Part shown: in pieces, positions 1-64,000 of the stretch
How positions within the stretch are numbered: the stretch's first letter is position 1
Layout of the letters: each line of letters starts with the position of its first letter
Sequence record: PP418985.1
DNA: 64,000 nucleotides
Origin: Escherichia phage UPWr_E1
Direction: 5' to 3' (one strand)
The notes under the pieces: model-generated
Seen by the model: only the letters and a program-made list of their open reading frames with translations
The model's database searches: none
What the model was told of the DNA's origin: nothing
Made by a program: the position numbers and the translations under genes

Positions 1-210
1 ATGATTAATCCAGTAGCCGCAGCACTTGCTTCCGAAGAAACTTTGAAGTATATGGTAGAACATGCAGCAAAGAAAGGAGAAATTGTTACTGCCGATGAGA
101 TCGTAGAAACCATGCTCCGCGATCCGAAGGGTAACACTGCAAAGTTTTTCGGTGATCATCTTAAACTGGCTTACAAAACAATTATGGAGACCGTGAAGAA
201 TGCAAAATGA
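1..210 (+). CDS. hypothetical protein (69 aa; may be 5' truncated at window edge)
   Basis: ORF from track; stop overlaps next start (ATGA); no recognisable motif. Confidence 0.45.
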   Translation: MINPVAAALASEETLKYMVEHAAKKGEIVTADEIVETMLRDPKGNTAKFFGDHLKLAYKTIMETVKNAK

Positions 211-538
211 TGTGATTGAAATTATTATGAATCAATACCGAAACCGGATTTGGTCTGGACGTATCAAAGAAGAAAAGGCAAAACGGATCATCGAAAAATA
301 TGCTGAAAAGACTAAGCAAGCGCCAACGGCTAACAGAGTTATGATTCTTAAATGTCTGGTGCTTTCCGGTGACGATATGCCTATTGATGCAGAGACAGCC
401 ACCGATTTTCATAAGACCTATCGCCAGTGTGATGTAATTTTTACTTCTGGCTTCGGTAGTTATGACTCTATTATGTGGAATTTAATGCACCTTGAACCGA
501 TTATTTGGGACGTGCTTTCAGAGGAGGGCTACAATTGA
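200..538 (+). CDS. hypothetical protein (112 aa)
   Basis: ORF; start overlaps upstream stop. Confidence 0.5.
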   Translation: MQNDVIEIIMNQYRNRIWSGRIKEEKAKRIIEKYAEKTKQAPTANRVMILKCLVLSGDDMPIDAETATDFHKTYRQCDVIFTSGFGSYDSIMWNLMHLEPIIWDVLSEEGYN

Positions 539-885
539 ACATTGATATTCAGCGATTAATCGATCATCTTCATGCGGGAATACCTTATCATGGCGACGTT
601 ACCCGCGATATTCTTGATGTGTTGGAATATACCCAGCAAGTGATCAACGAAAAGCAAGCATTAGAATCACGGATCGACGAGGCAATAGGAAACATTGCAA
701 CCGAAGATGAATTAGATAATCACTTTGGACCTGTTCTTGATGCTCTTATGGCTGCGCGTGATACTAAGCTAAAACAGGATAAACAAGAATTTATCCTTGA
801 TGGTTTAGCTCGTTATCACAATGCAATTGATATTATGAATAACCAGCATGATTATGCTATTAGTGTTTTGCGAGGTCTGGCATGA
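535..885 (+). CDS. hypothetical protein (116 aa, probable TTG start)
   Basis: Track ORF 505-885; only in-frame start with an RBS (GAGGAGGG 521-528) is TTG 535, which overlaps the upstream stop. Confidence 0.4.
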   Translation: MNIDIQRLIDHLHAGIPYHGDVTRDILDVLEYTQQVINEKQALESRIDEAIGNIATEDELDNHFGPVLDALMAARDTKLKQDKQEFILDGLARYHNAIDIMNNQHDYAISVLRGLA

Positions 886-1166
886 AAGACACAAACGAAT
901 TTAACGGTATTCAGGTAAGCCCGAATTTTATTGTTCCATCACTGGTGACTAAGCTGAATGGTCATATGGTCGCTTTGTCTTCCACACCGCCAGAATCAGG
1001 AAAGTTTATCACTATCGTAGTTTATGCGGGGCAAATTTTCTCTCATGATTGCTGCATGAAAAATGGTGAACTGATGGTTGCAAATTATGACTACGGCGAC
1101 CTTGAATGGGAAGTTTTAGGACTGGCTAAAAGTGCTGAAATTCTGGGCTATATTCGATTAATTTAA
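882..1166 (+). CDS. hypothetical protein (94 aa)
   Basis: ORF; ATGA overlap with upstream stop. Confidence 0.5.
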   Translation: MKDTNEFNGIQVSPNFIVPSLVTKLNGHMVALSSTPPESGKFITIVVYAGQIFSHDCCMKNGELMVANYDYGDLEWEVLGLAKSAEILGYIRLI

Positions 1167-1184
1167 AATTTTTCTTAGAAAGTG

Positions 1185-1213
1185 TTGACAGCGATCCGGT
1201 GTTATTGCATAAT
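1185..1213 (+). promoter_or_regulatory. sigma70-type early promoter (TTGACA, 17 nt, CATAAT)
   Basis: -35 1185-1190, -10 1208-1213 with TG at 1206-1207. Confidence 0.6.
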
Positions 1214-1252
1214 ACACCCATCGAAACACGACACTTTCTAGGAGAATCAAAA

Positions 1253-1474
1253 ATGGCAACTGTTAAAATTATCAAATCTTCCGCTGGCTTCGGTTTCATG
1301 CGTGGCGCTAAGTACCCGATGATTATTGAAAACGTTGCCATCGAAGATGGTATGGCTAAAGTAACCAGCCGTCAATTGTTCGAAGCTGGTGTTAAAACTG
1401 CCGAATCATGGGCGCTTCGCTATCCTAACAAAACTTGGTCCTTCTTCCTGAATGGTGAGGCGGAGATCATTTAA
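1253..1474 (+). CDS. hypothetical protein (73 aa)
   Basis: ATG 1253 preceded by AGGAGAATCAA; promoter 1185-1213 upstream; track start 1199 (GTG) lies in the promoter. Confidence 0.6.
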   Translation: MATVKIIKSSAGFGFMRGAKYPMIIENVAIEDGMAKVTSRQLFEAGVKTAESWALRYPNKTWSFFLNGEAEII

Positions 1475-1477
1475 TTG

Positions 1478-1505
1478 TTGACACGGGGAGAGATCCCCGT
1501 ATAAT
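1478..1505 (+). promoter_or_regulatory. early promoter with spacer stem-loop (PeSL-like, type I)
   Basis: TTGACA 1478-1483; hairpin CGGGGA-gaga-TCCCCG 1484-1499; TATAAT 1500-1505. Confidence 0.75.
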
Positions 1506-1535
1506 GATAACCATACCAACTAAGGAGAATCAAAG

Positions 1536-1826
1536 ATGACCACTGAACAATTAATCAAGCATATCAGAAACATCATCTGGGATCTGTCTGGCGATAAAGA
1601 GGAACAAGCTGAACGCATTTTAGCTAAACTCTATAAACGCCGTGACTGTGGAGTATCAGTAAAGAAAGTAGAAACTTTCAAAGAATTGTCTTTCATCGAA
1701 GCTAAAAAGGATGGATTAATTTATCAGTTGACGGATGGTTACTGGTGCTATGATAATACTCGCTATGACACCGCGACTGATGCATTAAAAGCATGTAATG
1801 ACCATCTTCGCAAAACTACCGTTTGA
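1536..1826 (+). CDS. hypothetical protein (96 aa)
   Basis: ATG 1536 after AAGGAGAATCAAAG; stem-loop promoter 1478-1505. Confidence 0.6.
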   Translation: MTTEQLIKHIRNIIWDLSGDKEEQAERILAKLYKRRDCGVSVKKVETFKELSFIEAKKDGLIYQLTDGYWCYDNTRYDTATDALKACNDHLRKTTV

Positions 1827-1836
1827 GGATTATATT

Positions 1837-2034
1837 ATGAAGGTTAAAACATTGGCTGATATGGATGAGATCGAGACTCAAGTACACGCGGCGCTAGTCG
1901 GTTATGAGTTTGGTCGATTCCTTAATAAGTTCCATGATTATAAATGCTTAAATTGTGGTGCTCATAACGTAATTGGTGCTTGCTGTATTAATCCTGTTAT
2001 AGTACCATATAAAAGAAATGAAACAGAAGAGTGA
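1837..2034 (+). CDS. hypothetical small Cys-rich protein (65 aa)
   Basis: ATG 1837 after GAGGATTATATT; contains CLNCG...CC. Confidence 0.5.
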   Translation: MKVKTLADMDEIETQVHAALVGYEFGRFLNKFHDYKCLNCGAHNVIGACCINPVIVPYKRNETEE

Positions 2035-2044
2035 GGAATACAAA

Positions 2045-2479
2045 ATGAAAAAGTTGATGGCTACATTTCATGATATGCGAGATCTACCAGGTTTAGCACA
2101 TATCGATTTTCCTGTTACTATGGAAGTGTCGGAATATGACGGTTATCATGATATTCTGTTCATTAAAAATACTGAGTTTATCCGCTTAGGCGCTAAACCT
2201 GCTGTGCTGTACCCAGAAGGAAACCGGACAGCGGTCAGAAAAACAAATTCTGTTAAATTGGCATTTAGTTCAGATGTTGACTTGGAACCCGCTTTCGGAT
2301 ATACTCCGGTCGAGATCACGAAGTCAAATACATCTTTCGTGAAAGTAGGTGAGAAAACGCATATTTCAACCATGCAAGACGGTACACAATATCTATGGTC
2401 CGATTTCTGCCAGCGTTATGAGCGTTTATCATGGGCTACCCGCTTATGGTGCGTTGAGTATAAGGAGATCACAAAATGA
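2045..2479 (+). CDS. hypothetical protein (144 aa)
   Basis: ATG 2045 after GAGGAATACAAA. Confidence 0.55.
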   Translation: MKKLMATFHDMRDLPGLAHIDFPVTMEVSEYDGYHDILFIKNTEFIRLGAKPAVLYPEGNRTAVRKTNSVKLAFSSDVDLEPAFGYTPVEITKSNTSFVKVGEKTHISTMQDGTQYLWSDFCQRYERLSWATRLWCVEYKEITK

Positions 2480-2724
2480 TCACCGGATACATACCATATT
2501 CAACAACAAAACATATTGTCGGATTCGAAGACATAGAAAAGTCTTGCTTTCCTCTCAAGGTTGAAGTAGACTTTATTACAGAGAACGGATGGGCTTACGT
2601 TACTGTAGCAGAAATGAAGCGAGTAGGTTGGGAAAACTGCATACACCTACCGCATCTTATCCTAGATGTTCGTGCTGGTGAAATTGATATTGATGGAAAG
2701 ATCTATGGAGACAATGTAAAATGA
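2476..2724 (+). CDS. hypothetical protein (82 aa)
   Basis: ORF; ATGA overlap. Confidence 0.5.
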   Translation: MITGYIPYSTTKHIVGFEDIEKSCFPLKVEVDFITENGWAYVTVAEMKRVGWENCIHLPHLILDVRAGEIDIDGKIYGDNVK

Positions 2725-2975
2725 AAATTGAAATTTTCTACCGACGTTATTCATTCTTGGATAAAGTTAACCTTCCAATTATTGTTGAAGGTACACCATA
2801 TTATGAGGGCTTTTTGGTAACGACCGGAGAACTGCGAAAATCTGGAGTCCCCGTTGACCCTGAGTTTCATGATAATTATGAGTGGTGTTTCAGTGGCTTA
2901 TCTGCGAGTAGAGTAAAAGAAGCACGAAAAGCATCATGGTTTGCTCGCTTTAATAACTGGTTGAGGAAACTGTGA
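2721..2975 (+). CDS. hypothetical protein (84 aa)
   Basis: ORF; ATGA overlap. Confidence 0.5.
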   Translation: MKIEIFYRRYSFLDKVNLPIIVEGTPYYEGFLVTTGELRKSGVPVDPEFHDNYEWCFSGLSASRVKEARKASWFARFNNWLRKL

Positions 2976-3313
2976 TGAACGAAATGAAAATGTATATGAT
3001 CCTAAGTGATTCAGGATACACCTTCTTACAGGGTATTGATAGTGACTCGCGTCCTATTGTTTATGGCAAGGAACACCCGACCATCCCTGGGATCATTCTT
3101 GTTACGACAACATCACTTCGTCGAGTGTCGGAAAGTCCATACCTACAAAACGTAAAGCAAGACCGAGAATGGGCTTTCGAGTTAGGTAAAGATCTTGTTG
3201 AGTGGGTAAACTGTGAAGACAAGAACCAACGAAATCATGAAAGGAAGATTGCACGAATTGTACAGAGAAGAAAACTTGATGAAATCAAAAACAGGATTCT
3301 ACAATCAATGTAA
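2975..3313 (+). CDS. hypothetical protein (112 aa)
   Basis: ATG 2975 after GAGGAAA; overlaps upstream stop. Confidence 0.5.
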   Translation: MNEMKMYMILSDSGYTFLQGIDSDSRPIVYGKEHPTIPGIILVTTTSLRRVSESPYLQNVKQDREWAFELGKDLVEWVNCEDKNQRNHERKIARIVQRRKLDEIKNRILQSM

Positions 3314-3542
3314 CAGGGTATTCATTGTCCTGATGGATTCAGAAAACTATCCAGAACTCGCTAAAACGCGTTTCCCTTGCGTTGTTGAAGCATATAAGGT
3401 AAATGCACCGGATAAACAGTTTATCGTGTTAGCGAGCGAAATAGAGAGGTTAGGGGCGATTCCTAAACATGATGAATATATGTTTCGTAAGGTGTGCTCT
3501 GTACATCATTTTGATGTAGTAGTTAATTCACTAAAATCATAA
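3279..3542 (+). CDS. hypothetical protein (start uncertain)
   Basis: Track ORF 3213-3542 overlaps previous gene by 100 nt in another frame; downstream ATG chosen, no clear RBS. Confidence 0.3.
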   Translation: MKSKTGFYNQCNRVFIVLMDSENYPELAKTRFPCVVEAYKVNAPDKQFIVLASEIERLGAIPKHDEYMFRKVCSVHHFDVVVNSLKS

Positions 3543-3550
3543 AAAAGTTG

Positions 3551-3579
3551 TTGACAGGGGATCACGTATCCCCTATACT
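3551..3579 (+). promoter_or_regulatory. early promoter with spacer stem-loop (type I)
   Basis: TTGACA 3551-3556; GGGGAT-cacgt-ATCCCC 3557-3573; TATACT 3574-3579. Confidence 0.75.
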
Positions 3580-3621
3580 ACACACATCAAAACGAAACAC
3601 ACTTTCTTAAGGAGAATCAAA

Positions 3622-3900
3622 ATGAGCAACCTGTCTTTCGCTAAAGTAGAAATCACCAAAACTCGCGGTGGCTTTAAAATCAAAACTTCCAATATCACTT
3701 CCTGCCGTGGTTGCGTCCGGTTTGCGTTCGACTTAGCAGCGAAGCTGGGTATTAAAACCTTCACCGTTGAGAGCGGATCTAACTGGACCACTCTGATTGT
3801 TACTGCCGCTTGGATCAATGGCGAGTATGTAGAAAAAGCATACTTTGACATTTTCTATGACTACGAAGAAAAATGCTTTTATGCACTGCAAGACATGTAA
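3622..3900 (+). CDS. hypothetical protein (92 aa)
   Basis: ATG 3622 after AAGGAGAATCAAA; stem-loop promoter 3551-3579. Confidence 0.6.
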   Translation: MSNLSFAKVEITKTRGGFKIKTSNITSCRGCVRFAFDLAAKLGIKTFTVESGSNWTTLIVTAAWINGEYVEKAYFDIFYDYEEKCFYALQDM

Positions 3901-3910
3901 GGAGGATAAC

Positions 3911-4222
3911 GTGACAACACAAGATATTGTTAATGTTCTTTATATCTGGCCTACTGGTGCAATGATCTCGTATCTAGTATTCTGCTTGTACGCCAGATTC
4001 GACAAGGACACCAAAGAGGTCGATACAGGAGCATTTTGTATTGCTGCAATCGTATGGCCTATAACGTGGACAGTGGTTAATATTGTTATGTGCTATAAAG
4101 GATTGAAATGTTTTGGTTTGATGATTGCTGGTAAACCGGAAGCTAAACCGCGCACACATACCGGATTCAGTCCAAAACCAGTCGATGACGACGGTCGATA
4201 TAAACCGGAAGAAGATTTTTAA
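3911..4222 (+). CDS. hypothetical membrane protein (about 103 aa, GTG start)
   Basis: GTG 3911 follows AAGGAGGA; two hydrophobic segments; track start 3845 overlaps upstream gene. Confidence 0.45.
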   Translation: MTTQDIVNVLYIWPTGAMISYLVFCLYARFDKDTKEVDTGAFCIAAIVWPITWTVVNIVMCYKGLKCFGLMIAGKPEAKPRTHTGFSPKPVDDDGRYKPEEDF

Positions 4223-4229
4223 AAAACTG

Positions 4230-4266
4230 TTGACATGAAAATGCGGTTATCCTATAATAGCCGCAT
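4230..4266 (+). promoter_or_regulatory. early promoter with hairpin enclosing the -10
   Basis: TTGACA 4230-4235; TATAAT 4253-4258; inverted repeat ATGCGG 4241-4246 / CCGCAT 4261-4266. Confidence 0.65.
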
Positions 4267-4292
4267 CAAATGAACGATGTGAGGATTATATT

Positions 4293-4601
4293 ATGTTTAT
4301 CTCTTCTGCTACTCCAGTTAAAGTTTATGGCGAAACTGTGTATCTTCCGGCTGGCTATTGCTATGTTATCGTTGACCGTCACGGTGTAGTATATGCTTTT
4401 AAAGGTCGTCCGGTTGAAATTGATTCTGAATACGGTACATGGGGATATAAGGCCGCATACATGGATATTCCTGATTTTGGGGTACGCTTAGGAAGATTTG
4501 ATAATGATGTTAAACCATGCCTGATTAAGTATGCATCCTATGGTAAAACTGTTAAACCAAATAGCGTCGGTTGGATTGATGACGGCGTTAACGTGAAATA
4601 A
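4293..4601 (+). CDS. hypothetical protein (102 aa)
   Basis: ATG 4293 after GAGGATTATATT; promoter 4230-4266. Confidence 0.6.
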   Translation: MFISSATPVKVYGETVYLPAGYCYVIVDRHGVVYAFKGRPVEIDSEYGTWGYKAAYMDIPDFGVRLGRFDNDVKPCLIKYASYGKTVKPNSVGWIDDGVNVK

Positions 4602-4615
4602 TGTGAGGTGAATTT

Positions 4616-4909
4616 ATGCTGTCTACTCGTAAAATGGTTGTTGGTGTCGCTGAAAATGCTTTAGAAATCGCTGATGAGGCTTTGACCGTCGCTTATGTTC
4701 AACGTGAAGAATTGCTATTGAAACACGCGGACATGTTGGTTGAACTGAAAGAAGCGATCAAGGCTGGTAAAAGAAGCACCGCTATTGCCATTAAACTTTC
4801 TGATAGTGAAGATGAGATCGTGGAGATCCACACTAAGATTAAGGAAGTAGAAAAATACTCTGAAATGCTGCGACATAATCTTGATGAATTGGGGGTAAAT
4901 CATGGCTAA
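4616..4909 (+). CDS. hypothetical helical protein (97 aa)
   Basis: ATG 4616 after GTGAGGTGAATTT. Confidence 0.55.
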   Translation: MLSTRKMVVGVAENALEIADEALTVAYVQREELLLKHADMLVELKEAIKAGKRSTAIAIKLSDSEDEIVEIHTKIKEVEKYSEMLRHNLDELGVNHG

Positions 4910-5123
4910 GTTACGATCTGGACGAGTTTTAACGCTGGCTGAACTGAAAGAAAAAGGTTTAGACCCTGATTCTGTCGGTATTAGACCTATTAATTACATT
5001 CTGTTTCTAGAGGGTAAACTCTTTACTAATGCTCATCCAGCATTAAATGCACCACATTTTTATAAGTGCAATGACTTTAACGGTTATATCGTTCCAGAAT
5101 ATTTCTTAGAATTTGATGATTAA
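4902..5123 (+). CDS. hypothetical protein (73 aa)
   Basis: ORF overlapping upstream stop. Confidence 0.5.
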   Translation: MAKLRSGRVLTLAELKEKGLDPDSVGIRPINYILFLEGKLFTNAHPALNAPHFYKCNDFNGYIVPEYFLEFDD

Positions 5124-5409
5124 TATAAAACATTCACCGACCGGAAAGGGGTCGGTGATCTTCAATGATGATAAACCGTTAATCTTAATTCGAAATGGTG
5201 ACTGGACATTACATGATACCCGTGTTACTATCCATTCACCGCCTAAAGAGATTCAACGGGAATTGGTTAGGATCGCCCTAACCGATAAGCATAAAGAGGC
5301 GGTAGGCTATTCTCTTTTGAAGTTGGGTGTTGACTTTCCTTTCGAGTATACGCTAACATTCAGAGAGCAGTCAGTGAAGCTAACAGAGATTCTATTCTCT
5401 GAGATATGA
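5116..5409 (+). CDS. hypothetical protein (97 aa)
   Basis: ATG 5116; a perfect 9-bp hairpin (5134-5158) lies inside the 5' coding region. Confidence 0.45.
   Translation: MINIKHSPTGKGSVIFNDDKPLILIRNGDWTLHDTRVTIHSPPKEIQRELVRIALTDKHKEAVGYSLLKLGVDFPFEYTLTFREQSVKLTEILFSEI
5134..5158 (+). other. perfect 9-bp stem hairpin inside a coding region
   Basis: TCACCGACC-ggaaagg-GGTCGGTGA; no T-run follows. Confidence 0.5.
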
Positions 5410-5419
5410 GGATTATATA

Positions 5420-5851
5420 ATGGTTTATCCAACTCCTAGTAAGATTTACATCGATGATACCCATTTTATGGTTGATATGATGGGTATCACTTTTAGCGGT
5501 AAGATTAATATTGTAGAATGGGAATTACACGGTCAACCTGTTACTGACTATGACCACTATATCCCTTTTTTGGGTGATGATAATTTTGTTTCGTTTGACC
5601 ATGAAGGTTACATGATCTTTGAACAGTCCGACGTGCCTTTGTATCTTGCAATGATGCAAATTCCTACGAAAGTTTCTGTTGCTGAGGGTGATTGCGATTG
5701 TTGCGGTTGGTATACTGTAACAGATATTAAGTTGCCATCCGGTAAAGAACTTTACAATGAAGACCATTTTGGAAACTGCAATTTTCCGTGTGATTGGGAA
5801 GAATTTTTCGAACTGGTAGAAATTGAAAGAACTTATTTGAGGAAGGGATAA
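5420..5851 (+). CDS. hypothetical Cys-rich protein (143 aa)
   Basis: ATG 5420 after GAGGATTATATA. Confidence 0.55.
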   Translation: MVYPTPSKIYIDDTHFMVDMMGITFSGKINIVEWELHGQPVTDYDHYIPFLGDDNFVSFDHEGYMIFEQSDVPLYLAMMQIPTKVSVAEGDCDCCGWYTVTDIKLPSGKELYNEDHFGNCNFPCDWEEFFELVEIERTYLRKG

Positions 5852-6663
5852 TGAAGAAAGCATTAGGTTTAATTCCCTATACTGGCAATAAGGAAAAGTT
5901 ATTGCCATGTGTTAGTAAGTATTTCCCTAAGCATTATAACCGCTTTGTTGATGCCTTTTGTGGCGGCTTGAGCGTGTCTCTGTACGTCGAAGGTGATGTG
6001 CTGGCTAATGACTATGATCACCGCTTAATTGATGCTTACAAAGCGATTGACGAGTGTCCTGATCCGGTTTCTACGATCAAGCGGATTATTTCCGAAAATG
6101 GTTTGTCTCGTGATGATAAAGATGCTTACATGGCATTCCGTAAGAAGTATAACGAGAATCCAGATCCACTATCGCTGTTTGTGTTGATTCAGCATAGTTT
6201 TAGCAACATTAACCGTCATAACCGGAAGGGAGAATTTAATGCTAATTTTGGTCGCCGGACTTTTAACGAAAACGCGGTAGAGCGTGTCCTGAATTTTAAA
6301 GAAGAAAACAAAGACGGTCGAATCAATTTTACGTCTGGTCGTTATGACGAGATCGAGATCTTGCCCGGTGATTTCGTTTATTTGGACCCGCCGTACCTTA
6401 TCACTTCTGCGGAATATAATAAGTTCTGGAGTGACGAGGAAGAGATTAAATTCTATCAGTGGGTAGAATCTATTATGGCGAGTGGTTTTCAGTTTGGTAT
6501 CAGTAATGTCACACATCATAAGGGAAAGGTAAATGATCATCTTCTTGACTTTATCAAGCGGAATGATTTAAACTGCGTCCTGTTGAATAAGACCTATTGC
6601 CTAGATCGTTCAGGTGGCAAGTCTTCTGATACGCAAGAAGTTTATGTAACTAACGTAGATTGA
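5851..6663 (+). CDS. dam: DNA adenine (N6) methyltransferase, Dam family
   Basis: 270 aa; FCGGLSV (motif I) and DPPY (motif IV); colinear by eye with remembered T4 Dam. Confidence 0.9.
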   Translation: MKKALGLIPYTGNKEKLLPCVSKYFPKHYNRFVDAFCGGLSVSLYVEGDVLANDYDHRLIDAYKAIDECPDPVSTIKRIISENGLSRDDKDAYMAFRKKYNENPDPLSLFVLIQHSFSNINRHNRKGEFNANFGRRTFNENAVERVLNFKEENKDGRINFTSGRYDEIEILPGDFVYLDPPYLITSAEYNKFWSDEEEIKFYQWVESIMASGFQFGISNVTHHKGKVNDHLLDFIKRNDLNCVLLNKTYCLDRSGGKSSDTQEVYVTNVD

Positions 6664-6671
6664 GGTATAAC

Positions 6672-6953
6672 ATGGTAGAAATTTTTGGTTTTGAAGGTTA
6701 CAACTGTAAGTATTGCCAGAATGCAAAGCGCCTTTGTGAATCGCGTAAGATCCCTTACATCTACATTCCGGTTAATGATGGTGTTGACGAAAACGGTCGC
6801 CCTGTAAAGATTGATTCTATCATTGCCGATATTCAGGATCGCGCAGGGGTAGAAGTTATTGCCACCATGCCGCAGATTTTCTATAATGGTGATTATATTG
6901 GTGGCTTTGATGAGTTCCGATCCTTTGTAGTCAAAAACAAGATTAATGGTTAA
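6672..6953 (+). CDS. nrdC: thioredoxin/glutaredoxin-like protein (NrdC-like)
   Basis: CKYC redox motif, MPQIFYNGDYIGGFDE C-terminus; matches remembered T4 NrdC; ATG 6672 after GAGG. Confidence 0.8.
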   Translation: MVEIFGFEGYNCKYCQNAKRLCESRKIPYIYIPVNDGVDENGRPVKIDSIIADIQDRAGVEVIATMPQIFYNGDYIGGFDEFRSFVVKNKING

Positions 6954-6977
6954 ATACCTTCTTTGGAGGGTGAATTT

Positions 6978-7451
6978 ATGTTACTGACTGCTAAGAGTGC
7001 TAAAGAGTACAAACAAGAACTATTCGAAAAACAGGGGGGCATTTGCCCCCTTTGTCAATTGCCACTTTTTGAGGATATGAGCAAAAACCATCTTGACCAC
7101 GACCACGATCTAGATGGGAAAGGGCAAGGCCGCGTAAGGGGATTGCTTCATTCGTGTTGCAACCGCCTAGAAGGATCGTTGACCGGAGACTTTAAACGGT
7201 TTGGTGTTGGTGCTTTAGGTGCTGATTTCGTTGTTTGGGCTACAAACTATGTTAATTACATCAAAGGGGACTACACCAACAATCATTTACATCCTCAATA
7301 TGCTGTTGATAAAGTAAAACGATTTTCACGCTTGACACGCGCGGAGATGGTTGCTATTATGGACGCAGAAGGTTTCGATTACTGCGACGCTGATACAAGA
7401 GAAGAGATCACGAAGAAGTATAAGAAACAATTCATACAAAGATTAAGATAG
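6978..7451 (+). CDS. 49: endonuclease VII (Holliday junction resolvase, gp49)
   Basis: MLLT... N-terminus, CxxC zinc site, HLDHDH and GLLHSCCN motifs as in remembered T4 gp49; ATG 6978 after GGAGGGTGAATTT. Confidence 0.85.
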   Translation: MLLTAKSAKEYKQELFEKQGGICPLCQLPLFEDMSKNHLDHDHDLDGKGQGRVRGLLHSCCNRLEGSLTGDFKRFGVGALGADFVVWATNYVNYIKGDYTNNHLHPQYAVDKVKRFSRLTRAEMVAIMDAEGFDYCDADTREEITKKYKKQFIQRLR

Positions 7452-7454
7452 TAG

Positions 7455-7489
7455 TTGACAATAAGAAATGGGAGTAGTAAAATACTCCC
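7455..7489 (+). promoter_or_regulatory. early promoter with -10 inside hairpin loop (type II)
   Basis: TTGACA 7455-7460; GGGAGTA 7470-7476 / TACTCCC 7483-7489; TAAAAT 7478-7483. Confidence 0.7.
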
Positions 7490-7514
7490 ATCTAATCAAG
7501 AAGGAGAATCAACA

Positions 7515-7787
7515 ATGCGTAAGATGTTTAAAGCTGGTGTTGCCTATGTTTTTAAATCTGAGCAAGCACGTAAAGACTTCTTAGAGGATGACTACGAAGG
7601 ATTGAAAGATACCTACGAAGCAATCAAGAATGGATTTACTGTTCTTAAAGTGTCACCCATTGGTTATGTAAGTGAAATCTCGGTTGACGGGAAAACATAT
7701 ACCGCTAAAGACTTTGATCCGCGTTGGGAATTTATGCTGCTTCCGTGTGACCGCATTCTGTTTCGTGCTGTTCAATTAGTGAAATGA
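7515..7787 (+). CDS. repeat-domain family protein (1 module, 91 aa)
   Basis: ATG 7515 after AAGGAGAATCAAC; stem-loop promoter 7455-7489; GFxVLKV...DG.TY module. Confidence 0.6.
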   Translation: MRKMFKAGVAYVFKSEQARKDFLEDDYEGLKDTYEAIKNGFTVLKVSPIGYVSEISVDGKTYTAKDFDPRWEFMLLPCDRILFRAVQLVK

Positions 7788-7801
7788 TAGAGGATTATAT
7801 T

Positions 7802-8362
7802 ATGGTACAGAAAACGTATAAATTGTATCCGGCTAAGTCTTCAAATGATACTGTTTTTGAACGAGGTCGTTATTACACTTTCCGTAATGCTGAGTCCGCA
7901 GAGGAATTTGTTAAACGCTATCCACAACATAACAAGTTCCTGTATGGTGTGCTTCACAAGGGCTTTAAAGTTCTGACGGTTAATGTTATGGGTAAAGTGT
8001 ATTTGGTAGAAACTCATGATTATGAGGGCGCGTCAATCATGATTGATGCAAGCGAGCGCAAATACTTTAAACGCATCACTAAAAAGCAGTTTGAAGAAAT
8101 GAAACCAGTTAAGAAAGAAGACTCTCTGGAAGATCTGATTAACTTGTTTGGTAAAGTTCGCTCTATCTCCTTTGCGATTGAAGATGACATTACCGACAAT
8201 AAAATCTTTATCAAGAACGCGGAAGACCTGAAAGAGTTCCTTATTGAAAATAGATCTCGGCTGGAAACCTTTCTTGAAAGTGAAATTATTCGACATGATA
8301 CCTACGCTAAATTCAGCGCCGAGAAAGTGGAAGAACTGAAAGAGATTAAAAAGTCACTTTAA
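7802..8362 (+). CDS. repeat-domain family protein (module + C-terminal helical LKEFL region)
   Basis: ATG 7802 after AGAGGATTATATT (alternative in-frame ATG 7784); GFKVL...ERKYFKRI motif. Confidence 0.55.
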   Translation: MVQKTYKLYPAKSSNDTVFERGRYYTFRNAESAEEFVKRYPQHNKFLYGVLHKGFKVLTVNVMGKVYLVETHDYEGASIMIDASERKYFKRITKKQFEEMKPVKKEDSLEDLINLFGKVRSISFAIEDDITDNKIFIKNAEDLKEFLIENRSRLETFLESEIIRHDTYAKFSAEKVEELKEIKKSL

Positions 8363-8365
8363 CGC

Positions 8366-8400
8366 TTGACATGATGAAACGGGAGTAGTAAGATACTCCC
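8366..8400 (+). promoter_or_regulatory. early promoter with -10 inside hairpin loop (type II)
   Basis: TTGACA 8366-8371; GGGAGTA 8381-8387 / TACTCCC 8394-8400; TAAGAT 8389-8394. Confidence 0.7.
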
Positions 8401-8425
8401 ATCTAAACAACGAGAGGATTACATT

Positions 8426-9604
8426 ATGGCTAAATTCTTTGAAGGGCATTACTATGCATTCCGTGAAGGCGGTAAAGATGAGTTTCTAGATTTTTCTCGC
8501 TATTCAACTATTCTGACCGATGCTTCGCGCCGTGGTCATATTCGGGTTGCTGGAATCGTAGAAAAGGGCTTTAAAGTATTAGAAAAAGATGACCACGGTC
8601 ATGTTGTTACTATTGAAGCTGGTGATGTGGTTTATTCCGCTAAGGATATTGTGGATTATTGGGCTACTATGATCATGCACAATGAGCGCAAATACTTTAA
8701 ACGTATCTCAAAAGAGACATACGAAGCAATGAATAAGAAAGAGGATGTAATGCCGACCTACTTTGAAAAAGGTAAATGTTATTCATTCACTCCAGAAGGT
8801 TTGCAAGAATTTAAGCGATTCTGGGGAGAGCATGATCCAGAACACAAAGAAGCCATGAAACTTGTTGATTTTGTTGAGTATGGCTTTTTAGTTGAAGAAG
8901 AATTTCACGGATCAGCTACCATGATCACCGCGAAAGATGAAACCGTCAAGGCAGAACGTTTTTGTGACCAATGGAATTGCTTGTTTGATGGTAGCGAATT
9001 TGAATACTTCGCAGAGATCACCCGCGCTGAATATACCCGTATGCAAGAACGTGGTCAGAGATTTAAAGTAGGCGAACGCTACAAGCCAAATCCACATAAT
9101 TTGCCTCATTGGTTTAACACTGAAACCGTATCAAGTCATGTTATTGAAATTGTTCAAACGCTGGAACATGGATTTAAGGTAACTAAAGTAGATTCTTTCG
9201 GAAGTGTTGACGCGGTTGAAGTTGATGGTGTAGAATATACTCCTAAATCTTTTGGGCTTTGCTGGTATCACCTGATCAGCAATGATGAACGTTATTACTT
9301 TGTTGAACTGCCATCTGAACCGGAAGAAGCACTAGAAGATCATGATCATCTGTCTGAACTGGTTAAACTGTTTGGTGATCTGCCGGGTGGTGTAGGGGTG
9401 GCGGTAATGGGTGAAGGTGCTGTTATTCGCAACCTGAAAGACCTTAAAAAGTTCTTGTTCGACATGCTGCCTAAACTCGATGAGAATCTAGATACAGATA
9501 TTCAGAATCGCAAAGAAATTGTTAAAGAGACTGAAAAAGAGATCGAAGAGATTCGAGCAATTCGCCAGAAGGTGAAAGCAGTAAAGAAAAAAGTTAGTGC
9601 TTGA
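8426..9604 (+). CDS. repeat-domain family protein (3 modules + C-terminal helical region, 392 aa)
   Basis: Stem-loop promoter 8366-8400; internal repeats each ending ERKYFKRI / EFEYFAEI / ERYYFVEL. Confidence 0.65.
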   Translation: MAKFFEGHYYAFREGGKDEFLDFSRYSTILTDASRRGHIRVAGIVEKGFKVLEKDDHGHVVTIEAGDVVYSAKDIVDYWATMIMHNERKYFKRISKETYEAMNKKEDVMPTYFEKGKCYSFTPEGLQEFKRFWGEHDPEHKEAMKLVDFVEYGFLVEEEFHGSATMITAKDETVKAERFCDQWNCLFDGSEFEYFAEITRAEYTRMQERGQRFKVGERYKPNPHNLPHWFNTETVSSHVIEIVQTLEHGFKVTKVDSFGSVDAVEVDGVEYTPKSFGLCWYHLISNDERYYFVELPSEPEEALEDHDHLSELVKLFGDLPGGVGVAVMGEGAVIRNLKDLKKFLFDMLPKLDENLDTDIQNRKEIVKETEKEIEEIRAIRQKVKAVKKKVSA

Positions 9605-9634
9605 CATGCAAAGGGAGTATGCTATAATACTCCC
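9601..9634 (+). promoter_or_regulatory. early promoter with -10 inside hairpin loop (type II)
   Basis: TTGACA 9601-9606; GGGAGTAT 9613-9620 / ATACTCCC 9627-9634; TATAAT 9623-9628. Confidence 0.75.
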
Positions 9635-9658
9635 ACTTAACAACGAGAGGATTATATT

Positions 9659-10153
9659 ATGTGGGTACAAGATATTTGGTATACTGTAACTAAAGAAAAC
9701 CTTGACGCATTCAGCGACCAATCTTGCGCTAATAGCTCAATTGCTGGTATCCTTACTGATGTGTTTGGGGGTGTAGATAAAATTCGTTTTAAAGTTGTTG
9801 TTAGTTCGCTGGGTCAGGTGAAAGATCTTTACACCGACGATAAAGACCTTGATCTTAAACTTCGTCTTCGTATTGAAAATGCAAGTCTAGGTTATTGGTT
9901 TGAAGATAACGAATATGAATACTTCACACCAGCAATTAAAGTTTTTGCAACTAAACTGGAAGCTGTACTGAATCTTCGACCAATTAATGTTGACGGGTAC
10001 ATTATTAAAAATCTTCAGGAGTGGGATTCATATCTAGCTCAAGTTATCCGTAACAGCAAGCAGGAAGCCGCTAATAAGAAACGACAAGAGATCAAACAGC
10101 TTAAAGCTGAACTAGAAGCGGCAGAAAAAGAATTAGCAGAACTGGTAAAATAA
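9659..10153 (+). CDS. hypothetical protein with C-terminal coiled coil (164 aa)
   Basis: Stem-loop promoter 9601-9634; terminator 10163-10185 downstream. Confidence 0.6.
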   Translation: MWVQDIWYTVTKENLDAFSDQSCANSSIAGILTDVFGGVDKIRFKVVVSSLGQVKDLYTDDKDLDLKLRLRIENASLGYWFEDNEYEYFTPAIKVFATKLEAVLNLRPINVDGYIIKNLQEWDSYLAQVIRNSKQEAANKKRQEIKQLKAELEAAEKELAELVK

Positions 10154-10162
10154 CTATCAACG

Positions 10163-10185
10163 AGCGGGAGAAATCCCGCTTTTTC
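10163..10185 (+). terminator. intrinsic terminator
   Basis: AGCGGGA-gaaa-TCCCGCT then TTTTT. Confidence 0.8.
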
Positions 10186-10197
10186 ATAGGTGATACA

Positions 10198-12060
10198 ATG
10201 GAAAAACTAATCAAAGACATTACAGAAATCGCAACGGGTAAAGAAAACGAAGTAAGCAAAGAGAACGCGAACAAAGACGCGCGAACATTCCCGACACGTC
10301 GAGATCTGATTGCTGGTGCTGTGTCTAAACAGATTGCTAAAACCGTGTTACCTGAGCACATCTATAAAGCGCATGTAGACGGTGATATTCATTATCATGA
10401 TATGGATTATGCACCCGCTATGCCGTTTACTAACTGCTGTCTTGTTAATCTCAAAGACATGTTAGAGAATGGTTTTAAATTGGGTAGTGCACAAATCGAA
10501 AGTCCGAAATCAATCGGTGTTGCATGTGCTGTAACCGCTCAAATTATCGCACAGGTGGCAAGTCATCAATATGGCGGAACTACCATAGCAAACATTGATC
10601 AGGTTTTAGCGCCATACGTTGAGAAAACATATCATAAACACCTTGCTGATGCCGAAACCTACGGAATCAAAGCTGATACTCTCTATGCACAAGAGAAGAC
10701 AGAAAAAGAAACGCTAGACGGATATCAGGCGTTGGAATATGAGATCAACACTTTGTTCTCTACCAATGGTCAAACGCCTTTTGTGACTTTAACATTTGGT
10801 ATGGGTACTAGCTGGGAAGAAAAACTGATTCAGAAAGCGATCCTGAACGTTCGAACTAAAGGTTTAGGTAAAGATGGTATCACTCCGGTGTTTCCTAAGC
10901 TGGTGATGTTCTTAGAAGAAGGATTAAACCTTAAACCGGAAGATCCGAACTACGACATTAAGCAACTTGCATTGGAATGTTCTAGTAAGCGTCTTTACCC
11001 TGATTATATCTCTGCGAAGAATAACCGTAGTATCACTGGATCTAGTGTTCCGGTTAGCCCGATGGGTTGTCGTAGCTTCCTGGGTGTGTGGCATAATGAG
11101 AAAGGCGAAGAAGTATTAGACGGACGTAATAACTTAGGTGTTGTGACTCTGAATCTTCCGCGTATTGCTCTTATTGCCGCGCGTCGTGCTGGTAAAGCGT
11201 CTGTAATGCGCAGAATTGAGCTATTCGAACAAGAGCTAGCTAATCGTATGCCTATTTGCTTTGATGCGCTCATGAGTCGCGTAGACGCTTTAAAAGGCGC
11301 TAAAGCCAATGTTGCTCCTGTACTGTATACCGAAGGTGCATTTTTCCGTATTCATCAAAACGATGAAATTTTGGAAGTGCTGAAAGATGGTCGCGCTAGT
11401 ATCTCTCTTGGTTATATTGGTTTACATGAGGTATTGAGCGTCCTGTTTGGTGTCCATCCGTTTGATTCGGAAGATGCGCAGCGATACGGTAAACATATTC
11501 TTAAGATCTTGCGTCATTATACTGAAAAATGGAAGGACGAAACCGGACTTGGGTTTAGTCTTTACGGTACGCCAGCCGAGAGCCTTTGTTATCGATTTAA
11601 TCGACTTGACCGAGAGCAATTTGGTATTATTAAGGGTGCTACCGATAAAGACTGGTACACCAACTCATTCCACCTTGACGTAGACCGGAAGGTTACACCG
11701 TTTGAGAAAATCGACTTTGAGAAAGATTATCACTGGCTGGCGTCCGGTGGCATGATCTCTTATGTTGAGTTCCCAGACATGAAAAACAACCTGAAAGGTC
11801 TTGAAACTGTAGTAGACTATGCAATGGATAAATTGCACTACTTCGGTGTTAATACCCCTTCTGATGTGTGTCATGTATGCGGATCTACTAAGGAAATGAG
11901 AGCGACCGAGTTTGGTTTTGTTTGTCCTGATTGCGGCAATGATAATCTGGAAAAAATGAATGTTATCCGTCGCGTTAGTGGATATCTTGGATCTGTTGAT
12001 CTGCGTCCATTTAACCACGGGAAACACTCTGAGATGGTAAACCGCGTTAAGCATATGTAA
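10198..12060 (+). CDS. nrdD: anaerobic ribonucleoside-triphosphate reductase (class III)
   Basis: 620 aa; C-terminal glycyl-radical region and zinc ribbon (CHVCG...CPDCG); no intron interruption. Confidence 0.92.
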   Translation: MEKLIKDITEIATGKENEVSKENANKDARTFPTRRDLIAGAVSKQIAKTVLPEHIYKAHVDGDIHYHDMDYAPAMPFTNCCLVNLKDMLENGFKLGSAQIESPKSIGVACAVTAQIIAQVASHQYGGTTIANIDQVLAPYVEKTYHKHLADAETYGIKADTLYAQEKTEKETLDGYQALEYEINTLFSTNGQTPFVTLTFGMGTSWEEKLIQKAILNVRTKGLGKDGITPVFPKLVMFLEEGLNLKPEDPNYDIKQLALECSSKRLYPDYISAKNNRSITGSSVPVSPMGCRSFLGVWHNEKGEEVLDGRNNLGVVTLNLPRIALIAARRAGKASVMRRIELFEQELANRMPICFDALMSRVDALKGAKANVAPVLYTEGAFFRIHQNDEILEVLKDGRASISLGYIGLHEVLSVLFGVHPFDSEDAQRYGKHILKILRHYTEKWKDETGLGFSLYGTPAESLCYRFNRLDREQFGIIKGATDKDWYTNSFHLDVDRKVTPFEKIDFEKDYHWLASGGMISYVEFPDMKNNLKGLETVVDYAMDKLHYFGVNTPSDVCHVCGSTKEMRATEFGFVCPDCGNDNLEKMNVIRRVSGYLGSVDLRPFNHGKHSEMVNRVKHM

Positions 12061-12066
12061 TTTTCA

Positions 12067-12098
12067 GCCGATCCGAAAGGGTCGGCTTTTTCGTTTTT
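12067..12098 (+). terminator. intrinsic terminator after nrdD
   Basis: 8-bp stem GCCGATCC / GGGTCGGC with GAAA loop, then TTTTTCGTTTTT. Confidence 0.8.
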
Positions 12099-12103
12099 AG
12101 GTG

Positions 12104-12131
12104 TTGACAATCTTGTTAGCTCATGTATAAT
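12104..12131 (+). promoter_or_regulatory. sigma70-type early promoter (extended -10)
   Basis: TTGACA 12104-12109; TGTATAAT 12124-12131. Confidence 0.7.
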
Positions 12132-12163
12132 GCACATATCGAAAACAAAGAGAGGATAACATT

Positions 12164-12700
12164 ATGTTTTGTGTACTGAATAAAGAAATTAAAATTCGCA
12201 AGTTAGAAATTGGTGATGGTGTAGTTGTTAAAATGCACGCTAGCACACTGGCTAGCTTTGGTACAAAAGAAAGTTTCTTTATTATGGGAACTGTTGTTAA
12301 TATCTGCTGGAGTAAAGGCGAAGGCACACAAATCCGTAGTTTTTGTGTCGTTGACGAAGATAATAATCTGTATGTGATTCGCTATCAGAATCAATCTGTA
12401 TTGGTTTATACCGATAATTCACGAGAACTGTATACGCTGGACTTTGCTAAACTATGTGATTGTGATAAAAAGATTCAGGCGTACCACACAGAAGGCTGTT
12501 TTGGTGTTGGCGTCGAAGAGGAAGAGTACATCCCATTGGAAGTCGGGGCAGAAATTAAACATAGTGCCACGGATCGTATTTTTACGGTTGTTGCTGTTAA
12601 TGCAACTCAATTTGTAGCACAAGCACATAATACGGGATTCGTTATCTATGACATTGGTAATGCAAGTTCTCATTTTGAGGGCGTACAATTTCGTTTATAA
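12164..12700 (+). CDS. hypothetical protein (178 aa)
   Basis: Promoter 12104-12131; ATG 12164 after AGAGGATAACATT. Confidence 0.55.
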   Translation: MFCVLNKEIKIRKLEIGDGVVVKMHASTLASFGTKESFFIMGTVVNICWSKGEGTQIRSFCVVDEDNNLYVIRYQNQSVLVYTDNSRELYTLDFAKLCDCDKKIQAYHTEGCFGVGVEEEEYIPLEVGAEIKHSATDRIFTVVAVNATQFVAQAHNTGFVIYDIGNASSHFEGVQFRL

Positions 12701-12712
12701 TGTGAGGTGATT

Positions 12713-13243
12713 ATGTCTAAGTTATTGAATCGTAAGCGTAAAGCACAACGACACAAAGAACGAGCTAAAAAGATTGCTATTGAACTCTGTGAGCGTGAGG
12801 ATAGCTATTTGTCTACTGGTCGTTTGCATACATTCCATGCATTGATTGATGGTAAGCCAGTGTTGCATAATCATGATTGCTTGGCACTGTTTCACGAAAT
12901 CGAACCAATTCATCGTGAATGGGATGACAACAAAGCAAAAGGTCAATATTTCCTTACTTGTTCGTGCGGTCATGCTGGATGTGCTGGATATTGGGAACCT
13001 GTTACTATCCGCGAGAAAAATGATACTATTCAATGGGTTGCCCGTACCCGCGATGGTTATGATAAAGGTGCTGATTGTACTGGTGATAACGTAGTTTACT
13101 TTAATCGTGATTGGTATTATATGGCGCGATGTATGATCCTGTTTTATCTTGACTCGATGCCGTATGAATATTTCAGTTTCCAGAATGGGACCGAACTTAC
13201 TGGTAGAGAATGGTCTGAATACATTCGAAAAAATTTAAAATAA
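12713..13243 (+). CDS. hypothetical protein, basic N-terminus, Cys/His cluster (176 aa)
   Basis: ATG 12713 after GTGAGGTGATT; CSCGHAGCAGYW motif. Confidence 0.55.
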   Translation: MSKLLNRKRKAQRHKERAKKIAIELCEREDSYLSTGRLHTFHALIDGKPVLHNHDCLALFHEIEPIHREWDDNKAKGQYFLTCSCGHAGCAGYWEPVTIREKNDTIQWVARTRDGYDKGADCTGDNVVYFNRDWYYMARCMILFYLDSMPYEYFSFQNGTELTGREWSEYIRKNLK

Positions 13244-13247
13244 ACGC

Positions 13248-13276
13248 TTGACGGGGATCGCGAGATCCCCTATACT
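13248..13276 (+). promoter_or_regulatory. early promoter with spacer stem-loop (type I)
   Basis: TTGACG 13248-13253; GGGGATC-gcga-GATCCCC 13253-13270; TATACT 13271-13276. Confidence 0.75.
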
Positions 13277-13318
13277 ATATTCATCAAGACGAGATACAAC
13301 TTTACAGGAGAATCAAAT

Positions 13319-13471
13319 ATGTGGACTTTACTGATTTGGGAAACTGAAAACGCACAAGTAGAAATCCGTGAATACGAATACCTAAGCCCAGCTTATCTAT
13401 TGGCATCTCGCGGTGGTTACTATAAAGCGCAGATTGTAAACGAGTTCGGGGTAATTGAATATGAGTTCTGA
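13319..13471 (+). CDS. hypothetical small protein (50 aa, not in ORF track)
   Basis: ATG 13319 after AGGAGAATCAAAT downstream of stem-loop promoter 13248-13276; overlaps nrdG start by 11 nt. Confidence 0.4.
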   Translation: MWTLLIWETENAQVEIREYEYLSPAYLLASRGGYYKAQIVNEFGVIEYEF

Positions 13472-13964
13472 TACATACGGCAAACTACGCTATGCCGATA
13501 TTAAAGATTGTGATATGGTTAACGGTGAGGGAGTGAGAGTCTCCCTTTACGTTACCGGATGTTCACACGCATGTGATGGTTGCTTTAATGCTAGCCTACT
13601 CAATCCTAAGAACGGGGAACCATTCACCGATGATACAATGGGATTGGTTTTGGATCTGCTTAGACCGGATTTTATTCAGGGGCTAACCTTCTTAGGTGGT
13701 GATCCGTTGTATAAACGAAATTTAAAGGGTGTACAACGGATCATTGATGAAGTAAAATCATGGATGCCAAATAAAGATATTTGGCTATGGTCCGGTTATA
13801 CCCTTGACCAATTGAATGATGAGCAAAGAAAAATTATAGAATCAGTTGACATGTTCATCGATGGTCGGTATATTAAAGACATGCCAACGAAGAAGCCGTG
13901 GCGGGGGTCTGACAATCAAGTACAATACAAGATTGTTGATAATATCCCAGTGAAAATTATTTGA
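13461..13964 (+). CDS. nrdG: anaerobic ribonucleotide reductase activating protein (radical SAM)
   Basis: Cys cluster CSHACDGC; size about 167 aa; track start 13455 is TTG, ATG 13461 preferred. Confidence 0.85.
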   Translation: MSSDTYGKLRYADIKDCDMVNGEGVRVSLYVTGCSHACDGCFNASLLNPKNGEPFTDDTMGLVLDLLRPDFIQGLTFLGGDPLYKRNLKGVQRIIDEVKSWMPNKDIWLWSGYTLDQLNDEQRKIIESVDMFIDGRYIKDMPTKKPWRGSDNQVQYKIVDNIPVKII

Positions 13965-13974
13965 GGTGATTATT

Positions 13975-14463
13975 ATGAAATGGGAATTGGGTAAGATGTA
14001 CACTCTTGATGGTGACGAGAAGAAAGCAGAATTTACCAAATCGGAACTGTCAATAAACCGTCAAGTTGCCGAGTTTCTTGATGGGCGTCCTTTTACCGTC
14101 GAGGCTATGAGTAATGAGGGTCATGTTCTTGAAATCTCGTTAAGTGATGGTAAATGTATTTCTGTTCTGGACACTCCAATTGGTGCACATGGCGCGTGGT
14201 TTTGGGCTGGTGAACGTCGATTCTTTAAAGAAGTTAAAGAACCGGATTTAACCTTAGAACGTCTGGGTCTGCTTATGGAAGCCTACGACATTCAGTTAAT
14301 CGACAAGACGGGTCTACAACATAGTATTGCCAAAATTACTACCCTAGAAGGTATTAAGAGCGTTCTAAATGGTATGCCTAGCCGGATCGGTGCTATCCGC
14401 GAATACAAGCAAACGCGCGACCGTATGATCCAATTAGAATCACGTATCAAAAATGAGAGATAA
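13975..14463 (+). CDS. repeat-domain family protein (MKWExGK module + helical C-terminus)
   Basis: ATG 13975 after GAGGTGATTATT; MKWELGKMY...DGRPFTV...ERRFFKEV. Confidence 0.6.
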   Translation: MKWELGKMYTLDGDEKKAEFTKSELSINRQVAEFLDGRPFTVEAMSNEGHVLEISLSDGKCISVLDTPIGAHGAWFWAGERRFFKEVKEPDLTLERLGLLMEAYDIQLIDKTGLQHSIAKITTLEGIKSVLNGMPSRIGAIREYKQTRDRMIQLESRIKNER

Positions 14464-14467
14464 TATT

Positions 14468-14953
14468 ATGAAATGGGAAGAAGGTAAGACCTATGTGTTG
14501 GTTGGCGAGTACGAAAAGCGTATTTTGCGTGATTGTTGGCGTTACGAACAAAGACCTAATATTGATGGCAGGTTTACATATCTCGATAAACCATTTATTG
14601 TTGCTACGGTAGACCGTTGGGGTAATGTGCGTTCAATCTATAATCACGAAGGGGATTATATTAGTTCTATCGATATTGGTGATAATATATGGTTTTCCGA
14701 TGGCGACCGAGCGTGCTTCAAAGAAGTTTTATTACCTGGCCATGAACATGATCTAATCGATCTTCTCAAATTGGCGATGGATAATTATAAAATTCGTTTT
14801 GAATGCAAATCACATGCGGCTATCGGTGCTAACGCCTTGCGTCATATCTCCAGTTTTGAAGAGTTGAAAGATTTTCTTGACAAAATGCCGGAAAGAGTTC
14901 AAGCTATACAGGAAGCTGAGAAAGCGTTAAACGAACTTGATAAAATCGGTTAA
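14468..14953 (+). CDS. repeat-domain family protein
   Basis: MKWEEGKTY...DKPFIV...DRACFKEV; ATG 14468. Confidence 0.6.
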   Translation: MKWEEGKTYVLVGEYEKRILRDCWRYEQRPNIDGRFTYLDKPFIVATVDRWGNVRSIYNHEGDYISSIDIGDNIWFSDGDRACFKEVLLPGHEHDLIDLLKLAMDNYKIRFECKSHAAIGANALRHISSFEELKDFLDKMPERVQAIQEAEKALNELDKIG

Positions 14954-14965
14954 GAGGATTATATT

Positions 14966-15799
14966 ATGAAATGGGAAATTGGTAAAACTTACACTTGGAA
15001 AGATGAAAACGCTAAAACTGCGTTTATTGCTAACATAGAAGGTGTTCTTTCTCCGCTTAATAGCGATATTAGCGAAGCTATTGGCGACAAGCCATTTACA
15101 ATCATCGAGATCGAGGGTAATGGTTGGATTGATGTAATAGAGCTAGACGGTGTTTATCATACGGCGAAAACTGCTACAGGAAAAGACATTTGGACATCAA
15201 CATATTTCTTTAGTCCATTCGATAGAAAATTCTTTCGTGAAGTTGAAGAAGTTCCTCCTAAATGGGAAGTTGGTAAAACTTATATTTGGAAGGATGTAAA
15301 CGCAAAAGTGACGTTTTCTCACTGTTCTAATATCAACCGTAAAATTGCTGATTGGATAGGAGATGAGACTTTTACGGTATCTTCCGTTGATTCTGTTGGT
15401 TTCGTTACTATGATCGACGTCAATAATGATAATGCTTGTGGAACATTTAATCCTCATTCAGCTGGTGTTGATGATGATGTTGATGCTGTGTGGTTTGTTG
15501 GGCTTGAACGAAAATATTTTCGTGAAGTTGAAACAGTGAAAGAACCAGAAGAAAAGGTGAACGATGATTCTAAGATCGTTGGACAGTTGAAACGTCTGTT
15601 TAGTAGTCGTTATGGCCTGACAATGGTTAAATTTGGCGAAGCAAATGAAGGTAAAACCTTTGAACGTTTCGATGATTTCATTGCAGCACTTGACAAAATG
15701 GACGAAATCATGCAAGATCGCCAGAAGATTAAAGACCTTCAAGAAGATATTAAACGTCGTGAAGTTGAATTTTTGATTGGTAAAGAGCGAGGTTGGTAA
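14966..15799 (+). CDS. repeat-domain family protein (2 tandem modules + helical C-terminus, 277 aa)
   Basis: MKWEIGKTYTW...DRKFFREV then KWEVGKTYIW...ERKYFREV; ATG after GAGGATTATATT. Confidence 0.65.
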   Translation: MKWEIGKTYTWKDENAKTAFIANIEGVLSPLNSDISEAIGDKPFTIIEIEGNGWIDVIELDGVYHTAKTATGKDIWTSTYFFSPFDRKFFREVEEVPPKWEVGKTYIWKDVNAKVTFSHCSNINRKIADWIGDETFTVSSVDSVGFVTMIDVNNDNACGTFNPHSAGVDDDVDAVWFVGLERKYFREVETVKEPEEKVNDDSKIVGQLKRLFSSRYGLTMVKFGEANEGKTFERFDDFIAALDKMDEIMQDRQKIKDLQEDIKRREVEFLIGKERGW

Positions 15800-15800
15800 T

Positions 15801-16283
15801 ATGTTTGTTGTCGGTATGACCTATCAGTGGAAAGATAATAAAACGCGCGAAGATTTTACAAACTCTAGCGTTGCAAATGATGCAATAGCAGAGTTTATCG
15901 GCGACCGTCCATTTAAAGTTATTGCGTTTGATCACCATGCACCGGATATCGAATATGTTTCTGTGATTGAAATTGATGGCACGATATACACCTGCCGCAA
16001 TGTTGATGATGTACGTGAATACGCGCACAACTGGTTTTTGCAATCAGAAGAACGTTATTTTAAAGTGGTATCGGCAGAACTGACCACCGATGCAATGTTG
16101 GAACATTTTTTCAACAACTACGAAGTTTCTGTGCGTCGATATGGTGAAGAGGAAGTGTTTAAAATTGATGACTATAATCAATTTAAACGAGTATTTGCCA
16201 CTAAGTTACAGCATGATGTTGAACGCGAACAACGCATCAAGGAACTGGAAGAAGAACTGGAACGATTAAAGGCAGAGAAATGA
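15801..16283 (+). CDS. repeat-domain family protein (1 module + coiled-coil C-terminus)
   Basis: MTYQWKD...DRPFKV...ERYFKVV; ELEEELERLKAEK tail; ATG 15801. Confidence 0.6.
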   Translation: MFVVGMTYQWKDNKTREDFTNSSVANDAIAEFIGDRPFKVIAFDHHAPDIEYVSVIEIDGTIYTCRNVDDVREYAHNWFLQSEERYFKVVSAELTTDAMLEHFFNNYEVSVRRYGEEEVFKIDDYNQFKRVFATKLQHDVEREQRIKELEEELERLKAEK

Positions 16284-16549
16284 TCGAGGTCTACGGCATA
16301 CCTAAAGAGGCTTATCATTGTTATGGCTGTATCAATGCAATGAAGCTACTCGACGATCTGGGTATTCCGTATACACTTAAACCAGTATTCAAGCAGGTCG
16401 GGGTTGACATTATTCCCGACCGTGATATGATTGAAGAACTGGCGGGGAGGCTGAACTCAAAGAGCCTCCGATTTGTATACCCCCAGATATTCATTGACAA
16501 CGAGCACATTGGAGGCTATAAAGAACTGAGGGATATTTATGATTATTGA
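16280..16549 (+). CDS. nrdH: glutaredoxin-like protein (NrdH-like redoxin)
   Basis: CYGC redox motif, PQIFIDNEHIGGY C-terminus; near nrdG as in T4. Confidence 0.7.
   Translation: MIEVYGIPKEAYHCYGCINAMKLLDDLGIPYTLKPVFKQVGVDIIPDRDMIEELAGRLNSKSLRFVYPQIFIDNEHIGGYKELRDIYDY
16396..16431 (+). promoter_or_regulatory. promoter-like element embedded in the nrdH-like coding sequence
   Basis: Hairpin GGTCGGG 16396-16402 / CCCGACC 16415-16421 enclosing TTGACA 16404-16409; TGaTATGAT 16423-16431. Confidence 0.4.
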
Positions 16550-16697
16550 GAATTTAGTTTCGGTGTTCATTATTGCTTTATTTGCTATAATGGCTTTACC
16601 GTTGAAGACGTGTAAACACTGTAAAGGAACAGGATTGCGCGGTGATGGGTGTTGTGCTCATTGTCACGGATCTGGTAAAGTAAGTATCATTAAGTAA
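16539..16697 (+). CDS. small membrane-anchored protein with DnaJ-type zinc-finger repeats (52 aa, not in ORF track)
   Basis: ATG 16539; N-terminal hydrophobic helix then CKHCKGTG and CAHCHGSG (CxxCxGxG x2); embedded promoter-like element 16396-16431 upstream. Confidence 0.4.
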   Translation: MIIENLVSVFIIALFAIMALPLKTCKHCKGTGLRGDGCCAHCHGSGKVSIIK

Positions 16698-16718
16698 TTC
16701 TTGAGTGAGGAATATATT

Positions 16719-17006
16719 ATGTTAGTACACAATGCAATCGCACACATGGTTTACTCTCGATTTGGACGCATGGAAGAAATCAATATTACCGATGCAGATT
16801 TAGATCTGATGCAAGTCGAAGGCCAGACATATCTGAAAAATAACGGCGTGAATATCGGTAAAGCGCGTGTGCGTGAATTGTTGGTTGAATATATTCTCTC
16901 TGAATTTGGCATTAGTGCTTTCGGTGTGAAAGAGATTGCACCTAAGCGCGAAATTTCTGATAAAATGATCAAGAAATGCCAGAAAGCACGACGTAAGGGT
17001 TTCTAA
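16719..17006 (+). CDS. hypothetical protein (95 aa)
   Basis: ATG 16719 after GAGGAATATATT. Confidence 0.5.
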   Translation: MLVHNAIAHMVYSRFGRMEEINITDADLDLMQVEGQTYLKNNGVNIGKARVRELLVEYILSEFGISAFGVKEIAPKREISDKMIKKCQKARRKGF

Positions 17007-18475
17007 TGAAGATTGAAACATTAATCGCATTGCCAGCGGCGGGGAAAACTGATGCTATACTTTCCCACGTCCTAGAGACAAAAGAAAAAGCGGTTATTGC
17101 TTCGCCATCTCGTGTTTTAAGTGAACAATCTTACAATAAGTTTAAAAGAATGGGCGGTCGTGCTGTCTTGATTGATAGCACCAGACTAAGAAGCCTTAAG
17201 ACAGTGCAAGCGTCGATAATGCAATCAGTTAAAGATGGTGCTGGTGTGATATTCATTACACATACAGCGTTATCTAATATGGAGCGTTCAAAAATGTTTA
17301 GTGAATATGCTCTTTACATTGATGAAGTTCCTCAACTGGTTGAATTTAATGAGTATCCGTTTAAGTCTAATCTTGAACTTATCACGAAGCATTGCGAACC
17401 AATCGCCGACGAATCGGAATGCCTACAGAACTTAGTTCTAAAAGACTCTGAGAAGGCCGCTATCAAAGAAAAGATAGAAAGTGCAAAGGATGGTACTGAT
17501 ATGATCGATTCTTCTCTTAGAGGGCTTTATGAGGCGTTATTAGAGAAGAAAATCAACGTTATGGTAAAACATAACGAAGGACACCGGAAGAACGGGTCGA
17601 AAATTGTTTTCTTGAACGATAACAAACACGGTACGTGGGGAGACTTTAAAAAGGTTACGATAGCATGTGCAAATCTCTTTGATACATATAGTGGGAAGTA
17701 TCTACGATACTATGCAAATTGCGATTTTGTTCCTAGTGCGCTAGAATCCAGACTATATTTCAAAGAGTATAAAAATACAGATAGAGTTAACATCATCCTT
17801 ATGACGGACTCTGAACGATGGTCGCGTCACCAGTCAGAAACAAACAATACCTTTGAACGTCTTGTTGATATGGTTAAAAATGAATGTGGTGATGACTTCA
17901 TTTATACCGTGAATCGGGACCGTGAAGCGTGCACAAATGGTATTGGTGAGCGGATACCTTACGGATCTTATGGTCTTAACTCTTACATTCATCATAAAAA
18001 TGTTGCTGTGATGTTCAGCTTTAACCCTCAACGATGGGAGATTGATATTTTAAAAGGTCTTGCTAATAGTTGCGATCTCCCGACAAATGAGTTTTTGAAA
18101 GCGCGTCATGTGTCTGATTATCTGGAACCAGCATTTCAATTATGTTTGCGTTGTAACCTGAGAGACAACGAGAGCAAGGAGAATGTTAATCTATATGTTC
18201 CTGATTGGGCGTTGGTAGATTATCTAAAAACGTTTCTACCTAATGCCAATGTAATAACAGACCGAATGATTCCGCTAGAATGTGGTGAGCGTAAAGGGCG
18301 AAAATCATTTAAAAAGATGTTCGACTTTAACGAGCAAGAGAATGCAAGATTTAACGGATTTAAGTACCGCATGAAGAAAAAAGGAAAAACTCTTGATCCG
18401 TCTGACGGTGAATCAGTAGAGATGGTTAGAGTGTGGATAACTAAGCAAAGAAAGTATAATGGTAATGGGGAATAG
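17006..18475 (+). CDS. P-loop NTPase of unknown function (489 aa)
   Basis: Walker A ALPAAGKT near N-terminus, Walker B-like YIDEV; no T4 counterpart recognised. Confidence 0.6.
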   Translation: MKIETLIALPAAGKTDAILSHVLETKEKAVIASPSRVLSEQSYNKFKRMGGRAVLIDSTRLRSLKTVQASIMQSVKDGAGVIFITHTALSNMERSKMFSEYALYIDEVPQLVEFNEYPFKSNLELITKHCEPIADESECLQNLVLKDSEKAAIKEKIESAKDGTDMIDSSLRGLYEALLEKKINVMVKHNEGHRKNGSKIVFLNDNKHGTWGDFKKVTIACANLFDTYSGKYLRYYANCDFVPSALESRLYFKEYKNTDRVNIILMTDSERWSRHQSETNNTFERLVDMVKNECGDDFIYTVNRDREACTNGIGERIPYGSYGLNSYIHHKNVAVMFSFNPQRWEIDILKGLANSCDLPTNEFLKARHVSDYLEPAFQLCLRCNLRDNESKENVNLYVPDWALVDYLKTFLPNANVITDRMIPLECGERKGRKSFKKMFDFNEQENARFNGFKYRMKKKGKTLDPSDGESVEMVRVWITKQRKYNGNGE

Positions 18476-18500
18476 CCCGAAAGGGTTATTTCCTAAATAA
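18471..18500 (+). terminator. possible weak terminator
   Basis: AATAGCCC-gaaa-GGGTTATT (includes a G-U pair), then TCCTAAAT. Confidence 0.35.
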
Positions 18501-18515
18501 TAGCGAGGGTGCGAA

Positions 18516-19049
18516 GTGTCTGATTATGTAAACAATAAAGAGCTTTACGAAGAAATTTGTCGTTGGAAACAACGAATTGCAGCCGAAGGTCGACAAGTGC
18601 CAATGAGCGATCAAATCGGCCTAGCAATTATGCAAATCTCTAAAAATCTATCACGGCGTTTTAACTTTTCTGGCTATAGTCAAACATGGCGCGAAGAAAT
18701 GATCGACGATGGAATCGAAGCGGCGGTCAAGGGTTTGATTAATTTTGACGAGACAAAGTATAAAAATCCTCATGCTTACATCACGCAAGCGTGCTTTAAT
18801 GCTTTTGTGCAGCGCATTAAAAAAGAAAGAACAGCAACCGCCGCAAAATACAAATATTTTGTGCATCATGTATATGACGAACGCGACGCTGATATGTGCC
18901 AGATTGCTGATGAGGCATTCATACAGGACATTTACGATAAGATCAACAACTACGAGGAATCGGTCAATAAACCGAAAGCGCCAAAGGTTGAAGATGTATT
19001 GACCGAGGAATTGCCTAGCCTGGACCAATTTTATGAGATTGAAAATTAA
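18516..19049 (+). CDS. 55: late-transcription sigma factor gp55
   Basis: Long colinear stretch with remembered T4 gp55 (FNFSGY..., [29 protein letters not shown]); GTG start 18516 after GAGGGTG. Confidence 0.9.
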
Positions 19050-19266
19050 CATTTCCCGTTTGCTGGAAGAAGCAGAGTTTGAAACTGACCTTGTGCCGTA
19101 TTTCGCCAAATTATTTTTGAGAGATTGCGGCGTTCCGGTGGTTATCGATCCGTGCAATATCAAATCACCGGATCTTGAGGTCTTTACGGGTACAATCTCA
19201 CATAGCTATAATGTATCAGAAGATGAATTTTCTTTAATCATCGACTATATCCCAGAGGTAGAATAA
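19033..19266 (+). CDS. hypothetical protein (77 aa)
   Basis: ORF overlapping end of gene 55. Confidence 0.45.
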
Positions 19267-19267
19267 T

Positions 19268-19555
19268 ATGACTTACGATGAACAACATGACCAGATTGCA
19301 GTGAATGAAGTAGACAAAGTACAAGCAGAACTAGAGGCGAAAGCCGCTAAGAAAGCGGAAAAGATCTTGCGTAAGAACTCGCGAGAGATTGCACGCCTTA
19401 AGCGGTGGGCTGAACAAGCTATCATCGATGATAACCGTGATGCGTATATCTACGCTATCGGAAAATTACGTGATATCTACAAACAGCCACACACGCCAGA
19501 ACTGCTTTCTGCTATGTGGGTTAGTACACGGCAAACGGTATTAAGTATGCTGTAA
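19268..19555 (+). CDS. hypothetical protein (95 aa)
   Basis: ATG 19268; weak terminator follows. Confidence 0.55.
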   Translation: MTYDEQHDQIAVNEVDKVQAELEAKAAKKAEKILRKNSREIARLKRWAEQAIIDDNRDAYIYAIGKLRDIYKQPHTPELLSAMWVSTRQTVLSML

Positions 19556-19576
19556 TGGCTTTATAAGGGAGACTCT

Positions 19577-19600
19577 GAAAGGGGTTTCCCTTTTTATTTT
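19577..19600 (+). terminator. possible terminator
   Basis: Short GC stem around GGGGTTTCCC followed by TTTTTATTTT. Confidence 0.4.
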
Positions 19601-19604
19601 TCTG

Positions 19605-19613
19605 TGATATAGT
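19605..19613 (+). promoter_or_regulatory. extended -10 promoter element (TGaTATAGT) upstream of gene 47
   Basis: TG 19605-19606, TATAGT 19608-19613; no good -35. Confidence 0.4.
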
Positions 19614-19645
19614 GAGAGCATCGAAAACGAAGAGAGGAAGAGAAT

Positions 19646-20671
19646 ATGAAAATTTTGCTTTTGGGTGATCTGCATACTGGTATCGGTGGCGATGATCCGT
19701 GGGTGCATGAGTATATTCTTGATACCATCAAGAAAGCGGTTGAATACTCCAAAGAGCATAATATTAAGACATGGATTCAAACAGGGGATTGGTTTGATTG
19801 CCGAAAAGCAATTACCCATGAAACCATGAAATTTAACCGTACTAAGGTCATCCCGCTACTGGAAGAGGCTGGTATTACTTGTTATACCACAGTCGGGAAT
19901 CATGATATGTTTAAACGAAACAAGATCCAGCCTAACGCACCGCGTGAAGTGTTAAGCCAGTATGATTGCATTAAGGTTATTGATAAACCGGAAACAGTCA
20001 CCTTTGATGGTGTATCATTTGATCTGTTCCCGTGGTTTTGTGATGACAATAAATCAGAGATTTTAGAGTTTATTCAAAACTCATTCAGCGAATATTGTGT
20101 AGGCCATTGGGAATTGTCTGGCTACTATTTCTATAAAGGGCTAAAATCCGAAGGTTATAGCGCGGACTTCCTCAAGAAATACCGTGAAGTGTTTTCCGGT
20201 CACTTTCATACTATCAGTGATGGCGGTAACGTAACATATATTGGTACACCATACACACTAACGGCGGGTGACGAAAACGATCCGCGTGGTTTTTGGGTAT
20301 TCGATACCGATACACACAAAAAAGAGTTTATTCAGAATGACAAAACTTATCATGTGCGTATCACTTACCCGTCAGATGATAAAATCGATGTAGAACGCTT
20401 TAAGGGGCTTAGTGTGCGTCTTATTGCAACGGTTGCTGATAATGGGTTAACTAAGTTAGAAAGCGCGTTAGAGGCCGTTGTACACAAGCTAAAAGTGGTC
20501 CATAAGCTGGAGAGTAGCGCATCACAGGAAACAGGTGTTATTGAAGTTAAAAGCACTATTCAGATGGTCTATGAATATCTGGAAGAACAAAACCTAGAAC
20601 CGGAAGAACTTGCGGCGGTCAAGCGTATTTCTGATGAACTTTTAGCCGAAGTAAATAGCGCAAAAAGTTAG
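19646..20671 (+). CDS. 47: recombination/repair nuclease subunit gp47 (SbcD/Mre11-like)
   Basis: MKIL.LGD.H phosphoesterase N-terminus, GNHD, GHFH motifs; colinear with remembered T4 gp47. Confidence 0.9.
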   Translation: MKILLLGDLHTGIGGDDPWVHEYILDTIKKAVEYSKEHNIKTWIQTGDWFDCRKAITHETMKFNRTKVIPLLEEAGITCYTTVGNHDMFKRNKIQPNAPREVLSQYDCIKVIDKPETVTFDGVSFDLFPWFCDDNKSEILEFIQNSFSEYCVGHWELSGYYFYKGLKSEGYSADFLKKYREVFSGHFHTISDGGNVTYIGTPYTLTAGDENDPRGFWVFDTDTHKKEFIQNDKTYHVRITYPSDDKIDVERFKGLSVRLIATVADNGLTKLESALEAVVHKLKVVHKLESSASQETGVIEVKSTIQMVYEYLEEQNLEPEELAAVKRISDELLAEVNSAKS

Positions 20672-20700
20672 TTGACGCGGGGAGAAATCCCCGTTATACT
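20672..20700 (+). promoter_or_regulatory. early promoter with spacer stem-loop (type I)
   Basis: TTGACG 20672-20677; CGGGGA-gaaa-TCCCCG 20678-20693; TATACT 20695-20700. Confidence 0.75.
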
Positions 20701-20726
20701 CTCTAAAAAATTGATTGGAGGTTGTT

Positions 20727-20972
20727 ATGATTGCTAATGCACTGAAAGAAATCAACGAAGGTTTATCGAAATTCACTAAGATCCATGTATTTGAGGTTGT
20801 GCGAGATGGTCAGTATATGCTATCATTTCGGTCTAACTATGGTTTATGGACTCATGACGAAATCCCATTTGATCGTGAACATATCACCAAAGAGGGGCTA
20901 ACAAACATCGTATCCCGTAAGGTTGCTGATATTACCCAGAATGTGATTGCCCGTGAATCGTGGAGTATGTAA
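20727..20972 (+). CDS. hypothetical protein (81 aa)
   Basis: Stem-loop promoter 20672-20700; ATG 20727 after GGAGG. Confidence 0.55.
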   Translation: MIANALKEINEGLSKFTKIHVFEVVRDGQYMLSFRSNYGLWTHDEIPFDREHITKEGLTNIVSRKVADITQNVIARESWSM

Positions 20973-20973
20973 A

Positions 20974-21291
20974 ATGAAAACACTTGCACAAAAAGTAGTA
21001 GAATTTAATGCAGCTTTGCCTATGTTTGCTCGACGTAAGGGGATCTCCGTTGATGTATGGTATTCTAAAGAGCATGAAGAAGTTCGGATGATGGTCGAAA
21101 AGCGACTCACTGATACTACCGTTAAGTGTAAGATTCGCTCTATTCCTCGCGCGGAAATAGAATTTGATGAAAGCTATTATTTTACGCTACGTCATACACT
21201 GAAACAAGCAGTGGATGAACTTTTAGAAGACCTGAAACAATATGAAATTGAACGAGGAACATATTATGAATACGACTATGGTCGCGGCTGA
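20974..21291 (+). CDS. hypothetical protein (105 aa)
   Basis: ATG 20974 after GGAGT. Confidence 0.5.
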   Translation: MKTLAQKVVEFNAALPMFARRKGISVDVWYSKEHEEVRMMVEKRLTDTTVKCKIRSIPRAEIEFDESYYFTLRHTLKQAVDELLEDLKQYEIERGTYYEYDYGRG

Positions 21292-21838
21292 TTCTGATTC
21301 GCTGGTAATGGAACATTTTATTGAATTGGTGCACACATACACACTAAAACAATCACATTGCAAGAATCCGATCTATGGCTATCTGAAAGCGCGTATTGCT
21401 AAAATGTGGGGTCAGCCAGTGGTTAAGATGTGGTATGATGACGGTTATCGTCGTTACCTTAAAGTGATTCATCCACAGGATTTGATGGTAACTATGGACA
21501 TTGGCGTATTTGTAAAAGACAAAGTAGAAGCCATTATTAAGAGTGTGGTCGGTGAATATAATCCGATTGTGTATGGTGCTTTCGTCCAGTGGAAACAATC
21601 CAGCAAATATTATTTTCCTAATACACCTTTGACGTTAACAGGGTGGATCTCTGTTATGCATAGTGGGGTATTCCTGGAAGCGTCAGAGACGATGTATAAA
21701 GGGTATATTCTCCCACATCGACTGGTGAAATGTGATCACCGCTTGACGGTAGGTGAATTTCGCGATATTCTGGAACAACAAGCGGAAGACCTGCAAGGTG
21801 AAATTGATGAATTTTTAGAGGAACATAAACTAAAATGA
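21266..21838 (+). CDS. hypothetical protein (190 aa)
   Basis: ATG 21266 after GAGGAACATATT. Confidence 0.5.
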   Translation: MNTTMVAADSDSLVMEHFIELVHTYTLKQSHCKNPIYGYLKARIAKMWGQPVVKMWYDDGYRRYLKVIHPQDLMVTMDIGVFVKDKVEAIIKSVVGEYNPIVYGAFVQWKQSSKYYFPNTPLTLTGWISVMHSGVFLEASETMYKGYILPHRLVKCDHRLTVGEFRDILEQQAEDLQGEIDEFLEEHKLK

Positions 21839-22098
21839 TTCTATCGATGACCTACCTTAGACACAGGGTTATAGAAGGTCTTCGCGAATATCTGGCATTG
21901 AATAAAGGGGTTTATATTGACCCCTTTATGACATATGATCCGGCGACACTGGATTATGTTGTCATGCTGCCAGATCGCAGAGACACACTAGTTAAAGTGA
22001 AGGCAGCAAGTGTTTACAACTTTGATGAAGATGTGTTAGCATTTAATATTATGGAATGTGTGATCGCGGAGTGGCTTAATGGCAAAGTTAAATTTTAA
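21835..22098 (+). CDS. hypothetical protein (87 aa)
   Basis: ORF; ATGA overlap. Confidence 0.5.
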   Translation: MILSMTYLRHRVIEGLREYLALNKGVYIDPFMTYDPATLDYVVMLPDRRDTLVKVKAASVYNFDEDVLAFNIMECVIAEWLNGKVKF

Positions 22099-23761
22099 AA
22101 CCTTGCGCTATCAAAATATAATGAGCGTGGGTGCTGAACCTGTTGAGATTCAGTTAGACGGATTCAAAAAGACGTTGATCACTGGCGTTAACGGTGCTGG
22201 TAAATCAACGATGATCGAGGCTTTATGCTTTGTGTTGTTCGGTAAACCTTTTCGTAGTATCAAGAAAGGCCAATTGATTAACAGCGTCAACAAAAAGAAA
22301 CTGTTAGTCGAAGTCTGGTTTGAACTGGACGGGAAAGAGTTTTATATCAAACGTGGTCAAAAACCGGAAGTATTCGAAGTGCATCGCGACGGTCAAAAGA
22401 TCGACGAGAGCGCAAGCACCAAAGACTTTCAGGAATATTTTGAAGGTATCATAGGCATGAACCTAGCCAGCTTTAAACAGATCGTTGTTTTAGGTACTGC
22501 TGGTTATGTTCCGTTTATGAGTCTTCCGGCAGCGGGTCGCCGTAAACTGGTCGAGGATTTGCTTGATATTGCTACGCTAGGCGAAATGGATAAACTGAAT
22601 AAAGCGTATGTGCGCGAGATTACCCAGAATATCCAAATGCAGGAAATGAAAGCTAATCACGTTCAGCAACAAATCAACACTCATAAAAAGTACATAGAGG
22701 ACGCGAGCAAGGCTAGTGCCGAGAATCTACAGCGTTTGCAGAATATGTATGATAAAGAGGTAGAATCGGCTAAAGCATTTAAAGCCGAAGAAACGCGCTT
22801 GACCGATGAGCTATTGGCTGTTGTTATGCCGGAAGATCCTAGCGCGGCATTGGCTAAAATTAATACGGCTATCGCACAGATTGGTGCGCAGATCCAGAAC
22901 TTTGACCGTGTTATCCATATGCACGAGAAAGGCGGGATCTGTCCTACGTGCACACAACCGATCATTCAGGGTAATGATCAGGCTGTACGCGAACAAAAAG
23001 CACAAGCAGAACATAAACTGTCTCTTATTGACGAGAAACGCGTAGAATACGCAGAGAAAGCCAATTCTTTCCAGACAGCACAAACTAAGGTCTTGGAAAT
23101 TAAACGCGCTATAGAGTCACAGAGAGCGAATTTAACGGCATCTGTAGGTCGTGCTAAACAGATCCAGAAAGCAATTCAGGAATTACAAAAAGAAAGGGTT
23201 GACAATTCCAAAGAACTTGCTAAACTGGAACACGAACTGGTAGAGATTACTAATGAAAAATCAAAGCTAGTTCTTGAAAAATATCATCGTGGATTTGTAA
23301 CAGAAATGTTGAAGGATTCCGGTGTTAAGGCGTCTATCGTCAAGAAATATATTCCATATTTCAATGATCGGATTGCGTATTATCTTGATATCATGGAAGC
23401 GGATTATATCTTTACGTTAGATGAAGAGTTTAACGAAACAATCAAATCACGGGGGCGTGAATCGTTTTCGTATACATCATTCAGTCAAGGCGAAAAAGCA
23501 CGTATTGATCTTGCGATGCTCTTTACATGGCGCGATGTTGCTGGTAAGGTATCTGGTACTAATATTTCTTTGTTGGTACTCGACGAAATTTATGATGGGG
23601 CTACGGACGTTCAAGGCGTAAAAGCACTTGATTCCATCATTGACAAGTTAGATGATAACGTGTATATTATCAGCCATCGTGACCATAACCCTGATGATTT
23701 TAGCCGTCATCTCAAGATGGTTAAACGTGGGCGATTCACTGAAATGAATGTTAACATTTGA
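22079..23761 (+). CDS. 46: recombination/repair ATPase subunit gp46 (SbcC/Rad50-like)
   Basis: 560 aa; Walker A GVNGAGKST, long central coiled coil, C-terminal signature/Walker B (VLDEI). Confidence 0.9.
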   Translation: MAKLNFKTLRYQNIMSVGAEPVEIQLDGFKKTLITGVNGAGKSTMIEALCFVLFGKPFRSIKKGQLINSVNKKKLLVEVWFELDGKEFYIKRGQKPEVFEVHRDGQKIDESASTKDFQEYFEGIIGMNLASFKQIVVLGTAGYVPFMSLPAAGRRKLVEDLLDIATLGEMDKLNKAYVREITQNIQMQEMKANHVQQQINTHKKYIEDASKASAENLQRLQNMYDKEVESAKAFKAEETRLTDELLAVVMPEDPSAALAKINTAIAQIGAQIQNFDRVIHMHEKGGICPTCTQPIIQGNDQAVREQKAQAEHKLSLIDEKRVEYAEKANSFQTAQTKVLEIKRAIESQRANLTASVGRAKQIQKAIQELQKERVDNSKELAKLEHELVEITNEKSKLVLEKYHRGFVTEMLKDSGVKASIVKKYIPYFNDRIAYYLDIMEADYIFTLDEEFNETIKSRGRESFSYTSFSQGEKARIDLAMLFTWRDVAGKVSGTNISLLVLDEIYDGATDVQGVKALDSIIDKLDDNVYIISHRDHNPDDFSRHLKMVKRGRFTEMNVNI

Positions 23762-23978
23762 CAGAGTAACGCAGCCGGAGTTAGAATTGTATACCTTAAT
23801 CAATCTATATTCCGGTGAAGAATATGTAGTTAGTATGGGGGATATGAAAAACAGCATATACAGCGATGAAGACATAACAAAAATGTTGTCTTGTCGTCAT
23901 CATGAGTTCATGCTGGTCCCAAACTTTGATAAACTTGATTACCCTGATGCTGGGGTTGCAACAAACTTTAGAACGTGA
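23748..23978 (+). CDS. hypothetical protein (start uncertain)
   Basis: ORF overlapping end of gene 46. Confidence 0.35.
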   Translation: MLTFDRVTQPELELYTLINLYSGEEYVVSMGDMKNSIYSDEDITKMLSCRHHEFMLVPNFDKLDYPDAGVATNFRT

Positions 23979-23984
23979 TATACT
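23956..23984 (+). promoter_or_regulatory. sigma70-type promoter (TTGCAA, extended -10 TGaTATACT)
   Basis: -35 23956-23961; TG 23976-23977; TATACT 23979-23984. Confidence 0.6.
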
Positions 23985-24008
23985 GATTTTATTTTGGAGA
24001 TTAATATT

Positions 24009-24386
24009 ATGACTACTTCCGCAAACCTGGCTAAAATTACTGTAGCAGACATTCAGAACAAGAAAACCAGCCTCGAATTTGACCGAGCAATGAACAAGAT
24101 CCGTAAAGCGTGGGTACTACAAATGCCGGAAAGTGAGAAAGCTAAAATGAAGGTTATCCCGCAGCAAGCACGCTTTGAACTGTACGCACATATTGATGAT
24201 ATGGTGCAAAAAGAATGGATCGCGGCAATGCGCAAGTATTACGATGATTCAATTGCTAAAGGCGCTAAAACTATTCGAGGTAAAGATATTCTCGAAAAGG
24301 GTTATCAGATTGACACTGATGAACTGCTGATTGAAGCCGCTAGCGTAGTAGTAACTCGTCTGATCGCAATTGCTGATGGGAAGTGA
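24009..24386 (+). CDS. hypothetical protein in rpbA/45.2 position (125 aa)
   Basis: Promoter 23956-23984 (TTGCAA, TGaTATACT); ATG 24009; assignment is positional only. Confidence 0.5.
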   Translation: MTTSANLAKITVADIQNKKTSLEFDRAMNKIRKAWVLQMPESEKAKMKVIPQQARFELYAHIDDMVQKEWIAAMRKYYDDSIAKGAKTIRGKDILEKGYQIDTDELLIEAASVVVTRLIAIADGK

Positions 24387-24390
24387 TAGA

Positions 24391-24768
24391 ATGAAACGTA
24401 TGAGCTTAAAAGAACAATTAATGTTTATCGAACTTGACTATAAACTATTCCCGATACCGTTTGATTATGTCAAACGTGGCAGTGTGGTTAATTTTGATAT
24501 TGGAACCGATAGCAACATTTGGCATTTTGTTGTTGATGAGTTTGTTGATAATGTGATTCGTCGTAAACTTGCTTTTGAACCTTGCGGTGATCTGGTATAT
24601 CTCGAAGGCAAGAAGACCGCAAAGAATCCTGTTACTGTCTATGCTCTGCAACAATACTTGACAGCATATATTGGATTCAGATATACTCATACTATTGATG
24701 AGAAAGCTGCGGAAAACTTCCAAAACAAAATGCTCAAGATTCGTAACGAACACGAAGTAAACCCGTAA
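24391..24768 (+). CDS. hypothetical protein (125 aa)
   Basis: ATG 24391. Confidence 0.5.
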   Translation: MKRMSLKEQLMFIELDYKLFPIPFDYVKRGSVVNFDIGTDSNIWHFVVDEFVDNVIRRKLAFEPCGDLVYLEGKKTAKNPVTVYALQQYLTAYIGFRYTHTIDEKAAENFQNKMLKIRNEHEVNP

Positions 24769-24798
24769 TTAATTGATTAACATGATAAAGGTGATTTG

Positions 24799-25485
24799 AT
24801 GAAACTGACTAAAGAAACCATTGCTACCCTGAAAAACTTTTCCGCTATTAACCCAGGTATCATCCTGAAAAAAGGAAACGTCCTGATCACCAAAAACATG
24901 ACAAACGTTGTATATGGTGAAGCGACTCTGAATCAAGAACTGGAACACGAAATCGGGATCTATGATCTTAACTCTTTCCTGGGTATTCTGAATCTGGTAG
25001 GTGATGAAGCAGATATTACGGTTGATAACCGCACTGGTAACATTCGTGTGTCTAACGATCGTCTGAAAATTAATTATCCTGGTGCTAGTGCTGCCGCTAT
25101 CGTATCACCGAAAGGCCGAGTTACTCCACCTGCAAGCGATGTAGATTACGAACTGAGCAACGACGATCTGAAACAGCTTATGAAAATGAGCAACCAGCTT
25201 AAAGTGGACCGACTTGAGTTTCTACCGATTGATGGTCGTCTGATGATCAAAGGCTGGGAAGAGATTGACAAAAATAATCCGAATGAGATGTTTTGTCTTG
25301 ATATGGGCGAATATGCCGGAACCGCAGACTTCCATTTCTTTATTCGTAAAGATAACATGAAACTGGTTGCTACTGACTTCGGCGATTACAAACTGAGCTT
25401 CACTCGCCGTAAGGCTGTATGGCTGGCAAGTGAAACCGTATCTTATATGATCGCGTGTGACCTTGACTCCAGCTACACCGACTAA
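24799..25485 (+). CDS. 45: sliding clamp gp45
   Basis: 228 aa; colinear with remembered T4 gp45 (MKL.K.T...LKNF..IN.GI.LK, AIYDLN.FLGIL.LV). Confidence 0.92.
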   Translation: MKLTKETIATLKNFSAINPGIILKKGNVLITKNMTNVVYGEATLNQELEHEIGIYDLNSFLGILNLVGDEADITVDNRTGNIRVSNDRLKINYPGASAAAIVSPKGRVTPPASDVDYELSNDDLKQLMKMSNQLKVDRLEFLPIDGRLMIKGWEEIDKNNPNEMFCLDMGEYAGTADFHFFIRKDNMKLVATDFGDYKLSFTRRKAVWLASETVSYMIACDLDSSYTD

Positions 25486-25491
25486 TATAAT
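25463..25491 (+). promoter_or_regulatory. sigma70-type promoter overlapping the end of gene 45
   Basis: TTGACT 25463-25468; TATAAT 25486-25491 (17-nt spacer). Confidence 0.6.
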
Positions 25492-25498
25492 GTTTGTT

Positions 25499-25522
25499 GG
25501 GAGTGTAAATACTCCCCGTTTT
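25499..25522 (+). terminator. hairpin plus T-run after gene 45 (terminator-like; type II hairpin word)
   Basis: GGGAGT-gtaaat-ACTCCC 25499-25516 then CGTTTT; lies just downstream of promoter 25463-25491. Confidence 0.5.
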
Positions 25523-25550
25523 AATGATGTAATTTGTGAGAGGTGATTAT

Positions 25551-26525
25551 ATGCTGAGTGTTAATGAAAATGAGTTTCAGTGGGAACAGAAATACCGTCC
25601 GAAATCAATTTCTGAATGTATTCTGCCGGAAGCAGATAAAAAGATCTTCGCGCAGATTGTTAAGCAAGGCCGAATCCCTTCAATGATTCTGCATAGCCCA
25701 TCGCCGGGTACTGGTAAAACAACCGTTGCTAAGGCGCTTTGCGAAGATGTGGGTGTTGATTATCTGTTTGTTAACGGCGCAGATTGTAAGATTGATTTTA
25801 TCCGCGATGAGATTACACGCTTTGCGCAGAGTGTATCACTCGATGAAGAAAAACGAGAAAAAGGCAAAGTTGTTATTATCGATGAGTATGACCGAGCGGG
25901 GTTAGCTGACGCTCAAAGACACTTGCGTAGTTTCTCTGAGGCATACTCAAACAACGTGACATTCATTATCACAGCAAACGATCTAGAAGGTATTATCCCG
26001 GCGTTACGATCTCGATTTGATCCCATCACGTTTGGATCTCCGACTAAAGATGATCAGCTTCGCATGATGAAAGAAATGATCGTCCGGTGTAAAGCAATTC
26101 TTGATAAAGAAGGTGTGCCAGTAGAAGAAATGCGCGTATTGGCGGAACTGGTTAAGCAGAACTTCCCAGATTTCCGGCGCGTAATGAAACTTTTGGACCG
26201 CTACGCTAAACATGGTAAAATTGATGCTGGCGTATTGAGCATGGTTATCGAAAGTAGCAATACCGAAGTAACTGATGTGGTGGAAGCACTTAAAACTAAA
26301 CAGTTTGCTAATGTGCGTAAACTAGCACCGCGATATACCAATACATACGCTCAATTTGTCAAGAAACTTTATAATGAGTTGTATACTCAAGTTAAGCCAG
26401 CGTCGATTATTCGTCTGACCGAGATTATCGGTGAAAATAATCAGATGTTTGCACACGCGGCTGATAAAGAGATTCACATTGTCTTTTTGTTAATGCAATT
26501 AATGGTTGAATTGGAGTTCGTATAA
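25551..26525 (+). CDS. 44: clamp loader large subunit gp44 (AAA+)
   Basis: EQKYRP, HSPSPGTGKTTVAKAL Walker A, VIIDEYDR Walker B; colinear with remembered T4 gp44. Confidence 0.92.
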   Translation: MLSVNENEFQWEQKYRPKSISECILPEADKKIFAQIVKQGRIPSMILHSPSPGTGKTTVAKALCEDVGVDYLFVNGADCKIDFIRDEITRFAQSVSLDEEKREKGKVVIIDEYDRAGLADAQRHLRSFSEAYSNNVTFIITANDLEGIIPALRSRFDPITFGSPTKDDQLRMMKEMIVRCKAILDKEGVPVEEMRVLAELVKQNFPDFRRVMKLLDRYAKHGKIDAGVLSMVIESSNTEVTDVVEALKTKQFANVRKLAPRYTNTYAQFVKKLYNELYTQVKPASIIRLTEIIGENNQMFAHAADKEIHIVFLLMQLMVELEFV

Positions 26526-27103
26526 TGTTAGGTCAATTTTTCGGTGAAGATGATACACAATTAAACGAGCATGAAATTGCATGGCGCTCTCGTGATTGGG
26601 AAAAGGTGTCTGAATTAGCGGATACATTCACCGAGAAAACCGACAATGCATTATTTGCTCTGATGGATCATATCACCTTAGATAAACAGCGCGTTAATGT
26701 TGGGAATAATTCTGCATACAATCAGAGATGGATTAATACCGCTCTTTCCCAGCACGCAGATTGCCTATATAGCGCGTATGTGATGAATTTAATCGGTCAT
26801 GGCCTCCCAGATCAAATGCATTTTGATTATCTCTTACAGAGTATTTCTAAGGGGAAACGATACGGTAAATGGGCTAAACTAACAGAAGAATTAGACCAAA
26901 AATTGGTTTTAATGGCAGTGGCGAAAGCATATTGTGTAAATATGGATGACGCCCGATTTTATCTCGATTTGGCTAATGAAAAGGGATATATGGACAAGTT
27001 ATTGAAGCACATTAAACCGTATGCGACCGATGAACTTTTGGCGGGTGTTACTAAGAATCAGACAGAAAGGAAACGACTTAAAAAGATTATAGAAAGGTGG
27101 TAA
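26525..27103 (+). CDS. 62: clamp loader small subunit gp62
   Basis: 192 aa ORF between 44 and regA; start overlaps gene 44 stop. Confidence 0.8.
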   Translation: MLGQFFGEDDTQLNEHEIAWRSRDWEKVSELADTFTEKTDNALFALMDHITLDKQRVNVGNNSAYNQRWINTALSQHADCLYSAYVMNLIGHGLPDQMHFDYLLQSISKGKRYGKWAKLTEELDQKLVLMAVAKAYCVNMDDARFYLDLANEKGYMDKLLKHIKPYATDELLAGVTKNQTERKRLKKIIERW

Positions 27104-27104
27104 A

Positions 27105-27467
27105 ATGATTGAAATTAATTTGATTAATCCTGAAAACTTCCTTAAAATTAAGGAGACTTTAACCCGCTGCGGCATTGCCAACAATCGAGACAAGACACTG
27201 TATCAGTCTTGTCATATTCTCCAGAAGAAGGGGCGCTATTACATCGTTCATTTCAAGGAGTTGTTGAAATTAGATGGTCGTAGTGTTAAGATGACGTGGG
27301 AAGATGAATTGCGCCGTAATAATATTGCAAAACTTCTTGCGCAGTGGAATCTATGCACCCTGATTGATAGTGATTTTGAAACTACAGAAGTTAATAATTT
27401 CCGTGTACTGTCTTTTAAACAGAAAGAAGAGTGGACGCTGATCGAGAAATATCAGATCGGGCGATAA
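27105..27467 (+). CDS. regA: translational repressor RegA
   Basis: 120 aa; ETLTR.GIANN.DK.LYQSCHILQKKG.YYIVHFKE as in remembered T4 RegA. Confidence 0.9.
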   Translation: MIEINLINPENFLKIKETLTRCGIANNRDKTLYQSCHILQKKGRYYIVHFKELLKLDGRSVKMTWEDELRRNNIAKLLAQWNLCTLIDSDFETTEVNNFRVLSFKQKEEWTLIEKYQIGR

Positions 27468-27481
27468 GATACTGATGGGAT

Positions 27482-27517
27482 AGGGGTATTGACAAACTAA
27501 GTCGATTCCCCTATAAT
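27482..27517 (+). promoter_or_regulatory. sigma70-type promoter upstream of gene 43
   Basis: TTGACA 27489-27494; TATAAT 27512-27517; weak 5-bp stem AGGGG 27482-27486 / CCCCT 27508-27512 around the -35. Confidence 0.65.
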
Positions 27518-27549
27518 GAGTGTCTTTCGTAAGTGAAGGAGTTTATATT

Positions 27550-30228
27550 ATGTATTTTCTGTCATGTGAGCGAGTAGGTGATAAGATCTACGAGCGTTAT
27601 ATTGATGATGCTGGACAAGAACAAGAGCGTTACGTTGAATATACGCCAACTTTATTTCATCATGCCGCGCCTGGTATGGTTACAAATTATAAAGATATCT
27701 ATGGCAAGCCTTGCATTGCTAAAAAATTCCCATCTATGAACGAGGCCAACAAATGGCGTAAAAAGATGGGGGAAATGGGGCAAGAGGCACTAGGGATGGA
27801 TGATTTTATCATCTCCTATCTGTCCGATACGTATAAAGGAGAGATTCGATATGACCGAAATAAAATCCGTGTAGCATGGGTTGATATTGAGGTCACTGCC
27901 CCAGAATTTCCTAAACCAGAAGAAGCGAAATATCCTATCGATGCAATTACGCATTATGATTCCGTACATGATCGTTTCTTTGTATTTGATTTGAAAGGAA
28001 AAAACGGTGAATCTTGGGAAGCAAGCAAGTCTATTCTTCGCCCAGATATTGTAGAACGTGTTGTTTATAACGTCTATGATACAGAAGATGAATTGCTGTT
28101 AGAATACATCCGATTCTTTGAGGAAAACCGACCCGTTGGTTTCACTGGCTGGAACACAGAAACATTCGATATTCCATATATCATTAAACGTATCAGTAAT
28201 AAGTTCGGAAGTAGAACCGCTAACCGTCTAAGCCCGTGCGGTAAGATTAAATCCCGAATCTCACAGGATGATTTTGGCAACGAGCGTGAAGCATTTACGA
28301 TCATGGGGATCGAAAGCCTTGACTACATTGACTTATACAAGAAATTTAGCTTTACGACTCAACCAACATATGCATTAGATTATGTTGCTGAATATGAGAC
28401 AGGAATCGGTAAGGTTGATTATGATGGTCCGTTAAAGAAATTGCGTGATGACAACCATCAACTTTACATCGATTATAACATCGGCGACGTTGATCGTGTG
28501 CTGGCGATTGATAAAAAGCGTGGATTTATCGATCTTGTGTATAGTCTATGTTTCTATGCAAAGATTAAATTTAACCATGTTTATAACCCGATGAAAGTGT
28601 GGGATGCTATTATCTTCGGATCTCTGAAAGCTGAGGGTAAAGTAGTACCGGAAAATAAGATACAGCCTAAGCAGACATATCCTGGCGCATTCGTAAAAGA
28701 GCCAGTGCCTAATGCTTACCGTTGGATGATGAGCTTTGACTTAACAAGTCTGTATCCATCTATTATTCGACAGGTTAATATTTCGCCTGAAACAATCGCT
28801 GGATCTTTTGATGCTGCACCGATGCACGAGTATATCAATAAAACTGCACCACGTCCGAGTGATGAGTATTCTTGCTCGCCTAACGGATGGATGTATCGAA
28901 AAGATATTCATGGTATCGTACCGATTGAGATTAAAAAGGTATTCGATCAGCGTAAGCAGTACAAAAACATGATGTTGGCGTGTGATCGCAATGCTGAACT
29001 CTGTAAAGCGATTCTACACGATGAAAATCATGTTTATGGGGGAACCATTAGCTATAGCGTTGAAGTGCGTCACGACTTCGATGAAGCGTTTAAATCTATG
29101 CTTTCGGAATTAAGCAAAGATGCCTTAGAGAAATTGCTGGAAGAATGTAAAGACGAGTCGATCTTGTGCAATACAAACCAGCTTTCTCGAAAAGTTTTGA
29201 TCAACTCCCTTTATGGTGCGTTGGGGAATCCTAAATTCCGTTTTTATGATCTCCGTAACGCTAGTGCGATCACACTGTTCGGTCAGCTTGCAATTCAGTG
29301 GATTGAGCGTAAGATTAACGAATACTTAAACGAGCTTTGCGGAACAACCGATTTTGCATATGTTCGTTATTGTGATACTGACTCCGTTTATGTGCTGGTT
29401 AACAATGTTGTTGATAAGGTTGGCGGGGAAGATCGTTTCGACGATACCGAAAAACTTGTTGACTTCCTTGATAATTTCGGTAAACATCGAATGGAACCTA
29501 TTATCGACAAGGGATATCGCGAGTTATGCGAGTACATGAACAACTACGAGCACTTGATGTTTATGGACCGTGAGGCAATTGCTGGTCCTCCGTTGAAATC
29601 TGCGGGTATCGGTGGATTCTGGACTGGTAAAAAGCGTTATGCTCTTAATGTTTGGGATATGGAAGGAACGCGCTTTGCTGAACCTAAGCTAAAAATCATG
29701 GGCTTGGAAACGCAACGTAGCTCCACCCCTAAAGCATGTCAGAAATCACTGAAAGAATGTATTCGCCGTATGTTGCAGGAAGGGGAAGAATCGCTACAGG
29801 AATACTACGGTATTTTTGAGCAAGAATTTAGAAAACTTGACTATCTTGAGGTTGCTGCGGTATCATCTGCAAACAACCTACAGAAATACAGCGATTCAAA
29901 CGGGTATCCGATTAAGGGGTGTCCGTATGCGGTTAAGAGTGTGTTGTGTTATAATCGTAATGCTCGAAAATTCGGACTAGATCCGATTCGTGAAGGCGAG
30001 AAGGTTATGATTGTACCGCTTAAAGATCGAAATCCGTTTGGAGAAATCTGTTTTGGTTGGTTGTCCGGTACTCGTATTCCTCCAGAAATTGAATCAGAGG
30101 TGTTAAAGTGGTTAGACTGGCCTTTGTTGTTTAATAAGACTTTCGTCAAACCACTGGAGAACATTACCACGGCTGCAAAGCTGCAATATGAAAAAGTGGC
30201 ATCTCTTACAGACCTGTTTGACATTTAA
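27550..30228 (+). CDS. 43: DNA polymerase gp43 (family B, with 3'-5' exonuclease)
   Basis: About 892 aa; exo motif region, SLYPSII (pol motif A), DTDS (motif C); colinear with remembered T4 gp43; ATG 27550 after GTGAAGGAG; no intein or intron. Confidence 0.95.
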   Translation: MYFLSCERVGDKIYERYIDDAGQEQERYVEYTPTLFHHAAPGMVTNYKDIYGKPCIAKKFPSMNEANKWRKKMGEMGQEALGMDDFIISYLSDTYKGEIRYDRNKIRVAWVDIEVTAPEFPKPEEAKYPIDAITHYDSVHDRFFVFDLKGKNGESWEASKSILRPDIVERVVYNVYDTEDELLLEYIRFFEENRPVGFTGWNTETFDIPYIIKRISNKFGSRTANRLSPCGKIKSRISQDDFGNEREAFTIMGIESLDYIDLYKKFSFTTQPTYALDYVAEYETGIGKVDYDGPLKKLRDDNHQLYIDYNIGDVDRVLAIDKKRGFIDLVYSLCFYAKIKFNHVYNPMKVWDAIIFGSLKAEGKVVPENKIQPKQTYPGAFVKEPVPNAYRWMMSFDLTSLYPSIIRQVNISPETIAGSFDAAPMHEYINKTAPRPSDEYSCSPNGWMYRKDIHGIVPIEIKKVFDQRKQYKNMMLACDRNAELCKAILHDENHVYGGTISYSVEVRHDFDEAFKSMLSELSKDALEKLLEECKDESILCNTNQLSRKVLINSLYGALGNPKFRFYDLRNASAITLFGQLAIQWIERKINEYLNELCGTTDFAYVRYCDTDSVYVLVNNVVDKVGGEDRFDDTEKLVDFLDNFGKHRMEPIIDKGYRELCEYMNNYEHLMFMDREAIAGPPLKSAGIGGFWTGKKRYALNVWDMEGTRFAEPKLKIMGLETQRSSTPKACQKSLKECIRRMLQEGEESLQEYYGIFEQEFRKLDYLEVAAVSSANNLQKYSDSNGYPIKGCPYAVKSVLCYNRNARKFGLDPIREGEKVMIVPLKDRNPFGEICFGWLSGTRIPPEIESEVLKWLDWPLLFNKTFVKPLENITTAAKLQYEKVASLTDLFDI

Positions 30229-30245
30229 GATAAAGTGTGTATAAT
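30218..30245 (+). promoter_or_regulatory. sigma70-type promoter overlapping the stop of gene 43
   Basis: TTGACA 30218-30223; TATAAT 30240-30245 (16-nt spacer). Confidence 0.65.
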
Positions 30246-30272
30246 GGCGGGTGTTGGGTGACGATACCCGCC
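30246..30272 (+). other. 5'-leader hairpin downstream of promoter 30218-30245
   Basis: GGCGGGT 30246-30252 / ACCCGCC 30266-30272, 13-nt loop. Confidence 0.5.
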
Positions 30273-30289
30273 AACGTGAGAAATATACT

Positions 30290-30478
30290 ATGAGAGACAT
30301 TGAAAAGATTAAACGTGAACGTGAGGAAGGCATAGAGCATTTCAAGAAAGTTCACGGAAATCACAGCAACGAAGTATTTGTGACGATCGATGTTGGTGCG
30401 ATGAAAAAGTTAATTCAAGAGCACTACAAAGATCGAATAACAATGAAGCAATTAAAGTATTACGGATTAACTGAATAG
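30290..30478 (+). CDS. hypothetical protein (62 aa)
   Basis: Promoter 30218-30245 overlaps gene 43 stop; 5'-UTR hairpin 30246-30272; ATG 30290. Confidence 0.5.
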   Translation: MRDIEKIKREREEGIEHFKKVHGNHSNEVFVTIDVGAMKKLIQEHYKDRITMKQLKYYGLTE

Positions 30479-30489
30479 AGGTATTAATA

Positions 30490-31560
30490 ATGTCTGTACT
30501 GGAAAAACTGAAAAAGAACTCTACCCTGAAAACTACTGCGGTACTGTCTAAATCCAGCTTCTTTAACGAAAAAACAAATACTCGCACTAAGATCCCGATG
30601 CTGAATATTGCGTTTTCTGGCGATCTTAAAAAAGGCTTTCAATCTGGTCTGATTTTCTTTGCTGGTCCGTCTAAGCACTTTAAATCAAACATGGGATTAA
30701 CTTGTGTTAGTGCATACATGAAACAGAATCCCGATGCGGCTTGTTTGTTCTTTGATTCTGAGTTCGGTATTACTTCCGCATATCTGGAATCTATGGGTGT
30801 AGATCCTGATCGCGTGGTGCATGTTCCAATCAAGAACATCGAAGAACTTAAATTTGAAATTATGAACCAGCTTGAGCAAATTACCCGCGAAGATAAAGTG
30901 ATTATCTTTATCGACTCAATCGGTAACTTGGCAAGTAAAAAAGAAGTTGAAGACGCGATTAATGAGAAATCCGCACAGGATATGACGCGAGCTAAAGCAC
31001 TTAAAGGCTTGTTCCGTATGGTTACGCCGTATCTGACTATGAATGATATCCCGTGCATCGCTATTAACCACACTTACGAAACGCAAGAAATGTTTAGTAA
31101 GACCGTTATGTCCGGCGGTACGGGCGCGATGTATTCAGCCAATGAAGTTTTCATTATTGGTCGTCGTCAGCAGAAAGAAGGAACCGAAATTACTGGTTAT
31201 GATTTTATTCTGAATGCGGAAAAATCACGAACCGTTAAAGAAAAATCTAAGTTCCCGATTAGCGTAACATTTAGCGGTGGCATCGATCCTTATTCCGGTT
31301 TGCTGGAGTTGGCTGTAGAGTTAGGCTGGGTAGTGAAACCGTCAAACGGCTGGTATTCTCGTTCAATCCTGAATACTGAGACCGGAGAGATGGAAACCGA
31401 AGAACGCAAGTTCCGTGCTAAAGAAACCAATAGCATTGAGTTCTGGAAACCACTTCTGACAAACGATAAGTTTAACGAAGCAATCAACGATCATTATAAG
31501 CTGGGGCAAGTGATCAGCGACGAAGCAGTTGACAAAGAAATCGAAGATATGTTAGCATAA
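30490..31560 (+). CDS. uvsX: recombinase UvsX (RecA-like)
   Basis: 356 aa; GPSKHFKSN Walker A, CIAINHTYETQEMFSKTVM; colinear with remembered T4 UvsX. Confidence 0.92.
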   Translation: MSVLEKLKKNSTLKTTAVLSKSSFFNEKTNTRTKIPMLNIAFSGDLKKGFQSGLIFFAGPSKHFKSNMGLTCVSAYMKQNPDAACLFFDSEFGITSAYLESMGVDPDRVVHVPIKNIEELKFEIMNQLEQITREDKVIIFIDSIGNLASKKEVEDAINEKSAQDMTRAKALKGLFRMVTPYLTMNDIPCIAINHTYETQEMFSKTVMSGGTGAMYSANEVFIIGRRQQKEGTEITGYDFILNAEKSRTVKEKSKFPISVTFSGGIDPYSGLLELAVELGWVVKPSNGWYSRSILNTETGEMETEERKFRAKETNSIEFWKPLLTNDKFNEAINDHYKLGQVISDEAVDKEIEDMLA

Positions 31561-31572
31561 CAATGGTAGTAA

Positions 31573-31595
31573 AGGGGCTACGTGCCCCTTTTTCA
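31573..31595 (+). terminator. intrinsic terminator after uvsX
   Basis: GGGGC-tacgt-GCCCC then TTTTT. Confidence 0.75.
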
Positions 31596-31615
31596 TATCT
31601 AGAGAGGATTATATT

Positions 31616-31933
31616 ATGGATAAGAAACCAACAAGTTTAGAAGAAGCACACGGCTTGATTCAAGAAGCAATGAAGACAGTTATTCAGGAACTGATAATTG
31701 TTGATGAAGAGGGAGAGCATCATATTGTCTATATTCATAATGTTGAATACGATCCAGACACTAAAGGTATTGTGGTCGACTACTCCACGCCGTCAGATCG
31801 TGATGTGGTATATCCTCACGTCATTAAGGCGTTAACAGCGCAGATCAAAGAAGCAGAAGAAAAGTTGAAAAAAGAAACTTTCTGGTATAAACTCAAGACC
31901 TTTGTTATGCGTGTAGTTGGGGGCTATGTATGA
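31616..31933 (+). CDS. hypothetical protein in gene 40 position (105 aa)
   Basis: ATG 31616 after AGAGGATTATATT; terminator 31573-31595 upstream; positional only. Confidence 0.5.
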   Translation: MDKKPTSLEEAHGLIQEAMKTVIQELIIVDEEGEHHIVYIHNVEYDPDTKGIVVDYSTPSDRDVVYPHVIKALTAQIKEAEEKLKKETFWYKLKTFVMRVVGGYV

Positions 31934-33342
31934 TTAAAACTATCTTTTCACAGTTGATTTACAATGGCGCATTCTTTACGAATGTATGGCCTCACCTTAA
32001 AGCGGACTACTTCACCGAAGACGAAGAAAAACTGATTTATAAGCTGATTAAAAAGCACGTAGACGAATATTCCAATATTCCTACGCCAACTGCATTACAG
32101 ATTGCTTTAGACAAGGAGAGAGGCAATCAGACAACATATGAAGGGGCTAAAACTCTTCTTGATTCGCTTGAGAATACACCGGAAGACCTTGATTGGTTAA
32201 TGAAGGAAACCGAAAAATTTATTCGTGACCGTGCCATGTATAATGCAATGTCACGGGCGCTAGAGATTCAAGCGAACGCACAACTACCAAAAGAGAAACA
32301 GAATAAGAAATTGCCTGGCGAGGGAGCTATTCCTGAGATCATGCAGGAAGCACTATCCATTACGTTTGATTCTGATGTAGGTCATGACTGGTTTAATGAC
32401 TTTGAAAAACGATTCTTGCTATATCAGACTAAGGCGAATAAGATCCCGTTTAAGCTGCCGATGTTGAATAAAATCACGAAAGGTGGGGCAGAGAAAAAGA
32501 CATTGAATGTTTTACTCGCTGGTGTAAACGTTGGCAAATCATTGGGTTTGTGTTCTCTTGCTGCGGACTATATGGAATGCGGTTATAATGTTCTGTATAT
32601 CTCAATGGAGATGGCAGAGCACGTAGTAGCAAAACGTATTGACGCAAATTTGCTTGACATTACCTTAGATGAATTGGATAATGGCAATGTTTCCTTTGCT
32701 GAATATTCCGCACGCATGAAACGTGTCAAGAATAAGAAAGCAGGAGAACGTCCAATCGGCAAGCTGATGATCAAGCAGTATCCGACTGGTGGCGCGAACT
32801 CCAACCACTTTGAGGCGTTAATGAATGAATTGCGACTCAAGAAACAGTTTAAACCTGATGTTGTGATTGTTGACTATCTGGGGATTTGCGCATCGTCTCG
32901 TTTGCGTGTATACTCTGAAAATAGTTACACACTAGTTAAAGCTATTGCGGAAGAATTGCGCGGATTTTTTGTTAAGTGGGATGTTGTTGGTTGGACTGCG
33001 GCACAGACTACCCGTGCTGGTTGGGACGCATCGGATCTTAACATGAGTGATACCGCTGAATCAGCAGGTCTTCCGGCTACAGCCGATTTTATGTTGGGTG
33101 TAATTGAAACCGAAGACCTTGCAAAAATGGGTGTTCAATTACTCAAGCAGATTAAATCTCGTTACGGTGATAAGAACTACTATTCACGGTTTAACGTTGG
33201 TGTGAAAAAAGGAAATCAGCGTTGGTATGAAGTTCCAAACCAGATCGCAGATCAGGAGAATGCACAAGTTAAACCACAAAGCGCACAGCAAGCAGAGAAA
33301 CGAGAAAAACTCGACGAGCTAGCAAATAACATGACTTTCTAA
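31930..33342 (+). CDS. 41: replicative DNA helicase gp41 (DnaB-like)
   Basis: 470 aa; Walker A GVNVGKS in C-terminal RecA-like domain; position after uvsX. Confidence 0.9.
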   Translation: MIKTIFSQLIYNGAFFTNVWPHLKADYFTEDEEKLIYKLIKKHVDEYSNIPTPTALQIALDKERGNQTTYEGAKTLLDSLENTPEDLDWLMKETEKFIRDRAMYNAMSRALEIQANAQLPKEKQNKKLPGEGAIPEIMQEALSITFDSDVGHDWFNDFEKRFLLYQTKANKIPFKLPMLNKITKGGAEKKTLNVLLAGVNVGKSLGLCSLAADYMECGYNVLYISMEMAEHVVAKRIDANLLDITLDELDNGNVSFAEYSARMKRVKNKKAGERPIGKLMIKQYPTGGANSNHFEALMNELRLKKQFKPDVVIVDYLGICASSRLRVYSENSYTLVKAIAEELRGFFVKWDVVGWTAAQTTRAGWDASDLNMSDTAESAGLPATADFMLGVIETEDLAKMGVQLLKQIKSRYGDKNYYSRFNVGVKKGNQRWYEVPNQIADQENAQVKPQSAQQAEKREKLDELANNMTF

Positions 33343-33348
33343 TAAAAT

Positions 33349-33364
33349 GCGCCCTACGGGGCGC
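33349..33364 (+). other. intergenic hairpin after gene 41 (no T-run)
   Basis: GCGCCC-tacg-GGGCGC. Confidence 0.45.
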
Positions 33365-33392
33365 TGGTGAATGATTTGATAGGAGATATAAC

Positions 33393-34028
33393 ATGATCGC
33401 TAATGCTTTACCGCCAAAATGGATCGTAAGTCGTTTTTATACTCTAAAGGAAGGTAACGCGCCTGATGGTCGTCCGATCCGAGATCTGTTTCTGGAGATG
33501 ACTACAGCCGAAGCACAGTTTTATAATGATCTGACAGACGATAAGCCATTTCTCGTAAATTCGGTGGACCTTGATGGCAATGTCACATCAATCATCACAC
33601 ATGGTGGGGGAGTGAAAAATATTACTTCTCTGCGTGATCACGGTTGGGAAATTTCTTGTGTATTTCCTGCGGATGTACGCGGATTCTTTGATGAGGTATC
33701 TGATATTAAAGTAAATGCACTGGAACCATATGACGAGATCCCACCACTGAAAGAAGAAAAAGAGTTGACACCGGAAGATGTAGGTAGTACACTACACCCT
33801 GACCTATTTAAGAAGATTAGCGGTTTATGGACTGTTACCCTGTATCCAACCGTATTAGGTTTAGAATTGGGTATGCCAACTTATTCTGATATTGATAATT
33901 GGACTAAGCACATCGATAAAGATGTTGAAAAACAGCGAAACAATGCTAAAATGCAACTTAAAGAGAAACGCAAAGATCTTGAACGACAACTGAAAGAAAC
34001 AAAACATTTGCTTTCTACGTTCGCTTGA
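33393..34028 (+). CDS. repeat-domain family protein (divergent copy, 211 aa)
   Basis: PKWIVSRFYTL...DDKPFLV...DG.V...VRGFFDEV; ATG 33393 after AGGAGATATAAC. Confidence 0.55.
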   Translation: MIANALPPKWIVSRFYTLKEGNAPDGRPIRDLFLEMTTAEAQFYNDLTDDKPFLVNSVDLDGNVTSIITHGGGVKNITSLRDHGWEISCVFPADVRGFFDEVSDIKVNALEPYDEIPPLKEEKELTPEDVGSTLHPDLFKKISGLWTVTLYPTVLGLELGMPTYSDIDNWTKHIDKDVEKQRNNAKMQLKEKRKDLERQLKETKHLLSTFA

Positions 34029-34036
34029 CCTATAAT
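34007..34036 (+). promoter_or_regulatory. promoter-like element (TTGCTT -35 or MotA-box-like TTTGCTTTC, then TATAAT)
   Basis: TTGCTT 34007-34012; TATAAT 34031-34036; TTGACC 34025-34030 abuts the -10 with zero spacer. Confidence 0.4.
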
Positions 34037-34058
34037 GAAACTCTAAGGAGACTATATT

Positions 34059-34433
34059 ATGAAAAATATGATTACACCGGAAGATGTAGCATTTAAAACC
34101 GCAAATAACGGAGACATTCTTATCTTTATTAACGGTAAACATGCTGGTATGGTTGAACCGGAAGGACGCTGGGGAGTCGCCGAACTTTATGATGTGGCTG
34201 GTGTAGATCCGAAAACTGCAATTGTTTTTCTGGCGGATAAAGATCAAATGCGTCGAAAAATTTCTGCGCTCTATAATGAAGCAGTATATTTCTACGAACC
34301 GTTTCATCGTATTAAAACGATCTCCCGCGTGACTCGAAAAGACGTTAACGCTTGTGTTATCAAGATTGTAGAGAATCAGGATAAACTGACGAAAGACCAG
34401 ATTGTTGACTTACTGAAAGAGATTATTCTATGA
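34059..34433 (+). CDS. hypothetical protein (124 aa)
   Basis: Promoter-like TTGCTT...TATAAT 34007-34036; ATG 34059. Confidence 0.55.
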   Translation: MKNMITPEDVAFKTANNGDILIFINGKHAGMVEPEGRWGVAELYDVAGVDPKTAIVFLADKDQMRRKISALYNEAVYFYEPFHRIKTISRVTRKDVNACVIKIVENQDKLTKDQIVDLLKEIIL

Positions 34434-34606
34434 TTGGCTTTAAGCAGTTTGTTGAAGAAAATAAACTCAAAGAAGATATGACCGCTGGCGATGCTGGCGG
34501 CAATCCTGAGAAGATCGCAGCAGGGGAAACGAGCGGATCTATTACCAATCGTGGACCTAGCGTGGTGGGTAAAGAAAAACGCAAGAAGGAGAAAGACGGT
34601 GCTTAG
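34430..34606 (+). CDS. hypothetical small protein (58 aa, not in ORF track)
   Basis: ATG 34430 overlapping upstream stop; Gly/Lys-rich. Confidence 0.3.
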   Translation: MIGFKQFVEENKLKEDMTAGDAGGNPEKIAAGETSGSITNRGPSVVGKEKRKKEKDGA

Positions 34607-34757
34607 TATCATCATGTTTATCGTTGGCTTGCTGTCCGCTATTATCGGTGTTGTTGTTTTCGGATTATCTGGACACAAAACAAAAACAGAAAAGTTATCC
34701 GAGATCACAATGTATGTTGGTGTAGTTCTCATTTTGTTGTCGGTGGCGCTTAAATGA
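34599..34757 (+). CDS. hypothetical small membrane protein (about 52 aa, GTG start)
   Basis: GTG 34599 after AAGGAG; two hydrophobic helices; track ORF 34491-34757 has a long unlikely N-extension. Confidence 0.35.
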   Translation: MLSIIMFIVGLLSAIIGVVVFGLSGHKTKTEKLSEITMYVGVVLILLSVALK

Positions 34758-34957
34758 TTACGATGAAATGTCTTAAAAGCACATATGCACTTTTTGAAGC
34801 CGGAAAAGAATATGAATTTACAGAACTTGATCCGGTAGGCCGTTTTCGTGTATTCTCTTACACATCGCCAGATGGTAGTGTCTATAAATTTGGCTTAGAT
34901 GAAAACGGAGAGAATGAAAATGAAAGTGTAGGAACTTTCATGAAATTTGAGCTATAA
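34754..34957 (+). CDS. hypothetical protein (67 aa)
   Basis: ORF; ATGA overlap. Confidence 0.45.
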   Translation: MITMKCLKSTYALFEAGKEYEFTELDPVGRFRVFSYTSPDGSVYKFGLDENGENENESVGTFMKFEL

Positions 34958-34966
34958 GAGGTTATT

Positions 34967-35995
34967 ATGATTTACTACGCAGATTATGAAATAGCGGAAA
35001 AAGCCATATACGGCGAACGAAATTTTAAACGGTTGCATACTAGCTCATTTACGCTGGTCTGTAGTTGTCCGATCTGCGGTGACTCAAAGAAAAATCATAC
35101 TCAAGCGCGATTCCGTATCTATACCTATAAGGATAGTTTGCGTTGTGGCTGTTTCAACTGTAACTACAATCAGCCGTTAGGTGAATTTCTCAAACAGTAT
35201 AAGCCGGACCTATTCAGGGAATGGCTTATGGAGAGACGGAAGGAACAAGGCGACCACAAGAACACCACGTTCAAGCCACTGAAAAAGGTAGAAAAGCCGG
35301 AGATTAAGAAAGTGCAAACATTGCCTTTCTGTGAAAGATTAGATACTCTTCCGGCTAATCATCCTATAATAAAGTATGTCAGTGATCGTTGCATTCCCCA
35401 CGATAAATGGGATCTTCTGTATTTCACGAGAGAATGGCAAAAGGTAGCAAATCACATTAAGGCTGATACTTTTAAGAATCCGCAACCTGAACCGCGTTTA
35501 GTGATTCCTATCTTTAACCGTGAGAACAAGATAGAATCCATTCAGGGGCGAGCATTGAGAAAGGATTACGGAAAGACCAAATATATGACGATTAAAACTC
35601 ACGAGTTAGCGAGTAAGGTCTATGGTCTTGAACGCGCCGATCCGAGAAAGCCAGTGTATTTCTTAGAAGGTCCGATCGATTCATTGTTTATTGATAACGG
35701 GTGTGCAATTACTGGCGGTACTTTGGGATTAGATGAAATCCCTTTCCCAGACCAGCGAGTGTTTGTACTTGATGCGGAACCACGGTCAGCCGATACAATG
35801 CACCGACTGGAAAAGTTTATCAATGCAGGGGAAAAGATTGTTTTGTGGGATCGTTGTCCGTGGCATTCTAAAGACGTTAACGCCATGATTCAGGACGAGG
35901 GCGCTACACGCGACCAGATCATGGAATATATCAAAGAGAACACCGTACAAGGTCTGATGGCTAAAATGCGGTTTATGAAATATTGTAAATTTTAA
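34967..35995 (+). CDS. 61: DNA primase gp61
   Basis: 342 aa (T4 gp61 is about 342 aa); N-terminal zinc ribbon CPICGDSKKN...C..C; position after 41. Confidence 0.85.
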   Translation: MIYYADYEIAEKAIYGERNFKRLHTSSFTLVCSCPICGDSKKNHTQARFRIYTYKDSLRCGCFNCNYNQPLGEFLKQYKPDLFREWLMERRKEQGDHKNTTFKPLKKVEKPEIKKVQTLPFCERLDTLPANHPIIKYVSDRCIPHDKWDLLYFTREWQKVANHIKADTFKNPQPEPRLVIPIFNRENKIESIQGRALRKDYGKTKYMTIKTHELASKVYGLERADPRKPVYFLEGPIDSLFIDNGCAITGGTLGLDEIPFPDQRVFVLDAEPRSADTMHRLEKFINAGEKIVLWDRCPWHSKDVNAMIQDEGATRDQIMEYIKENTVQGLMAKMRFMKYCKF

Positions 35996-36009
35996 TTAAT
36001 GAGGTGAAT

Positions 36010-36528
36010 ATGTCAGAATTTAATTCTTGTGCTGGTCTGGTTAACGAAAAAGATATTAACGCGGCTATCGCCGCATATCATCACGCGATTGCAGAAGGTA
36101 AAGATCCGTTTCAGGTGATGCTAGAAATGCAAACTGGTTTGCAGGTTGCATTATCCGAAAAATTTGATTGGGTCCCAAATCCAACTAAGCTAGAGACTTG
36201 CGGTGAAATGCTGGATTGGATGCAACGGATGGATGACGCTATCGCAGACGAAACACGAGAGCTTTACACATCGCTGGGTGGAATGTCCAATGGTAAAGAT
36301 GCAAGTGCAATCTGGAAAATGTGGAAAAAGAACCACGGGGAAGCGCGAGCGCGTAAATTCTCTGAACTGTCACCAGAAGATCAGCTTGAAGTGAAATTTG
36401 AATTTGTGGACGCGATCCACTTCATTCTGTCAAAGATGATCCCGCTGGGTATTGACGCTCAAGAACTCTTTATTCTGTACTATCTGAAAAATGCTGAAAA
36501 CTTCGCCCGTCAAGAACGCGGCTACTAA
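36010..36528 (+). CDS. 56: dCTP pyrophosphatase gp56 (MazG-like)
   Basis: Colinear with remembered T4 gp56 (KDPFQVMLEMQ, SPEDQLEVKFEFVD, LYYLKNAENFARQERGY); ATG 36010. Confidence 0.88.
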   Translation: MSEFNSCAGLVNEKDINAAIAAYHHAIAEGKDPFQVMLEMQTGLQVALSEKFDWVPNPTKLETCGEMLDWMQRMDDAIADETRELYTSLGGMSNGKDASAIWKMWKKNHGEARARKFSELSPEDQLEVKFEFVDAIHFILSKMIPLGIDAQELFILYYLKNAENFARQERGY

Positions 36529-36555
36529 AAATTAGTTGACCCTACTCTATAATGG

Positions 36556-36600
36556 TTTTATTATGCCTCCCGTCGAAAGATTGGAGGCTTTTTTATTATG
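36556..36600 (+). repeat. 10-bp direct repeat TTTTATTATG flanking a 25-bp hairpin segment
   Basis: TTTTATTATG at 36556-36565 and 36591-36600; second copy supplies the ATG of ORF 36598. Confidence 0.6.
36565..36595 (+). terminator. hairpin plus T-run immediately before ORF 36598
   Basis: GCCTCC 36565-36570 / GGAGGC 36583-36588, then TTTTTT. Confidence 0.6.
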
Positions 36601-37101
36601 CAATTTACACCAGAAGAACTTAACATCATTGATGAAGTGATGAACTCTAAAGAAAATATCGATATGTCGATCCTTAATGGATTGATTGAAAAGACTGAAC
36701 GGTTAGTGCATCATGAAGCCTTGTATCGCGGTGTGAGCAAAAGAGAAGGCCGTAAGCTGGATACCTTAATTGTAGGTGATTCTTTCGTTGTAGAGCGTCC
36801 TATGAGCTTTACGCCACTGCAATCAACAGCAGAGGACTTTGCAACCGATGTTTATGCAACAGGAAAGATTATTGCAATAAAACCTACCAAGCCTTGCATG
36901 AATTATTACGAACATGCTATTGATCGAGTGGTGTCTAAAGAGTATGACAATCCGACTACTCGACTGTCTTTGTATGCTATGTTGGCGGATGAGCGCGAGT
37001 GCATATACAAGACAGGGACGACCATGATCCTTGATGAGATCGAGGAAGTTTACGCATGTAACGGCGATCTGATAGAGATTTACAAATTTTCTTTAATTTA
37101 A
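36598..37101 (+). CDS. hypothetical protein, possible Mod-like ADP-ribosyltransferase
   Basis: Position matches T4 modA/modB between 56 and dda; YRG, S-T and ERE motifs loosely fit R-S-ExE; weak. Confidence 0.45.
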   Translation: MQFTPEELNIIDEVMNSKENIDMSILNGLIEKTERLVHHEALYRGVSKREGRKLDTLIVGDSFVVERPMSFTPLQSTAEDFATDVYATGKIIAIKPTKPCMNYYEHAIDRVVSKEYDNPTTRLSLYAMLADERECIYKTGTTMILDEIEEVYACNGDLIEIYKFSLI

Positions 37102-37104
37102 GTG

Positions 37105-37133
37105 TTGACAGCACAAACCAGATAGACAATAAT
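37105..37133 (+). promoter_or_regulatory. sigma70-type early promoter
   Basis: TTGACA 37105-37110; AATAAT 37128-37133. Confidence 0.55.
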
Positions 37134-37162
37134 ACACACATACCAACTAAGGAGAATCAATT

Positions 37163-37918
37163 ATGAAACTGTTTGCTTTTAAATCTAACGAAGAATTGGC
37201 GCTGGTTGTTTTCCGTCTGAACTCTATCATGGCTGGCGCTTCTCGTCGTAACAAAGACTTCTCTATGAGCTTAGTCACTGTGCGTAACATCTATCGCCAG
37301 ACTCATTGCGCATATTCCGGTGAGGCTTTCGGTGAAGGTGATGACGGACTCTCCTTAGAGCGCATTGATTGCAATCTGGGATATGTTGATGGCAATGTAA
37401 TTCCGGTTAAACTGAAATACAATTCTTTCCGTGGTAATCATACTATCGAATCTCTTAAAGAGATCCAGGAACTAGGAACTAACGGTAAACTTTCTGATGA
37501 TGAAATTGCCCTACGTGCGAAGTACATCGAGTGGATCGAACTTAACGAGAATCGCATCAAAAATCAGGAAATGGCAATCGAAGAAAAGAAATTAGCAATC
37601 GAGCGCCACAAAAAGCACAACGAACCGGAGAAAGCAGATGCAGCCGAGCGAGCGATTAAAAATACTCTCTTCCGTATGGAAGAACGTTATCAGAAAATTG
37701 CAGATCTCAAGCAAGCCCTTAGCGAAATCAACAAGAAAGAGGAAAAACTTAAGGCTATTGCAAACAATACCGAAATCGTGCTAAAATATACCAGCGTTTT
37801 GATTGAATCTCTTTCTAAGTATGAGAACTTAACGCCAGCACAAAAAGAACGCGTGAAATACGGGCTTCCGATTGATGCGTCGTGGATTGAATTGATGAAA
37901 GCGAAGGTAGGTTTATAA
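37163..37918 (+). CDS. hypothetical protein in srd position (251 aa)
   Basis: Promoter 37105-37133; ATG 37163 after AAGGAGAATCAATT; C-terminal coiled coil; positional only. Confidence 0.55.
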   Translation: MKLFAFKSNEELALVVFRLNSIMAGASRRNKDFSMSLVTVRNIYRQTHCAYSGEAFGEGDDGLSLERIDCNLGYVDGNVIPVKLKYNSFRGNHTIESLKEIQELGTNGKLSDDEIALRAKYIEWIELNENRIKNQEMAIEEKKLAIERHKKHNEPEKADAAERAIKNTLFRMEERYQKIADLKQALSEINKKEEKLKAIANNTEIVLKYTSVLIESLSKYENLTPAQKERVKYGLPIDASWIELMKAKVGL

Positions 37919-38232
37919 TGCATGTATTTGCTGTATGTTATCGTGATAAAGACGGATTCTTTCAATACTCAGTGGACGCGAAAGGTCGCGTCCTAACTTG
38001 CGAAACACATGATGCTGCGTTAGCGTCAATGTGTGATCAGATAGATTATTGTGAGAGTCTATTGGCAGGTGAACCGAAATACAAGGTTGTACCTAAACGA
38101 AAATTTGGTATAATCCGATCTTCTGAAATTGTTCGGGATGGTATAGAATACAAAATTCCTGAATATGAAAAAGAACGGGTACGGCGAGAACTCAATACTA
38201 TCTGTGTTCGCAAGGTGAGGATTTTAGGATAA
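37918..38232 (+). CDS. hypothetical protein (104 aa)
   Basis: ORF; start overlaps upstream stop. Confidence 0.5.
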   Translation: MHVFAVCYRDKDGFFQYSVDAKGRVLTCETHDAALASMCDQIDYCESLLAGEPKYKVVPKRKFGIIRSSEIVRDGIEYKIPEYEKERVRRELNTICVRKVRILG

Positions 38233-39623
38233 TGAGCAGAGTATTAACTTTCGATATGTTGACAGACGGACAAAAACATGCTTTTGATGTTCTAATGAAA
38301 CGCATTGAACAAAAGAAGCATACCACTGTCCGGGGTGCGGCGGGTACTGGTAAAACCGCAATGATGAAATTCATTGTTCAGGAAATGGTCCGCCGTGGTG
38401 TAACTGGTGTGGTTTTGGCAACGCCTACCCACCAGGCTAAAAAAGTTTTGAGTAAGGCGGTAGGTCGTCAAGCATTTACTTTACATGCACTACTGCGACT
38501 AAACCCGACTAACTATGAAGATACTCAAGTATTTGAGCAAAAAGATACTCCTAAACTAGATGATGTTCAGATCATCATTGTTGATGAAGCGAGTATGGTC
38601 GATAAGAAACTATTTGATATTCTCATGAAGAGTATCAACGGTCGAATTGTTGTTATTGCAGTTGGCGATCCGCACCAGTTACGACCAGTTGATCCGAGTG
38701 GTGCAACGTCAATTTCTCCTTTCTTCACGGATGAAAATTTTCAAAACGTGGAGTTGACAGAAATTAAACGATCTAATGCACCGATCATTGATGTGGCGAC
38801 CGCTGTCCGTAACGGTAAATGGGTATTCGAAAAGCAGTGCGGTAACGAGGGTGTATTCCATAGCTCAACTCTGCCGGAGTTTATGAAGCATTATTTCGAA
38901 ACCGTTAAAACGCCGGAAGACCTTCTAGAAAACCGTATTCTGGCCTACACTAACAAGAGCGTCGAAAAACTAAATGAAATTGTACGTAAGCGCGTTTATA
39001 ACACCGATGAACCAGTGATTGTAGATGAAATTCTGGTTACTCAGGAACCGTTGATCGAATATATGCGAGATGAACGCGGGAAGAAGATTCCCAATGTTAT
39101 TTTTAACAATGGTGAGATGATCCGAGTTAAAGAGGTCATCCCGCGTGAATTTACATTACGTTGCACGGGGGTAGATCCGCAACCAGTTTTAGGCTATACT
39201 CTGAAAGTGGAAAGCGTCGATGATGACGAAGACAAAGAAATCCTAAATCAGAAAGTAGGTTTAGATGCAGTCGGAATCACTACAGATAAACCGGATTTAG
39301 TAGAAATCAACATTCTGACAGAACAACGTCAGAAGAACATTTTCTCTATCTATCTGAATACGGTCGCCGGACAATATCGCGAAATGAAGAAAGAGAATCC
39401 AAAATTTAAACCAGATTGGGATTCCTTCTGGACGATGAAGCGTATGTTCTTGAATGTAAAAGCATTACCAGCTTGCACCATTCATAAGTCACAAGGGATC
39501 AGCGTAGACCGCGTGTTCCTGTACACTCCTTGCATGTGTACAGACAATGTTGACTTTGAATTGGCAATGCAGTTATTATATGTTGGTGTTACCCGTGCGC
39601 GGTATCGAGTAGACTATATTTGA
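38232..39623 (+). CDS. dda: DNA helicase Dda (SF1B)
   Basis: Walker A GAAGTGKT, IIVDEASM; colinear with remembered T4 Dda incl. C-terminal LYVGVTRARYRVDYI. Confidence 0.92.
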   Translation: MSRVLTFDMLTDGQKHAFDVLMKRIEQKKHTTVRGAAGTGKTAMMKFIVQEMVRRGVTGVVLATPTHQAKKVLSKAVGRQAFTLHALLRLNPTNYEDTQVFEQKDTPKLDDVQIIIVDEASMVDKKLFDILMKSINGRIVVIAVGDPHQLRPVDPSGATSISPFFTDENFQNVELTEIKRSNAPIIDVATAVRNGKWVFEKQCGNEGVFHSSTLPEFMKHYFETVKTPEDLLENRILAYTNKSVEKLNEIVRKRVYNTDEPVIVDEILVTQEPLIEYMRDERGKKIPNVIFNNGEMIRVKEVIPREFTLRCTGVDPQPVLGYTLKVESVDDDEDKEILNQKVGLDAVGITTDKPDLVEINILTEQRQKNIFSIYLNTVAGQYREMKKENPKFKPDWDSFWTMKRMFLNVKALPACTIHKSQGISVDRVFLYTPCMCTDNVDFELAMQLLYVGVTRARYRVDYI

Positions 39624-39633
39624 GGAAATTATT

Positions 39634-39801
39634 ATGATTATGCGAAGTATCCCAGAATTTAATGATGTGACGGTAAGCCGTCACAATGGAACTGTTACCA
39701 TGTGCTTTAGATGGGGTCTGTACGGCTGGAACGTGTCCGGCGATAGTGAAGCTGCATGTATCAATAAAATGATCGAACATTTCACTAAGCGAGGTTTTTG
39801 A
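39634..39801 (+). CDS. hypothetical small protein (55 aa, not in ORF track)
   Basis: ATG 39634 after GAGGAAATTATT. Confidence 0.4.
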   Translation: MIMRSIPEFNDVTVSRHNGTVTMCFRWGLYGWNVSGDSEAACINKMIEHFTKRGF

Positions 39802-39802
39802 T

Positions 39803-40045
39803 ATGGTTGTTATTAACGATATCTCTAAGGTAATTCATCTTGAATCAATTGTCGCGTGGAACCGTCAAAAGATTCATTGTGACTATACACAACATGTAAT
39901 GAATTTTAACCACAAGGTACGCGCATACATGGCAACGGATCGACTGTTAACCGATAATTACGGTAAAGGAATTATTGATTGTAGCGGTTTCATTCTGGAT
40001 AAAAACGATCTGGAGTTATTCCGACACATCGCGGAGGATATTTAA
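39803..40045 (+). CDS. hypothetical protein (80 aa)
   Basis: ORF; ATG overlaps upstream stop. Confidence 0.5.
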   Translation: MVVINDISKVIHLESIVAWNRQKIHCDYTQHVMNFNHKVRAYMATDRLLTDNYGKGIIDCSGFILDKNDLELFRHIAEDI

Positions 40046-40046
40046 A

Positions 40047-40715
40047 ATGCTTCCAGTGGATTTAATGATTGACTTTGAAAGTTTAGGTTATCCGCCTGAT
40101 GGGGCGGTAATCAATATGGCGGCAATCGGATTTAAAGAAGACCCACATAATCCACCGACTTTTAAAGAACTGGTTGACAATTCCTTTCTGGTAAAATTTG
40201 ATATTCCTTCCCAGAAAGGTGTAAGGATCTTTGATCATGGTGTGGTTGAATGGTGGAAGAATACCGCCTCAGAAGGCATGAGAAAGCAATTAATCACAAA
40301 TGGTACGGAAGTATCAACTAAAGAAGGTTTAGCGCGTTTTAACGCATTCTGTGAATCTGTAGGAGTAGATCCGGTTAAATCCGTAATGTGGTCACGCGGT
40401 AATGCGTTTGATATTCCGTTACTAGTTGATATGATTCGACGTGCTCATAATACCCGTGAGACGTTCAGCCTTGAACCTGTGCGATTCTGGAACATCCGAG
40501 ATGTTCGCACCGCCATTGAGCGTACATTGATGCATCGTGGTATGTGTGAATGCCCGTTACCAATGGGTACGCTAGACGGATTTATCGCGCATGATGCAAT
40601 TCATGATTGCGCTCGCGATATTCTTATGCTAATCTATGCACAACGTTATGCTATGGGTCTGGAAGACCTACCAGAAAATCCAGATCCAAATTCAGTTAAG
40701 AAACAAAGGGGATAA
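40047..40715 (+). CDS. dexA: exonuclease A (DexA, 3'-5' DNA exonuclease)
   Basis: Colinear with remembered T4 DexA (IDFE..G, WWKN, GTLDGFIAHDAIHDCARDILM, YAMGLED); ATG 40047 after GGAGGATATTTAAA. Confidence 0.9.
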   Translation: MLPVDLMIDFESLGYPPDGAVINMAAIGFKEDPHNPPTFKELVDNSFLVKFDIPSQKGVRIFDHGVVEWWKNTASEGMRKQLITNGTEVSTKEGLARFNAFCESVGVDPVKSVMWSRGNAFDIPLLVDMIRRAHNTRETFSLEPVRFWNIRDVRTAIERTLMHRGMCECPLPMGTLDGFIAHDAIHDCARDILMLIYAQRYAMGLEDLPENPDPNSVKKQRG

Positions 40716-40716
40716 T

Positions 40717-40890
40717 ATGCCATTATATGATTATTCTTGTGAAGAACACGGTCAATTTCAGAAAATCCGCAAAATTTCCGAGCGTGAAAATGCAGAATGC
40801 CCTGAATGCGGTAAAGAATGCAAACAGGGATTGACTGCCCCGCGCGGGATTAATGGCGGGTATTACGATAAAAATGTGCGCGTGTCATGA
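40717..40890 (+). CDS. FmdB-type zinc-ribbon protein (57 aa)
   Basis: MPLYDYSCEEHG...CPECG: two CxxC pairs typical of FmdB zinc ribbon; ATG 40717. Confidence 0.5.
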   Translation: MPLYDYSCEEHGQFQKIRKISERENAECPECGKECKQGLTAPRGINGGYYDKNVRVS

Positions 40891-40997
40891 GTCATATACT
40901 TGACAATCACTCAATTTTTAATATGATTGTTGCAGCCGTCTTTGTGGCGGTTGCAGTAAGTTATGGTTATGTTATGAAGAGGTTTAATAATGAGTGA
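40887..40997 (+). CDS. hypothetical transmembrane peptide (36 aa)
   Basis: ATG 40887 overlapping upstream stop; single hydrophobic helix; stop overlaps gene 39 start. Confidence 0.25.
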   Translation: MSHILDNHSIFNMIVAAVFVAVAVSYGYVMKRFNNE

Positions 40998-42813
40998 GTT
41001 CCGCATTTTATCTGATCGTGAACATGTCCTTAAGCGTGCAGGAATGTATATAGGATCAACAACTTACGAAGAACATCAACGTTTCCTGTTCGGTAAGTGG
41101 ACAAAAATTTCATACGTTCCTGGACTGGTTAAAATCATTGATGAGATCATCGACAACTCTGTAGACGAGGCGATCCGCACTAACTTTGAATTTGCCAATG
41201 TGATTAGCGTCGATATCCAAAACAATATTGTTACGGTAACAGACAATGGTCGCGGTATTCCTCAACATATGGTTACTACCCCAGAGGGTACGCAGATTCC
41301 GCAACCTGTAGCCGCATGGACACGAACAAAAGCAGGGTCTAACTTTGATGATACAAATCGACTAACGCAAGGGATGAACGGCGTAGGATCGTCGTTGTCA
41401 AACTTCTTTAGCGATTGGTTTACTGGTGTGACCTGTGACGGTGAAACAGAAATGACCGTTCAATGTACAAACGGTGCTGAAAATATCACATGGTCATCGA
41501 AACCATCAAAATTGAAGGGAACGAAGGTTACATTTTGTCCAGACTTCGACCACTTCGAAGGTTATATGATGGACAACTCTGTTTTAGATATTGTTCATGA
41601 TCGTCTGCAATCATTGAGCGTAATCTTTCCTAAGATCACGTTTAAGTTTAATGGTAAACGTATTGTTAGTAAGTTCAAGGATTATGCTAAACTATACAAT
41701 GATGATCCGTTTGTCATTGAAGATAAAAACTTTTCACTTGCCCTAGTTCCTGCGGTTGAAGGTGAAGGTTTTAAATCAGTATCATTTGCTAATGGTCTGT
41801 TTACCAAAAACGGGGGAACACACGTAGACTACGTGACAGATGATCTTTGTGAAGAGATTGTAAAACGAATCAAGAAAGAATATAAGGTTGATGTTACTAA
41901 AGCTGCGGTTAAGTCTGGATTGACCTGTATTTTGATTGTTCGTGAATTGCCTAACCTTCGTTTTGATTCACAGACAAAAGAACGCTTGACTAATCCAACT
42001 GGTGATATCAAGCGACACATTGATCTGGACTTTAAAAAACTGGCTAAAGTCATTGCGAAGAAAGAAAACATTATCATGCCTATTATTGCTGTAGTCCTGG
42101 CACGCAAAGAGGCAGCAGATAAAGCGGCAGCGACTAAGGCAGCAAAGGCAGCAAAACGGGCTAAGGTAGCAAAACACGTTAAAGCTAACCTTATTGGAAC
42201 TGACGCAGAAACTACCCTGTTTTTGACGGAAGGTGATTCCGCAATCAACTATCTGATCTCTGTACGTGACCAAGATTTACATGGCGGTTTCCCGTTGCGA
42301 GGTAAAACTCTTACAACGTGGGAGCAACCAGAGGCAAAGATCGTTAAGAACGCCGAAATTTTTAACATCATGGCGATCACTGGTTTGCAATTTGGTGTTG
42401 ATGCATTGGAAGTTATGCAATACAAAAATATTGCTATTATGACAGACGCTGATACTGACGGCATAGGGTCTATTAAACCTAGTCTGATCTCTTTCTTTGC
42501 ACGTTGGCCTGAATTGTTCGAAGATGGACGAATCCGGTTTATCAAAACACCTATTATCATTGCTGAACCAAAGAAAGGTGATGATGTTCGATGGTATTAT
42601 GACCTAGAAGATTTCGAGAACGACCGAGATAATATCAAAGGTTACAACATTCGATATATCAAAGGTTTAGCATCGCTCACAGAATCAGACTATCATCGCG
42701 TGATCAACGATCCTGTCATGGAGATCATCACGTTACCGGAAAACTATAAAGAGCTATTCGATTTGCTCTATAGTGAAGATGCAGATCAGCGCAAAATTTG
42801 GATGCAATCATAA
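40990..42813 (+). CDS. 39: DNA topoisomerase II large subunit gp39 (GyrB-like ATPase), unsplit
   Basis: 607 aa, the length I recall for unsplit T2/T6-type gp39; GHKL ATPase and TOPRIM-like regions; Lys/Ala-rich linker; no separate gene 60. Confidence 0.9.
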   Translation: MSEFRILSDREHVLKRAGMYIGSTTYEEHQRFLFGKWTKISYVPGLVKIIDEIIDNSVDEAIRTNFEFANVISVDIQNNIVTVTDNGRGIPQHMVTTPEGTQIPQPVAAWTRTKAGSNFDDTNRLTQGMNGVGSSLSNFFSDWFTGVTCDGETEMTVQCTNGAENITWSSKPSKLKGTKVTFCPDFDHFEGYMMDNSVLDIVHDRLQSLSVIFPKITFKFNGKRIVSKFKDYAKLYNDDPFVIEDKNFSLALVPAVEGEGFKSVSFANGLFTKNGGTHVDYVTDDLCEEIVKRIKKEYKVDVTKAAVKSGLTCILIVRELPNLRFDSQTKERLTNPTGDIKRHIDLDFKKLAKVIAKKENIIMPIIAVVLARKEAADKAAATKAAKAAKRAKVAKHVKANLIGTDAETTLFLTEGDSAINYLISVRDQDLHGGFPLRGKTLTTWEQPEAKIVKNAEIFNIMAITGLQFGVDALEVMQYKNIAIMTDADTDGIGSIKPSLISFFARWPELFEDGRIRFIKTPIIIAEPKKGDDVRWYYDLEDFENDRDNIKGYNIRYIKGLASLTESDYHRVINDPVMEIITLPENYKELFDLLYSEDADQRKIWMQS

Positions 42814-42816
42814 CAC

Positions 42817-42855
42817 TTGACATAAAAGGGAGATTCTCTATAATGGGAGTCTCCC
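42817..42855 (+). promoter_or_regulatory. early promoter inside a hairpin that also has terminator architecture
   Basis: TTGACA 42817-42822; TATAAT 42839-42844 in the loop of stem GGGAGA 42828-42833 / TCTCCC 42850-42855; T-run 42856-42859. Confidence 0.65.
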
Positions 42856-42878
42856 TTTTCTTTTATGAGGATTTAATA

Positions 42879-43178
42879 ATGAGCAAAAAGAATAACATGA
42901 TGATGAGTATGGCAAAGTTCATGGAAGCAGACCTGATCAAAAATACAGTACAACATGAACGCCAGCGAGAAGCCGCAGTGATTGCAGAACAAGGTTTTCA
43001 GGTTATCCGCAATCCACCTAAAGATACGATTAAATCGAAATACAGAGACGATCTGAAAGACCATGAAGTACGGGAACTGGTTAATGATCTGCGTGACATT
43101 GCCATCAAATATCATGGTTATCAGTGCTTACGAGAACTGATCGCAGAGCGAGTAATGGATGCACTGAAAAAAGATTAA
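42879..43178 (+). CDS. hypothetical protein (100 aa)
   Basis: Hairpin promoter/terminator 42817-42860; ATG 42879 after GAGGATTTAATA. Confidence 0.55.
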   Translation: MSKKNNMMMSMAKFMEADLIKNTVQHERQREAAVIAEQGFQVIRNPPKDTIKSKYRDDLKDHEVRELVNDLRDIAIKYHGYQCLRELIAERVMDALKKD

Positions 43179-43185
43179 AAAGTTG

Positions 43186-43220
43186 TTGACACTGGATCGG
43201 GGATATATCATAATGTCCCC
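43186..43220 (+). promoter_or_regulatory. early promoter with hairpin enclosing the -10
   Basis: TTGACA 43186-43191; CATAAT 43209-43214; stem GGGGA 43199-43203 / TCCCC 43216-43220. Confidence 0.65.
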
Positions 43221-43244
43221 ATCGAAAACAAAAGGTTGACTTAT

Positions 43245-43439
43245 ATGAAACCGTTTAAGAATGAAGAAACTCAAAAATTTTGTGAAAAAATTGCAGAAAT
43301 CTACTTGACAGGGGAGAAGGAAAAAGCTAATATTATGTTCAAAGAGGCAGTTTCCTTGATGAAAGTATCACGCTGGGAACTGATCGCAATGCAAGACCAA
43401 ATTCGTTATCTAGTAACAAAGGAGAATCAAAATGCGTAA
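43245..43439 (+). CDS. hypothetical protein (64 aa)
   Basis: Promoter 43186-43220; ATG 43245. Confidence 0.5.
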   Translation: MKPFKNEETQKFCEKIAEIYLTGEKEKANIMFKEAVSLMKVSRWELIAMQDQIRYLVTKENQNA

Positions 43440-43626
43440 CCATTACATCGAACTGGCAAGCCGTAGAGTTTCCGATCTGAAAGGCGTAATTGCTTACTAT
43501 GAAGAAGTCCTGAAAAACGAAATTGCTGATTGGGAACGTAAAGAATACAGCAAGTGCTTAGAGAAAAGCCGCGCTGAACTGGTTGACGCAGAAGCCCATC
43601 TGCAATGGGTGATTGAAAATGTATAA
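43432..43626 (+). CDS. hypothetical protein (64 aa)
   Basis: ATG 43432 after AAGGAGAATCAAA. Confidence 0.55.
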   Translation: MRNHYIELASRRVSDLKGVIAYYEEVLKNEIADWERKEYSKCLEKSRAELVDAEAHLQWVIENV

Positions 43627-43636
43627 GGAGTAGAAA

Positions 43637-43894
43637 ATGAGTCGAAGTTTTGATTTTATGTTCGCCAAGTGTCATCGAGAAAAGAAATCGATGGACCTGT
43701 TTATGAAATGTTTGAGGTATGAATATGCGCACCTTCGGAAGAACAAAATTGATCCGCAAGTTTCCTACGAAAACATCAAGAAATATGCGAAAGAAGTGAT
43801 TGACAACGATTGCACCGTGACATATAATGCGTTTATTGATTTATGGGCGTGGGATGTAATCTACGCAGAGATGGACAAAGAAGATTTTAATTAA
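43637..43894 (+). CDS. hypothetical protein (85 aa)
   Basis: ATG 43637 after AAGGAGTAGAAA; contains consensus promoter 43800-43828 in its 3' part. Confidence 0.55.
   Translation: MSRSFDFMFAKCHREKKSMDLFMKCLRYEYAHLRKNKIDPQVSYENIKKYAKEVIDNDCTVTYNAFIDLWAWDVIYAEMDKEDFN
43800..43828 (+). promoter_or_regulatory. consensus sigma70 promoter inside the upstream ORF, 80 nt before rIIA
   Basis: TTGACA 43800-43805; 17-nt spacer; TATAAT 43823-43828. Confidence 0.6.
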
Positions 43895-43908
43895 GTGAGG
43901 ATTATATT

Positions 43909-46017
43909 ATGAAAATGCATATTGATAATGAAGAAGTATTTGGTAGTGACCTGAGCGGTGCGGTTGATTTTTCTCTGAAAGCAAGTAGCAAGGCTTTTAT
44001 GGTGCTTTCTAAGAACACGTATCAATATTGTGAGCGTGCTTGCGTCCGTGAGTATTCATGCAATGCTACAGACACTCACAAAGAAGCCGGAACCTTAGAT
44101 CGTCCGTTTGATATTCATTTACCGACTGCAATCGAACCGTATTTCTCTGTGCGTGATTATGGTACGGGTATTCCGTCTAAGAAAGAATTAGAACAACTGT
44201 TTACTGTTTACTTTGAATCAACCAAAGACCAGACTAATGATTATATCGGATCTTTTGGTTTAGGTGCGAAGTCTGCTTATAGCTATACTGACACCTTTAC
44301 AATCGTAAACTACTACAATGGTCGCGCTTATGGCTTTACTGCATTCGTGCAAAACTCTATGCCGAAAATGGTGCAGATTTTCGACGAACCGACCTATGAA
44401 GACAATGGTCTGAAAATCACTATTCCAGTGAAAGAGAAAGATATTCAGACATGGCATCGAGAAGCACAATTTGTACTGCGTCATTTTGGGGAACACAAAC
44501 CTAATATCAATGCCATCGAAATTAATTATTTCCCTAGCTTTGATAATTATTATGTGTGTAATGGACGTGATAACGATTCCTATGTGGTATATGCAATCAT
44601 GGGTAAGATCCAGTATCCGATCCCGTATGAATATGTTCGCGGAACATGGTTAGAAGCGGTAAACCGCCAGCACCAGACCATTTACATCAATTTCGAGTTA
44701 GGTGATCTGGACCTGATGCCATCGCGTGAAGAAGTTCACTTGTCAATTGAGACTAAAGCGAACATCGAAAAACGCATTGCAGAAATCAATGAAATGATGT
44801 TGGAAAAGGTTAAAGAAAAGATCGCCAGCATTGAAACAGAGCGTAAACTTGCGCAATTTATGAGCGAGTATTCATCGACTCAACGCAATATTATTAGCAA
44901 AATGGGTAAGATCGGACAGTGGGATGATCCGGTAGCAATCTATAATAAGTTTGTGAATGCGGGTAAAGATTCGCCAAATGACGTAGAAGGACAGGTGTAT
45001 ACTCTGTATCGCACTCGACACACAATCAGCAAATTGCGCCCTGCTTTCGTTAGCAGTCAATACAACATTACGCACTTTGTATGGATTCATAAAGAAGATA
45101 TTCTGTGTGTAATTGATGATACAGATAAACCGAAACTGCGTGCACTGACTCTTAACGGCATGGTCCAGGAATACGGCATCAATAAAAAGGTACTGGTGTT
45201 CCGTCAGAACAACGAAAAACATATGGAGACTTTCGAGTACATCAAACAGTATTATGATGAATCGGAAATGACCGTGATTAAAGTGTCCGAGGCCGACGAC
45301 CTGCGTGCTAAAGCAGTTAAGCCGGAGAAGACCGAGCGTACACAACGTGAAGCTACTCCTAAGCTACCTAACGTGTATATCATGGAAAAGATTGGTGACA
45401 GTTGGCATAAAACCAGCCATCACATGAAAGCGGCAGAGATTCGCGAGTTATCAGGCTTGCACATGTTCCGCGTGGGGGATGCATTCGAAAGCCGTATCCG
45501 TCAATCGATCTATAATGAAAATACATTACACACGGCGCTTGACTACTTCGGGGTAACAAAGTATATTATTACCCGTAATGAGACACAAAAATATCTCGTT
45601 GACGAACAACTGGAATGTGCGCTAGAATTTGTTCGCGGTAAGCTGGCGGGTCTGGCTAAGAAGGTTAAGACCAATCATCTGGGGTATGGCGAATATCTGG
45701 GTGTGATCACTATGTTGTTTCATGACGATGAACTAGAACGCTGTATTCCAGAATTTATTGACAGACTGTACGGTCGTCATTATAATAAAGAGGTTTCCAA
45801 GTTACTCCTTCGTACTCGTTGGATTATGGACGAAGAAACTAAAAAGATCTGTGATGAAAAATTCACGGCAGCAAACGAACGAATTAAAGCAGTTTGTGCG
45901 AAGTTTAAAGAGAATAGCCCGTTACTGTATGATATTGTAGATAACTGGTATCGTATTCTGCATAACGACAAACGCGCACAAGACTTTATGAAACTGGTTA
46001 AGAATGTTAAATTTTAA
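43909..46017 (+). CDS. rIIA: rIIA protein
   Basis: 702 aa (T4 rIIA about 725 aa); N-terminal ATPase-like region (DYGTGIP); position between 39 and rIIB. Confidence 0.75.
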   Translation: MKMHIDNEEVFGSDLSGAVDFSLKASSKAFMVLSKNTYQYCERACVREYSCNATDTHKEAGTLDRPFDIHLPTAIEPYFSVRDYGTGIPSKKELEQLFTVYFESTKDQTNDYIGSFGLGAKSAYSYTDTFTIVNYYNGRAYGFTAFVQNSMPKMVQIFDEPTYEDNGLKITIPVKEKDIQTWHREAQFVLRHFGEHKPNINAIEINYFPSFDNYYVCNGRDNDSYVVYAIMGKIQYPIPYEYVRGTWLEAVNRQHQTIYINFELGDLDLMPSREEVHLSIETKANIEKRIAEINEMMLEKVKEKIASIETERKLAQFMSEYSSTQRNIISKMGKIGQWDDPVAIYNKFVNAGKDSPNDVEGQVYTLYRTRHTISKLRPAFVSSQYNITHFVWIHKEDILCVIDDTDKPKLRALTLNGMVQEYGINKKVLVFRQNNEKHMETFEYIKQYYDESEMTVIKVSEADDLRAKAVKPEKTERTQREATPKLPNVYIMEKIGDSWHKTSHHMKAAEIRELSGLHMFRVGDAFESRIRQSIYNENTLHTALDYFGVTKYIITRNETQKYLVDEQLECALEFVRGKLAGLAKKVKTNHLGYGEYLGVITMLFHDDELERCIPEFIDRLYGRHYNKEVSKLLLRTRWIMDEETKKICDEKFTAANERIKAVCAKFKENSPLLYDIVDNWYRILHNDKRAQDFMKLVKNVKF

Positions 46018-46028
46018 GAGGTGATATT

Positions 46029-46160
46029 ATGACTAAACTGACCGCTATCCAGAAAGAAACCATCCGTAAACAATACGCTCGCGGCTTGACTAAAGGCGAA
46101 CTGGCACGAATCTATAATGTATCAGACCGCACAATCCGCAAGGTTGTAGAAGCAAAATAA
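46029..46160 (+). CDS. small helix-turn-helix protein (43 aa, not in ORF track)
   Basis: ATG 46029 after GAGGTGATATT; GLTKGELARIYNVSDRTIRKV resembles an HTH. Confidence 0.4.
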   Translation: MTKLTAIQKETIRKQYARGLTKGELARIYNVSDRTIRKVVEAK

Positions 46161-46172
46161 TTCTGGTATAAT
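46144..46172 (+). promoter_or_regulatory. extended -10 promoter upstream of rIIB
   Basis: TTGTAG 46144-46149; TGgTATAAT 46164-46172; leader hairpin 46183-46200. Confidence 0.55.
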
Positions 46173-46222
46173 GATGTGAATCGGGCGGCGAGAGTCGCCC
46201 AACTAATAGAGGAATGAATAAT

Positions 46223-47215
46223 ATGACTAAAGCAAAAATCACCGTCTCTGACCGTAACGTTCAATGTCTGGACTCCGCAAAACAAATCAAACTGGCTAAA
46301 CAGTGGGGCGAAGGTAAGTTTACTACCCGCGAAGCACTTGCGGCAGCATTTGGTGTATCTCGTCGCACTGCCTCCCGTGTATTACTGATTCAGAAAGACG
46401 CAGTAGCGGAAGGTCGCAAGGCACTAGAAAACCGTAAAGCACGCCGTAAAACCAGTAAAGGAAAAGGCGGTGAACGCGCAAAAAAGCCCGTGACTACTTC
46501 CTCAAAAATCGTAGCAATAGCCTCATCTAAATTTATTACTATTACATGTGGTGACATTGTTTATACTGCTGATCCATCACATGTTAACTTTAATGAAGCA
46601 CTGGAAGCGATTAAACATAATGATTTCATCAAAGCTATTACGCTGATTGACATTAAGAAAGCGGTTGAAGTATATTATCACGGTGCTTTCCGTATCGAAA
46701 ATGGTATTGTGTATTATCATAATATTGTTCTTGATAATAATCTGACTCGTCGAGTTGTGGAGTCGATTAAAGAGAATAAGCCATATACGCACTATCTGAA
46801 CTTCTTTGAGAAGTGTAAGAAGAATCCTAGCCGTAAGGCGGTAGATCGTCTGTTTGACTTCTTAGAGCACAACGACATTGAGATCGGGGAAGACGGTTGT
46901 TTCTATGCATGGAAACGTGTTGATGTTGATTATAAAGATTTCTTTACGCATACGTTTGATAATAGCCCAGGGCGCACGGTTAAAATGAAGCGTAAAGACG
47001 TGGACCCGGATGATGATCGTACTTGCTCTAATGGCCTCCACGTTGCAGCGAAACACTATATTCCGCACTATGGCGGTGGGCGAGGCCGAATCATTAAATG
47101 CAAAGTTGATCCGCGTCACGTTGTAAGTATCCCGAAAGATTATGCGAATGCCAAAATGCGCTGTCATCGTTACTATGTGGTTGAAGATGTAACCGAAGGT
47201 TTTAGCCATTACTAA
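46223..47215 (+). CDS. rIIB: rIIB protein
   Basis: About 330 aa (T4 rIIB about 312 aa); follows rIIA; promoter 46144-46172; alternative in-frame ATG 46214. Confidence 0.7.
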   Translation: MTKAKITVSDRNVQCLDSAKQIKLAKQWGEGKFTTREALAAAFGVSRRTASRVLLIQKDAVAEGRKALENRKARRKTSKGKGGERAKKPVTTSSKIVAIASSKFITITCGDIVYTADPSHVNFNEALEAIKHNDFIKAITLIDIKKAVEVYYHGAFRIENGIVYYHNIVLDNNLTRRVVESIKENKPYTHYLNFFEKCKKNPSRKAVDRLFDFLEHNDIEIGEDGCFYAWKRVDVDYKDFFTHTFDNSPGRTVKMKRKDVDPDDDRTCSNGLHVAAKHYIPHYGGGRGRIIKCKVDPRHVVSIPKDYANAKMRCHRYYVVEDVTEGFSHY

Positions 47216-47229
47216 TAGAGGAATTAATT

Positions 47230-47547
47230 ATGATTGATATGAAAGTTACTTGCGAAAGTGCACATGTTGAAGTAGAACAGGTATTATATCCATCTCGACG
47301 CGTTACGGTGACTTTAGACGATGTGGATCTGGCTAATAATGTTACCGTTGAAGATATTGCTAACGAGTATGACCATGATGAACTGTTAGATGCAATCCCT
47401 GAACATGTTGTGATCCAGCACGTAGTAAGCAATAATGATCCATCGACTTTCATTAAAGAATATGGCGCTGATGAAATGCTCGATGAAATTGGTGAAAAGA
47501 TTGTTATTGCATGGCTTGAAAACAACGGCTATACTGTAGAACAATAA
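47230..47547 (+). CDS. hypothetical acidic protein (105 aa)
   Basis: ATG 47230 after AGAGGAATTAATT; terminator 47556-47578 follows. Confidence 0.55.
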   Translation: MIDMKVTCESAHVEVEQVLYPSRRVTVTLDDVDLANNVTVEDIANEYDHDELLDAIPEHVVIQHVVSNNDPSTFIKEYGADEMLDEIGEKIVIAWLENNGYTVEQ

Positions 47548-47555
47548 TAAACATA

Positions 47556-47578
47556 GGCCGCTTTGCGCGGCCTTTCTT
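47556..47578 (+). terminator. intrinsic terminator
   Basis: GGCCGC-tttg-CGCGGCC then TTTCTT. Confidence 0.7.
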
Positions 47579-47592
47579 AGAGGGAATACATT

Positions 47593-47904
47593 ATGACGGT
47601 CACGATTATTACCAAATACGACGACGAAAATGTGATTTACGGTGATGTGGTTGTTGTTCACGGTCGTAGCATGAAAGTTACTGGTAATTGTAAAGATGGT
47701 GCTATTATTTGCGGTGAATTGGTGAGAACCGTCAATCCTATCACCGACGAACAAAAGCGAGACATTATCAGAAAACTTAAAGACAGTGGATATTGTAACG
47801 TTGTGGTGATTCAGGAAAAATTTGAAGTAGGCCACTTATACACAAATCAGAAAACAATTCCGGTATCAATGGTTAAAGGCGGTTATAATGCTAGGTCATT
47901 CTAA
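47593..47904 (+). CDS. hypothetical protein (103 aa)
   Basis: ATG 47593 after AGAGGGAATACATT. Confidence 0.55.
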   Translation: MTVTIITKYDDENVIYGDVVVVHGRSMKVTGNCKDGAIICGELVRTVNPITDEQKRDIIRKLKDSGYCNVVVIQEKFEVGHLYTNQKTIPVSMVKGGYNARSF

Positions 47905-48250
47905 AATAGAAGATTGCTCATTCAGAGCAATGAAAGATGATTTTTCGGTCCTGTACGCGTCTATCCGAGAATTGTTTGTAGATTTTAAGCAATTCAGGGA
48001 ATACAAAGGCGTTAAGATGCGGGAGTGGGTATTCTGGCCTTTCTATATCATTACTCTGTTTTCTATGGTATTTTGTTTTGTCGGGATCACTATCGCTAGT
48101 TTTGTCACTTGCGTTTTCCTGATTATCCGGTGTATCATGTTTGCTTTGATTGCTGCCCCGTTTATTGTTTCAATCCTTCCGTTAAAATGGCTATTGGATT
48201 GGGCTGATAAATCTGATAAAGTAAAGAATGTGATTTGTAAGCGTGTATGA
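47888..48250 (+). CDS. hypothetical membrane protein (120 aa)
   Basis: Two or three hydrophobic helices; immediately upstream of gene 52. Confidence 0.45.
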   Translation: MLGHSKIEDCSFRAMKDDFSVLYASIRELFVDFKQFREYKGVKMREWVFWPFYIITLFSMVFCFVGITIASFVTCVFLIIRCIMFALIAAPFIVSILPLKWLLDWADKSDKVKNVICKRV

Positions 48251-48257
48251 GGTGAAG

Positions 48258-49604
48258 ATGAATAAATCAGTTACTTACCGCAGCCTTGAAAGCATTGTAC
48301 ATAATGAAGCTAAGGAATATGCGATCTATTCCGCCGAGGAACGCGGTATTCCTCAATTAGTAGATGGTCTTAAACCAGTGCAACGCTTTGTTATGGAATG
48401 TGCTTTGCAAAAGAGTAAAGGCGACCGTAAGAAATTCCGTAAGATGGCAGATATTGGATCTGGTGTTGCTGAGTTGGGTTATCACCACGGGGAAACTAAT
48501 GCCGTAGAAGCCGGATCACTTATGGCGAATACATGGAGCAATAATACTCCACTGCTTGACGGTCAAGGTAACTTCGGATCGCGTTTAGTCCAGAAAGCGG
48601 GTGCAGCACGTTATATCTTTGCTCGTGTGCATGAAAACTTCTTTAAAATCTATAAAGATATGAATTGCGCACCTAAGCACGAAGATCTGGAACACATCCC
48701 GCCATCGTTCTACTTGCCAGTTGTGCCAATGGTATTAGCTAATGGTATTAGTGGTATTGCTACAGGGTATAAAACTGACATTTTACCGCATTCACTGGAA
48801 AGCCTTATTGAATGCACAGAGCTAGCACTTGCCGGAAAACTGGATAAAGAACCTAGTGTTCAATTCCCAAAATTCACGGGTAAAGTTATCCCGCGCGATG
48901 ACCGCGATGGTGTTATTCTTGAGGGTACATATGAACTAAACGGCAAGACTAAGCTGACAATATCAGAAGTTCCTTATAAGTTCGACCGTGAAGAATATGT
49001 AGCTGTACTGGATGCACTGGAAGAAAAAGATCTGATTGTATCGTATAATGACCGTTGCTCTAAGGACGGATTCAGATTTGAGGTAACACTGAAACGTGAT
49101 TATTTCAAAAGCGAAGATGAATCCGCTCGACATGAGCAGATCATGAAGGATTTTAAGCTAACGCAGTTAGTAGCCCAGAATATCGTAGTAGTTAACGAAC
49201 GTGGTTTAGTAGAAGTATTCGAGAAAGCGAGCGATTTGATCCGTCGATTCGTCGAAATCCGATTAGGCTATGTAGATAAACGCATTGAATTGATGCAAGC
49301 CGAAACACTGGAAGCATACAATTATGCAATGGCTAAAGCAGAATTTATCGACCGTGTGATTAAGGGCGAAATCGAGCTACAGGGCAAGAAAAAGGCCGAG
49401 GTAATGCAATCCATCAATGAACATGAAAAACTTCGCCCATATGCCGATAAGCTCGTTTCTATGCCATTGTATAGCGTTACTCAAGAAGAGTACGATCGAC
49501 TGGTCAAAGATGCCGATAAACATCATAGTGAATATGAGTATTGGACAAAGACGACCGCAATGAAGGAATATAAGAAAGATCTTAAAGAACTTAAGAAGGC
49601 TTGA
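48258..49604 (+). CDS. 52: DNA topoisomerase II medium subunit gp52 (GyrA-like)
   Basis: DGLKPVQR start motif, GNFGSR region; about 448 aa (T4 gp52 about 442 aa); ATG 48258 after TGAGGTGAAG. Confidence 0.9.
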   Translation: MNKSVTYRSLESIVHNEAKEYAIYSAEERGIPQLVDGLKPVQRFVMECALQKSKGDRKKFRKMADIGSGVAELGYHHGETNAVEAGSLMANTWSNNTPLLDGQGNFGSRLVQKAGAARYIFARVHENFFKIYKDMNCAPKHEDLEHIPPSFYLPVVPMVLANGISGIATGYKTDILPHSLESLIECTELALAGKLDKEPSVQFPKFTGKVIPRDDRDGVILEGTYELNGKTKLTISEVPYKFDREEYVAVLDALEEKDLIVSYNDRCSKDGFRFEVTLKRDYFKSEDESARHEQIMKDFKLTQLVAQNIVVVNERGLVEVFEKASDLIRRFVEIRLGYVDKRIELMQAETLEAYNYAMAKAEFIDRVIKGEIELQGKKKAEVMQSINEHEKLRPYADKLVSMPLYSVTQEEYDRLVKDADKHHSEYEYWTKTTAMKEYKKDLKELKKA

Positions 49605-49810
49605 TTATGAAAGAATATCCAGAAGGCGGTTATATTGCATTTGTGTACAACAATGAAAAGATTGTACCGATGGTCGTTGAGACTATGGAAGAAGCCAACC
49701 GGATCACTATTGAATCTCTGAACAAGTTAGCAGAGATAACAAACACACCAGAACACAGAGCAACGATAGATTATTTGATGAAAGAATTTTTGGAGGGAAA
49801 GTATGACTGA
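49601..49810 (+). CDS. hypothetical protein (69 aa)
   Basis: ORF; ATGA overlap. Confidence 0.5.
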   Translation: MIMKEYPEGGYIAFVYNNEKIVPMVVETMEEANRITIESLNKLAEITNTPEHRATIDYLMKEFLEGKYD

Positions 49811-50198
49811 ACGACGCATCACTTCAAATGGTTTAGGTATCCATCATACATGGATGGTTGATCCAGACAAAAATCCTTATAAACTGTACGATAAAACCGT
49901 TAAACCGTGGAATAATAGCGTATGGGAAACATCACCAACAACAGCACCTATTATGACTGATCCGAAACCGATTAGCCCGATGGCAGATCCAGTACAGATT
50001 AAGCCGTTACCTTACCAGATAACGACCAATAGCATCGCCAACAAACAAGAAAATGATATTGATATGATCTACGAGATGATTAAACTTTGGCGTGATGTTT
50101 ATCTGGGTGTTCTCTATAACACAGATAAAAGTGCACATGAGGCGGCGTTACTGGCATCTCATGCGGTAGACGAAGCCAAAAAGAAATTTAGTAAGTAA
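49803..50198 (+). CDS. hypothetical protein (131 aa)
   Basis: ORF; terminator 50208-50236 follows. Confidence 0.5.
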   Translation: MTERRITSNGLGIHHTWMVDPDKNPYKLYDKTVKPWNNSVWETSPTTAPIMTDPKPISPMADPVQIKPLPYQITTNSIANKQENDIDMIYEMIKLWRDVYLGVLYNTDKSAHEAALLASHAVDEAKKKFSK

Positions 50199-50207
50199 CT
50201 GATTATT

Positions 50208-50230
50208 AAGCCGATCCTCGTGGTCGGCTT
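50208..50230 (+). repeat. 23-nt terminator hairpin repeat, copy 1
   Basis: AAGCCGATCCTCGTGGTCGGCTT; identical in inverse orientation at 61354-61376; same stem with a different loop at 12066-12088. Confidence 0.8.
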
Positions 50231-50236
50231 TTTTAT
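50208..50236 (+). terminator. intrinsic terminator (repeated element, copy 1)
   Basis: AAGCCGATC-ctcgt-GGTCGGCTT then TTTTTT. Confidence 0.8.
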
Positions 50237-50248
50237 TTTAAAAAGTTG

Positions 50249-50277
50249 TTGACTTCAAGAATCTAGCATTGCATAAT
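50249..50277 (+). promoter_or_regulatory. sigma70-type early promoter
   Basis: TTGACT 50249-50254; TGCATAAT 50270-50277. Confidence 0.65.
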
Positions 50278-50308
50278 ACACACAACTAAACAAAAAGGAG
50301 ACTCAAAA

Positions 50309-50515
50309 ATGAAAGTACGTTGCATTGAAACAGATCACATCAATTATAGCTTTAGTGTCGGGTGTGATTATGATGTTGATGTATTCACAGACAATAGCGG
50401 AAACACATTTGATGTAGTCCACGGCGACTATATTTGGTTTTACTTTGACAAACAACAACTTACTGCAACCAAACGAAACGGTGATCCGGTAGCAAAATTT
50501 GAAATAATCGAATAA
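50309..50515 (+). CDS. hypothetical protein (68 aa)
   Basis: Promoter 50249-50277; ATG 50309 after AAAGGAGACTCAAA. Confidence 0.55.
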   Translation: MKVRCIETDHINYSFSVGCDYDVDVFTDNSGNTFDVVHGDYIWFYFDKQQLTATKRNGDPVAKFEIIE

Positions 50516-50520
50516 AGTAT

Positions 50521-50555
50521 ATTGACACCAGAACAAGGGAGTAGTAACATACTCC
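50521..50555 (+). promoter_or_regulatory. early promoter with -10 inside hairpin loop (type II)
   Basis: TTGACA 50521-50526; GGGAGTA 50536-50542 / TACTCCC 50549-50555; TAACAT 50544-50549. Confidence 0.7.
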
Positions 50556-50580
50556 CACACCAAACAAAAGGAGAATCAAA

Positions 50581-50854
50581 GATGAACAACGAAAACAGCA
50601 AGGTGTTAGCAATTGCCGATAAAGTAGGCTATTGGAAATGCTGGGATGATATGGAGAAATTAGGCGGTCGCTATCTCGATAACTTAGAGTTGCATTATTG
50701 CCAAGCGCGTAATGCGGAAGTCGCGGGAGTAGCAATTGAAGATATTCCGTCTAAGATCTTCGGATTCTCGAAAGATGATACTTTAGAATATGTTTTCAAG
50801 GCTGTTATGGATCAAGCATGGGAAGACGCAGAGACACGCGCTCTTGATTGGTGA
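50581..50854 (+). CDS. hypothetical protein (91 aa)
   Basis: Stem-loop promoter 50521-50555; ATG 50581 after AAGGAGAATCAAAG. Confidence 0.55.
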
Positions 50855-50858
50855 TAAT

Positions 50859-51032
50859 ATGAACTGGTATAAAATTTGGAAAAATCAGGTGGAGGCTTAT
50901 CTAGGGTATAAGCCCACCGACGAAGAATTACTTGAAGCAATGTACGAAGACGGCCTAAATCCGAAAGTAGCCGCGCAAGAATACGCGGAATGGGTGAAGG
51001 TCGAAGATAATTTAAAATTCCATAAAAATTAG
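50859..51032 (+). CDS. hypothetical protein (57 aa)
   Basis: ATG 50859 after GGTGATAAT. Confidence 0.45.
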   Translation: MNWYKIWKNQVEAYLGYKPTDEELLEAMYEDGLNPKVAAQEYAEWVKVEDNLKFHKN

Positions 51033-51067
51033 TTGACGCCAAAGGTCGTCGGTAGTAAGATACTCCC
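51033..51067 (+). promoter_or_regulatory. early promoter with degenerate type II hairpin
   Basis: TTGACG 51033-51038; TAAGAT 51056-51061; 3' arm TACTCCC 51061-51067 kept, 5' arm degenerate. Confidence 0.6.
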
Positions 51068-51094
51068 ATACCGAAACGAAAGAAGGAGAATCAC

Positions 51095-51307
51095 ATGAAA
51101 TCTATTGAGCAAGTAGTGACTGAATTTATGAGCTACGAAGGAAACCGCATCTTTGGACGTTCTCAAGTTCGCGAGATCGTAGAAGAAGTTGCGGGAGAGT
51201 TTGCGGAATCTGGTCACGTTATCACACAAGAACGTAAAGAAGAAGCAGTAAGCCAGATCATGGCTATTCAGAAAATGCGTATTAATGCACGAGCGGGTAA
51301 AAATTAA
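51095..51307 (+). CDS. hypothetical protein (70 aa)
   Basis: Promoter 51033-51067; ATG 51095 after AGGAGAATCAC. Confidence 0.55.
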   Translation: MKSIEQVVTEFMSYEGNRIFGRSQVREIVEEVAGEFAESGHVITQERKEEAVSQIMAIQKMRINARAGKN

Positions 51308-51317
51308 AAAATAGTTG

Positions 51318-51346
51318 TTGACAGGGGATCGCCGATCCCCTACAAT
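51318..51346 (+). promoter_or_regulatory. early promoter with spacer stem-loop (type I)
   Basis: TTGACA 51318-51323; GGGGATC-gcc-GATCCCC 51324-51340; TACAAT 51341-51346. Confidence 0.75.
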
Positions 51347-51377
51347 GAACTCATCAAGACAACGAAGGAGAATCAAA

Positions 51378-51533
51378 ATGAAACATACTCACAAATTAAT
51401 GGTTAAATTTGAAGGCGCTAAAGGATATGAACGTTATGGTGTATTCTTCTCTGAGGATGATGCGTGGGATGCTGGTCTGGCAACGTTCTCTGAGCACAAC
51501 AACATTGAAGACTTTACTGTAGAAGAAATTTAA
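51378..51533 (+). CDS. hypothetical protein (51 aa)
   Basis: Stem-loop promoter 51318-51346; ATG 51378 after AAGGAGAATCAAA. Confidence 0.5.
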   Translation: MKHTHKLMVKFEGAKGYERYGVFFSEDDAWDAGLATFSEHNNIEDFTVEEI

Positions 51534-51541
51534 AAAAGTAG

Positions 51542-51576
51542 TTGACACCGGATTAAGGGAGTAGTAAGATACTCCC
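51542..51576 (+). promoter_or_regulatory. early promoter with -10 inside hairpin loop (type II)
   Basis: TTGACA 51542-51547; GGGAGTA 51557-51563 / TACTCCC 51570-51576; TAAGAT 51565-51570. Confidence 0.7.
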
Positions 51577-51604
51577 ATCAAGACAAAACACTGAGGAATA
51601 TATT

Positions 51605-52372
51605 ATGAAAAACCTGATCGCTGCTATCATTCTTTCTGCTACTGCTTTCGGTGCTAATGCTGCGTCCTTCGATTGCGCTAAAGCTACTACCAAATCAGAG
51701 AAGTTTATTTGCGCGAATGAGTCTATCTCCGAACTGGATTCTAAACTTCATGAAGTATATGTTAAAGCTGTTAAGATTGATCCGTCTCTGAAACAAGAGC
51801 AACGCAACTGGAATAAAACTGTTCGTGATACAATGATCAATATCGGGCAGATTCAGCCACTGGAGGCTGTATATAACGCTCAAATTCAAAACTTGATGAA
51901 TGTATTGCCTAAAGAAGAAACCTCGTCAGAAAGAGAATCAGAGGCTTCTGTGAAGGTTGAAGAACAACAACCGAAACAGGAAGAAAAAGTTGTAGTTCAA
52001 CCGAAGAAAGAAAAGAAACCACAAACCAGCGAGTTTACCTTGCAATGTGAATCTCACTTTAAATGGAAAAATATCGACGGAGCAAACACTAAGCCGAAAG
52101 CACAGCCATTTTATAAAGAGTACAATCCAGGTGAATTGACTCTGAAAGTAAAAGATGGTCAGATTATCCATTTTACATACATCGACAATAATGATGTGCA
52201 TAAGGCAAACACAAAACGAGTAGTTGATGACAACGGAATGATCGTTTTTAGCGGCTGGAAAGAAAATAAAAAGTATTATGTGTGGCGTGAACAGGATAGC
52301 GATATCATTCGCTTAGAAGTCCGCGAACAAGGATACTCTAAAATCTATGTTGACCAGTACGGGTGCAGATAA
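51605..52372 (+). CDS. secreted protein with N-terminal DUF1311 (LprI/YecT-like) domain
   Basis: Signal peptide MKNLIAAIILSATAFGANA; FDCAKATTKSEKFICANESISELDSKLHEVY fits the C..A....E..IC....L...D..L...Y DUF1311 signature; Lys/Glu-rich linker; stem-loop promoter 51542-51576. Confidence 0.65.
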   Translation: MKNLIAAIILSATAFGANAASFDCAKATTKSEKFICANESISELDSKLHEVYVKAVKIDPSLKQEQRNWNKTVRDTMINIGQIQPLEAVYNAQIQNLMNVLPKEETSSERESEASVKVEEQQPKQEEKVVVQPKKEKKPQTSEFTLQCESHFKWKNIDGANTKPKAQPFYKEYNPGELTLKVKDGQIIHFTYIDNNDVHKANTKRVVDDNGMIVFSGWKENKKYYVWREQDSDIIRLEVREQGYSKIYVDQYGCR

Positions 52373-52374
52373 TT

Positions 52375-52662
52375 ATGAAATTCAACAGCATGAAGATTAC
52401 AAAAGATTGGTGGAAGGCGATGCAAGATACTCCAGAAACCAAATTAAGCGAGACAACAACCACAATACAAGTTGATTACGAAGATCCTAAAGACATATAC
52501 AGAGAGATTTTAATCAGAGAGCTTATAAAAGCTGGAAACTATCAAACACCAGATGGCCTTATTGACATGATGGTTAAAGGTCTGTATAGTGGTAAAAATC
52601 CAGATGTTTTACCGTGGTACGAGGGATATTTTAAAACATATCGTGACCACAACCGAAAATAA
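52375..52662 (+). CDS. hypothetical protein (95 aa)
   Basis: ATG 52375 overlapping upstream stop. Confidence 0.5.
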   Translation: MKFNSMKITKDWWKAMQDTPETKLSETTTTIQVDYEDPKDIYREILIRELIKAGNYQTPDGLIDMMVKGLYSGKNPDVLPWYEGYFKTYRDHNRK

Positions 52663-52685
52663 GTTGTTGACGTGAGGATTATATT

Positions 52686-52877
52686 ATGGTAATTTTTAAT
52701 CGTGATGGTATTATAGTTCGACAGCATCCATTCCTTGAATACTATCAGGTTGAACAATGGGGATATGGGGATTGCTCGCGCTCATACGGTCAAAGCTGGG
52801 GATACCGTACAGTTTTTGAATCAACTAATATTGACAAAGTACGACAGAAAGTTTTAGAAATTCTTAACGATAAGTGA
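52686..52877 (+). CDS. hypothetical protein (63 aa)
   Basis: ATG 52686 after GAGGATTATATT. Confidence 0.5.
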   Translation: MVIFNRDGIIVRQHPFLEYYQVEQWGYGDCSRSYGQSWGYRTVFESTNIDKVRQKVLEILNDK

Positions 52878-52887
52878 GGATTACATC

Positions 52888-53256
52888 ATGGAAATTCAAA
52901 ACAATTACGAAAAATGTGTTATTATCAATGATCTGCAACGTCAATTGCACCACTACGAAACCGATTATAAAACAGCAACCAAAACTGGAAAGCTGAAAGT
53001 GTGGGAAGTCTGGTATAACCGGAACTATCTGGGGAGCATCCACAAACTTGATCGCAGTGATGTTTATACAATGCATGTAGGCGCTTGTGGTGAATCGGAT
53101 GTAGCATTTAATTTCATGGAAGCACTTGCATTCTATGTAGAATATCTGGTAGACTATATCGAGTTGGAAGAGGAAGTGGTAGAATTGCTTCCTCCACCGG
53201 AAGAAGCGCCGGAAGCAACGATCCTGAAAGCATTAAAGAAAATCTTTGTTAAGTGA
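52888..53256 (+). CDS. hypothetical protein (122 aa)
   Basis: ATG 52888 after GTGAGGATTACATC. Confidence 0.5.
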   Translation: MEIQNNYEKCVIINDLQRQLHHYETDYKTATKTGKLKVWEVWYNRNYLGSIHKLDRSDVYTMHVGACGESDVAFNFMEALAFYVEYLVDYIELEEEVVELLPPPEEAPEATILKALKKIFVK

Positions 53257-53264
53257 GGTGAACT

Positions 53265-53597
53265 ATGAAAAACGTACTGATTGTGTGGGAACTGATTCCA
53301 GAAACTACTGAATTATACATGGTACAGGTTGACAATAAAGAATTTGAAATTCTGAAACACGTCAACTGCAAATATATTAACATTGATGACATGACCCCAG
53401 AAATGGACTATGTAAACTATGCTCTCATGCAGCCTAGCTGGATTAGTGATGAAACTAAAGCAGACGCCGAATCGCTGGGTGTACCGGAAGAAGTATTAGC
53501 GAAATGGCATCAATTCAAAGTTGAAATAAAAGAGGGTGAACCGTTTATTCCTAGCGGTATGATCGATGCGGTGATTGTAACAGGTTTTCATATGTAA
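53265..53597 (+). CDS. hypothetical protein (110 aa)
   Basis: ATG 53265 after GTGAGGTGAACT. Confidence 0.5.
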   Translation: MKNVLIVWELIPETTELYMVQVDNKEFEILKHVNCKYINIDDMTPEMDYVNYALMQPSWISDETKADAESLGVPEEVLAKWHQFKVEIKEGEPFIPSGMIDAVIVTGFHM

Positions 53598-53609
53598 GGA
53601 CATTATACA

Positions 53610-53942
53610 ATGTTTAACTATGACAAATATGAATCATGGAAAGCGACCGAATTGAAAGAGGCAGCGCGGTTAATCACACCGCGTCTTTATCCGGTGTTGT
53701 TTAGCGCCGATAAAGTAACAAGGGAAGTAAACGAGGCGCTATCGGTTTTAGGTTATCTGATCGATAAAGTAGAGAAAACATCGGTATTCACAAATAGCGT
53801 AGAATATACCCGGTATAGAGTGTTTTTAGATTCCTTGCTCGTTGTTATTAAAGCACTAAATGATCATAACTACACCATGAACATGACGAAAATAATCGAC
53901 GAAGCAAGAATTATGACAGAGAATATTTTCGGTAAATTTTGA
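53610..53942 (+). CDS. hypothetical protein (110 aa), paralog of 54057-54380
   Basis: ATG 53610; C-terminus ...MTENIFGKF. Confidence 0.5.
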   Translation: MFNYDKYESWKATELKEAARLITPRLYPVLFSADKVTREVNEALSVLGYLIDKVEKTSVFTNSVEYTRYRVFLDSLLVVIKALNDHNYTMNMTKIIDEARIMTENIFGKF

Positions 53943-54056
53943 TTATGAAAGATGATGAATCATTGAAAATTGCACTGGTTATGCTATTACAATGTATAGA
54001 ATTAGCAAACCACGAAAAAATGTTGATACAGCAGCGTGAAACTATGAGAGGTGATT

Positions 54057-54380
54057 ATGATCGAGTTTGAAATTGACAACTTTCACGAAAAAGCAGAAGA
54101 CCTAACCAAAATTTTGATTAGTCGAGGTGCATATAATACGAAAGATATTATAAAAGAAGTTAATGTAGCGATGGACGCGATCCGAAAGGAATTTAAACAT
54201 ATTTCAGCGATTGGAGAAAATGGTCATCTTGAAGATGTTGAGCTGGTAGCACTGCGACGCTATTACTTCTTTGTTGATTGCATCATTGATCTAGCTAAAA
54301 ATTATAGCCATTACATGAAAGATATTGTAAAAGATGCACGTAAGCTGGCAGAGAATGTTTACGGGAAGTTTCCAGAATGA
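54057..54380 (+). CDS. hypothetical protein (107 aa), paralog of 53610-53942
   Basis: ATG 54057 after GAGAGGTGATT; C-terminus ...LAENVYGKFPE. Confidence 0.5.
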   Translation: MIEFEIDNFHEKAEDLTKILISRGAYNTKDIIKEVNVAMDAIRKEFKHISAIGENGHLEDVELVALRRYYFFVDCIIDLAKNYSHYMKDIVKDARKLAENVYGKFPE

Positions 54381-54625
54381 AATTAGAACAAGCGATTGTA
54401 TACTTTGAGATGGGCTATGATATTGCTCGTGTAGAGTGGGAAGATGGTGATTTTGTCCGATTGATTGATCTTCCAGAAACAGCTATTGCACTGGTCAAAG
54501 TAGAAAACGGCATACAACGAAATTATGCGTTCTCTGACGAAGACAAACAAGCCGATGACTGGTACGCTACCTGTTTTCATCATACAGCGTCAAAATGTGA
54601 TTCAGGGGCTTCTATGCGCCAATAA
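54377..54625 (+). CDS. hypothetical protein (82 aa)
   Basis: ORF; bidirectional terminator 54631-54657 follows. Confidence 0.5.
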   Translation: MKLEQAIVYFEMGYDIARVEWEDGDFVRLIDLPETAIALVKVENGIQRNYAFSDEDKQADDWYATCFHHTASKCDSGASMRQ

Positions 54626-54630
54626 AAAAG

Positions 54631-54657
54631 AAGGGGAGGCCGAAAGGCTTCCCCTTT
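54631..54657. terminator. bidirectional terminator between convergent early (+) and late (-) units
   Basis: AAGGGGAGGC-cgaaag-GCTTCCCCTT flanked by AAAAAAG upstream and TTT downstream. Confidence 0.75.
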
Positions 54658-54660
54658 AAG

Positions 54661-55317
54661 TTATCTAATCCTTCCGAGGATTCTGGCAGATTGATTGCAA
54701 AGAGTATCTAAATTCTCAATGTCAATATCTGGTTTATTCTTCCATGCAATGGCGATACTACCAGAATAGACATTATCGAGATTGAATATAGGACAAGAAT
54801 ACATGAATCCTATATCGATATTCTCTAATTTTTTCTCCCTCGACGGAATATACTGGAAATCTTTATCGGTAAAATAGGATTTACCTAAAAGATGCCTACG
54901 ATATTCTTCGCTCGTTTTATTGATAGGGAAGCCGCCTAAATTCTTTTCATCAATTGTATGTGGCAATTTTCCTTCGTATGCCACCAAATCAACGAAATAG
55001 TTTAGGTTTTTTGGACGAAAGCTAAAAACAGCAGAAAAATCGGCATCTGCCGACACATGAACTATCTGTAACTGCTCCTGTGCTGCATTATCAAAATTGC
55101 GGTCTTTTTCTACCTGGAGAACGTGAGCATAAGTCTCATAACGAGTTTCTTTATAAAGCGCAAACAACTCGTTTTTGCTATAAACGACAAATGCTAATAT
55201 AGACAACACAACGGCAGCAAAAACACGAAGTACGAGCAACTCCGTGCTTTTAGTTGTGAAAATAGCGCGCAGGACATTTGAGATAGCAAAGTCTTTCTCT
55301 TTTTCAGAAACTTGCAT
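54661..55317 (-). CDS. t: holin T (T4-type class III holin)
   Basis: 218 aa (same as T4 T); single N-terminal TM helix; LQIVH.S..ADFSAV.SFRPKNLNYFVD..AYEGKLP, RILGR as in remembered T4 T. Confidence 0.9.
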   Translation of the reverse strand: MQVSEKEKDFAISNVLRAIFTTKSTELLVLRVFAAVVLSILAFVVYSKNELFALYKETRYETYAHVLQVEKDRNFDNAAQEQLQIVHVSADADFSAVFSFRPKNLNYFVDLVAYEGKLPHTIDEKNLGGFPINKTSEEYRRHLLGKSYFTDKDFQYIPSREKKLENIDIGFMYSCPIFNLDNVYSGSIAIAWKNKPDIDIENLDTLCNQSARILGRIR

Positions 55318-55351
55318 ATAATGCCCTAAAAATAACTATGACAGTGTACCA

Positions 55352-55591
55352 TTATTTAGGTACTTGACTATCACCCGTTTTATTCTGCTCGTTGCTATCT
55401 TCCGTCTGTTCTTTATTAAACTCCTTATAAAGTTCTTCCACAAAACGGTCATCAATTGGCGTATTGGTATATGCCGCAAGACGACGAGCGCAATAGAAGA
55501 AAATTTTAGTGAGCATCTTTTCACTAATTAACTTTGATAATAATTTCATTCCGAAACTAGACAAAGCACCAATGACGATATTATAGACCAT
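55352..55591 (-). CDS. hypothetical protein (79 aa)
   Basis: ATG 55591 preceded on - strand by AAGGAG; N-terminal hydrophobic segment, acidic C-terminus. Confidence 0.55.
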   Translation of the reverse strand: MVYNIVIGALSSFGMKLLSKLISEKMLTKIFFYCARRLAAYTNTPIDDRFVEELYKEFNKEQTEDSNEQNKTGDSQVPK

Positions 55592-55642
55592 AGCCGTTTC
55601 TCCTTAGTAGTTCCCTTCCGTGGGAGCTTTCCTTAATTCTTT

Positions 55643-55945
55643 TTAGCGGTTGCTCAAACGTCTATAGCGAAGATGGGAAATACCCCTGTTTGTAGTTACC
55701 GTGATCGTTACTCCCTGCGGCACAATACAAGAATGGATCTGTCCCCAATCATGACCCTTATGACTCCCAGACACACAAAAGCCATGCAAAAGCAATTCAG
55801 AGTCACCGCCACCACCACCAGAAGAATGAGCACCAAATGAAACCGTACCGAAAGCGTCTGGTGTCCATCCATTAGGGATATCAAACCAACCCTGATTCGC
55901 TTTACCAGCTTTATTACCTAAAACACCATCTACCCACCATCCCAT
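55643..55945 (-). CDS. small glycine-rich paralog C (100 aa)
   Basis: GWWVDG...GWFDIPNGW...GGGGGD; start overlaps paralog B stop (TAATG). Confidence 0.6.
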   Translation of the reverse strand: MGWWVDGVLGNKAGKANQGWFDIPNGWTPDAFGTVSFGAHSSGGGGGDSELLLHGFCVSGSHKGHDWGQIHSCIVPQGVTITVTTNRGISHLRYRRLSNR

Positions 55946-56244
55946 TAATGCATTCTCCTAAATTGGAAGTGGTTTAAACTTCCTTTGCCAATACTAAAGC
56001 TGACAGTAGCGCCAGCACCAACTAAAGAACTAGCTCCCCAACTTCCTGCACTACCGGCGTGATGACCAGATTCAAGAGTACCGTTTACATATAGCTCTGC
56101 ATCTAGGTCATTACCAGCGGCTTCGGCATGAACAGATACAATACCGCATGAATCTGCCACCCAACCATTAGGAATACCAAACCATCCACCATTAGCATAA
56201 ATGCTAATAGCATTTGCCATTCTTCCAGCAATCCACCCAGCCAT
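55945..56244 (-). CDS. small glycine-rich paralog B (99 aa)
   Basis: AGWIAG...GGWFGIPNGW; 2 nt after paralog A stop. Confidence 0.6.
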   Translation of the reverse strand: MAGWIAGRMANAISIYANGGWFGIPNGWVADSCGIVSVHAEAAGNDLDAELYVNGTLESGHHAGSAGSWGASSLVGAGATVSFSIGKGSLNHFQFRRMH

Positions 56245-56246
56245 AA

Positions 56247-56543
56247 TTAAAACTCCATAAATTTAAAGTATTCAATCCCACCGACACCACCATGACCAAA
56301 TGTAACAGTACATCCAGCAGGAACAAACGCATTAACGGTAAATCCCCAATCCCCGCCACCACGACGACGAGCGGCAACTACACCATCAACGGAAATATGC
56401 ATATCACCCCAACCATCATTAGCATTATGCCGCAAAACAGCAACCCCTGCACGACTGGGTACATATCCATTTGGAATATCAAAAACATGCCATTTTAAAG
56501 CATCAATTTTAGTATTAATTTCACTACCGACCCAATATCCCAT
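56247..56543 (-). CDS. small glycine-rich paralog A (98 aa)
   Basis: MGYWVG...WHVFDIPNGY...GGGDWG...GHGGVGG; 38 nt downstream of gp37 stop, RBS TAAGGA. Confidence 0.6.
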   Translation of the reverse strand: MGYWVGSEINTKIDALKWHVFDIPNGYVPSRAGVAVLRHNANDGWGDMHISVDGVVAARRRGGGDWGFTVNAFVPAGCTVTFGHGGVGGIEYFKFMEF

Positions 56544-56554
56544 TTAAGATCCTT

Positions 56555-56573
56555 AGCGGGGAGAAATCCCCGC
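56555..56573 (-). other. intercistronic hairpin between gene 37 and glycine-rich paralog A
   Basis: + strand AGCGGGGA-gaaa-TCCCCGCT; same stem word as the type I promoter hairpins; T-run only on + strand side. Confidence 0.55.
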
Positions 56574-56581
56574 TATTTTAA

Positions 56582-59500
56582 TTAACCAAATAATTTAGCC
56601 TCAATTGCAGCAAGACGTTCACGAAGAATTTTATTTTCTTCTTTAAGAAGTGCAATTTCTTCTGTGTGTTCGTTGATTGCAGCAGTAATTAAACCAATAA
56701 CACCGTTATAGTTCAAACGAAGAAGGTTTTCACCAACCGGATCGCCTTCAACTAGTTCCGGTAAAATGGCTTGAACTTCTTGAGCAATCAAACCAGCATT
56801 AGGCTCCCATCGTTCGCTACCGTCTTCATTTACTCCGCGTTTTTGAAGATACATATAACCGTTAATTTTTGAAAGTGTCTGTGATGCATTTTCAAATTTA
56901 ACTAAATCCTTCTTCACGCGAATATCAGAACGGATATAAATGTCACGAACATATGTCGAATAGTTGTCATTCGCCTGAATCAAATGACCATGAGAAATAA
57001 TAGCTTTGTCAACTTCGGTCCATAAAGCAGCACCAACACTCCATAATCCAGGATGTTCTTGATGGAAGATACCCCATGAGGCAATATGTTGTCCGTTTGC
57101 CATCAGGTTAATACGTCCATCACCACCATGCGCTAAACCAGTGTCATTATCACCAATAGCAATTGATGCGCCTCCCCAAACCGGAACCGTACCAACACCA
57201 ATTCTAGGAGTTTGAATCAAAGGGCAATAAAACTGTCCGTTAGCATGAAACTCAAACACACCTTGTGGATGGTTAGCCCCTGGTGTAGCTTCCGCAGATC
57301 CAACACGAATAACAGCTTGTCCCCATGTTCCGGGAGTACGACGTAAGCCAAAGTCAGCCTTAGTAGAATATCCTTGACCTGTGATCTGGCTATGTCCTTT
57401 AATAAGTGGATAATAGCTATCTTGTCCAACACTACCCTGATCAATAAAGATAGGTGCTTCTTCGCGCCACTGTCCGTCCCATGAACCGGAATGATTAGCA
57501 ACCCACTGTGTAGCGTTTATATAGATGCGGTCTTTGCTAATACTAACATTATTAAAATTTTGTGGCGCAAGTGCTATCTCGCCATTATTCGTGATGTGTA
57601 TACCAGCCTGAGTTGCATAGCTATAAAATGCTAGCGAATTATCCGCACCACCTTTACCAATATACCAGTTATTATTTCCGCCTATATCACCGCGAATATG
57701 CAAAGAATTGCTAGCGGTAGTCGATAGTACAATCGCATCACCCGGACGTTTAATGGTTAGTCGACCGTCGGATTCAACTTCACCAAAGAACTTAGTTTTA
57801 ATTGCACCCGTCGCTAAAGTACGTTCAGTGGAAAAATGAGCGCCTTTGCTATCTTCTAACTGAATAATGTTATCACGAGCATTATTGCTATCACCCCAAT
57901 GATTAAACCGGAAATAATCGCGTGATTGCTTACCACCCGCTTCAAACGTCAGCGTACCTTTACTTAAATTAACATCACCACCAAAGGTAGCAGCAAGCGA
58001 ACTACTTTTTAATCTTAAAATATCAGCACCGCTAGTTCCACCTAAAGTAACATCACCAGTTTTGAATTGATAACGGAAAGGTCTATTTGTGTTAAAGTTT
58101 CCATCTTGATCATTTTCGTCGGTGGAAAGAATATAAAGACTTTCACCATCATTACGGAAAATTGTACCAAAATTACCGCCATACATTTTAAATGCATTGG
58201 ATGAACGGAATTTAACTTCTGTGTTAAAAGTTGTAGTTGATTTAAACGTTGTTGAACTACCGAAGTTAACAACACCATTAAAATCTTGTTGTGCTGTCCA
58301 TGTGTGGCGACCATCTTCCACAACAATACGGCGAACGGTATTAGTTCTATTTCCCGGATTACCAGCTACACGAACGACAAAATAACGGTAGTTAGCTTGT
58401 GACACAGTACCACGCCAAACCTGAACGGTGCGACCTGTTCCGGTATGCTCACTAGGTCCAACGGATAACATAATTAAGTTACCGTCAATCGTTCCCCAAT
58501 CCATATTTGCTGGCATGTTCTTGACTTTATTCAGCGGTACGCTATACATCCCGCCAGGAACAAAATCAAATGTTTGCCAGTCTAGCTCTGTTAATTGAGC
58601 TTTAACACCACCCATACCCAAAGTAATTGGCAGAGAATAAGATGTATATACTTCGTTCCATGTACCCCAAACGCCATTAGTATATGCGCGCTCAAAAATA
58701 CGTCCGCGAGTAGTTGCACCTGTTCCGGCAGTAGTAAATTTTTGGAAAATAGCACCACCAGAAGCACGCTGTTTAACTTCCAGCAAACCAACAATAACAG
58801 GCGGCAAACCTTCACCTGTAGGGCAGTTAATAACGGCATCAGTGCCTAAAATATTATATAAACCTGGAGTTTTAAAATCATTCAGGTTTCCGTCATAGAA
58901 AGTCGCTGGTGTGACATTACCTACTTGTTGCCACGGTCCCCATTTAGGCGCAGAAGCATCCCACGCAGCAGCAAGACAACGAGTATAAACAACACCAAAT
59001 CTGGTCGTATATCTCTGTGTGCGAGAATATTTTCCACCTTCATATACTTCTAAAAGTCCTTGAGCGGACGATCCTTCTTCTGGGAAATTTCTGTCAAAGG
59101 TAGCAATGGTATTTGAACTATTCCGCCACAAACCAAAATGTTCCGCGCCACCTAGATCATTAAGATCAATTGTGGTTGACAATGGACGAGTACCGGATTG
59201 AATATTTCTCCACACACCCCACGGACCATCAACACCATTCCATTTAGCAGACAAAGAACGAATATAAACATTTCCGTATCTAGTTGTATATCTCTGAGTT
59301 CCAGCAAATTGCCCAGCCGTAAACACTTCCAATACACCAACAGCATTTTCTTCTGGGAATTTATTTGCAGGTTGCGCATTTGTTGAAGTAGATTTAGACC
59401 AAATGCCAGTAAATTTACCAGTCGGTCCATAATTATCTAAATTTGCATCAGTTGGCAATTCGCCGCGAAAGTGTCCCAAAGTAATTACATTATTGCTGTC

Positions 59501-59626
59501 ATCTTTTGTATATAGTTCTCGATCCGCTAGGTTAATAGCAAGTTCACCCGGAGTTAGAATATTCGCATCCGGCTTGCGACCTGCCGTACTTGTTCTTTTA
59601 AATTGGATTCTCTGTAAATCTGCCAT
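56582..59626 (-). CDS. 37: long tail fibre distal subunit gp37 with C-terminal intramolecular chaperone domain
   Basis: 1014 aa (T4 gp37 about 1026 aa); between 36-like gene and holin; C-terminal about 120 aa contain SDIRVKKDL plus coiled coil, typical of peptidase S74 auto-cleaving chaperone domains. Confidence 0.85.
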   Translation of the reverse strand: MADLQRIQFKRTSTAGRKPDANILTPGELAINLADRELYTKDDSNNVITLGHFRGELPTDANLDNYGPTGKFTGIWSKSTSTNAQPANKFPEENAVGVLEVFTAGQFAGTQRYTTRYGNVYIRSLSAKWNGVDGPWGVWRNIQSGTRPLSTTIDLNDLGGAEHFGLWRNSSNTIATFDRNFPEEGSSAQGLLEVYEGGKYSRTQRYTTRFGVVYTRCLAAAWDASAPKWGPWQQVGNVTPATFYDGNLNDFKTPGLYNILGTDAVINCPTGEGLPPVIVGLLEVKQRASGGAIFQKFTTAGTGATTRGRIFERAYTNGVWGTWNEVYTSYSLPITLGMGGVKAQLTELDWQTFDFVPGGMYSVPLNKVKNMPANMDWGTIDGNLIMLSVGPSEHTGTGRTVQVWRGTVSQANYRYFVVRVAGNPGNRTNTVRRIVVEDGRHTWTAQQDFNGVVNFGSSTTFKSTTTFNTEVKFRSSNAFKMYGGNFGTIFRNDGESLYILSTDENDQDGNFNTNRPFRYQFKTGDVTLGGTSGADILRLKSSSLAATFGGDVNLSKGTLTFEAGGKQSRDYFRFNHWGDSNNARDNIIQLEDSKGAHFSTERTLATGAIKTKFFGEVESDGRLTIKRPGDAIVLSTTASNSLHIRGDIGGNNNWYIGKGGADNSLAFYSYATQAGIHITNNGEIALAPQNFNNVSISKDRIYINATQWVANHSGSWDGQWREEAPIFIDQGSVGQDSYYPLIKGHSQITGQGYSTKADFGLRRTPGTWGQAVIRVGSAEATPGANHPQGVFEFHANGQFYCPLIQTPRIGVGTVPVWGGASIAIGDNDTGLAHGGDGRINLMANGQHIASWGIFHQEHPGLWSVGAALWTEVDKAIISHGHLIQANDNYSTYVRDIYIRSDIRVKKDLVKFENASQTLSKINGYMYLQKRGVNEDGSERWEPNAGLIAQEVQAILPELVEGDPVGENLLRLNYNGVIGLITAAINEHTEEIALLKEENKILRERLAAIEAKLFG

Positions 59627-59660
59627 TTTATAAAATCCTTAACGGTTATTAGAATAATAT

Positions 59661-59690
59661 TATTTAGAAAAGCGGGGATAATCCCCCGCT
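59661..59690 (-). terminator. - strand terminator between the gene 36-like gene and gene 37
   Basis: + strand AGCGGGG-ataatc-CCCCGCT 59671-59690; on - strand followed by TTTCTAAATA. Confidence 0.55.
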
Positions 59691-59694
59691 AGAA

Positions 59695-61185
59695 TTAGAA
59701 AGTACCAAAATCAATTACCGCATTAAGCGGAACAGCGCCAACATCATCAGGAGTTGGTTTGTGTCCTTCGTGGTATAATTCAAATGTATCTGTGTCCTGA
59801 GTATTGTTTCGGGATTTAACGAAAATAATTTTAGAATCATGTGTGATGCCTAGTTTCTCGTGCGCTTTAATATCACTAACACGATGAATCATTGCTGTGC
59901 CATCTAAGCTATTAAGTCCAGCGTAGCAATTGTCACCATTATAGTTAGCTTTTGCTGTACGAACGCCGTTTGCAGCAGGAACTGTCAACGCACCTGTCAT
60001 GGTATCGCCAGTCACATTAACATAGCGAGCATCAGCCAATTTACGGTGATCTACATAGTTCCATGCGGTCCATGATTCATTAGAACAAGAACGCCAGCAC
60101 ATCGGATGATCAATAGATTCAGGATAATATACCTGAACAATTCGACGAGTACCGACCGCATCTTCTGGGCGATATACCATCAAAACGCCGTTATAATAGC
60201 TATCAGACGGTTTATTAGTACCTGATCCAGCATTTTCCACACGATAGATACCGCGATTAATAAGAGTGTTCCAATCAACGTTTCCAATGATTGTTGGATT
60301 TGCTACCATTGATTTTTTCTCAAAGTAGCTCAAACGAACCAATTCATTCGGACCAGCAGGATCGTTTGTCGCCAACATTCTAGGCGCTTGCAAGTTACCT
60401 TCCATAATATCACCAGCACGTTTAACCTGTGCATCATTGGTGACATTACCTAGTCCAACATCGGCTTTAGTTGGTTTATTGTTGGTGTGATAAAAACGAC
60501 CTTCTTTGCCATTAACAAAAATGGTAGGCTCATCTTTGCTACGGAATACCAACGTATCAAGAACGTTACCATAATAGATCTTAGTCGCATCAAAATTAAT
60601 TAAATCACGTCCCCTTGCAATTAATTTCGAATCAACCGATAGTTTAACAGTGACAGTGTTTAAATTATATGTTCCTGTGAGAGTATCACCGCGACGAGAC
60701 ACCAAATCTAAATCATTATTCGTCGGCTTATTAACAGGGCTATAGACGCGTTGACCAGTGTCTTTAATGGTTGTCCCTTCGATGGTCCCTTTAGTTTTAA
60801 AATCACCTGTGGTAGTGTCAATATAAGCCATGATAACATCATCACGAGCATTAACAAAGCCGATGGATTTCCACGAATGCAAACCCCAACTTACACCATC
60901 AAAGTTAGCAGCATCACTCTTGCCTTTAAAGATCCCGTTCTTTTTGGTTTCTCCACCGGATGCGCTACCTACGCTTAAACCTTCCTCAAAATGGACCAGT
61001 TTCTGAAATGTACCACCTTCGGTTGCACTGACGGAATCAGAATCTTCCGCCGTCGGCTTGTCAAACGCAGTATAGATTTTATGACCTTTATAGAAAAGCT
61101 GGTCCCCCGCTGGCTGGATCGTCAAGTTTCCTTGCGTCCAAATGGGAGATCCGCCTACAGTAGATCCATGTTTCAAATCTGCCAT
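59695..61185 (-). CDS. 36: tail fibre protein (gp36-like by position, 496 aa)
   Basis: Between 35-like and 37; late promoter TATAAATA 61219-61226 upstream; larger than T4 gp36 (about 221 aa), so assignment is positional. Confidence 0.55.
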   Translation of the reverse strand: MADLKHGSTVGGSPIWTQGNLTIQPAGDQLFYKGHKIYTAFDKPTAEDSDSVSATEGGTFQKLVHFEEGLSVGSASGGETKKNGIFKGKSDAANFDGVSWGLHSWKSIGFVNARDDVIMAYIDTTTGDFKTKGTIEGTTIKDTGQRVYSPVNKPTNNDLDLVSRRGDTLTGTYNLNTVTVKLSVDSKLIARGRDLINFDATKIYYGNVLDTLVFRSKDEPTIFVNGKEGRFYHTNNKPTKADVGLGNVTNDAQVKRAGDIMEGNLQAPRMLATNDPAGPNELVRLSYFEKKSMVANPTIIGNVDWNTLINRGIYRVENAGSGTNKPSDSYYNGVLMVYRPEDAVGTRRIVQVYYPESIDHPMCWRSCSNESWTAWNYVDHRKLADARYVNVTGDTMTGALTVPAANGVRTAKANYNGDNCYAGLNSLDGTAMIHRVSDIKAHEKLGITHDSKIIFVKSRNNTQDTDTFELYHEGHKPTPDDVGAVPLNAVIDFGTF

Positions 61186-61218
61186 AAAGTAACCTCAAAA
61201 ATTAGTTATAGTTCCGAG

Positions 61219-61226
61219 TATTTATA
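61219..61226 (-). promoter_or_regulatory. T4-type late promoter (TATAAATA) for the gene 36-like tail fibre gene
   Basis: + strand TATTTATA 61219-61226 = TATAAATA on - strand, about 34 nt upstream of ATG 61185 with GAGGT RBS between. Confidence 0.65.
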
Positions 61227-61344
61227 GAATGTTAACAAAATATCGCTTTGCGACGTGCCGTAGGCACTGATTATTTTTTAACCGAAACAAATTTTCTATA
61301 TTCTAAAGATCTTTCTTCGTTTTGGTTATGTTTTAACCAACTGC

Positions 61345-61376
61345 ATAAAAATAAAGCCGACCACGAGGATCGGCTT
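61345..61376 (-). terminator. - strand terminator after the gene 35-like gene (repeated element, inverted copy)
   Basis: + 61354-61376 is the exact reverse complement of 50208-50230; on - strand followed by TATTTTTAT. Confidence 0.75.
61354..61376 (-). repeat. 23-nt terminator hairpin repeat, copy 2 (inverted)
   Basis: Reverse complement is identical to 50208-50230. Confidence 0.8.
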
Positions 61377-61386
61377 GTTAAAAATG

Positions 61387-62526
61387 TTAATCAACATCAA
61401 ACTCTTTAAAGTTGTTGGATGTGATGTGTTTATTATCTCTAGGCAGCTTAAGAAGACTCATAACAGGGTTATCGAAATTGCCGTTATCCTGAATGTGAGT
61501 TGTTCTAATACCGTTAACACCAAAGGAAGTAGGTCCGGTAGTTTTGACGACACCGCTTATAGGAGTAATCAGGATGTTTCTAACCTTAACAACACCTTCA
61601 TTGGAGTTGGTTGGATATCTGATACAACCAGTTACTACACTATCGACACCTTCCGGTACAGTATAAACAGCTTCGAATTTTTCCCATTGATCTTTCTGGC
61701 TGGCATTGTAGCGAACGCCAGTTTTATATTGTCCCTCCATAAAATAGTTATGGAAGAATCGCGCTGTTACGTTGGCTGCTGCTGCGGCACTATCACGGAA
61801 CAATTCAAAAGATATTGATAGTTTGTCACCTGCCTTGATGTTAAAATCTTCAAGTGGTGCGCTGATCTCATCATGAGGCCATTGTATTAGCTCGAAATGT
61901 TCGGCATCTTCGCTAACATACTCGACCGGATAATCTAAAAATCGTTGTGGTGTTCCTGTAATTGCAAGATCATCTATAGTATCATAGACTTTCTCAATCT
62001 GTATAGATGAATCTTGCCCTTCTCCGTGAGTTGCTTGCATACCTTCACAAACAATTTTACCCATTTTAGTAGAGTAAATTGCTGCATACGATACACGAGG
62101 CATTTGCTGTAATAGAATATAATTAGGGAAAGACACAGATCCTAACTTAGCAAATATACCATCACTTACAACATCTGCAAATAGTTCTCCATGTGATGCC
62201 ATTGCGATAATATAATCCCCTTTCAGTAAAGAAAGATAATCACGCATTGCCAATACAGCACCACGACCATAGAATACCTTTTCTTCGTGTAATTGTCCAG
62301 TTGGAGTAAGAACTTTAAAGTTTAGGCCAGTCTCATAGCCAGTCCCGACGATCTCCACTCCATTAAATCTAATCCTTGCTGGTTTGGAAGAATCCGCATT
62401 AGATCCGCGCACTTCCAGCTTATACATCACAGAGTTGTTTTCTGAAATGCTTGTAAATGTCGCGGAGTCTTCGTCGAAATGCGCAAACTTAATTCCAGTA
62501 TTGCGTAATTCTATCTCTTGTGTCAT
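61387..62526 (-). CDS. 35: tail fibre hinge protein (gp35-like by position, 379 aa)
   Basis: Size close to T4 gp35 (372 aa); directly downstream of gene 34. Confidence 0.55.
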   Translation of the reverse strand: MTQEIELRNTGIKFAHFDEDSATFTSISENNSVMYKLEVRGSNADSSKPARIRFNGVEIVGTGYETGLNFKVLTPTGQLHEEKVFYGRGAVLAMRDYLSLLKGDYIIAMASHGELFADVVSDGIFAKLGSVSFPNYILLQQMPRVSYAAIYSTKMGKIVCEGMQATHGEGQDSSIQIEKVYDTIDDLAITGTPQRFLDYPVEYVSEDAEHFELIQWPHDEISAPLEDFNIKAGDKLSISFELFRDSAAAAANVTARFFHNYFMEGQYKTGVRYNASQKDQWEKFEAVYTVPEGVDSVVTGCIRYPTNSNEGVVKVRNILITPISGVVKTTGPTSFGVNGIRTTHIQDNGNFDNPVMSLLKLPRDNKHITSNNFKEFDVD

Positions 62527-62538
62527 AATAACCCCATA

Positions 62539-62554
62539 GGGGGCTTTCGCCCCC
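62539..62554 (-). other. intercistronic hairpin between gene 34 and the gene 35-like gene
   Basis: + strand GGGGGC-tttc-GCCCCC (GAAA loop on - strand); T-run only on + strand side. Confidence 0.5.
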
Positions 62555-62560
62555 TTTTAA

Positions 62561-64000
62561 TTAGTCTTCCCAGATAAAATCTACGGTACGAGTCAGATTA
62601 TTGGCAATAATTTTAACATTACCAACCTTGATCCAGTCACGAACCGTCATAGAGTTCATCAAACCACCTTCGGCAACCACTGCCCCGATTTCCTGAGCAG
62701 TAGGCTTGTTCTGTTTGGTGTAAATTTCGCCCCATGCGGTCCATTGACCATCTGTACCGGAACGGATATAATGCTTATGAGTACCATCAGGCGACCAGAT
62801 TTGGGTAAGGCCGTTTTCATCAGTACCCCATTGCATCAATGTACCATTTTTCTTTTCTGGGTAGGTTTCTTTGATGTTTTGGGTAGTTACTCGCATGTTC
62901 CAGAAGCCAATGTTACCAATTGCTGGTGCAGTAGTAGCGATCGCTTCATGCTTAACTGATACAATAGACGCATTATCCATAATCAATTTACCAGTCATTG
63001 TATCGCCAGCATTCTTAACAAACTGACGATTAAGAACTTCGTCTGCGTTTCCTGCGTGGACGATCTGATATTTCTGTCCGGCAATCTCTGTAGTAAGCGT
63101 CTGATAACCTGCTTTGATGTTAACACTTCCACCGTGACCGATATTCAACATACCATCTGGGGAACGAGTCATTGCCGGATTAGACTGGTCAACAATGTAT
63201 AAACCGCCTTGTTTCGCATACAGGTTACGACCTGCAATAAAGTCTCTATATGCTGCCGCGTCGCCATTATGTTCCATAGCAAAGGCGTAATGCTCTACGA
63301 ATCCACCATCATTAATTTTACCGAAAGCGATAGCATCACTATCAACTACTTGCGCCGTACCAGTACCACCAACGATAATAGACCATGAGTTTTCCATACC
63401 TTCTGACAGGGTTGTGCCATGCAATGTAATTCCGGTGTGACCATCAACTCCACGCTCACCCAATACCAGATGACCATTACTTGGATCGTCAGTAGAGTTT
63501 TTAGTCACATACAGAGTTTCAAAGGAACCTGATTTTAAGCACTCTAAATCGCCCTTCACGTTAACGTTTTTATTAAACGTGTAATTGCTCTCGATGGTCT
63601 GATCAATGTCTCTACGCGCCCATTTAGCGGCCTCTACGTTACCCAATTTCAAACTATTCTGGGCGGTTGCCATCTTAGGTAAGAAATTAGCAAGTGCGTA
63701 GTTTAATCCTTTCGGAGTTACCGCAATCCCATCATGCTGATAGTTATCGAGATCTTGAGTAGAACCTTGCAGATTGTCACCAACAAAACAGTTTTCTTGT
63801 GTTGCTACTTTCAGGAATCCGCGACGGGCTTCCGTTGCTTGCCATGACTCTTCTGTCTGCGCAACATACTTGAAGTTTTTAGGCGAAATTGCTACATTGT
63901 CCATAGTACCAGCGACGGTTTCGGCTTGAGTACCAATTCGGATAATACCTTCTTTACCTTCGGTGGCCTTTTTGCCTTGCAGCTTTTTAGGAGTAATGAT
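62561..64000 (-). CDS. 34: long tail fibre proximal subunit gp34, C-terminal part (5' end beyond window)
   Basis: Reading frame stays open to the window edge; C-terminus colinear with remembered T4 gp34 (SPKN.K..AQ.E..W.AT...RGF, RDWIKVGNVKII...VDFIWED). Confidence 0.85.
   Translation of the reverse strand: MITPKKLQGKKATEGKEGIIRIGTQAETVAGTMDNVAISPKNFKYVAQTEESWQATEARRGFLKVATQENCFVGDNLQGSTQDLDNYQHDGIAVTPKGLNYALANFLPKMATAQNSLKLGNVEAAKWARRDIDQTIESNYTFNKNVNVKGDLECLKSGSFETLYVTKNSTDDPSNGHLVLGERGVDGHTGITLHGTTLSEGMENSWSIIVGGTGTAQVVDSDAIAFGKINDGGFVEHYAFAMEHNGDAAAYRDFIAGRNLYAKQGGLYIVDQSNPAMTRSPDGMLNIGHGGSVNIKAGYQTLTTEIAGQKYQIVHAGNADEVLNRQFVKNAGDTMTGKLIMDNASIVSVKHEAIATTAPAIGNIGFWNMRVTTQNIKETYPEKKNGTLMQWGTDENGLTQIWSPDGTHKHYIRSGTDGQWTAWGEIYTKQNKPTAQEIGAVVAEGGLMNSMTVRDWIKVGNVKIIANNLTRTVDFIWED

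Follow-up and report, generated by a model that had tools for sequence, protein, structure and literature searches.

A predicted transcription terminator hairpin in three related copies in the RB49-like phage UPWr_E1

The repeated hairpin of Escherichia phage UPWr_E1 reads as an ordinary transcription terminator, an element of a known kind that occurs in three related copies in RB49-like phages. The DNA analyzed here is a stretch of 64,000 nt (sequence record PP418985.1; the window) and belongs to a Krischvirus, an RB49-like T4-type phage. The 23-mer AAGCCGATCCTCGTGGTCGGCTT is found exactly at 50208–50230 on the + strand (copy 1, site 1) and, reverse-complemented, at 61354–61376 on the − strand (copy 2, site 2), and a related hairpin follows nrdD at 12066–12087 on the + strand (copy 3, site 3). 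We consider it about 80% probable that the three hairpins are paralogous Rho-independent terminators copied from one stem-loop of ~22–24 nt, with a single loop base completing the identity of copies 1 and 2.

A recount for mismatches between copies 1 and 2 gave none (23/23 identical), and the identity reaches 24 nt with one further T. As inverted repeats 11.1 kb apart, they form the longest inverted-repeat pair of the window (35 nt, 89%). No additional match to the 23-mer was found in the 64-kb window with up to three mismatches allowed, and 100 dinucleotide shuffles yielded 0 matches, with none expected, which agrees with the claim of the sequence-only reading that such reuse is unlikely to have arisen by chance. 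The same reading had assigned a GAAA loop and the same stem to the copy behind nrdD. The loop and the position are correct, but only the 5′ arm AGCCGATCC is identical in all three hairpins, and the 3′ arm of copy 3 (AGCCGATCCGAAAGGGTCGGCT, composed of AGCCGATCC-GAAA-GGGTCGGCT) has one extra G. As a result of this G, copy 3 folds into 9 continuous pairs beneath its GAAA loop (−16.6 kcal/mol) rather than into the 7 bp, bulged U and 2 bp beneath a UCGU loop that are predicted for copies 1 and 2 (−12.7/−12.8 kcal/mol). Compared with shuffled sequences, the z values of the folds are −3.3, −3.1 and −4.75 for copies 1, 2 and 3, respectively.

All three hairpins are sense-oriented and begin 5–10 nt past a stop codon, with a U-run behind them. 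Each has a G+C-rich stem of 9 pairs with a stable predicted fold, and the U-rich tracts directly 3′ of the three stems read TTTTTTATTTT, TTTATTTTTAT and TTTTTCGTTTTT. No U-run is found on the antisense strands; there, the folds of copies 1 and 2 are about equal to those of the sense strand, while that of copy 3 is weaker (−12.1 vs −16.6 kcal/mol). A new promoter is located downstream of each hairpin. The 9-pair stem, short loop, U-run and post-stop position are shared with canonical Rho-independent terminators, including the tetraloop-capped intergenic hairpins of T4; nothing mechanistic sets the present hairpins apart, and the only oddity is the occurrence of three with the same arms in one genome. 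It had been proposed that the hairpin ends both an early + strand unit and the late − strand gene 35. The anatomy, orientation and gene assignments bear this out, and termination itself is predicted, on the basis of this anatomy and of a different tested element. The latter is the stem-loop 211/210, not one of these hairpins, of a PeSL, a cassette of terminator stem-loop, sigma-70 early promoter and SD described for RB49 and phi1 (Arbiol et al. 2010, PMC2839356; Comeau et al. 2014, PMC4122927); according to PMC2839356, it terminates in vivo. The transcribed RNA would fold into the G+C-rich stem and, together with the U-run, release the host RNA polymerase. This release would work with the sigma-70 polymerase, in the early units whose last genes are nrdD and the ORF265c homologue, and also with the polymerase carrying the phage late sigma factor, in the gene 34–35 unit.

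The sequence-only reading overlooked the PeSL context of copies 1 and 3, which belong to such composites of terminator and early promoter, whereas copy 2 does not. With a PeSL profile, ~20 cassettes were recovered, without exception on the early strand; they include site 1 (E 1.8e-9) and site 3 (E 1.5e-8), both of which were in its training set. Sites 1 and 3, but not site 2, are framed on the early strand by a stop codon, an AT-rich stretch and SD plus start, and have a promoter of sigma-70 consensus adjoining the stem-loop. They share the full published layout of stop, AT-rich stretch, stem-loop, −35/−10, SD and start, and belong to the subclass in which the stem-loop lies upstream of the −35 box. 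Stems described as typical of the PeSLs of RB49 and phi1 are of the GGGG...CCCC type, unlike the stem GCCGAUCC/GGUCGGC found here, which also deviates from the GN-loop-CN type that is frequent, though not obligatory, in PeSLs; GGGG...CCCC stems are present in other cassettes of the window. At site 3, copy 3 begins 5 nt past the nrdD stop codon (12058–12060), its U-run spans 12088–12098, and the rest of the cassette (12094–12166, + strand) consists of the promoter TTGACA-17-TATAAT, SD and ATG. The nrdD gene is named as PeSL-associated in PMC2839356, and the site is conserved in 58/58 Krischvirus records. A wider spread, suggested by BLAST matches of site 3 in Pseudotevenvirus and Klebsiella phages, was rejected, as the hairpin of IME-CF2 differs in the stem core.

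At site 1, copy 1 (AAGCCGATC-CTCGT-GGTCGGCTT; U-run at 50231–50241) begins 9 nt past the stop codon of an early ORF of 131 aa (49803–50198, + strand). This homologue of RB49 ORF265c lies downstream of the topoisomerase gene 52 (48243–49604) and closes the unit that copy 1 would terminate. The rest of the cassette (50236–50311, + strand) comprises an AT-rich stretch, a sigma-70-type promoter (TTGACT-17-CATAAT at 50249–50277, a 10/12 promoter match), SD and an ATG at 50309. The annotation of GEC-3S places a promoter at this cassette, and orthologues of copy 1 carry terminator annotations in G2494, G2248, GEC-3S and TB34. Alignment further showed that a 276-bp block (50309–50584, + strand), composed of a 68-aa ORFan (50309–50515) and a second PeSL (50522–50584), is shared by the window and G2494 but missing from RB49, JSE and G2248; JK32 and FL04 likewise have a 207-nt ORF. 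The indel junction lies inside the cassette, in the conserved promoter-UTR/SD stretch. An ORFan insertion/deletion junction at copy 1 is typical PeSL behaviour, as predicted by the PeSL model. At copies 1 and 3, the terminator would insulate the unit before it, transcription would restart from a strong sigma-70 promoter 20–40 nt further on, and the cassette may double as a homology patch for the insertion and deletion of ORFans.

Site 2 belongs to the late tail-fibre module. Copy 2 begins 10 nt past the stop codon of gene 35, which encodes the proximal connector of the long tail fibre (61387–62526, − strand), and its U-run (61343–61353) is interrupted (UUUAUUUUU). It is predicted to be a stand-alone intrinsic terminator ending gene 35, and is annotated as a terminator in G2248, GEC-3S and TB34. 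The first gene beyond it is gene 36, the tail fibre hinge connector (59695–61185, − strand; ATG at 61185), upstream of which the T4-type late promoter TATAAATA (61219–61226, − strand) is invariant in 17 genomes; the late promoter consensus behind this assignment was taken from PMC1524935. The best sigma-70-like match in the 35/36 spacer is at background level (9/12, 61298–61270), and no match to the PeSL profile was obtained at site 2 even at E ≤ 10. Copy 2 is not a PeSL, because it lies on the late strand next to a late promoter and has no sigma-70 promoter; compared with the published PeSLs, it has the stem-loop only. Copy 2 would on its own split genes 34–35 from the gene 36–37 unit, which has its own TATAAATA late promoter. 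A local alignment hinted at a similarity between the sequence 3′ of copy 2 and the UTR that follows the promoter in PeSLs (p ~0.02, uncorrected). A decayed PeSL was rejected at this site, as the profile, trained on 16 cassettes, found nothing there at E ≤ 10 and the stretch corresponds to a separate repeat, R (see below). Among relatives, the spacer is stable except for small indels.

The relatives compared were taken from GenBank records, as a gp36 search of IMG/VR gave only 3 loci. Hairpins are present at sites 1 and 2 in all 58 Krischvirus records; the hairpin search itself returned at least two places in 57/58, since the divergent site-2 copy of kaaroe fell below its threshold. Stems and loops were read in 19 relatives, at site 1 in 18 of them and at site 2 in 17. 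The only stem change is that of a wobble pair to a Watson-Crick pair at site 2 of kaaroe (U-G to C-G), which improves pairing, and these 19 show no double compensatory change. With only one informative stem change, conservation alone does not tell a constraint on RNA structure from a sequence-specific one. The loops are CTTGT (15 relatives) or CGTGT (2) at site 1, where CTCGT is found in the window only, and CTCGT (6) or CATGT (10) at site 2, besides the stem variant of kaaroe. In the 17 relatives read at both sites, the two differ by 1–3 bases, 1–2 of them in the loop. In IMG/VR, 77 matches to the arm pattern comprise Krischvirus contigs and singletons in unrelated contigs, and whole-genome contigs recovered by this pattern have exactly three copies each. 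We infer that one stem-loop of ~22–24 nt was copied to three places before the Krischvirus (RB49-like) phages diverged; selection for pairing would since have fixed the stem at every site, with the loops drifting independently.

Exact identity over 23 nt is consequently not a conserved feature; what the relatives keep is the stem of 9+9 nt. Among the 58 Krischvirus records, the 23/23 identity is specific to the UPWr_E1 window, whose site-1 allele occurs in none of them, while its site-2 allele is common to 16. A single-base change in the loop of site 1 (T to C, CTTGT to CTCGT) would recreate the lineage's own site-2 allele and thereby the perfect match. Its cause was probably a point mutation rather than a micro gene conversion with site 2 as the donor. 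Conversion, in which site 2 overwrote the loop of site 1 and concerted evolution made or keeps the copies identical, is unlikely, though likelier than the other alternatives. The sole derived change at site 1 of the window is exactly the site-2 allele of the same genome, and the stems of both sites have no fixed difference. In addition, homologous recombination is very active in these phages; PMC2839356 maps PeSL crossovers in or beside the stem-loop, including inside a loop, and states that T4-type recombination needs less than 50 bp of homology. However, site-specific loops persist genus-wide, with TT and GT absent from site 2 and AT from site 1, and the stem change at site 2 of kaaroe has no counterpart at its site 1, so that conversion can be rare at best. 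The two copies share only 24 nt of homology. Furthermore, an accidental match by one transition among 2–5 free loop positions has a chance of ~1 in 6 to 1 in 15, which is not improbable over ~59 genomes.

Most of the 35/36 spacer is filled by repeat R (61243–61340), which is ~100 nt long and ends 13 nt from copy 2, excluding the hairpin. A second R copy is located in the divergent late intergenic region between gene 3 and gene 2 of standard Krischvirus genomes. An apparent homology of R running into the hairpin ("ACGAGGA" aligned to the SD of the 3/2 region) was dismissed as a 7-nt coincidence, because it is lost in genomes with a CATGT loop. The record of LF73P4 (OZ035795) contains an apparent rearrangement with one breakpoint 13 nt from copy 2. 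A breakpoint at the hairpin was ruled out, as the breakpoints map to repeat R, and the orientation of both recombinant junctions is not reconciled with a single inversion.

The 35/36 spacer is a mosaic of two dispersed repeats. Late spacers of Krischvirus might, like PeSLs, be assembled from a small pool of such repeats with a second role as recombination linkers, in which case the LF73P4 exchange would be real and the 23/23 match the footprint of a micro-conversion; we regard this as rather improbable. Candidate members of this pool are the family of GCCGAUCC hairpins, that of CGGGGAGAAAUCCCCG, and R (~100 nt), which precedes two late promoters. If so, modular shuffling of the PeSL type would extend into the conserved tail-fibre module, and repeat-mediated exchanges, if real, would bear on the swapping of tail-fibre (host-range) modules.

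The shared stem could also be recognized sequence-specifically by a protein of the phage or the host, acting in DNA recombination or in RNA binding and processing and coordinating the three loci, with termination being secondary. Its sequence, beyond its structure, is invariant at three sites genus-wide, and the PeSL authors speculated that conserved stem-loops may be targeted by a DNA-binding protein. However, at a genus-level divergence of ~6–7%, structural selection alone predicts invariant paired positions, and termination fully explains the post-stop position, the U-runs and the strand-correct orientation. With just three copies, no known candidate protein and loops that vary freely, although the loop often determines recognition, such a role seems improbable.

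Even less probable is that copies 1 and 2 serve as crossover sites inverting the segment with the early ORFan cluster, the holin gene and genes 36–38. This is suggested by their rank as the window's longest inverted-repeat pair and by the nearby LF73P4 breakpoint, which lies, however, in the separate repeat R outside the hairpin. Both orientations of the segment were not found in nature: across the 11 genomes that both flank searches list, the flanks are oriented alike relative to each other, and the spacing from site 1 to site 2 is ~10–11 kb in 57/58 records, LF73P4 being the exception. Inversion would also place early genes on the late strand. Independent invention of the three hairpins, converging under terminator constraint (AAGC...GCTT ends, G+C-rich core), would account for generic AGCCG...CGGCU-U-run terminators in unrelated phages such as IME-CF2, whose stem has a different core, and for ~70 single arm-pattern matches in unrelated IMG/VR contigs, but it is effectively refuted by shuffle statistics, which predict none, against 18 identical arm positions, including the same U-G wobble/bulge, at three sites in one 164-kb genome.

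Similar to REP/BIME and MITE-like repeats, the hairpin is a short imperfect palindrome at several intergenic sites in either orientation. Unlike these, it has only three copies at fixed orthologous sites, without terminal repeats or target duplications, and none in E. coli. A host origin was ruled out by 0 matches across 5,426 E. coli genomes. No Rfam match was found anywhere in the whole window, the hairpin included.

Beyond annotation, the importance of these paralogous terminators is small: UPWr_E1 gains three well-supported terminators and two PeSL cassettes. The eye-catching exact repeat would be a lineage-specific coincidence on top of an old paralogous terminator family. A modest addition is that the same stem-loop sequences serve early PeSLs and stand-alone late tail-fibre terminators, a paralogy of which no mention was found in the available parts of PMC2839356 and PMC4122927. 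The reuse noticed at first is real, but not peculiar to the 23-nt hairpin, because further stem-loop sequences are similarly reused in the same genome; a second exact 16-mer is common to an early cassette and the end of gene 37.

A search of the window for the 23-mer AAGCCGATCCTCGTGGTCGGCTT located it at 50208-50230 on the plus strand (copy 1), with its exact reverse complement at 61354-61376 (copy 2). The recount gave no mismatch, in line with the inverted recurrence claimed in the sequence-only reading, and the identity extends by one more base to 24 nt. Together with their A/T-rich flanks, these two copies form the longest inverted-repeat pair of the window (35 nt, 89%), which contains no further match to AAGCCGATCCTCGTGGTCGGCTT at up to three mismatches. 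The 23-mer did not occur in 100 dinucleotide-preserving shuffles, so that chance indeed seems an unlikely origin. The inner stem GCCGA...TCGGC is found at exactly three sites in the window versus 0.21 expected, the third being AGCCGATCCGAAAGGGTCGGCT at 12066-12087 (+) (copy 3). Both arms, 5′ AGCCGATCC and 3′ GGTCGGCT, are common to this copy and the other two, from which it differs by one additional G in the 3′ arm and by its GAAA loop. The proposed third copy after nrdD, with its GAAA loop, is thus present, while its stem is not strictly the same because of the extra G.

Copy 1 starts 9 nt past the stop codon of a 131-aa early ORF (49803-50198, +), a homologue of RB49 ORF265c downstream of topoisomerase gene 52. 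On its 3′ side follow TTTTTTATTTT, TTGACT-17-CATAAT (50249-50277), a Shine-Dalgarno (SD) sequence and an ATG at 50309. Copy 3, also on the plus strand, starts 5 nt past the nrdD stop; TTTTTCGTTTTT comes next, and then TTGACA-17-TATAAT, an SD and an ATG. Copy 2 lies on the minus, late strand, 10 nt past the stop of gene 35; it is followed by TTTATTTTTAT and a conserved stretch of ~100 nt, and a T4-type late promoter, TATAAATA (61226-61219, -; consensus from PMC1524935), is situated between this copy and the start of gene 36 at 61185. Since the plus strand of the window corresponds to the RB49 minus strand, the original assignment of plus as early and minus as late holds.

The RNA of copies 1 and 2 folds into 7 bp followed by a bulged U, 2 more bp and a UCGU loop (-12.7 and -12.8 kcal/mol, respectively), and that of copy 3 into 9 bp with a GAAA loop (-16.6 kcal/mol). 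The complementary strands fold comparably for copies 1 and 2 and more weakly for copy 3 (-12.1 kcal/mol), and all three are devoid of U-runs. With a U-run on one strand only, each copy is therefore unidirectional, and its orientation is the right one for the unit that it follows. Terminators have been annotated independently at the orthologues of sites 1 and 2 in phages G2248, GEC-3S and TB34, and at that of site 1 in G2494; the GEC-3S annotation also places a promoter after site 1. An Rfam search of the whole window yielded no family match. Combined, anatomy, conservation and independent annotation make a terminator role well supported for all three hairpins. The idea that one hairpin with its U-run ends both an early plus-strand unit and late gene 35 agrees with position, orientation and U-run, termination itself being a prediction.

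Promoter-early stem-loop (PeSL) cassettes, about 50 of which are described for each of RB49 and phi1, consist of a stop codon, an AT-rich stretch, a stem-loop, a sigma-70 promoter, an SD and a start codon, and nrdD is among the associated genes named in that account (PMC2839356). There, one PeSL stem-loop terminated in vivo as well as rrnB T1, and ORFan indels were explained by inter-cassette recombination with crossovers mapped to the stem-loop or adjoining it (PMC2839356). A PeSL pattern search of the window returned 20 matches on the plus strand and none on the minus strand, and the cassettes also emerge as repeat families D1-D3. A profile trained on 16 of these cassettes gave ~20 significant matches in the window, all on plus and including sites 1 and 3: 1179, 1467, 3534, 4213, 7443, 8349, 9589, 12094, 13231, 20654, 27475, 33758, 37093, 42802, 43170, 50236, 50506, 51016, 51300 and 51526. 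Sub-families are distinguished by their stem-loops, such as GGGGATC...GATCCCC between -35 and -10 or GGGAGTAGTAANATACTCCC overlapping the -10. In contrast, the spacer between tail-fibre genes 35 and 36 had no profile match even at E<=10. Copies 1 and 3 are therefore stem-loops of PeSLs, and late-strand copy 2 lies outside any PeSL. The hairpins are of known kinds, namely predicted intrinsic terminators, two of three within PeSL cassettes. Alignment further showed a block (50309-50584), made up of a 68-aa ORFan and a second cassette, that the window shares with G2494 and that is missing from RB49, JSE and G2248; JK32 and FL04 also have a 207-nt ORF. The junction of this block falls within the conserved promoter-UTR/SD stretch of site 1, which thus behaves as a PeSL with a textbook PeSL-mediated indel.

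The regions of sites 1 and 2 match 58 Krischvirus records (RB49, phi1, JSE, GEC-3S and others) at 92-99% identity. The hairpin at site 1 is present and site 3 is kept in all 58, and 57 have at least two hairpin places, kaaroe being the exception because its site-2 copy, which is more divergent, was missed at the threshold of the search. In IMG/VR, the arm pattern matched exactly three times in each of two whole-genome contigs, and the remaining ~70 matches were singletons in unrelated contigs. Hairpins were inspected in 19 relatives (18 at site 1, 17 at site 2, 16 at both). Their stems are invariant save for a U-to-C change at kaaroe site 2, which turns a wobble into a Watson-Crick pair. The five-nt loop at site 1 is CTTGT in 15 relatives, CGTGT in two and CTCGT in the window only, while at site 2 it is CTCGT in six relatives and the window, CATGT in ten, and a variant in kaaroe. 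Because loop alleles are site-specific and the stem is common, the conserved entity appears to be a family of three paralogous hairpins, old and spread across the genus, rather than the 23/23 match.

No other inspected genome showed 23-nt identity between sites 1 and 2. With a 30-nt query including invariant flanks, the site-1 allele of the window proved absent from all 58 records (47 with one mismatch, 12 with two), and its site-2 allele was exact in 16. The perfect match is thus specific to this genome, hinging on a single T-to-C transition in the site-1 loop. This transition reproduces the site-2 allele of the same genome, as would be expected if site 2 had overwritten the site-1 loop by micro-conversion, and very short homology can suffice for T4-type recombination. 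However, loop alleles stay site-specific throughout the genus, which counts against frequent conversion, the kaaroe site-2 stem change is absent from kaaroe site 1, and one substitution among a few freely varying loop positions has a reasonable chance of producing an accidental match. We therefore regard conversion as less likely than a point mutation.

An inversion between copies 1 and 2 is very improbable, as both regions keep the same relative orientation in the 11 genomes found in both searches and standard spacing in 57 of 58 records. The exception is the unannotated assembly of LF73P4 (OZ035795). Most of the 35/36 spacer is taken up by a repeat, R (~100 nt, 61243-61340), containing two small hairpins (GTGCC-NNN-GGCAC and TCGC-AAA-GCGA). 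In standard genomes such as G2248, a second R, inverted, ~91 kb away and ~93% identical, lies in the late intergenic region from which gene 3 and the ORF in front of gene 2 diverge; on the late strand, R precedes a late promoter at both loci. LF73P4 carries two recombinant joins, 3-R-hairpin2-35-34 at 56.7 kb and 37-36-R-gene 2 at 141.5 kb. A breakpoint in the hairpin was dismissed, since the breakpoints fall within R, 13 nt away. In this single linear record, the join orientations are incompatible with one inversion, leaving either a real double rearrangement through two inversions or a misassembly. The hairpin had no match among 5,426 E. coli genomes, which speaks against a host origin, and the best match in other genera, Citrobacter phage IME-CF2, has a different stem core.

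The early region (49000-51500) reaches at most about 94-96% identity to any record, whereas the tail-fibre region (60200-62700) is 99.3% identical to G2248. This contrast (~94-95% versus 99.3%) indicates a mosaic genome and suggests recent exchange of the tail-fibre module. Two points alone would be mildly new, namely that PeSL stem-loops are paralogous to terminators of the late module and that the 35/36 spacer is a mosaic assembled from repeats.

Another stem-loop, CGGGGAGAAATCCCCG, occurs exactly right after the gene 37 stop (56557-56572) and between the -35 and -10 of an early PeSL (20678-20693), and with one mismatch at 1484-1499 in another PeSL (~0.01 matches expected by chance). Stem-loop reuse is therefore not special to the 23-nt hairpin. 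The gene 37 copy lacks a U-run on the late strand and so may not terminate there. The stem-loops of this genome thus fall into a few sequence families that serve early cassettes and the late tail-fibre module alike. A hairpin at 54630-54657, strong and close to a perfect palindrome, has U-runs on both strands and sits at the junction of the early (+) ORF cluster and the late (-) holin gene; it is likely a bidirectional terminator, as annotated in GEC-3S. Three tandem paralogous small ORFs at 13966-15316, spaced ~495 nt apart, have a start sequence in common, ATGAAATGGGAA..GGTAAGA (repeat families D5 and D13).

Follow-up and report, generated by a model that had tools for sequence, protein, structure and literature searches.

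What would a T4-type phage gain from an early gene whose predicted product is exported to the periplasm and carries the name of a lysozyme-inhibitor family? The question is raised by a gene in a 64,000-nucleotide stretch of Escherichia phage UPWr_E1 (record PP418985.1), which we refer to as the window. Over the 1.3 kb around the gene, 58 phage records in GenBank show 90-99% identity; the matching records named include RB49, JSE, and ECD7, and those that were checked are Krischvirus. By sequence similarity, the window belongs to a Krischvirus, an RB49-like T4-type coliphage. The gene sits in an ORFan-rich region with rIIB and gene 52 (topoisomerase) on one side and, on the other, t (holin) and the genes for the long tail fibres, and its phage neighbours are ORFans with no assigned function. 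This rIIB-52-t region is one of the 'hyperplastic regions' of RB49 and phi1 (PMC2839356).

The RB49 counterpart, RB49p262, is annotated as a hypothetical protein. Its UniProt name is 'Lysozyme inhibitor LprI-like N-terminal domain-containing protein', and the copies in E. coli are listed by NCBI as 'lysozyme inhibitor LprI family protein'. As early as 2006, RB49ORF260c, presumably the homolog of the same gene under another numbering, was listed with a DUF1311 match at E 0.2 (PMC1524935). Both the DUF1311 call and the type of stem-loop promoter are therefore known already from the literature and databases. The polymorphism and recombination of the C-terminal barrel, and the sharing of the gene between lytic T4-type and lambdoid phages, are absent from the papers and annotations searched. 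'Lysozyme inhibitor' is here a family name only, and stands for no established activity.

Table 1. Features of the locus, with positions in the window.
Feature	Coordinates	Strand	Details
PeSL-type early promoter	51542..51576	+	-35 TTGACA 51542-51547, 17-nt spacer, -10 TAAGAT 51565-51570
Shine-Dalgarno GAGG	51593-51596	+	8 nt 5' of the ATG; direct sequence reading
CDS	51605..52372	+	255 aa plus stop codon, ATG start; homolog of RB49p262 / UniProt Q7Y3G7
Predicted Sec (SPase I) signal peptide, aa 1-19	51605..51661	+	from sequence and a crude scan; modelled as disordered; inferred cleavage ANA/AS
LprI/DUF1311-like helical domain, aa 20-102	51662..51910	+	helices 30-37, 39-58, 62-80, 83-100; Cys24, Cys36; near-invariant in relatives
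Disordered K/E/P/Q-rich linker, aa 103-140	51911..52024	+	pLDDT <50 over aa 104-138; length varies in relatives
Cassette replaced relative to RB49	51990..52391	+	sliding-window identity, two-piece megablast matches
C-terminal all-beta barrel, aa 141-255	52025..52369	+	invariant Cys148 (first strand) and Cys254 (last strand) bracket the barrel; hypervariable in relatives
Downstream 95-aa ORF	52375..52662	+	phrog_15915; RB49 counterpart RB49p261; starts 2 nt past the stop codon of the LprI-family gene

The preliminary description of this DNA, made from the letters alone, had placed an open reading frame here, and its coordinates, strand, and length are exact (Table 1). It had also predicted a signal peptide, and a Sec-type signal (GANA/ASFDC, the slash marking the likely cleavage site) agrees with that prediction. 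The N-terminus reads MKNLIAAIILSATAFGANA/ASFDC, with a lysine at position 2, a hydrophobic core of 13 residues, and A-N-A at positions -3 to -1, and all three regions (n, h, and c) of a Sec/SPase I signal are recognisable in it. In a crude scan for Sec signals among the window's ATG-initiated ORFs of at least 60 aa, this gene was the sole match on the coding strand, the 3 other matches being antisense ORFs. On inspection of the sequence there is no lipobox, as the signal ends GANA/AS and the first cysteine is residue 24, after SFD, and no further hydrophobic segment follows the signal peptide.

The C..A....E..IC...L...Y pattern on which the DUF1311 assignment had been based is present residue for residue, as C24, A27, E32, I35, and C36, followed by L48 and Y52. 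The profile search that had been suggested as a check also comes out in favour of the assignment: PF07007 (LprI) is matched at 24.2 bits (E 4.7e-5) against a gathering cut-off of 22, which is a small margin, and the alignment of aa 24-76 to profile positions 1-71 of 106 covers part of the model. PF07007 is matched by 22 of 23 family members (best E 9.7e-6), and Cys24 and Cys36 are invariant in the alignment of all 23. In PHROGs, the entire protein falls into phrog_14799 and its N-terminal 139 residues alone into phrog_4675, neither of which has an assigned function, and PADLOC and NCBIfam returned no relevant family for the protein. The downstream 95-aa ORF is probably co-transcribed with the LprI-family gene, because the two are so closely spaced and no promoter lies between them.

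We modelled the protein with AlphaFold2 using the family alignment (mean pLDDT 73.5). In the model, the signal peptide (aa 1-19) is disordered and of low confidence, a four-helix domain follows (aa 30-100, pLDDT ~80), and beyond a disordered linker (aa 104-138) lies a nine-stranded all-beta domain (aa 141-254, pLDDT ~88). A second model, of a prophage variant (P0019) with a very different C-terminal sequence, has the same layout, with the barrel at pLDDT ~82. The Lys/Glu-rich linker and the separate C-terminal domain of the preliminary description thus both find a counterpart, the former as a K/E/P/Q-rich segment that is modelled as disordered, the latter as a predicted beta-barrel behind it. 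In the alignment of the barrels, the only invariant positions are C8, G19, and C114, and Cys148 and Cys254 are invariant in the relatives. The cysteine pairs would be expected to form disulfides in the periplasm, and a Cys148/Cys254 bond would clamp the barrel.

This layout invites comparison with known DUF1311 proteins. As in LprI of M. tuberculosis (Rv1541c), ScwA of Salmonella, and Etsi4, the signal peptide leads directly into a helical domain with the SFDC…IC…L…Y pattern, and as in M. tuberculosis LprI a small beta-barrel follows the DUF1311 domain. Unlike M. tuberculosis LprI and MliC, the phage protein is not a lipoprotein, and it differs from the LprI/DUF1311 family at large in that its second domain is hypervariable and not recognisable as MliC, and in that the gene is phage-encoded and early. 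M. tuberculosis LprI is reported to consist of a DUF1311 domain and an MliC barrel and to inhibit lysozyme, the inhibition being attributed to the MliC domain (PMC7933661). We therefore asked whether the phage barrel belongs to the MliC family.

A diverged MliC/PliC domain (PF09864) was rejected after Pfam at E <= 10, a profile search of PDB sequences, and two hhalign runs, none of which gave a significant match. The hhalign probability was 0.6% for the barrel against E. coli MliC alone and 3% for the barrel profile against a 19-sequence MliC profile, a shallow set (at least 71% identity) with limited reach. The MliC alignment is invariant at S69, A70, S71, G72, R74, and Y75, and this SASGxRY / SxSGAxY block has no counterpart in the barrel alignment. 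Both barrels have a cysteine near each end (YQC…NNC in MliC; YQC/LQC…QYxC in the phage proteins), a resemblance that is no evidence of homology. The same holds for the resemblance to the Neisseria lysozyme inhibitor ACP, which is described as an eight-stranded barrel whose fold is stabilised by a disulphide (PMC5507604). The protein is thus built like M. tuberculosis LprI, yet as judged from these alignments its barrel cannot be classed as MliC/PliC. This bears directly on the idea that it inhibits animal c-, g-, or i-type lysozymes in the manner of MliC, PliC, or LprI and so protects E. coli in the gut. We consider that role very unlikely: besides the failed MliC/PliC membership and the absent SxSGAxY motif, animal lysozymes are few and conserved relative to the number of barrel types described below, and an early gene of a lytic phage would gain little from blocking them.

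Searches beyond MliC likewise leave the barrel without a sequence family. Pfam at E <= 10 gave no match for any of the eight barrel types, and HMMER searches with the barrel against 1.84 billion representatives returned its own family and two long repetitive proteins only. We rejected these two as artefacts, their own Pfam matches being compositional noise. The barrel profile found nothing credible among PDB sequences, where the best match, a PhoU-like protein at E 0.001, was judged spurious. At the level of structure, Foldseek against the PDB gave no match at E <= 0.001, and the best of the matches beyond that threshold are weak ones to barrels of the lipocalin/FABP (calycin) type, which bind ligands. 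Several phage 'lipoprotein' barrels in BFVD, themselves with no assigned function, also resemble it. A barrel with no family and with such look-alikes could have a periplasmic role unrelated to the cell wall, either binding a small ligand or masking a receptor or transport component (partners of TonB, Tol, or porins) from phages or colicins. We regard this as rather unlikely, as the lipocalin/FABP and BFVD matches are all weak (E > 0.001), nothing specific speaks for a ligand or a receptor partner, and the DUF1311 link indicates peptidoglycan enzymes.

The most informative feature of the locus is one that the preliminary description overlooked, namely that the barrel is hypervariable and exchanged as a cassette. 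The 25 sequences that we compared were those of the window, RB49, and three prophages together with 20 proteins from databases. Identity over residues 1-105 is 84-100% (median 97%). Among the barrels it is 17-100% (median 32%), and a threshold of 60% sorts them into eight types; eleven further loci from IMG/VR added no barrel type. Along the DNA, identity to RB49 is ~95% up to position 51989, ~45% over the replaced cassette, and ~95% beyond it. Besides the barrel itself, the cassette takes in the last part of the linker on one side and, on the other, the stop codon, the 2-nt gap, and ~6 initial codons of the 95-aa ORF. The start of that ORF therefore travels with the barrel type.

Synonymous divergence gives the same picture from both directions. 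Between the window and the IMG/VR locus L020, dS is 0.21 in the N-domain and 0 in the barrel; between Ec119011 and L021, the N-domains are identical and the barrels differ at dS 0.22. By these comparisons, the two domains have discordant histories, and barrels reassort by recombination onto a near-invariant N-domain. Within barrel types, barrel dN/dS is at most 0.31, and RB49 and L012 differ by 7 synonymous and 0 nonsynonymous changes. For the N-domain, dN/dS is 0.02-0.11 in within-type pairs and 0.06-0.27 over all pairs compared, and the linker is nearly neutral. These values point to purifying selection on both domains, stronger on the N-domain, and to a protein that is functional and not decaying. 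On the same grounds, we read the barrels as old functional alleles, at least eight in number and deeply divergent. A diversity-generating retroelement or targeted hypermutation was rejected as the source, because divergence extends over the whole cassette, its edges are sharp, and selection within types is purifying.

An early stem-loop promoter had also been proposed upstream, and a TTGACA-17-TAAGAT promoter with an overlapping hairpin bears this out, with the early timing taken from published work (PMC2839356). The 7-bp hairpin, GGGAGTA/TACTCCC (51557-51563 / 51570-51576), overlaps the -10 box, and its predicted fold has an energy of -14.7 kcal/mol (z = -2.8). The arrangement TTGACA-N17-TANNAT occurs 11 times in the window, always on the + strand (chance expectation 0.34), and in 4 of the 11 a GGGAGTAGTAA hairpin core overlaps the -10 box. 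These perfect promoters span positions 4230-51570 (+), for example at 7455-7483, 8366-8394, 50522-50550, 51318-51346, and 51542-51570; in the promoter at 51318, a GGGGATCG/CGATCCCC hairpin exactly fills the spacer. A strong hairpin that resembles an intrinsic terminator (50208-50230, +; 9 bp then TTTTATTTT) follows a 131-aa ORF (49803-50198) and stands just 5' of the run of small ORFs driven by such promoters.

From their arrangement, the eleven promoters are the PeSL cassettes of RB49-like phages. PeSLs (promoter-early stem-loops) are intergenic elements in which a strong sigma-70-like promoter has an adjacent or overlapping stem-loop and which lie 5' of a hyperplastic-region ORFan. The class, including a subclass whose stem-loop overlaps the -10 box, was reported for RB49 and phi1 by Arbiol et al. 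(2010), and reporter assays on other PeSLs of the class found both promoter and terminator activity (PMC2839356). The element upstream of our gene has the make-up of a PeSL of the -10-overlapping subclass, and by analogy with the class the gene would be expressed early. Like the PeSL cassettes of RB49 and phi1, the gene belongs to a hyperplastic region (rIIB-52-t) and comes immediately after a PeSL. It differs from them in how it is exchanged, which is not from PeSL to PeSL: the left edge lies in the linker coding sequence and the right edge in the next gene. Since both edges fall inside coding sequences, a domain is swapped and not a whole ORFan.

The gene is not confined to lytic phages. It is found in 26 of 5426 complete E. 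coli genomes, in 6 over the full gene and in 20 over the first 371 nt only. In the three genomes that we inspected, it is the last gene of a lambdoid prophage with lambda-type terminase, portal, and capsid genes that is integrated in hicB, and the three copies have three different barrel types. At these sites hicB (L006 14988-15296, L007 8034-8342, L008 8016-8324) is truncated and lacks its C-terminus, and the toxin gene hicA is intact beside it. The N-domain DNA of the prophages is 95-96% identical to that of RB49, and GC content is 38-40%, compared with 40.5% for the window; homology between phage and prophage ends at the ORF ends, the flanks being ~50% identical. Nine of the 11 IMG/VR loci lie at the end of prophage-size contigs (23-36 kb), and the other 2 lie on contigs of Krischvirus size. 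One of these two, L020, carries the window's barrel type, which was found in no GenBank phage record searched. On this sequence evidence, the gene occurs in lytic Krischviruses as well as in lambdoid prophages. Barrel type D is present both on a contig of T4-like size (P0013, 174,812 nt) and in many prophages (P0014, L013-L017), so that individual barrel types, and not the N-domain alone, seem to be common to the two lifestyles.

Related proteins of 232-250 aa are encoded by Klebsiella Marfaviruses, Aeromonas T4-type phages, and the phage-plasmid SSU5. They follow the same plan of a signal peptide, SFDC…IC, and a low-complexity linker, and end in an unrelated C-terminal domain with two cysteines.

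Polymorphism with cassette exchange is typical of toxin-immunity systems, and the extreme version of it seen here raises the possibility that the protein is an orphan immunity protein against muralytic toxins of neighbouring bacteria (T6SS effectors or bacteriocins), each barrel type matching an effector. Its cargo position in prophages would suit lysogenic conversion of this kind. There are also precedents among secreted DUF1311 proteins: Etsi4 (PMC12981562), SED_RS06230 (PMC8867033), and neighbours of WHIX effectors (PMC12135965) are cognate or predicted immunity partners of T6SS effectors that target the cell wall. Against this reading, no effector gene adjoins our gene in phage or prophage. 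The one candidate partner, a divergent 183-aa gene beside the prophage copy, was rejected, as its sequence, conserved at 90-96%, does not change along with the barrel type. Nor is it obvious what a lytic phage whose latent period is short would gain, and we judge immunity of this kind to be unlikely.

A role inside the cell's own wall metabolism has its model in ScwA, a soluble, periplasmic, disulfide-stabilised protein with an LprI domain that controls the levels of MltD and conferred no lysozyme resistance on Salmonella (PMC7933661). The phage protein might similarly modulate host lytic transglycosylases or autolysins, either in wall remodelling or in the timing or efficiency of lysis, and the holin gene t lies only ~2.3 kb away. 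That nearness may simply follow from where the hyperplastic region lies, however, and conserved host enzymes would leave eight barrel types unexplained. Lambdoid prophages use a lysis system different from that of T4, and the presence of the gene in them argues against T4-specific lysis control. We hold this modulator role to be improbable, too. Of the two roles put forward in the preliminary description, exclusion of superinfecting phages fits better than lysis timing of the T4 type, because the same gene is the terminal cargo gene of lambdoid prophages.

We therefore tentatively favour, as possible rather than probable, a protective or exclusion factor: a periplasmic protein that binds or inhibits an incoming muralytic enzyme and whose barrel sets its specificity. 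The protein would be exported by Sec, cleaved after Ala19, and left soluble in the periplasm. There it would bind or inhibit a cell-wall-degrading enzyme that enters from outside, most likely the tail-associated lysozyme of a superinfecting phage, as Spackle does in T4. The infected cell or lysogen would in this way be shielded from secondary infection and from lysis from without. The barrel would act as the specificity module, so that a swap changes the attacker that is neutralised, and the DUF1311 domain would supply a constant function, for example anchoring or co-binding. We prefer an exclusion factor because early expression, the cargo position in prophages, the polymorphism, and the family's link to peptidoglycan enzymes all fit it. 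That link to cell-wall enzymes is drawn from the DUF1311 relatives of the protein.

The closest functional parallel is Spackle of T4 (Sp, gene 61.3), a periplasmic protein with disulfide bonds that is made early and inhibits gp5, the tail lysozyme that comes in with a phage (PMC7677548). Both are early phage genes for small, soluble periplasmic proteins with a Sec signal and disulfide bonds, which in our case are predicted. The two share no homology, and Spackle is a single 75-residue helical bundle, conserved among its homologs and neither modular nor polymorphic. With T4 Sp and Marfavirus Sp as queries, tblastn gave chance matches only in the window, which covers 64 kb of a ~164-kb genome. 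Where T4 carries sp, dmd, and 61.x, from gene 41 (helicase) to gene 61 (primase), the window (33393-34967) encodes neither a Spackle homolog nor any protein with a signal peptide; one overlapping ORF of 88 aa there (34491-34757) has two hydrophobic segments. The Klebsiella Marfavirus PWKp18 (L009) encodes a homolog of Spackle as well as an LprI-domain protein of 250 aa, ~2 kb apart (140-421 and 2501-3253) and flanking the primase gene. The C-terminal domain of that LprI protein appears to be helical and is unrelated to the Krischvirus barrel. Because Marfavirus encodes both, Spackle and the LprI protein are not simple substitutes; we rejected the gene as a Spackle replacement and retained Spackle as a functional analogy only.

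Several observations count against the exclusion factor. The coexistence of a Spackle homolog and an LprI-domain protein in Klebsiella Marfavirus is one, and the lack of a sequence link between the barrel and MliC/PliC, with the SxSGAxY block absent, is another. The gp5 lysozyme is a conserved core gene of T4-type phages, and eight barrel types are not obviously demanded by such a target. (Any association of barrel type with tail-fibre or gp5 type across Krischviruses would be confounded by linkage, as the loci are only 3-6 kb apart.) Finally, the DUF1311 domain of ScwA alone gave no lysozyme resistance, and the literature is divided on whether a DUF1311 domain itself inhibits (PMC7933661).

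These considerations lead to a more elaborate 'handle and warhead' model of the exclusion or immunity factor, which we put forward as doubtful. In this model, the DUF1311 domain would be the 'handle', the linker a tether, and the disulfide-clamped barrel the 'warhead', with each allele directed at a different muralytic enzyme. Cassettes would be traded between virulent T4-type and temperate lambdoid phages, so that phages of opposite lifestyles would have a defence repertoire in common.

The locus, even with no function assigned to it, counsels caution against taking the automatic name 'lysozyme inhibitor LprI family protein' for an established activity. Krischviruses are used therapeutically, and prophage copies of the gene could alter the susceptibility of E. 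coli strains to them. T4-type phages have, to our knowledge, few periplasmic superinfection-exclusion factors that are understood, Spackle and Imm aside. Should the protein prove to be an inhibitor whose specificity domain can be exchanged, it would document recent gene flow from one lifestyle to another, between a T4-type phage that is strictly lytic and lambdoid prophages, with 96% nucleotide identity, phage-like GC content, and homology limited to the ORF. It would then also provide a natural barrel scaffold, with many ready variants, for binding periplasmic enzymes, and account for the way in which infected cells and lysogens match a diversity of attackers.

Follow-up and report, generated by a model that had tools for sequence, protein, structure and literature searches.

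Three small paralogous genes in the gp38 slot of a Krischvirus and their possible role as a tail fibre tip cap

Directly downstream of the long tail fibre gene 37 of Escherichia phage UPWr_E1 (PP418985.1), in the 64,000 nucleotide stretch of DNA that was analyzed (the window), lie three small genes, A, B and C, at the place where a related phage carries its gp38 adhesin. We regard it as somewhat likely that their products are late structural subunits which together form a heterotrimeric knob at the fibre tip, a functional analogue of gp38 and not its homologue. More tentatively, the trio might be the first known fibre cap to bind receptors as a heterotrimer of separately encoded chains, and thereby a second, independent class of exchangeable tip adhesin beside gp38. 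A first-pass annotation had seen in these genes a possible fibre-tip accessory or adhesin set that determines host range. Judged by genomic context and predicted fold, the first part is the best-supported reading; that the trio is what chiefly sets host range does not follow, since it is conserved and not hypervariable.

All three genes are on the minus strand: A at 56247–56543 (98 amino acids), B at 55945–56244 (99 amino acids) and C at 55643–55945 (100 amino acids). A and B are separated by 2 nt, and the stop codon of B overlaps the start codon of C in the sequence TAATG; these positions, strand, lengths and junctions are exactly those first described. Each gene is preceded at 6–9 nt by a Shine-Dalgarno sequence (AAGGA, GGAG and AGGAG, respectively), and the translational coupling suggests equimolar synthesis. 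The window derives from a Krischvirus (RB49/JSE-like Straboviridae), and Escherichia phage vB_EcoM_G2248 matches it in this region with 93% identity. The locus is indeed flanked by gp37 and the holin gene t. Between C and t there is also a gene for a 79 amino acid phrog_402 protein (55352–55591, minus strand), which the first-pass annotation had left unmentioned. This gene belongs to the Krischvirus backbone between the adhesin slot and holin T (54661–55317, minus strand), and is a downstream boundary marker which lies outside the A-B-C module.

Upstream of gene 37 lies a gp36-like long tail fibre connector (59695–61185, minus strand; phrog_16472, E=0; Phage_T4_gp36 below the Pfam cut-off). 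The T4-type late promoter motif TATAAATA occurs once in the 64 kb, against 5.6 copies expected from shuffled sequences, and this sole copy is positioned exactly upstream of gp36 (61219–61226, minus strand). The trio is therefore probably carried on the late fibre transcript, and gp36-gp37-A-B-C probably form a single transcription unit. Between the gp37 stop codon and the ribosome-binding site of A is a 9-bp GC-rich hairpin (56554–56575, minus strand; MFE −20.1 kcal/mol, z=−2.06), labelled a terminator in the G2248 annotation, which has no U-tract on the coding strand. Speculatively, it could stabilise or attenuate the transcript and so keep trio expression below that of gp37. The same hairpin resembles a canonical intrinsic terminator on the plus strand only, where it is followed by TTTTAATT; no gene ends there. 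Elsewhere in the window, amid small early-type genes, a 255 amino acid ORF (51605–52372, plus strand) possesses an apparent signal peptide (MKNLIAAIILSATAFGANAAS) and a lysine/glutamate-rich linker.

The three proteins show 28–31% pairwise identity and share W4, FDIPNG(W/Y), G33, D47, G54, G63 and G77, as well as an aromatic-x-aromatic C-terminus; the A orthogroup is marked by a C-terminal F-K-F-M-E-F. In a tblastn/six-frame search of the window they found one another, B and C with E values of 4e-11 to 9e-14 and A and C with 8e-6 to 1e-9, so that their paralogy, as originally proposed, is not a matter of chance. Each protein begins M-x-x-W and continues into an amphipathic helix. W4 is invariant in 31 enterobacterial sequences; in distant members this position is usually aromatic or hydrophobic, often Y, F or L. 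The dN/dS values of 0.07–0.34 indicate purifying selection and thus real genes, and this signature together with their conservation rules out a non-coding or artefactual origin.

A, B and C constitute a new, rare protein family. There was no significant family match in Pfam (none at E≤1), PHROG or NCBIfam; a weak match of phrog_18834 to residues 43–91 of A (E=5e-4) was recorded. No relative was found among PDB sequences, the matches being spurious ones to repeat proteins, including designed "Pizza" propellers hit through a short DIPNG-like motif. When 1.84 billion representative proteins were searched exhaustively with an HMM, there were 19 matches, of which the small ones (97–129 amino acids) are genuine. 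The large ones (P0046, P0047, P0056 and P0057) were rejected as ankyrin, NHL and other repeat proteins sharing the same type of short motif. Homologs in public sources are all named "hypothetical protein", and no description of the family was found in the literature. The B orthologs of Salmonella (L009, L021–L023) have an N-terminal extension of approximately 30 residues, missing from the E. coli and Krischvirus B proteins, with a conserved P-E/Q-x-R/K-I-P just before the shared G-W. Their (I/V)P.(G/A)GW(I/V) motif resembles the VPGWIG of the gp38 N-terminus; the match is very short.

The structures of A and C were predicted with confidence by AlphaFold2 using family alignments (pLDDT 83.2 and pTM 0.67 for A; pLDDT 85.6 and pTM 0.74 for C). 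Both models consist of a lower-confidence N-terminal helix (residues 2–14) followed by a beta-sandwich, with seven strands of at least 3 residues in A and six in C. Closest to the models in structure were C1q/TNF trimers, with many TNF ligands and the lymphotoxin heterotrimer among them, together with the knobs of phage fibres and carbohydrate-binding modules. When C was compared with the PDB using Foldseek, lymphotoxin, cerebellins, C1QL and GITRL were at the top, with weak E values (1.5e-3 and above), and CBM35 and LecB were also listed. Against predicted viral structures the best matches were to C-terminal parts of tail fibres and to phage C1q-domain and collagen-repeat proteins (E values of 2e-4 to 1e-2). 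The models thus suggest a compact C1q/TNF-like or lectin-like jelly roll, at the level of fold only; neither PF00386 (C1q) nor PF00229 (TNF) matched A, B or C at E≤1.

Among the closest known systems are the C1q/TNF heads (C1q A/B/C, C1QL, cerebellins, the NC1 domains of collagens VIII and X, and lymphotoxin a1b2) and their bacterial and viral look-alikes (BclA, PRD1 P5, and the needle knobs of Sf6 and Pan3). The trio proteins differ from gC1q domains in being about 30% shorter and in not being covalently joined to a stalk. The likeness to the beta-sandwich proteins CBM35/51/61, the pectate-lyase CBM 8x8h and LecB is again confined to the fold.

With 1014 amino acid residues, gp37 (56582–59626, minus strand) is the distal subunit of the long tail fibre. 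It contains a Gp34_trimer-like domain (residues 459–518) and, as had been noted, its own C-terminal chaperone domain, which matches PF13884 (Peptidase_S74) at residues 900–959 (E=2.4e-11). This domain and the motif DIYIR^SDIRVKK place it among the self-cleaving S74 fibres. By analogy with this family, the intramolecular chaperone (residues 900–1014; 56585–56929, minus strand) is predicted to release itself by autoproteolysis between R899 and S900. The codons for D895-I-Y-I-R899 (56930–56944, minus strand), located by alignment, specify the last strand before the predicted cut.

An alignment of fibre C-termini revealed that every enterobacterial fibre linked to a trio has kept D(V/I)YIR^SD, irrespective of its tip type. 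At least two unrelated tip types occur among these fibres, one of them also in the trio-less phage JSE, and variation of the tip is thus not matched by variation of the trio. The constancy of the D(V/I)YIR^SD strand across unrelated tips explains why the two need not vary together. In analogy to the gp38 system, we propose that the D895–R899 strand serves as a docking platform once the chaperone has left. Further upstream in gp37 (residues ~800–890; 56930–57230), a segment of about 95 amino acids, …GDNDTGL…GDGRINLMANGQHIASWG…HGHLIQANDNYSTYVR, is common to the window, G2248 and the prophage loci L005 and L008, and is missing from the similar tips of G2494 and KFS-EC.

The trio had been assigned to the gp38 position, and this could be substantiated: Krischvirus G2494 has a Pfam-confirmed gp38 adhesin (PF05268, E=1e-65; PF21721, E=1e-19) at exactly the same place, following a gp37 which also bears an S74 domain. 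Among Krischviruses the slot after gp37 exists in three states, namely empty (JSE), occupied by a gp38 adhesin (G2494) and occupied by the trio. The first-pass annotation had further argued that a gp37 with its own chaperone has no need of a gp38 chaperone. This does not make a partner encoded next to it redundant: S74-type gp37 normally co-occurs with adhesin-type gp38, as in G2494 and, according to PMC7917993, in phage S16. The proper comparator for the trio is therefore the gp38 adhesin and not the T4 chaperone. The same paper, summarising Dunne et al. 2018, states that in S16 and its relatives the surface on which gp38 docks becomes accessible when the gp37 chaperone cleaves itself off, that conserved tryptophans in the N-terminal domain of gp38 enter indentations like prongs, and that the D(V/I)YIR^SD strand is the platform for gp38.

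Homology between the trio and gp38 was rejected. Comparison of the family with gp38 by hhalign gave a probability of 0.4%, and A, B and C had no Pfam match at E≤1, whereas the gp38 proteins of G2494 and TO6, used as positive controls, scored 1e-65 to 1e-70. The trio lies directly 3' of an S74-chaperone gp37, as gp38 does, and its proteins are far from the length of approximately 260 residues typical of gp38. According to a preprint (10.64898/2026.04.02.716166), gp38 lies some 55 kb away from gp37 in certain Krischviruses. Searches with tblastn of the window and of the remaining sequence of G2248, the nearest complete genome, yielded no gp38 homolog, which speaks against a gp38 hidden elsewhere in these sequences.

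In its position as a separate gene directly after an S74-type gp37, and in being swapped horizontally as a cassette with the end of gp37, the trio resembles the gp38 adhesins of the T2/T6/Ox2/S16-like Straboviridae (PF05268 and PF21721). By analogy, it would also be expected to dock on the cleavage-exposed D(V/I)YIR strand through N-terminal aromatic residues. It differs from gp38 in consisting of three chains of about 100 residues rather than one of about 260, in its predicted jelly roll in contrast to a polyglycine-II sandwich, and in having no hypervariable segments between the glycine-rich motifs. It is also far rarer, being found in 3 phages against 726 records with gp38 in the phage collection.

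The two kinds of occupant are mutually exclusive at the slot, both in Krischvirus and in a siphovirus prophage lineage, and the clearest trace of their exchange is in the E. coli TO6 prophage. There the S74 fibre gene is followed by a gene for a 259 amino acid gp38 adhesin and then by a 70 amino acid ORF (L034, NZ_LS992166.1, 5142–6197 region), which joins the opening 9 codons of the Krischvirus phrog_402 gene to the final ~58 codons of C. The chimera includes an 81-bp stretch 97.5% identical to window positions 55645–55565. This remnant shows that A, B and half of C gave way to a gp38 cassette of Krischvirus origin. It is direct evidence that the trio and gp38 can take each other's place in a single functional slot, and also that a temperate siphovirus has received DNA from a T4-like phage which is strictly lytic.

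Each of the 21 intact loci that were fetched has a fibre with a C-terminal Peptidase_S74 domain, followed by A, B and C in this order. These loci come from three lytic Krischviruses, the E. coli/Salmonella siphovirus prophage lineage and metagenomic contigs. Among 50,697 phage records, trio genes are present in G2248, G37-3 and KFS-EC only, and a search of 5.8 billion proteins returned homologs from E. coli, Shigella and Salmonella only. The prophage lineage is present in 14 of 5,426 complete E. coli genomes. A family-profile scan of genome contigs, one genome per species, gave no confirmed loci, which is attributable to this sampling since the representatives do not carry the prophage.

In the divergent metagenomic contigs (25–35% identity) an S74-terminated fibre is likewise followed by three small paralogs and, in one contig, then by a second fibre gene. 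When these distant genes were compared with the enterobacterial A, B and C HMMs, the first was always assigned to A and the third to C; for the second, the assignment was to B in two of the three contigs. It follows that the genes were triplicated long ago and that their order and copy number are fixed. The first-pass annotation had called the triplet diversified; it consists instead of ancient, conserved paralogs which are 88–96% identical across phages with unrelated fibre tips.

The prophage gene order is terminase, portal, a protease-capsid fusion, proteins of 96 and 140 amino acids, a major-tail-protein-like gene of ~276 codons, the fibre (1021–1233 amino acids, ending in Peptidase_S74), A, B and C, a second major-tail-protein gene (~160 codons), tail chaperones, tape measure, distal tail protein and gpJ. 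Both genes bracketing the fibre and the trio match the major tail protein phrog_158. In L007 they are located at 5541–6374 and 10962–11432, and the same arrangement exists in L004–L009 and L020–L023. The product of the longer phrog_158 gene might be a tube-like ring which anchors a side fibre. No cultured relative of this lineage is present in the phage collection, where its capsid is matched best by that of DCP80 (36% identity).

The distal part of gp37 (residues ~651–1014, tip and chaperone; 56582–57672, minus strand) and the trio share 81–82% DNA identity with the E. coli prophage loci L005 and L008 over window positions 57672–55642, and thus behave as one horizontally exchanged cassette. 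L004, L006 and L007 share only 56641–55642, that is the last 20 codons of the chaperone and the trio, with 88–89% identity. Both stretches break off one base beyond the stop codon of C. The A protein of the window is 95% identical to that of the prophages. Temperate siphoviruses and lytic T4-like phages accordingly share the module by horizontal transfer as a cassette, which may or may not include the tip and chaperone of the fibre. Base composition was uninformative as a guide to the direction of transfer, the prophage locus being equally AT-rich (42% GC, with similar GC3).

These data can be accommodated in the following scheme, for which we infer the location of the trio in the virion, its docking site, its 1:1:1 stoichiometry and its binding to a receptor. 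A, B and C would be made late, each as a short amphipathic N-terminal helix bearing W4 followed by the C1q/TNF-like jelly roll. gp37 would trimerise and its C-terminal S74 chaperone would cut itself off at ...DIYIR^SD..., leaving the conserved terminal strand exposed as a platform with three-fold symmetry. One copy each of A, B and C would dock on this platform via their N-terminal segments. The resulting A1B1C1 complex would form a knob with pseudo-three-fold symmetry at the distal end of the long tail fibre, where it would touch the cell surface. The fixed order and number of the genes, their ancient subfunctionalisation and their translational coupling fit a 1:1:1 complex, for which the heterotrimers of C1q and lymphotoxin could serve as precedents. 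Separately encoded adhesins which dock on self-cleaving tail fibres are a known kind of system, to which the module would add a new architecture.

Several observations speak against a tip cap. Conservation as strong as that of the trio is unusual in a surface that makes the primary contact with a receptor, W4 is invariant in the enterobacterial sequences only, and JSE is devoid of the trio despite having the tip type of many trio-linked fibres. In KFS-EC (L003, 5452–5775 and downstream) the trio has collapsed, apparently through recombination between the glycine runs of A and C, into an A(1–88)::C chimera with a frame break in the C part. KFS-EC is nevertheless a viable O157:H7 isolate, from which it follows that there is at least one background that can do without the module. 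The trio may therefore have an accessory or secondary part in binding and not be the primary determinant of host range.

Alternatively, A, B and C may be different tips, each forming its own homotrimer (or acting singly) on the same platform, so that the six fibres of a virion would be mixed and its host range broadened. The predicted fold is homotrimeric in most known cases, the three paralogs differ most in their predicted loops, and C alleles recombine independently of A and B among the prophages, all of which would suit such an arrangement. With alternative adhesins, however, one would expect gains, losses and reshuffling of the genes, and even in the contigs with 25–35% identity there are always three of them in constant order. 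Their tight translational coupling, moreover, points to a fixed stoichiometry. For these reasons we consider separate tips unlikely.

We judge it equally unlikely that the trio consists of non-structural assembly factors for S74-type fibres, which would hold the tip after release of the chaperone or help in its joining and be absent from the mature virion. Genes directly 3' of fibre genes often specify assembly chaperones, as do T4 gene 38 and the tfa genes of lambda, Mu and P2, and the trio has the same location; its conservation and its compatibility with unrelated tip types are also in keeping with such a function. Some Tfa proteins stay bound to the tip. Yet the trio-linked fibre already has its own chaperone, and many S74 fibres, including that of JSE with the same tip type, exist without a trio. 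A, B and C matched none of the Tfa/Caudo_TAP, T4 gp38 chaperone or gp57A profiles in Pfam, PHROG or NCBIfam, and their predicted all-beta, knob- or lectin-like fold is unlike that of known fibre chaperones. Finally, the slot is one that exchanges with an adhesin and not with a chaperone.

Small genes beside receptor-binding genes sometimes code for exclusion proteins, such as llp of T5 and cor of lambdoid phages. That the trio is cargo of this sort, a moron unrelated to the fibre and active in superinfection exclusion, receptor masking or anti-defence, would agree with its placement and with the tolerance of KFS-EC to its loss, but is very improbable given that A, B and C have no signal peptide, lipobox or transmembrane segment, that the only nearby late promoter motif in the window is 5' of gp36, that the prophage trio lies inside the late tail operon between tail-tube-like genes, and that the strict linkage to S74 fibres across three backgrounds would not be expected of cargo.

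The proposed fibre cap would have several consequences. Host-range prediction and engineering in T4-like coliphages are currently based on gp37 tips and gp38 adhesins; since trio-bearing phages lack gp38 and have nothing annotated in its stead, existing tools cannot see what determines their receptor. Should the trio indeed cap the fibre, it would be a new class of plug-in adhesin for any fibre which ends in D(V/I)YIR and an S74 chaperone, and a natural case of a three-fold fibre carrying three different subunits, and hence an asymmetric binding surface. It would also document that strictly lytic Straboviridae and an uncultured lineage of enterobacterial prophages have exchanged receptor-binding cassettes directly, at least one way. 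A family annotated only as "hypothetical" gains a name and a testable role.

Outside the window, in phage G2248 (L027), two genes annotated as hypothetical lie between the major capsid and vertex genes. One (38057–39769) specifies a 570 amino acid protein with a collagen-like stretch, GEQGITGEKGENGRG, and the other (39787–40716) a 309 amino acid protein; their products may be a head fibre or decoration.

Follow-up and report, generated by a model that had tools for sequence, protein, structure and literature searches.

A Peptidase_S74 end on a Krischvirus gp37 and three small paralogous genes in the slot of gp38

How might a T-even long tail fibre obtain its tip when the distal subunit, gp37, carries a predicted self-cleaving chaperone domain and the gp38 adhesin gene is missing behind it? 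The question arises at the gp37 locus of the window, by which we mean the whole 64-kb stretch of DNA analysed here. The chaperone domain by itself places this fibre in the common T2/S16 class and not in the T4 class. The unusual part is the gp38 slot, which holds three small uncharacterised paralogs (genes A, B and C), and we consider that the neighbourhood of gp37 outweighs the S74 domain. The explanation that we favour as a whole, and hold to be probable, is that of a T2/T6/S16-type gp37 with a self-cleaving S74 end and with an A-B-C cap in place of gp38.

The fibre locus and the composite build of gp37

The fibre genes of the window follow the T-even order (gp34, gp35, gp36, gp37 ... holin t), and the nearest relative of the locus is that of Escherichia phage vB_EcoM_G2248 (Krischvirus, RB49-like; hereafter G2248), with 93% identity. 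By its sequence relations, the phage of the window is a T4-like phage belonging to Krischvirus. The gp37 product matches phrog_1699, 'long tail fiber protein distal subunit', with an E value of 2.5e-186 (PHROGs), and Pfam recognises two domains in it, Gp34_trimer and Peptidase_S74. The features of gp37 and of its upstream region are as follows (^ marks a cut or predicted cut, here and below):

61219..61226, minus strand: the only exact T4-type late-promoter box in the window, TATAAATA, just upstream of gp36
56582..59626, minus strand: gp37, long tail fibre distal subunit, 1014 aa (ORF list, PHROGs, Pfam)
57245..59626, minus strand: Krischvirus-type portion of gp37 comprising N-terminus and shaft, aa 1 to about 794 (blastn map, amino acid alignment)
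56930..57220, minus strand: S16/T2-type distal tip, aa 803-899, with the final strand ...RDIYIR899 (alignment to 6f45_A from aa 817)
56927..56932, minus strand: predicted autocleavage site R899^S900, codons CGT TCT (aligned with the S16 and fPS sites)
56585..56929, minus strand: Peptidase_S74 intramolecular chaperone, aa 900-1014 (S900-G1014, 115 aa; Pfam, 6F45 alignment)

The position of the promoter box upstream of gp36 puts gp36, gp37 and A-B-C in one late transcription direction.

Nucleotide and amino acid comparisons indicate that gp37 is a mosaic protein. From 60000 to 57245 the window is 84.7% identical in DNA to Krischvirus G2494 (blastn), and aa 1-802 of gp37 share 84% amino acid identity with the G2494 protein. 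The segment 57199-56635, which covers tip and chaperone, shows 82.7% DNA identity to Tequatrovirus HZ_ZJUN4 (hereafter ZJUN4; blastn), the phage with the closest tip to that of gp37 (82.5% amino acid identity), while the tip segment aa 803-899 is missing from the aligned gp37 of G2494, G37-3 and KFS-EC. The following stretch, 56641-55642, running from the last ~19 gp37 codons through the stop of gene C, has its counterpart in E. coli prophages (89% identity; blastn), and below 55651 the sequence is G2494-like again (94.8%; blastn). In one such prophage, L014, the entire stretch that starts at gp37 aa ~643 and closes with gene C is in common with the window; the last 372 aa of its fibre share 72% identity with gp37, a figure that rises well above 90% in the surroundings of the cleavage motif and downstream of it. 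Distal tip, chaperone domain and A-B-C can be read from these alignments as one block that is common to the side fibres of temperate E. coli phages.

The Peptidase_S74 domain and its predicted cleavage

The initial annotation had proposed that gp37 ends in a Peptidase_S74 chaperone, pointing to the motif SDIRVKKDL and a helical segment near the C-terminus. Both are there, within the 3' end of the ORF at the coordinates given (56582-56960), the motif at aa 900-908 and the predicted helical stretch, LITAAINEHTEEIALLKEENKILRERLAAIEAKL, at aa 979-1012, and the domain assignment is borne out by Pfam, which aligns Peptidase_S74 to aa 900-959 with an E value of 2.4e-11 and 44.2 bits (gathering cutoff, 22 bits) over profile positions 1-57 of 58. 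The domain takes up the extreme C-terminus (aa 900-1014 of 1014). NCBIfam returned no match for gp37. In a phmmer search of the PDB, the S16 long tail fibre distal subunit (6f45_A) matched gp37 aa 817-1003 with an E value of 7.1e-40, so that the alignment with the S16 chaperone reaches aa 1003, helical end included; the last 135 aa alone matched 6f45_A with an E value of 2.6e-30. A weak PDB match of the same 135 aa (E 0.036) was to 7dc3, a fragment of myelin regulatory factor which we take to be S74-type; the aligned part is the region of the SD.R.K motif. The Peptidase_S74 match is far beyond chance and, as judged by these alignments, the last 115 residues of gp37 are a Peptidase_S74 intramolecular chaperone.

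The conserved Ser/Lys pair that such a domain had been expected to carry was found as well. The candidate pair, S900 and K905, lies in SDIRVK, with the serine as first residue of the domain and the lysine five positions downstream; the codons read from the sequence are R899 at 56930-56932, S900 at 56927-56929 and K905 at 56912-56914. Residues S900, D901, R903 and K905 are invariant in all five Krischvirus gp37 sequences compared and in 9/9 fibres of three phage types. The Peptidase_S74 end itself is present in every Krischvirus gp37 examined (n=5), whatever gene comes next.

In S16, the last 113 residues are reported to constitute the intramolecular chaperone. Its autocleavage, which was established by experiment, falls within the serine pair of DLNVS^SDRRIKK; this takes place after trimerisation and exposes the docking surface for gp38 (PMC7917993, section 3.8). 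The equivalent cleavage site of fPS phages is DVYIR^SDGRLKI (PMC7917993), and in T2 and T6 the C-terminus of gp37 is proteolytically cleaved, after which the gp38 adhesin caps the tip (PMC3157838). Since gp37 of the window lines up with the S16 and fPS sites through DIYIR^SDIRVKK, we infer a cut between R899 and S900, with S900 as the probable nucleophile and K905 as the base, which would free a 115-aa chaperone and leave a mature gp37 of 899 aa. In practical terms, R899 is predicted to be the last residue of mature gp37, and the element that binds the receptor is to be sought elsewhere.

The gp37 tip resembles that of S16 (6F45), T2 and T6 in its homologous distal beta-helix and C-terminal chaperone (E 7e-40, aa 817-1003), in the position of the cleavage motif relative to S16 and in its gene position ahead of holin gene t. 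It differs from S16 by a 12-aa insertion in the tip and from all three by the lack of a gp38 adhesin gene, the slot being taken by three non-homologous genes of ~100 aa. With T4, gp37 shares the role in the fibre, the gp34-gp35-gp36-gp37 order and a related N-terminus. Yet T4 uses the separate chaperones gp38 and gp57A, whereas the S74 domain would fold gp37 here in cis. The annotation's expectation of a mature tip unlike that of T4 agrees with the PDB search, where gp37 matched the S16 tip and no T4 gp37, and hence no T4 needle-tip domain, was among the matches; Pfam gp37_trimer reached 17.3 bits, below its cutoff of 21.7. The system thus appears as a T2/S16-type tip deprived of its gp38 adhesin, with no match to the T4 system either.

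The domain had also been presented as a hallmark of T5 fibres and endosialidases. The family assignment stands: the K1F/NF endosialidases and pb1 of the T5 L-shaped fibre share with gp37 the Pfam family, the Ser-Lys i/i+5 spacing and the C-terminal placement after a trimeric fibre, and release of the chaperone after folding, a feature of both, may be supposed for gp37 by analogy. Neither protein was among the PDB sequence matches of gp37, and the likeness is one at family level only. In endosialidases and pb1 the exposed tip or enzyme is the functional end, whereas gp37 here, as in T-even phages, would offer a docking platform. In T-even gp37, however, the S74 end is the common state. Using the last 212 aa as tblastn query (E<1e-10), we found homologous tip and chaperone in 685 phage records, with at least 80% of the query covered in 329 of the 685; wV7, JS10 and HY03 are among them, and the annotation is that of distal long-tail-fibre subunits. 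According to the authors of the S16 structure, T4 represents the less common type and S16-like fibres occur on most T-even phages (PMC6851490). An S74 end is well described in S16, T2 and T6, so that this gp37, as a further member of that kind, is ordinary and not new.

Three genes in place of gp38

Two proteins share the name gp38: that of T4 is a folding chaperone, while that of T2 and S16 is an adhesin which needs an S74-processed tip. The initial annotation had set the S74 end against dependence on gp38. It was right in that no gp38 is found here, but the S74 end does not imply this, as S16, T2, T6, G2494 and ZJUN4 have both. On the contrary, an S74 end on gp37 predicts a gp38 adhesin and does not exclude one, because ZJUN4, which has the closest tip, and Krischvirus G2494 both encode an S74-ended gp37 followed by a genuine gp38. 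The G2494 gp38 is a true Pfam GP38 plus Gp38_N protein, and the ZJUN4 gp38 is 72% identical to it over the first ~150 residues.

With the G2494 gp38 as tblastn query, only a 13-residue match with an E value of 7.2 was obtained in the 64-kb window. A whole-genome check mattered because RB49 and several Krischviruses have gp38 displaced to a distant locus, about 55 kb away from gp37 (PMC3157838; bioRxiv 10.64898/2026.04.02.716166; PMC12032242); the same query returned nothing at E<=1 in the complete 170.7-kb G2248 genome. The large ORFs located about 50 kb from gp37 in G2248, considered as a displaced gp38, turned out to encode Hoc-like Ig-domain proteins. None of the three ORFs in the gp38 slot matched GP38 or Gp38_N in Pfam, and none of the nine ORFs around gp37 matched a tail-fibre assembly family. 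By these homology searches, gp38 is absent from both the window and the complete G2248 genome.

The slot itself contains the following features:

56554..56575, no strand assigned: G+C-rich hairpin (stem of 9 bp), after the gp37 stop and ahead of the gene A ribosome-binding site
56247..56543, minus strand: gene A, 98 aa, first of three paralogs
55945..56244, minus strand: gene B, 99 aa, second paralog, starting 2 nt past the stop of A
55643..55945, minus strand: gene C, 100 aa, third paralog, its start overlapping the B stop by 1 nt

The replacement of gp38 by these three small paralogous genes had escaped the initial annotation. The trio sits exactly in the gp38 slot, the flanks being G2494-like up to 55651 and from 57245 (blastn). 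The three products are 30-38% identical to one another, and the spacing of the genes suggests that they are translationally coupled. The hairpin ahead of gene A is annotated as a putative terminator in G2248. We rejected it as an intrinsic terminator of the fibre transcript, for it has no T-run on the coding (minus) strand, and a terminator scan calls it solely on the strand opposite the fibre genes.

A, B and C have no Pfam match, no NCBIfam match and no PHROG of known function, and a PDB sequence search with A gave nothing, even at E 10. Homology to gp38 was ruled out by hhalign (probability 0.2%). The resemblance of their short GW(I/V) helix to the three Trp helices of gp38 is taken as analogy only, because W4 is not conserved in distant members: these have L, M or N at the position, which is invariant among enterobacterial members.

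The trio is rare. Among 50,697 phage records, A-B-C occurs in four, representing three phages which are all Krischviruses (G2248, G37-3 and KFS-EC); KFS-EC, a viable phage, has only an A/C fusion with a frameshift. The trio is present in 14 of 5,426 complete E. coli genomes. The family forms 39 clusters among 5.8 billion proteins, those named by organism all coming from E. coli, Shigella or Salmonella, and it has 19 representatives among 1.84 billion, the true members all being free-standing proteins of 97-131 aa. Long database matches were judged spurious, as these repeat proteins were matched in many short stretches, and no fibre protein with a C-terminally fused A/B/C-like domain was found among the 1.84 billion representatives.

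In 9 full loci we found an S74-ended fibre followed by A, B and C in this order; they come from three Krischviruses (the window among them), from six prophage loci of E. coli and Salmonella and from one contig with a T7-type fibre. The six prophage loci are lambda-like, with a Peptidase_S74-ended fibre of 1027-1228 aa followed by A, B and C, and the prophages concerned have a portal of lambda type, a tail tip of J type and an S78 protease-capsid fusion. In the metagenomic contig, a T7-type fibre (Phage_T7_tail plus Peptidase_S74, ...NDVQVR^SDKRLK) precedes the same three types. Orthologs of A, B and C are 45-96% identical across loci, as against 30-38% for paralogs within a locus; therefore the triplication is old, with each copy maintained. 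Our literature search found nothing relevant on the A-B-C trio or on a heterotrimeric fibre cap, and as far as the searched literature and databases show, this conserved three-gene unit replacing gp38 is undescribed.

A proposed heterotrimeric cap and its alternatives

In the AlphaFold2 model of A, for which 33 sequences were aligned (mean pLDDT 86), an N-terminal helix (residues 2-14) that bears W4 is followed by an eight-strand beta-sandwich. Fold matches of the model, with moderate scores, are to C1QL1 (8.1), collagen VIII NC1 (8.0), C1q A (7.9) and C1q C (7.8), and further to adiponectin, TNF ligands and BclA, i.e., to trimers of the C1q/TNF family. When A was compared with viral models by Foldseek (BFVD), phage tail-fibre and phage C1q-domain proteins were among the matches. 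A is accordingly modelled as an N-terminal helix plus a C1q/TNF-like jelly roll. A, B and C have no sequence homology with known C1q/TNF heads (heterotrimeric C1q A/B/C, lymphotoxin a1b2, phage-fibre and BclA heads), and in contrast to these they are free-standing 100-aa proteins and not the C-terminal domain of a fibre chain.

In the maturation that we propose, on the model of the endosialidases and of S16 and T2, the C-terminal domains of the three chains would come together before the rest and serve as nucleus for the trimeric beta-helix in the tip. With Lys905 as its activator, Ser900 would then cut R899-S900 in each chain, the chaperone trimer would depart, and the strand ...RDIYIR would give the 899-aa gp37 a flat end, a platform of three-fold symmetry. 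Since carriers of gp38 and carriers of A-B-C have the same last gp37 strand, D(V/I)Y(I/V)R^SD, we propose a heterotrimeric A-B-C cap or adhesin. The platform would be capped by the A, B and C products instead of the gp38 monomer that caps it in relatives, each product with its N-terminal helix and C1q/TNF-like jelly roll, and the three would form a 1:1:1 heterotrimeric head serving as the receptor-binding tip; for and against this head we see the balance as even. That three paralogs are conserved, keep their order and are apparently coupled speaks indirectly for assembly as a heterotrimer. The moderate fold scores of A, the replacement of W4 in distant members and the damaged fusion of KFS-EC count against a cap.

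A different assignment of roles would leave the tip bare: after chaperone loss the end of gp37 would itself bind the receptor, in the manner of T5 pb1 and the endosialidases, and A, B and C would be unrelated to the fibre, e.g., moron or exclusion genes. S74-ended fibres of T5 type indeed need no separate adhesin, and KFS-EC seems to manage with its damaged A/C fusion. Yet fibres of myovirus, siphovirus and podovirus type all show the four-gene order, which persists at 45-60% protein divergence, the trio replaces the adhesin gene base for base, the predicted fold of A is that of fibre head domains, and the genes, apparently coupled, run in the same direction inside the late fibre gene string, all of which makes the bare tip unlikely. 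A, B and C could also act on the fibre as tip assembly factors (like T4 gp38 or Mu/P2 Tfa), aiding folding or shielding the tip without being an adhesin. The slot after the fibre gene is the classical place of such proteins (T4 gp38, Tfa; PMC3157838), but gp37 already has its own intramolecular chaperone, Pfam gives no match to any tail-fibre assembly family, and three diverged jelly-roll paralogs are unlike known fibre chaperones, so that we regard this role as improbable.

Two further alternatives concern gp37 and gp38 themselves. Given that RB49 and several Krischviruses keep gp38 about 55 kb from gp37, a position that would here fall near or just beyond the window start, a gp38 adhesin encoded outside the window could cap the fibre as usual; this is very unlikely in view of the failure to find gp38 in the window or, at E<=1, in G2248, which has the same locus at 93% identity, and of the Hoc-like nature of the large genes about 50 kb from gp37 there. 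The S74 domain might also be a relic, left on the fibre in uncleaved form. For its last ~19 codons the donor was another one than for the rest, with a junction near 56641, and the domain is therefore a hybrid. However, neither the Ser/Lys pair nor the D.Y.R^SD.R.K motif shows damage or variation, G2248 is a viable isolate with the same hybrid domain, and the L014 prophage fibre has the same whole domain at >90% identity, against which a relic is hardly credible.

Extended beyond this phage, the proposal of an A-B-C head reads as follows: a C1q/TNF-like heterotrimer, docked through three N-terminal helices on the S74-exposed platform, would constitute a new class of portable, detachable fibre-tip adhesin that always follows an S74-ended fibre and is exchanged among T4-, lambda- and T7-like enterobacterial phages. 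We advance this extension tentatively, with slightly more doubt than belief. As gp38 now serves for predicting, and for redesigning, the receptor specificity of T-even phages, phages and prophages in which an unrelated three-gene unit has taken the place of gp38 would, if the proposal is true, be invisible to gp38-based predictors, and A-B-C would be a new small modular handle for retargeting the fibres of three tail types. The proposed head would bring three subunits to the symmetry problem that monomeric gp38 meets with three Trp-tipped helices.

Genes in the gp38 position

We found that in the window the position of the adhesin gene gp38 is filled by three small paralogous genes, A, B and C. 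None of their products matches a Pfam or NCBIfam family or a PHROG with known function, and the predicted structure of the gene A protein comprises a helix and a C1q/TNF-like jelly roll. The features of the region are as follows:

55643-56543, minus strand: A, B and C, closely spaced paralogous genes of about 100 aa each
56554-56575: G+C-rich hairpin with a 9-bp stem, between the stop codon of the tail fibre gene gp37 and the ribosome-binding site of A
55352-55591, minus strand: 79-aa ORF (phrog_402, unknown function), with gene C on one side and the holin gene on the other
61219-61226, minus strand: late-promoter box TATAAATA, immediately upstream of gp36

The hairpin is terminator-like on the opposite strand only, and might either lower the expression of A-B-C or stabilise it relative to gp37. 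The exact late-promoter box occurs once in the 64 kb, against an average of 5.6 in shuffled sequences. Krischviruses conserve the 79-aa ORF whether or not they carry gp38; it may correspond to the "small ORF of unknown function" that has been reported to follow gp37 in RB49.

Mosaicism and spread of the fibre unit

Sharp mosaic junctions were determined at window 55642-57672. The block, common to the window and an E. coli prophage fibre locus (L014; 81% DNA identity), comprises the distal third of gp37 with its chaperone domain and A-B-C, and is flanked on both sides by typical Krischvirus sequence. Within the chaperone domain, the last ~19 codons come from a different donor than the domain body.

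The ordered unit of an S74-ended fibre followed by A, B and C recurs in Salmonella and E. coli prophages of lambda-like type; on a metagenomic contig, the fibre that precedes the trio is a T7-type tail fibre:

L005 (prophage), 4177-8300: fibre and A-B-C
L006 (prophage), 4827-8948: fibre and A-B-C
L013-L016 (prophages), about 4275-8907: fibre and A-B-C
L018 (metagenomic contig), 106-2959: fibre and A-B-C

The occurrence of the same ordered unit in the window, in these prophages and in the contig implies that it moves between three tail morphotypes. Among complete E. coli genomes, carriers number 14 of 5,426.

Fused and distant genes in relatives

In Escherichia virus KFS-EC, A and C are represented by a fusion:

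L004, 5001-5430: A/C region with a single fusion ORF of 107 aa

Residues 1 to ~87 of A are joined in this ORF to an internal segment of C, whose remainder lies downstream in a different frame. This arrangement reflects either a deletion between the paralogs with a frameshift or a sequencing error; KFS-EC is a viable isolate.

The nearest relative, G2248, was inspected at a further locus solely for excluding a displaced gp38:

L010, 4364-8185 (not part of the window): a pair of large, Hoc-like Ig-domain proteins of 409 and 846 aa

The two adjoin each other, about 50 kb away from gp37.
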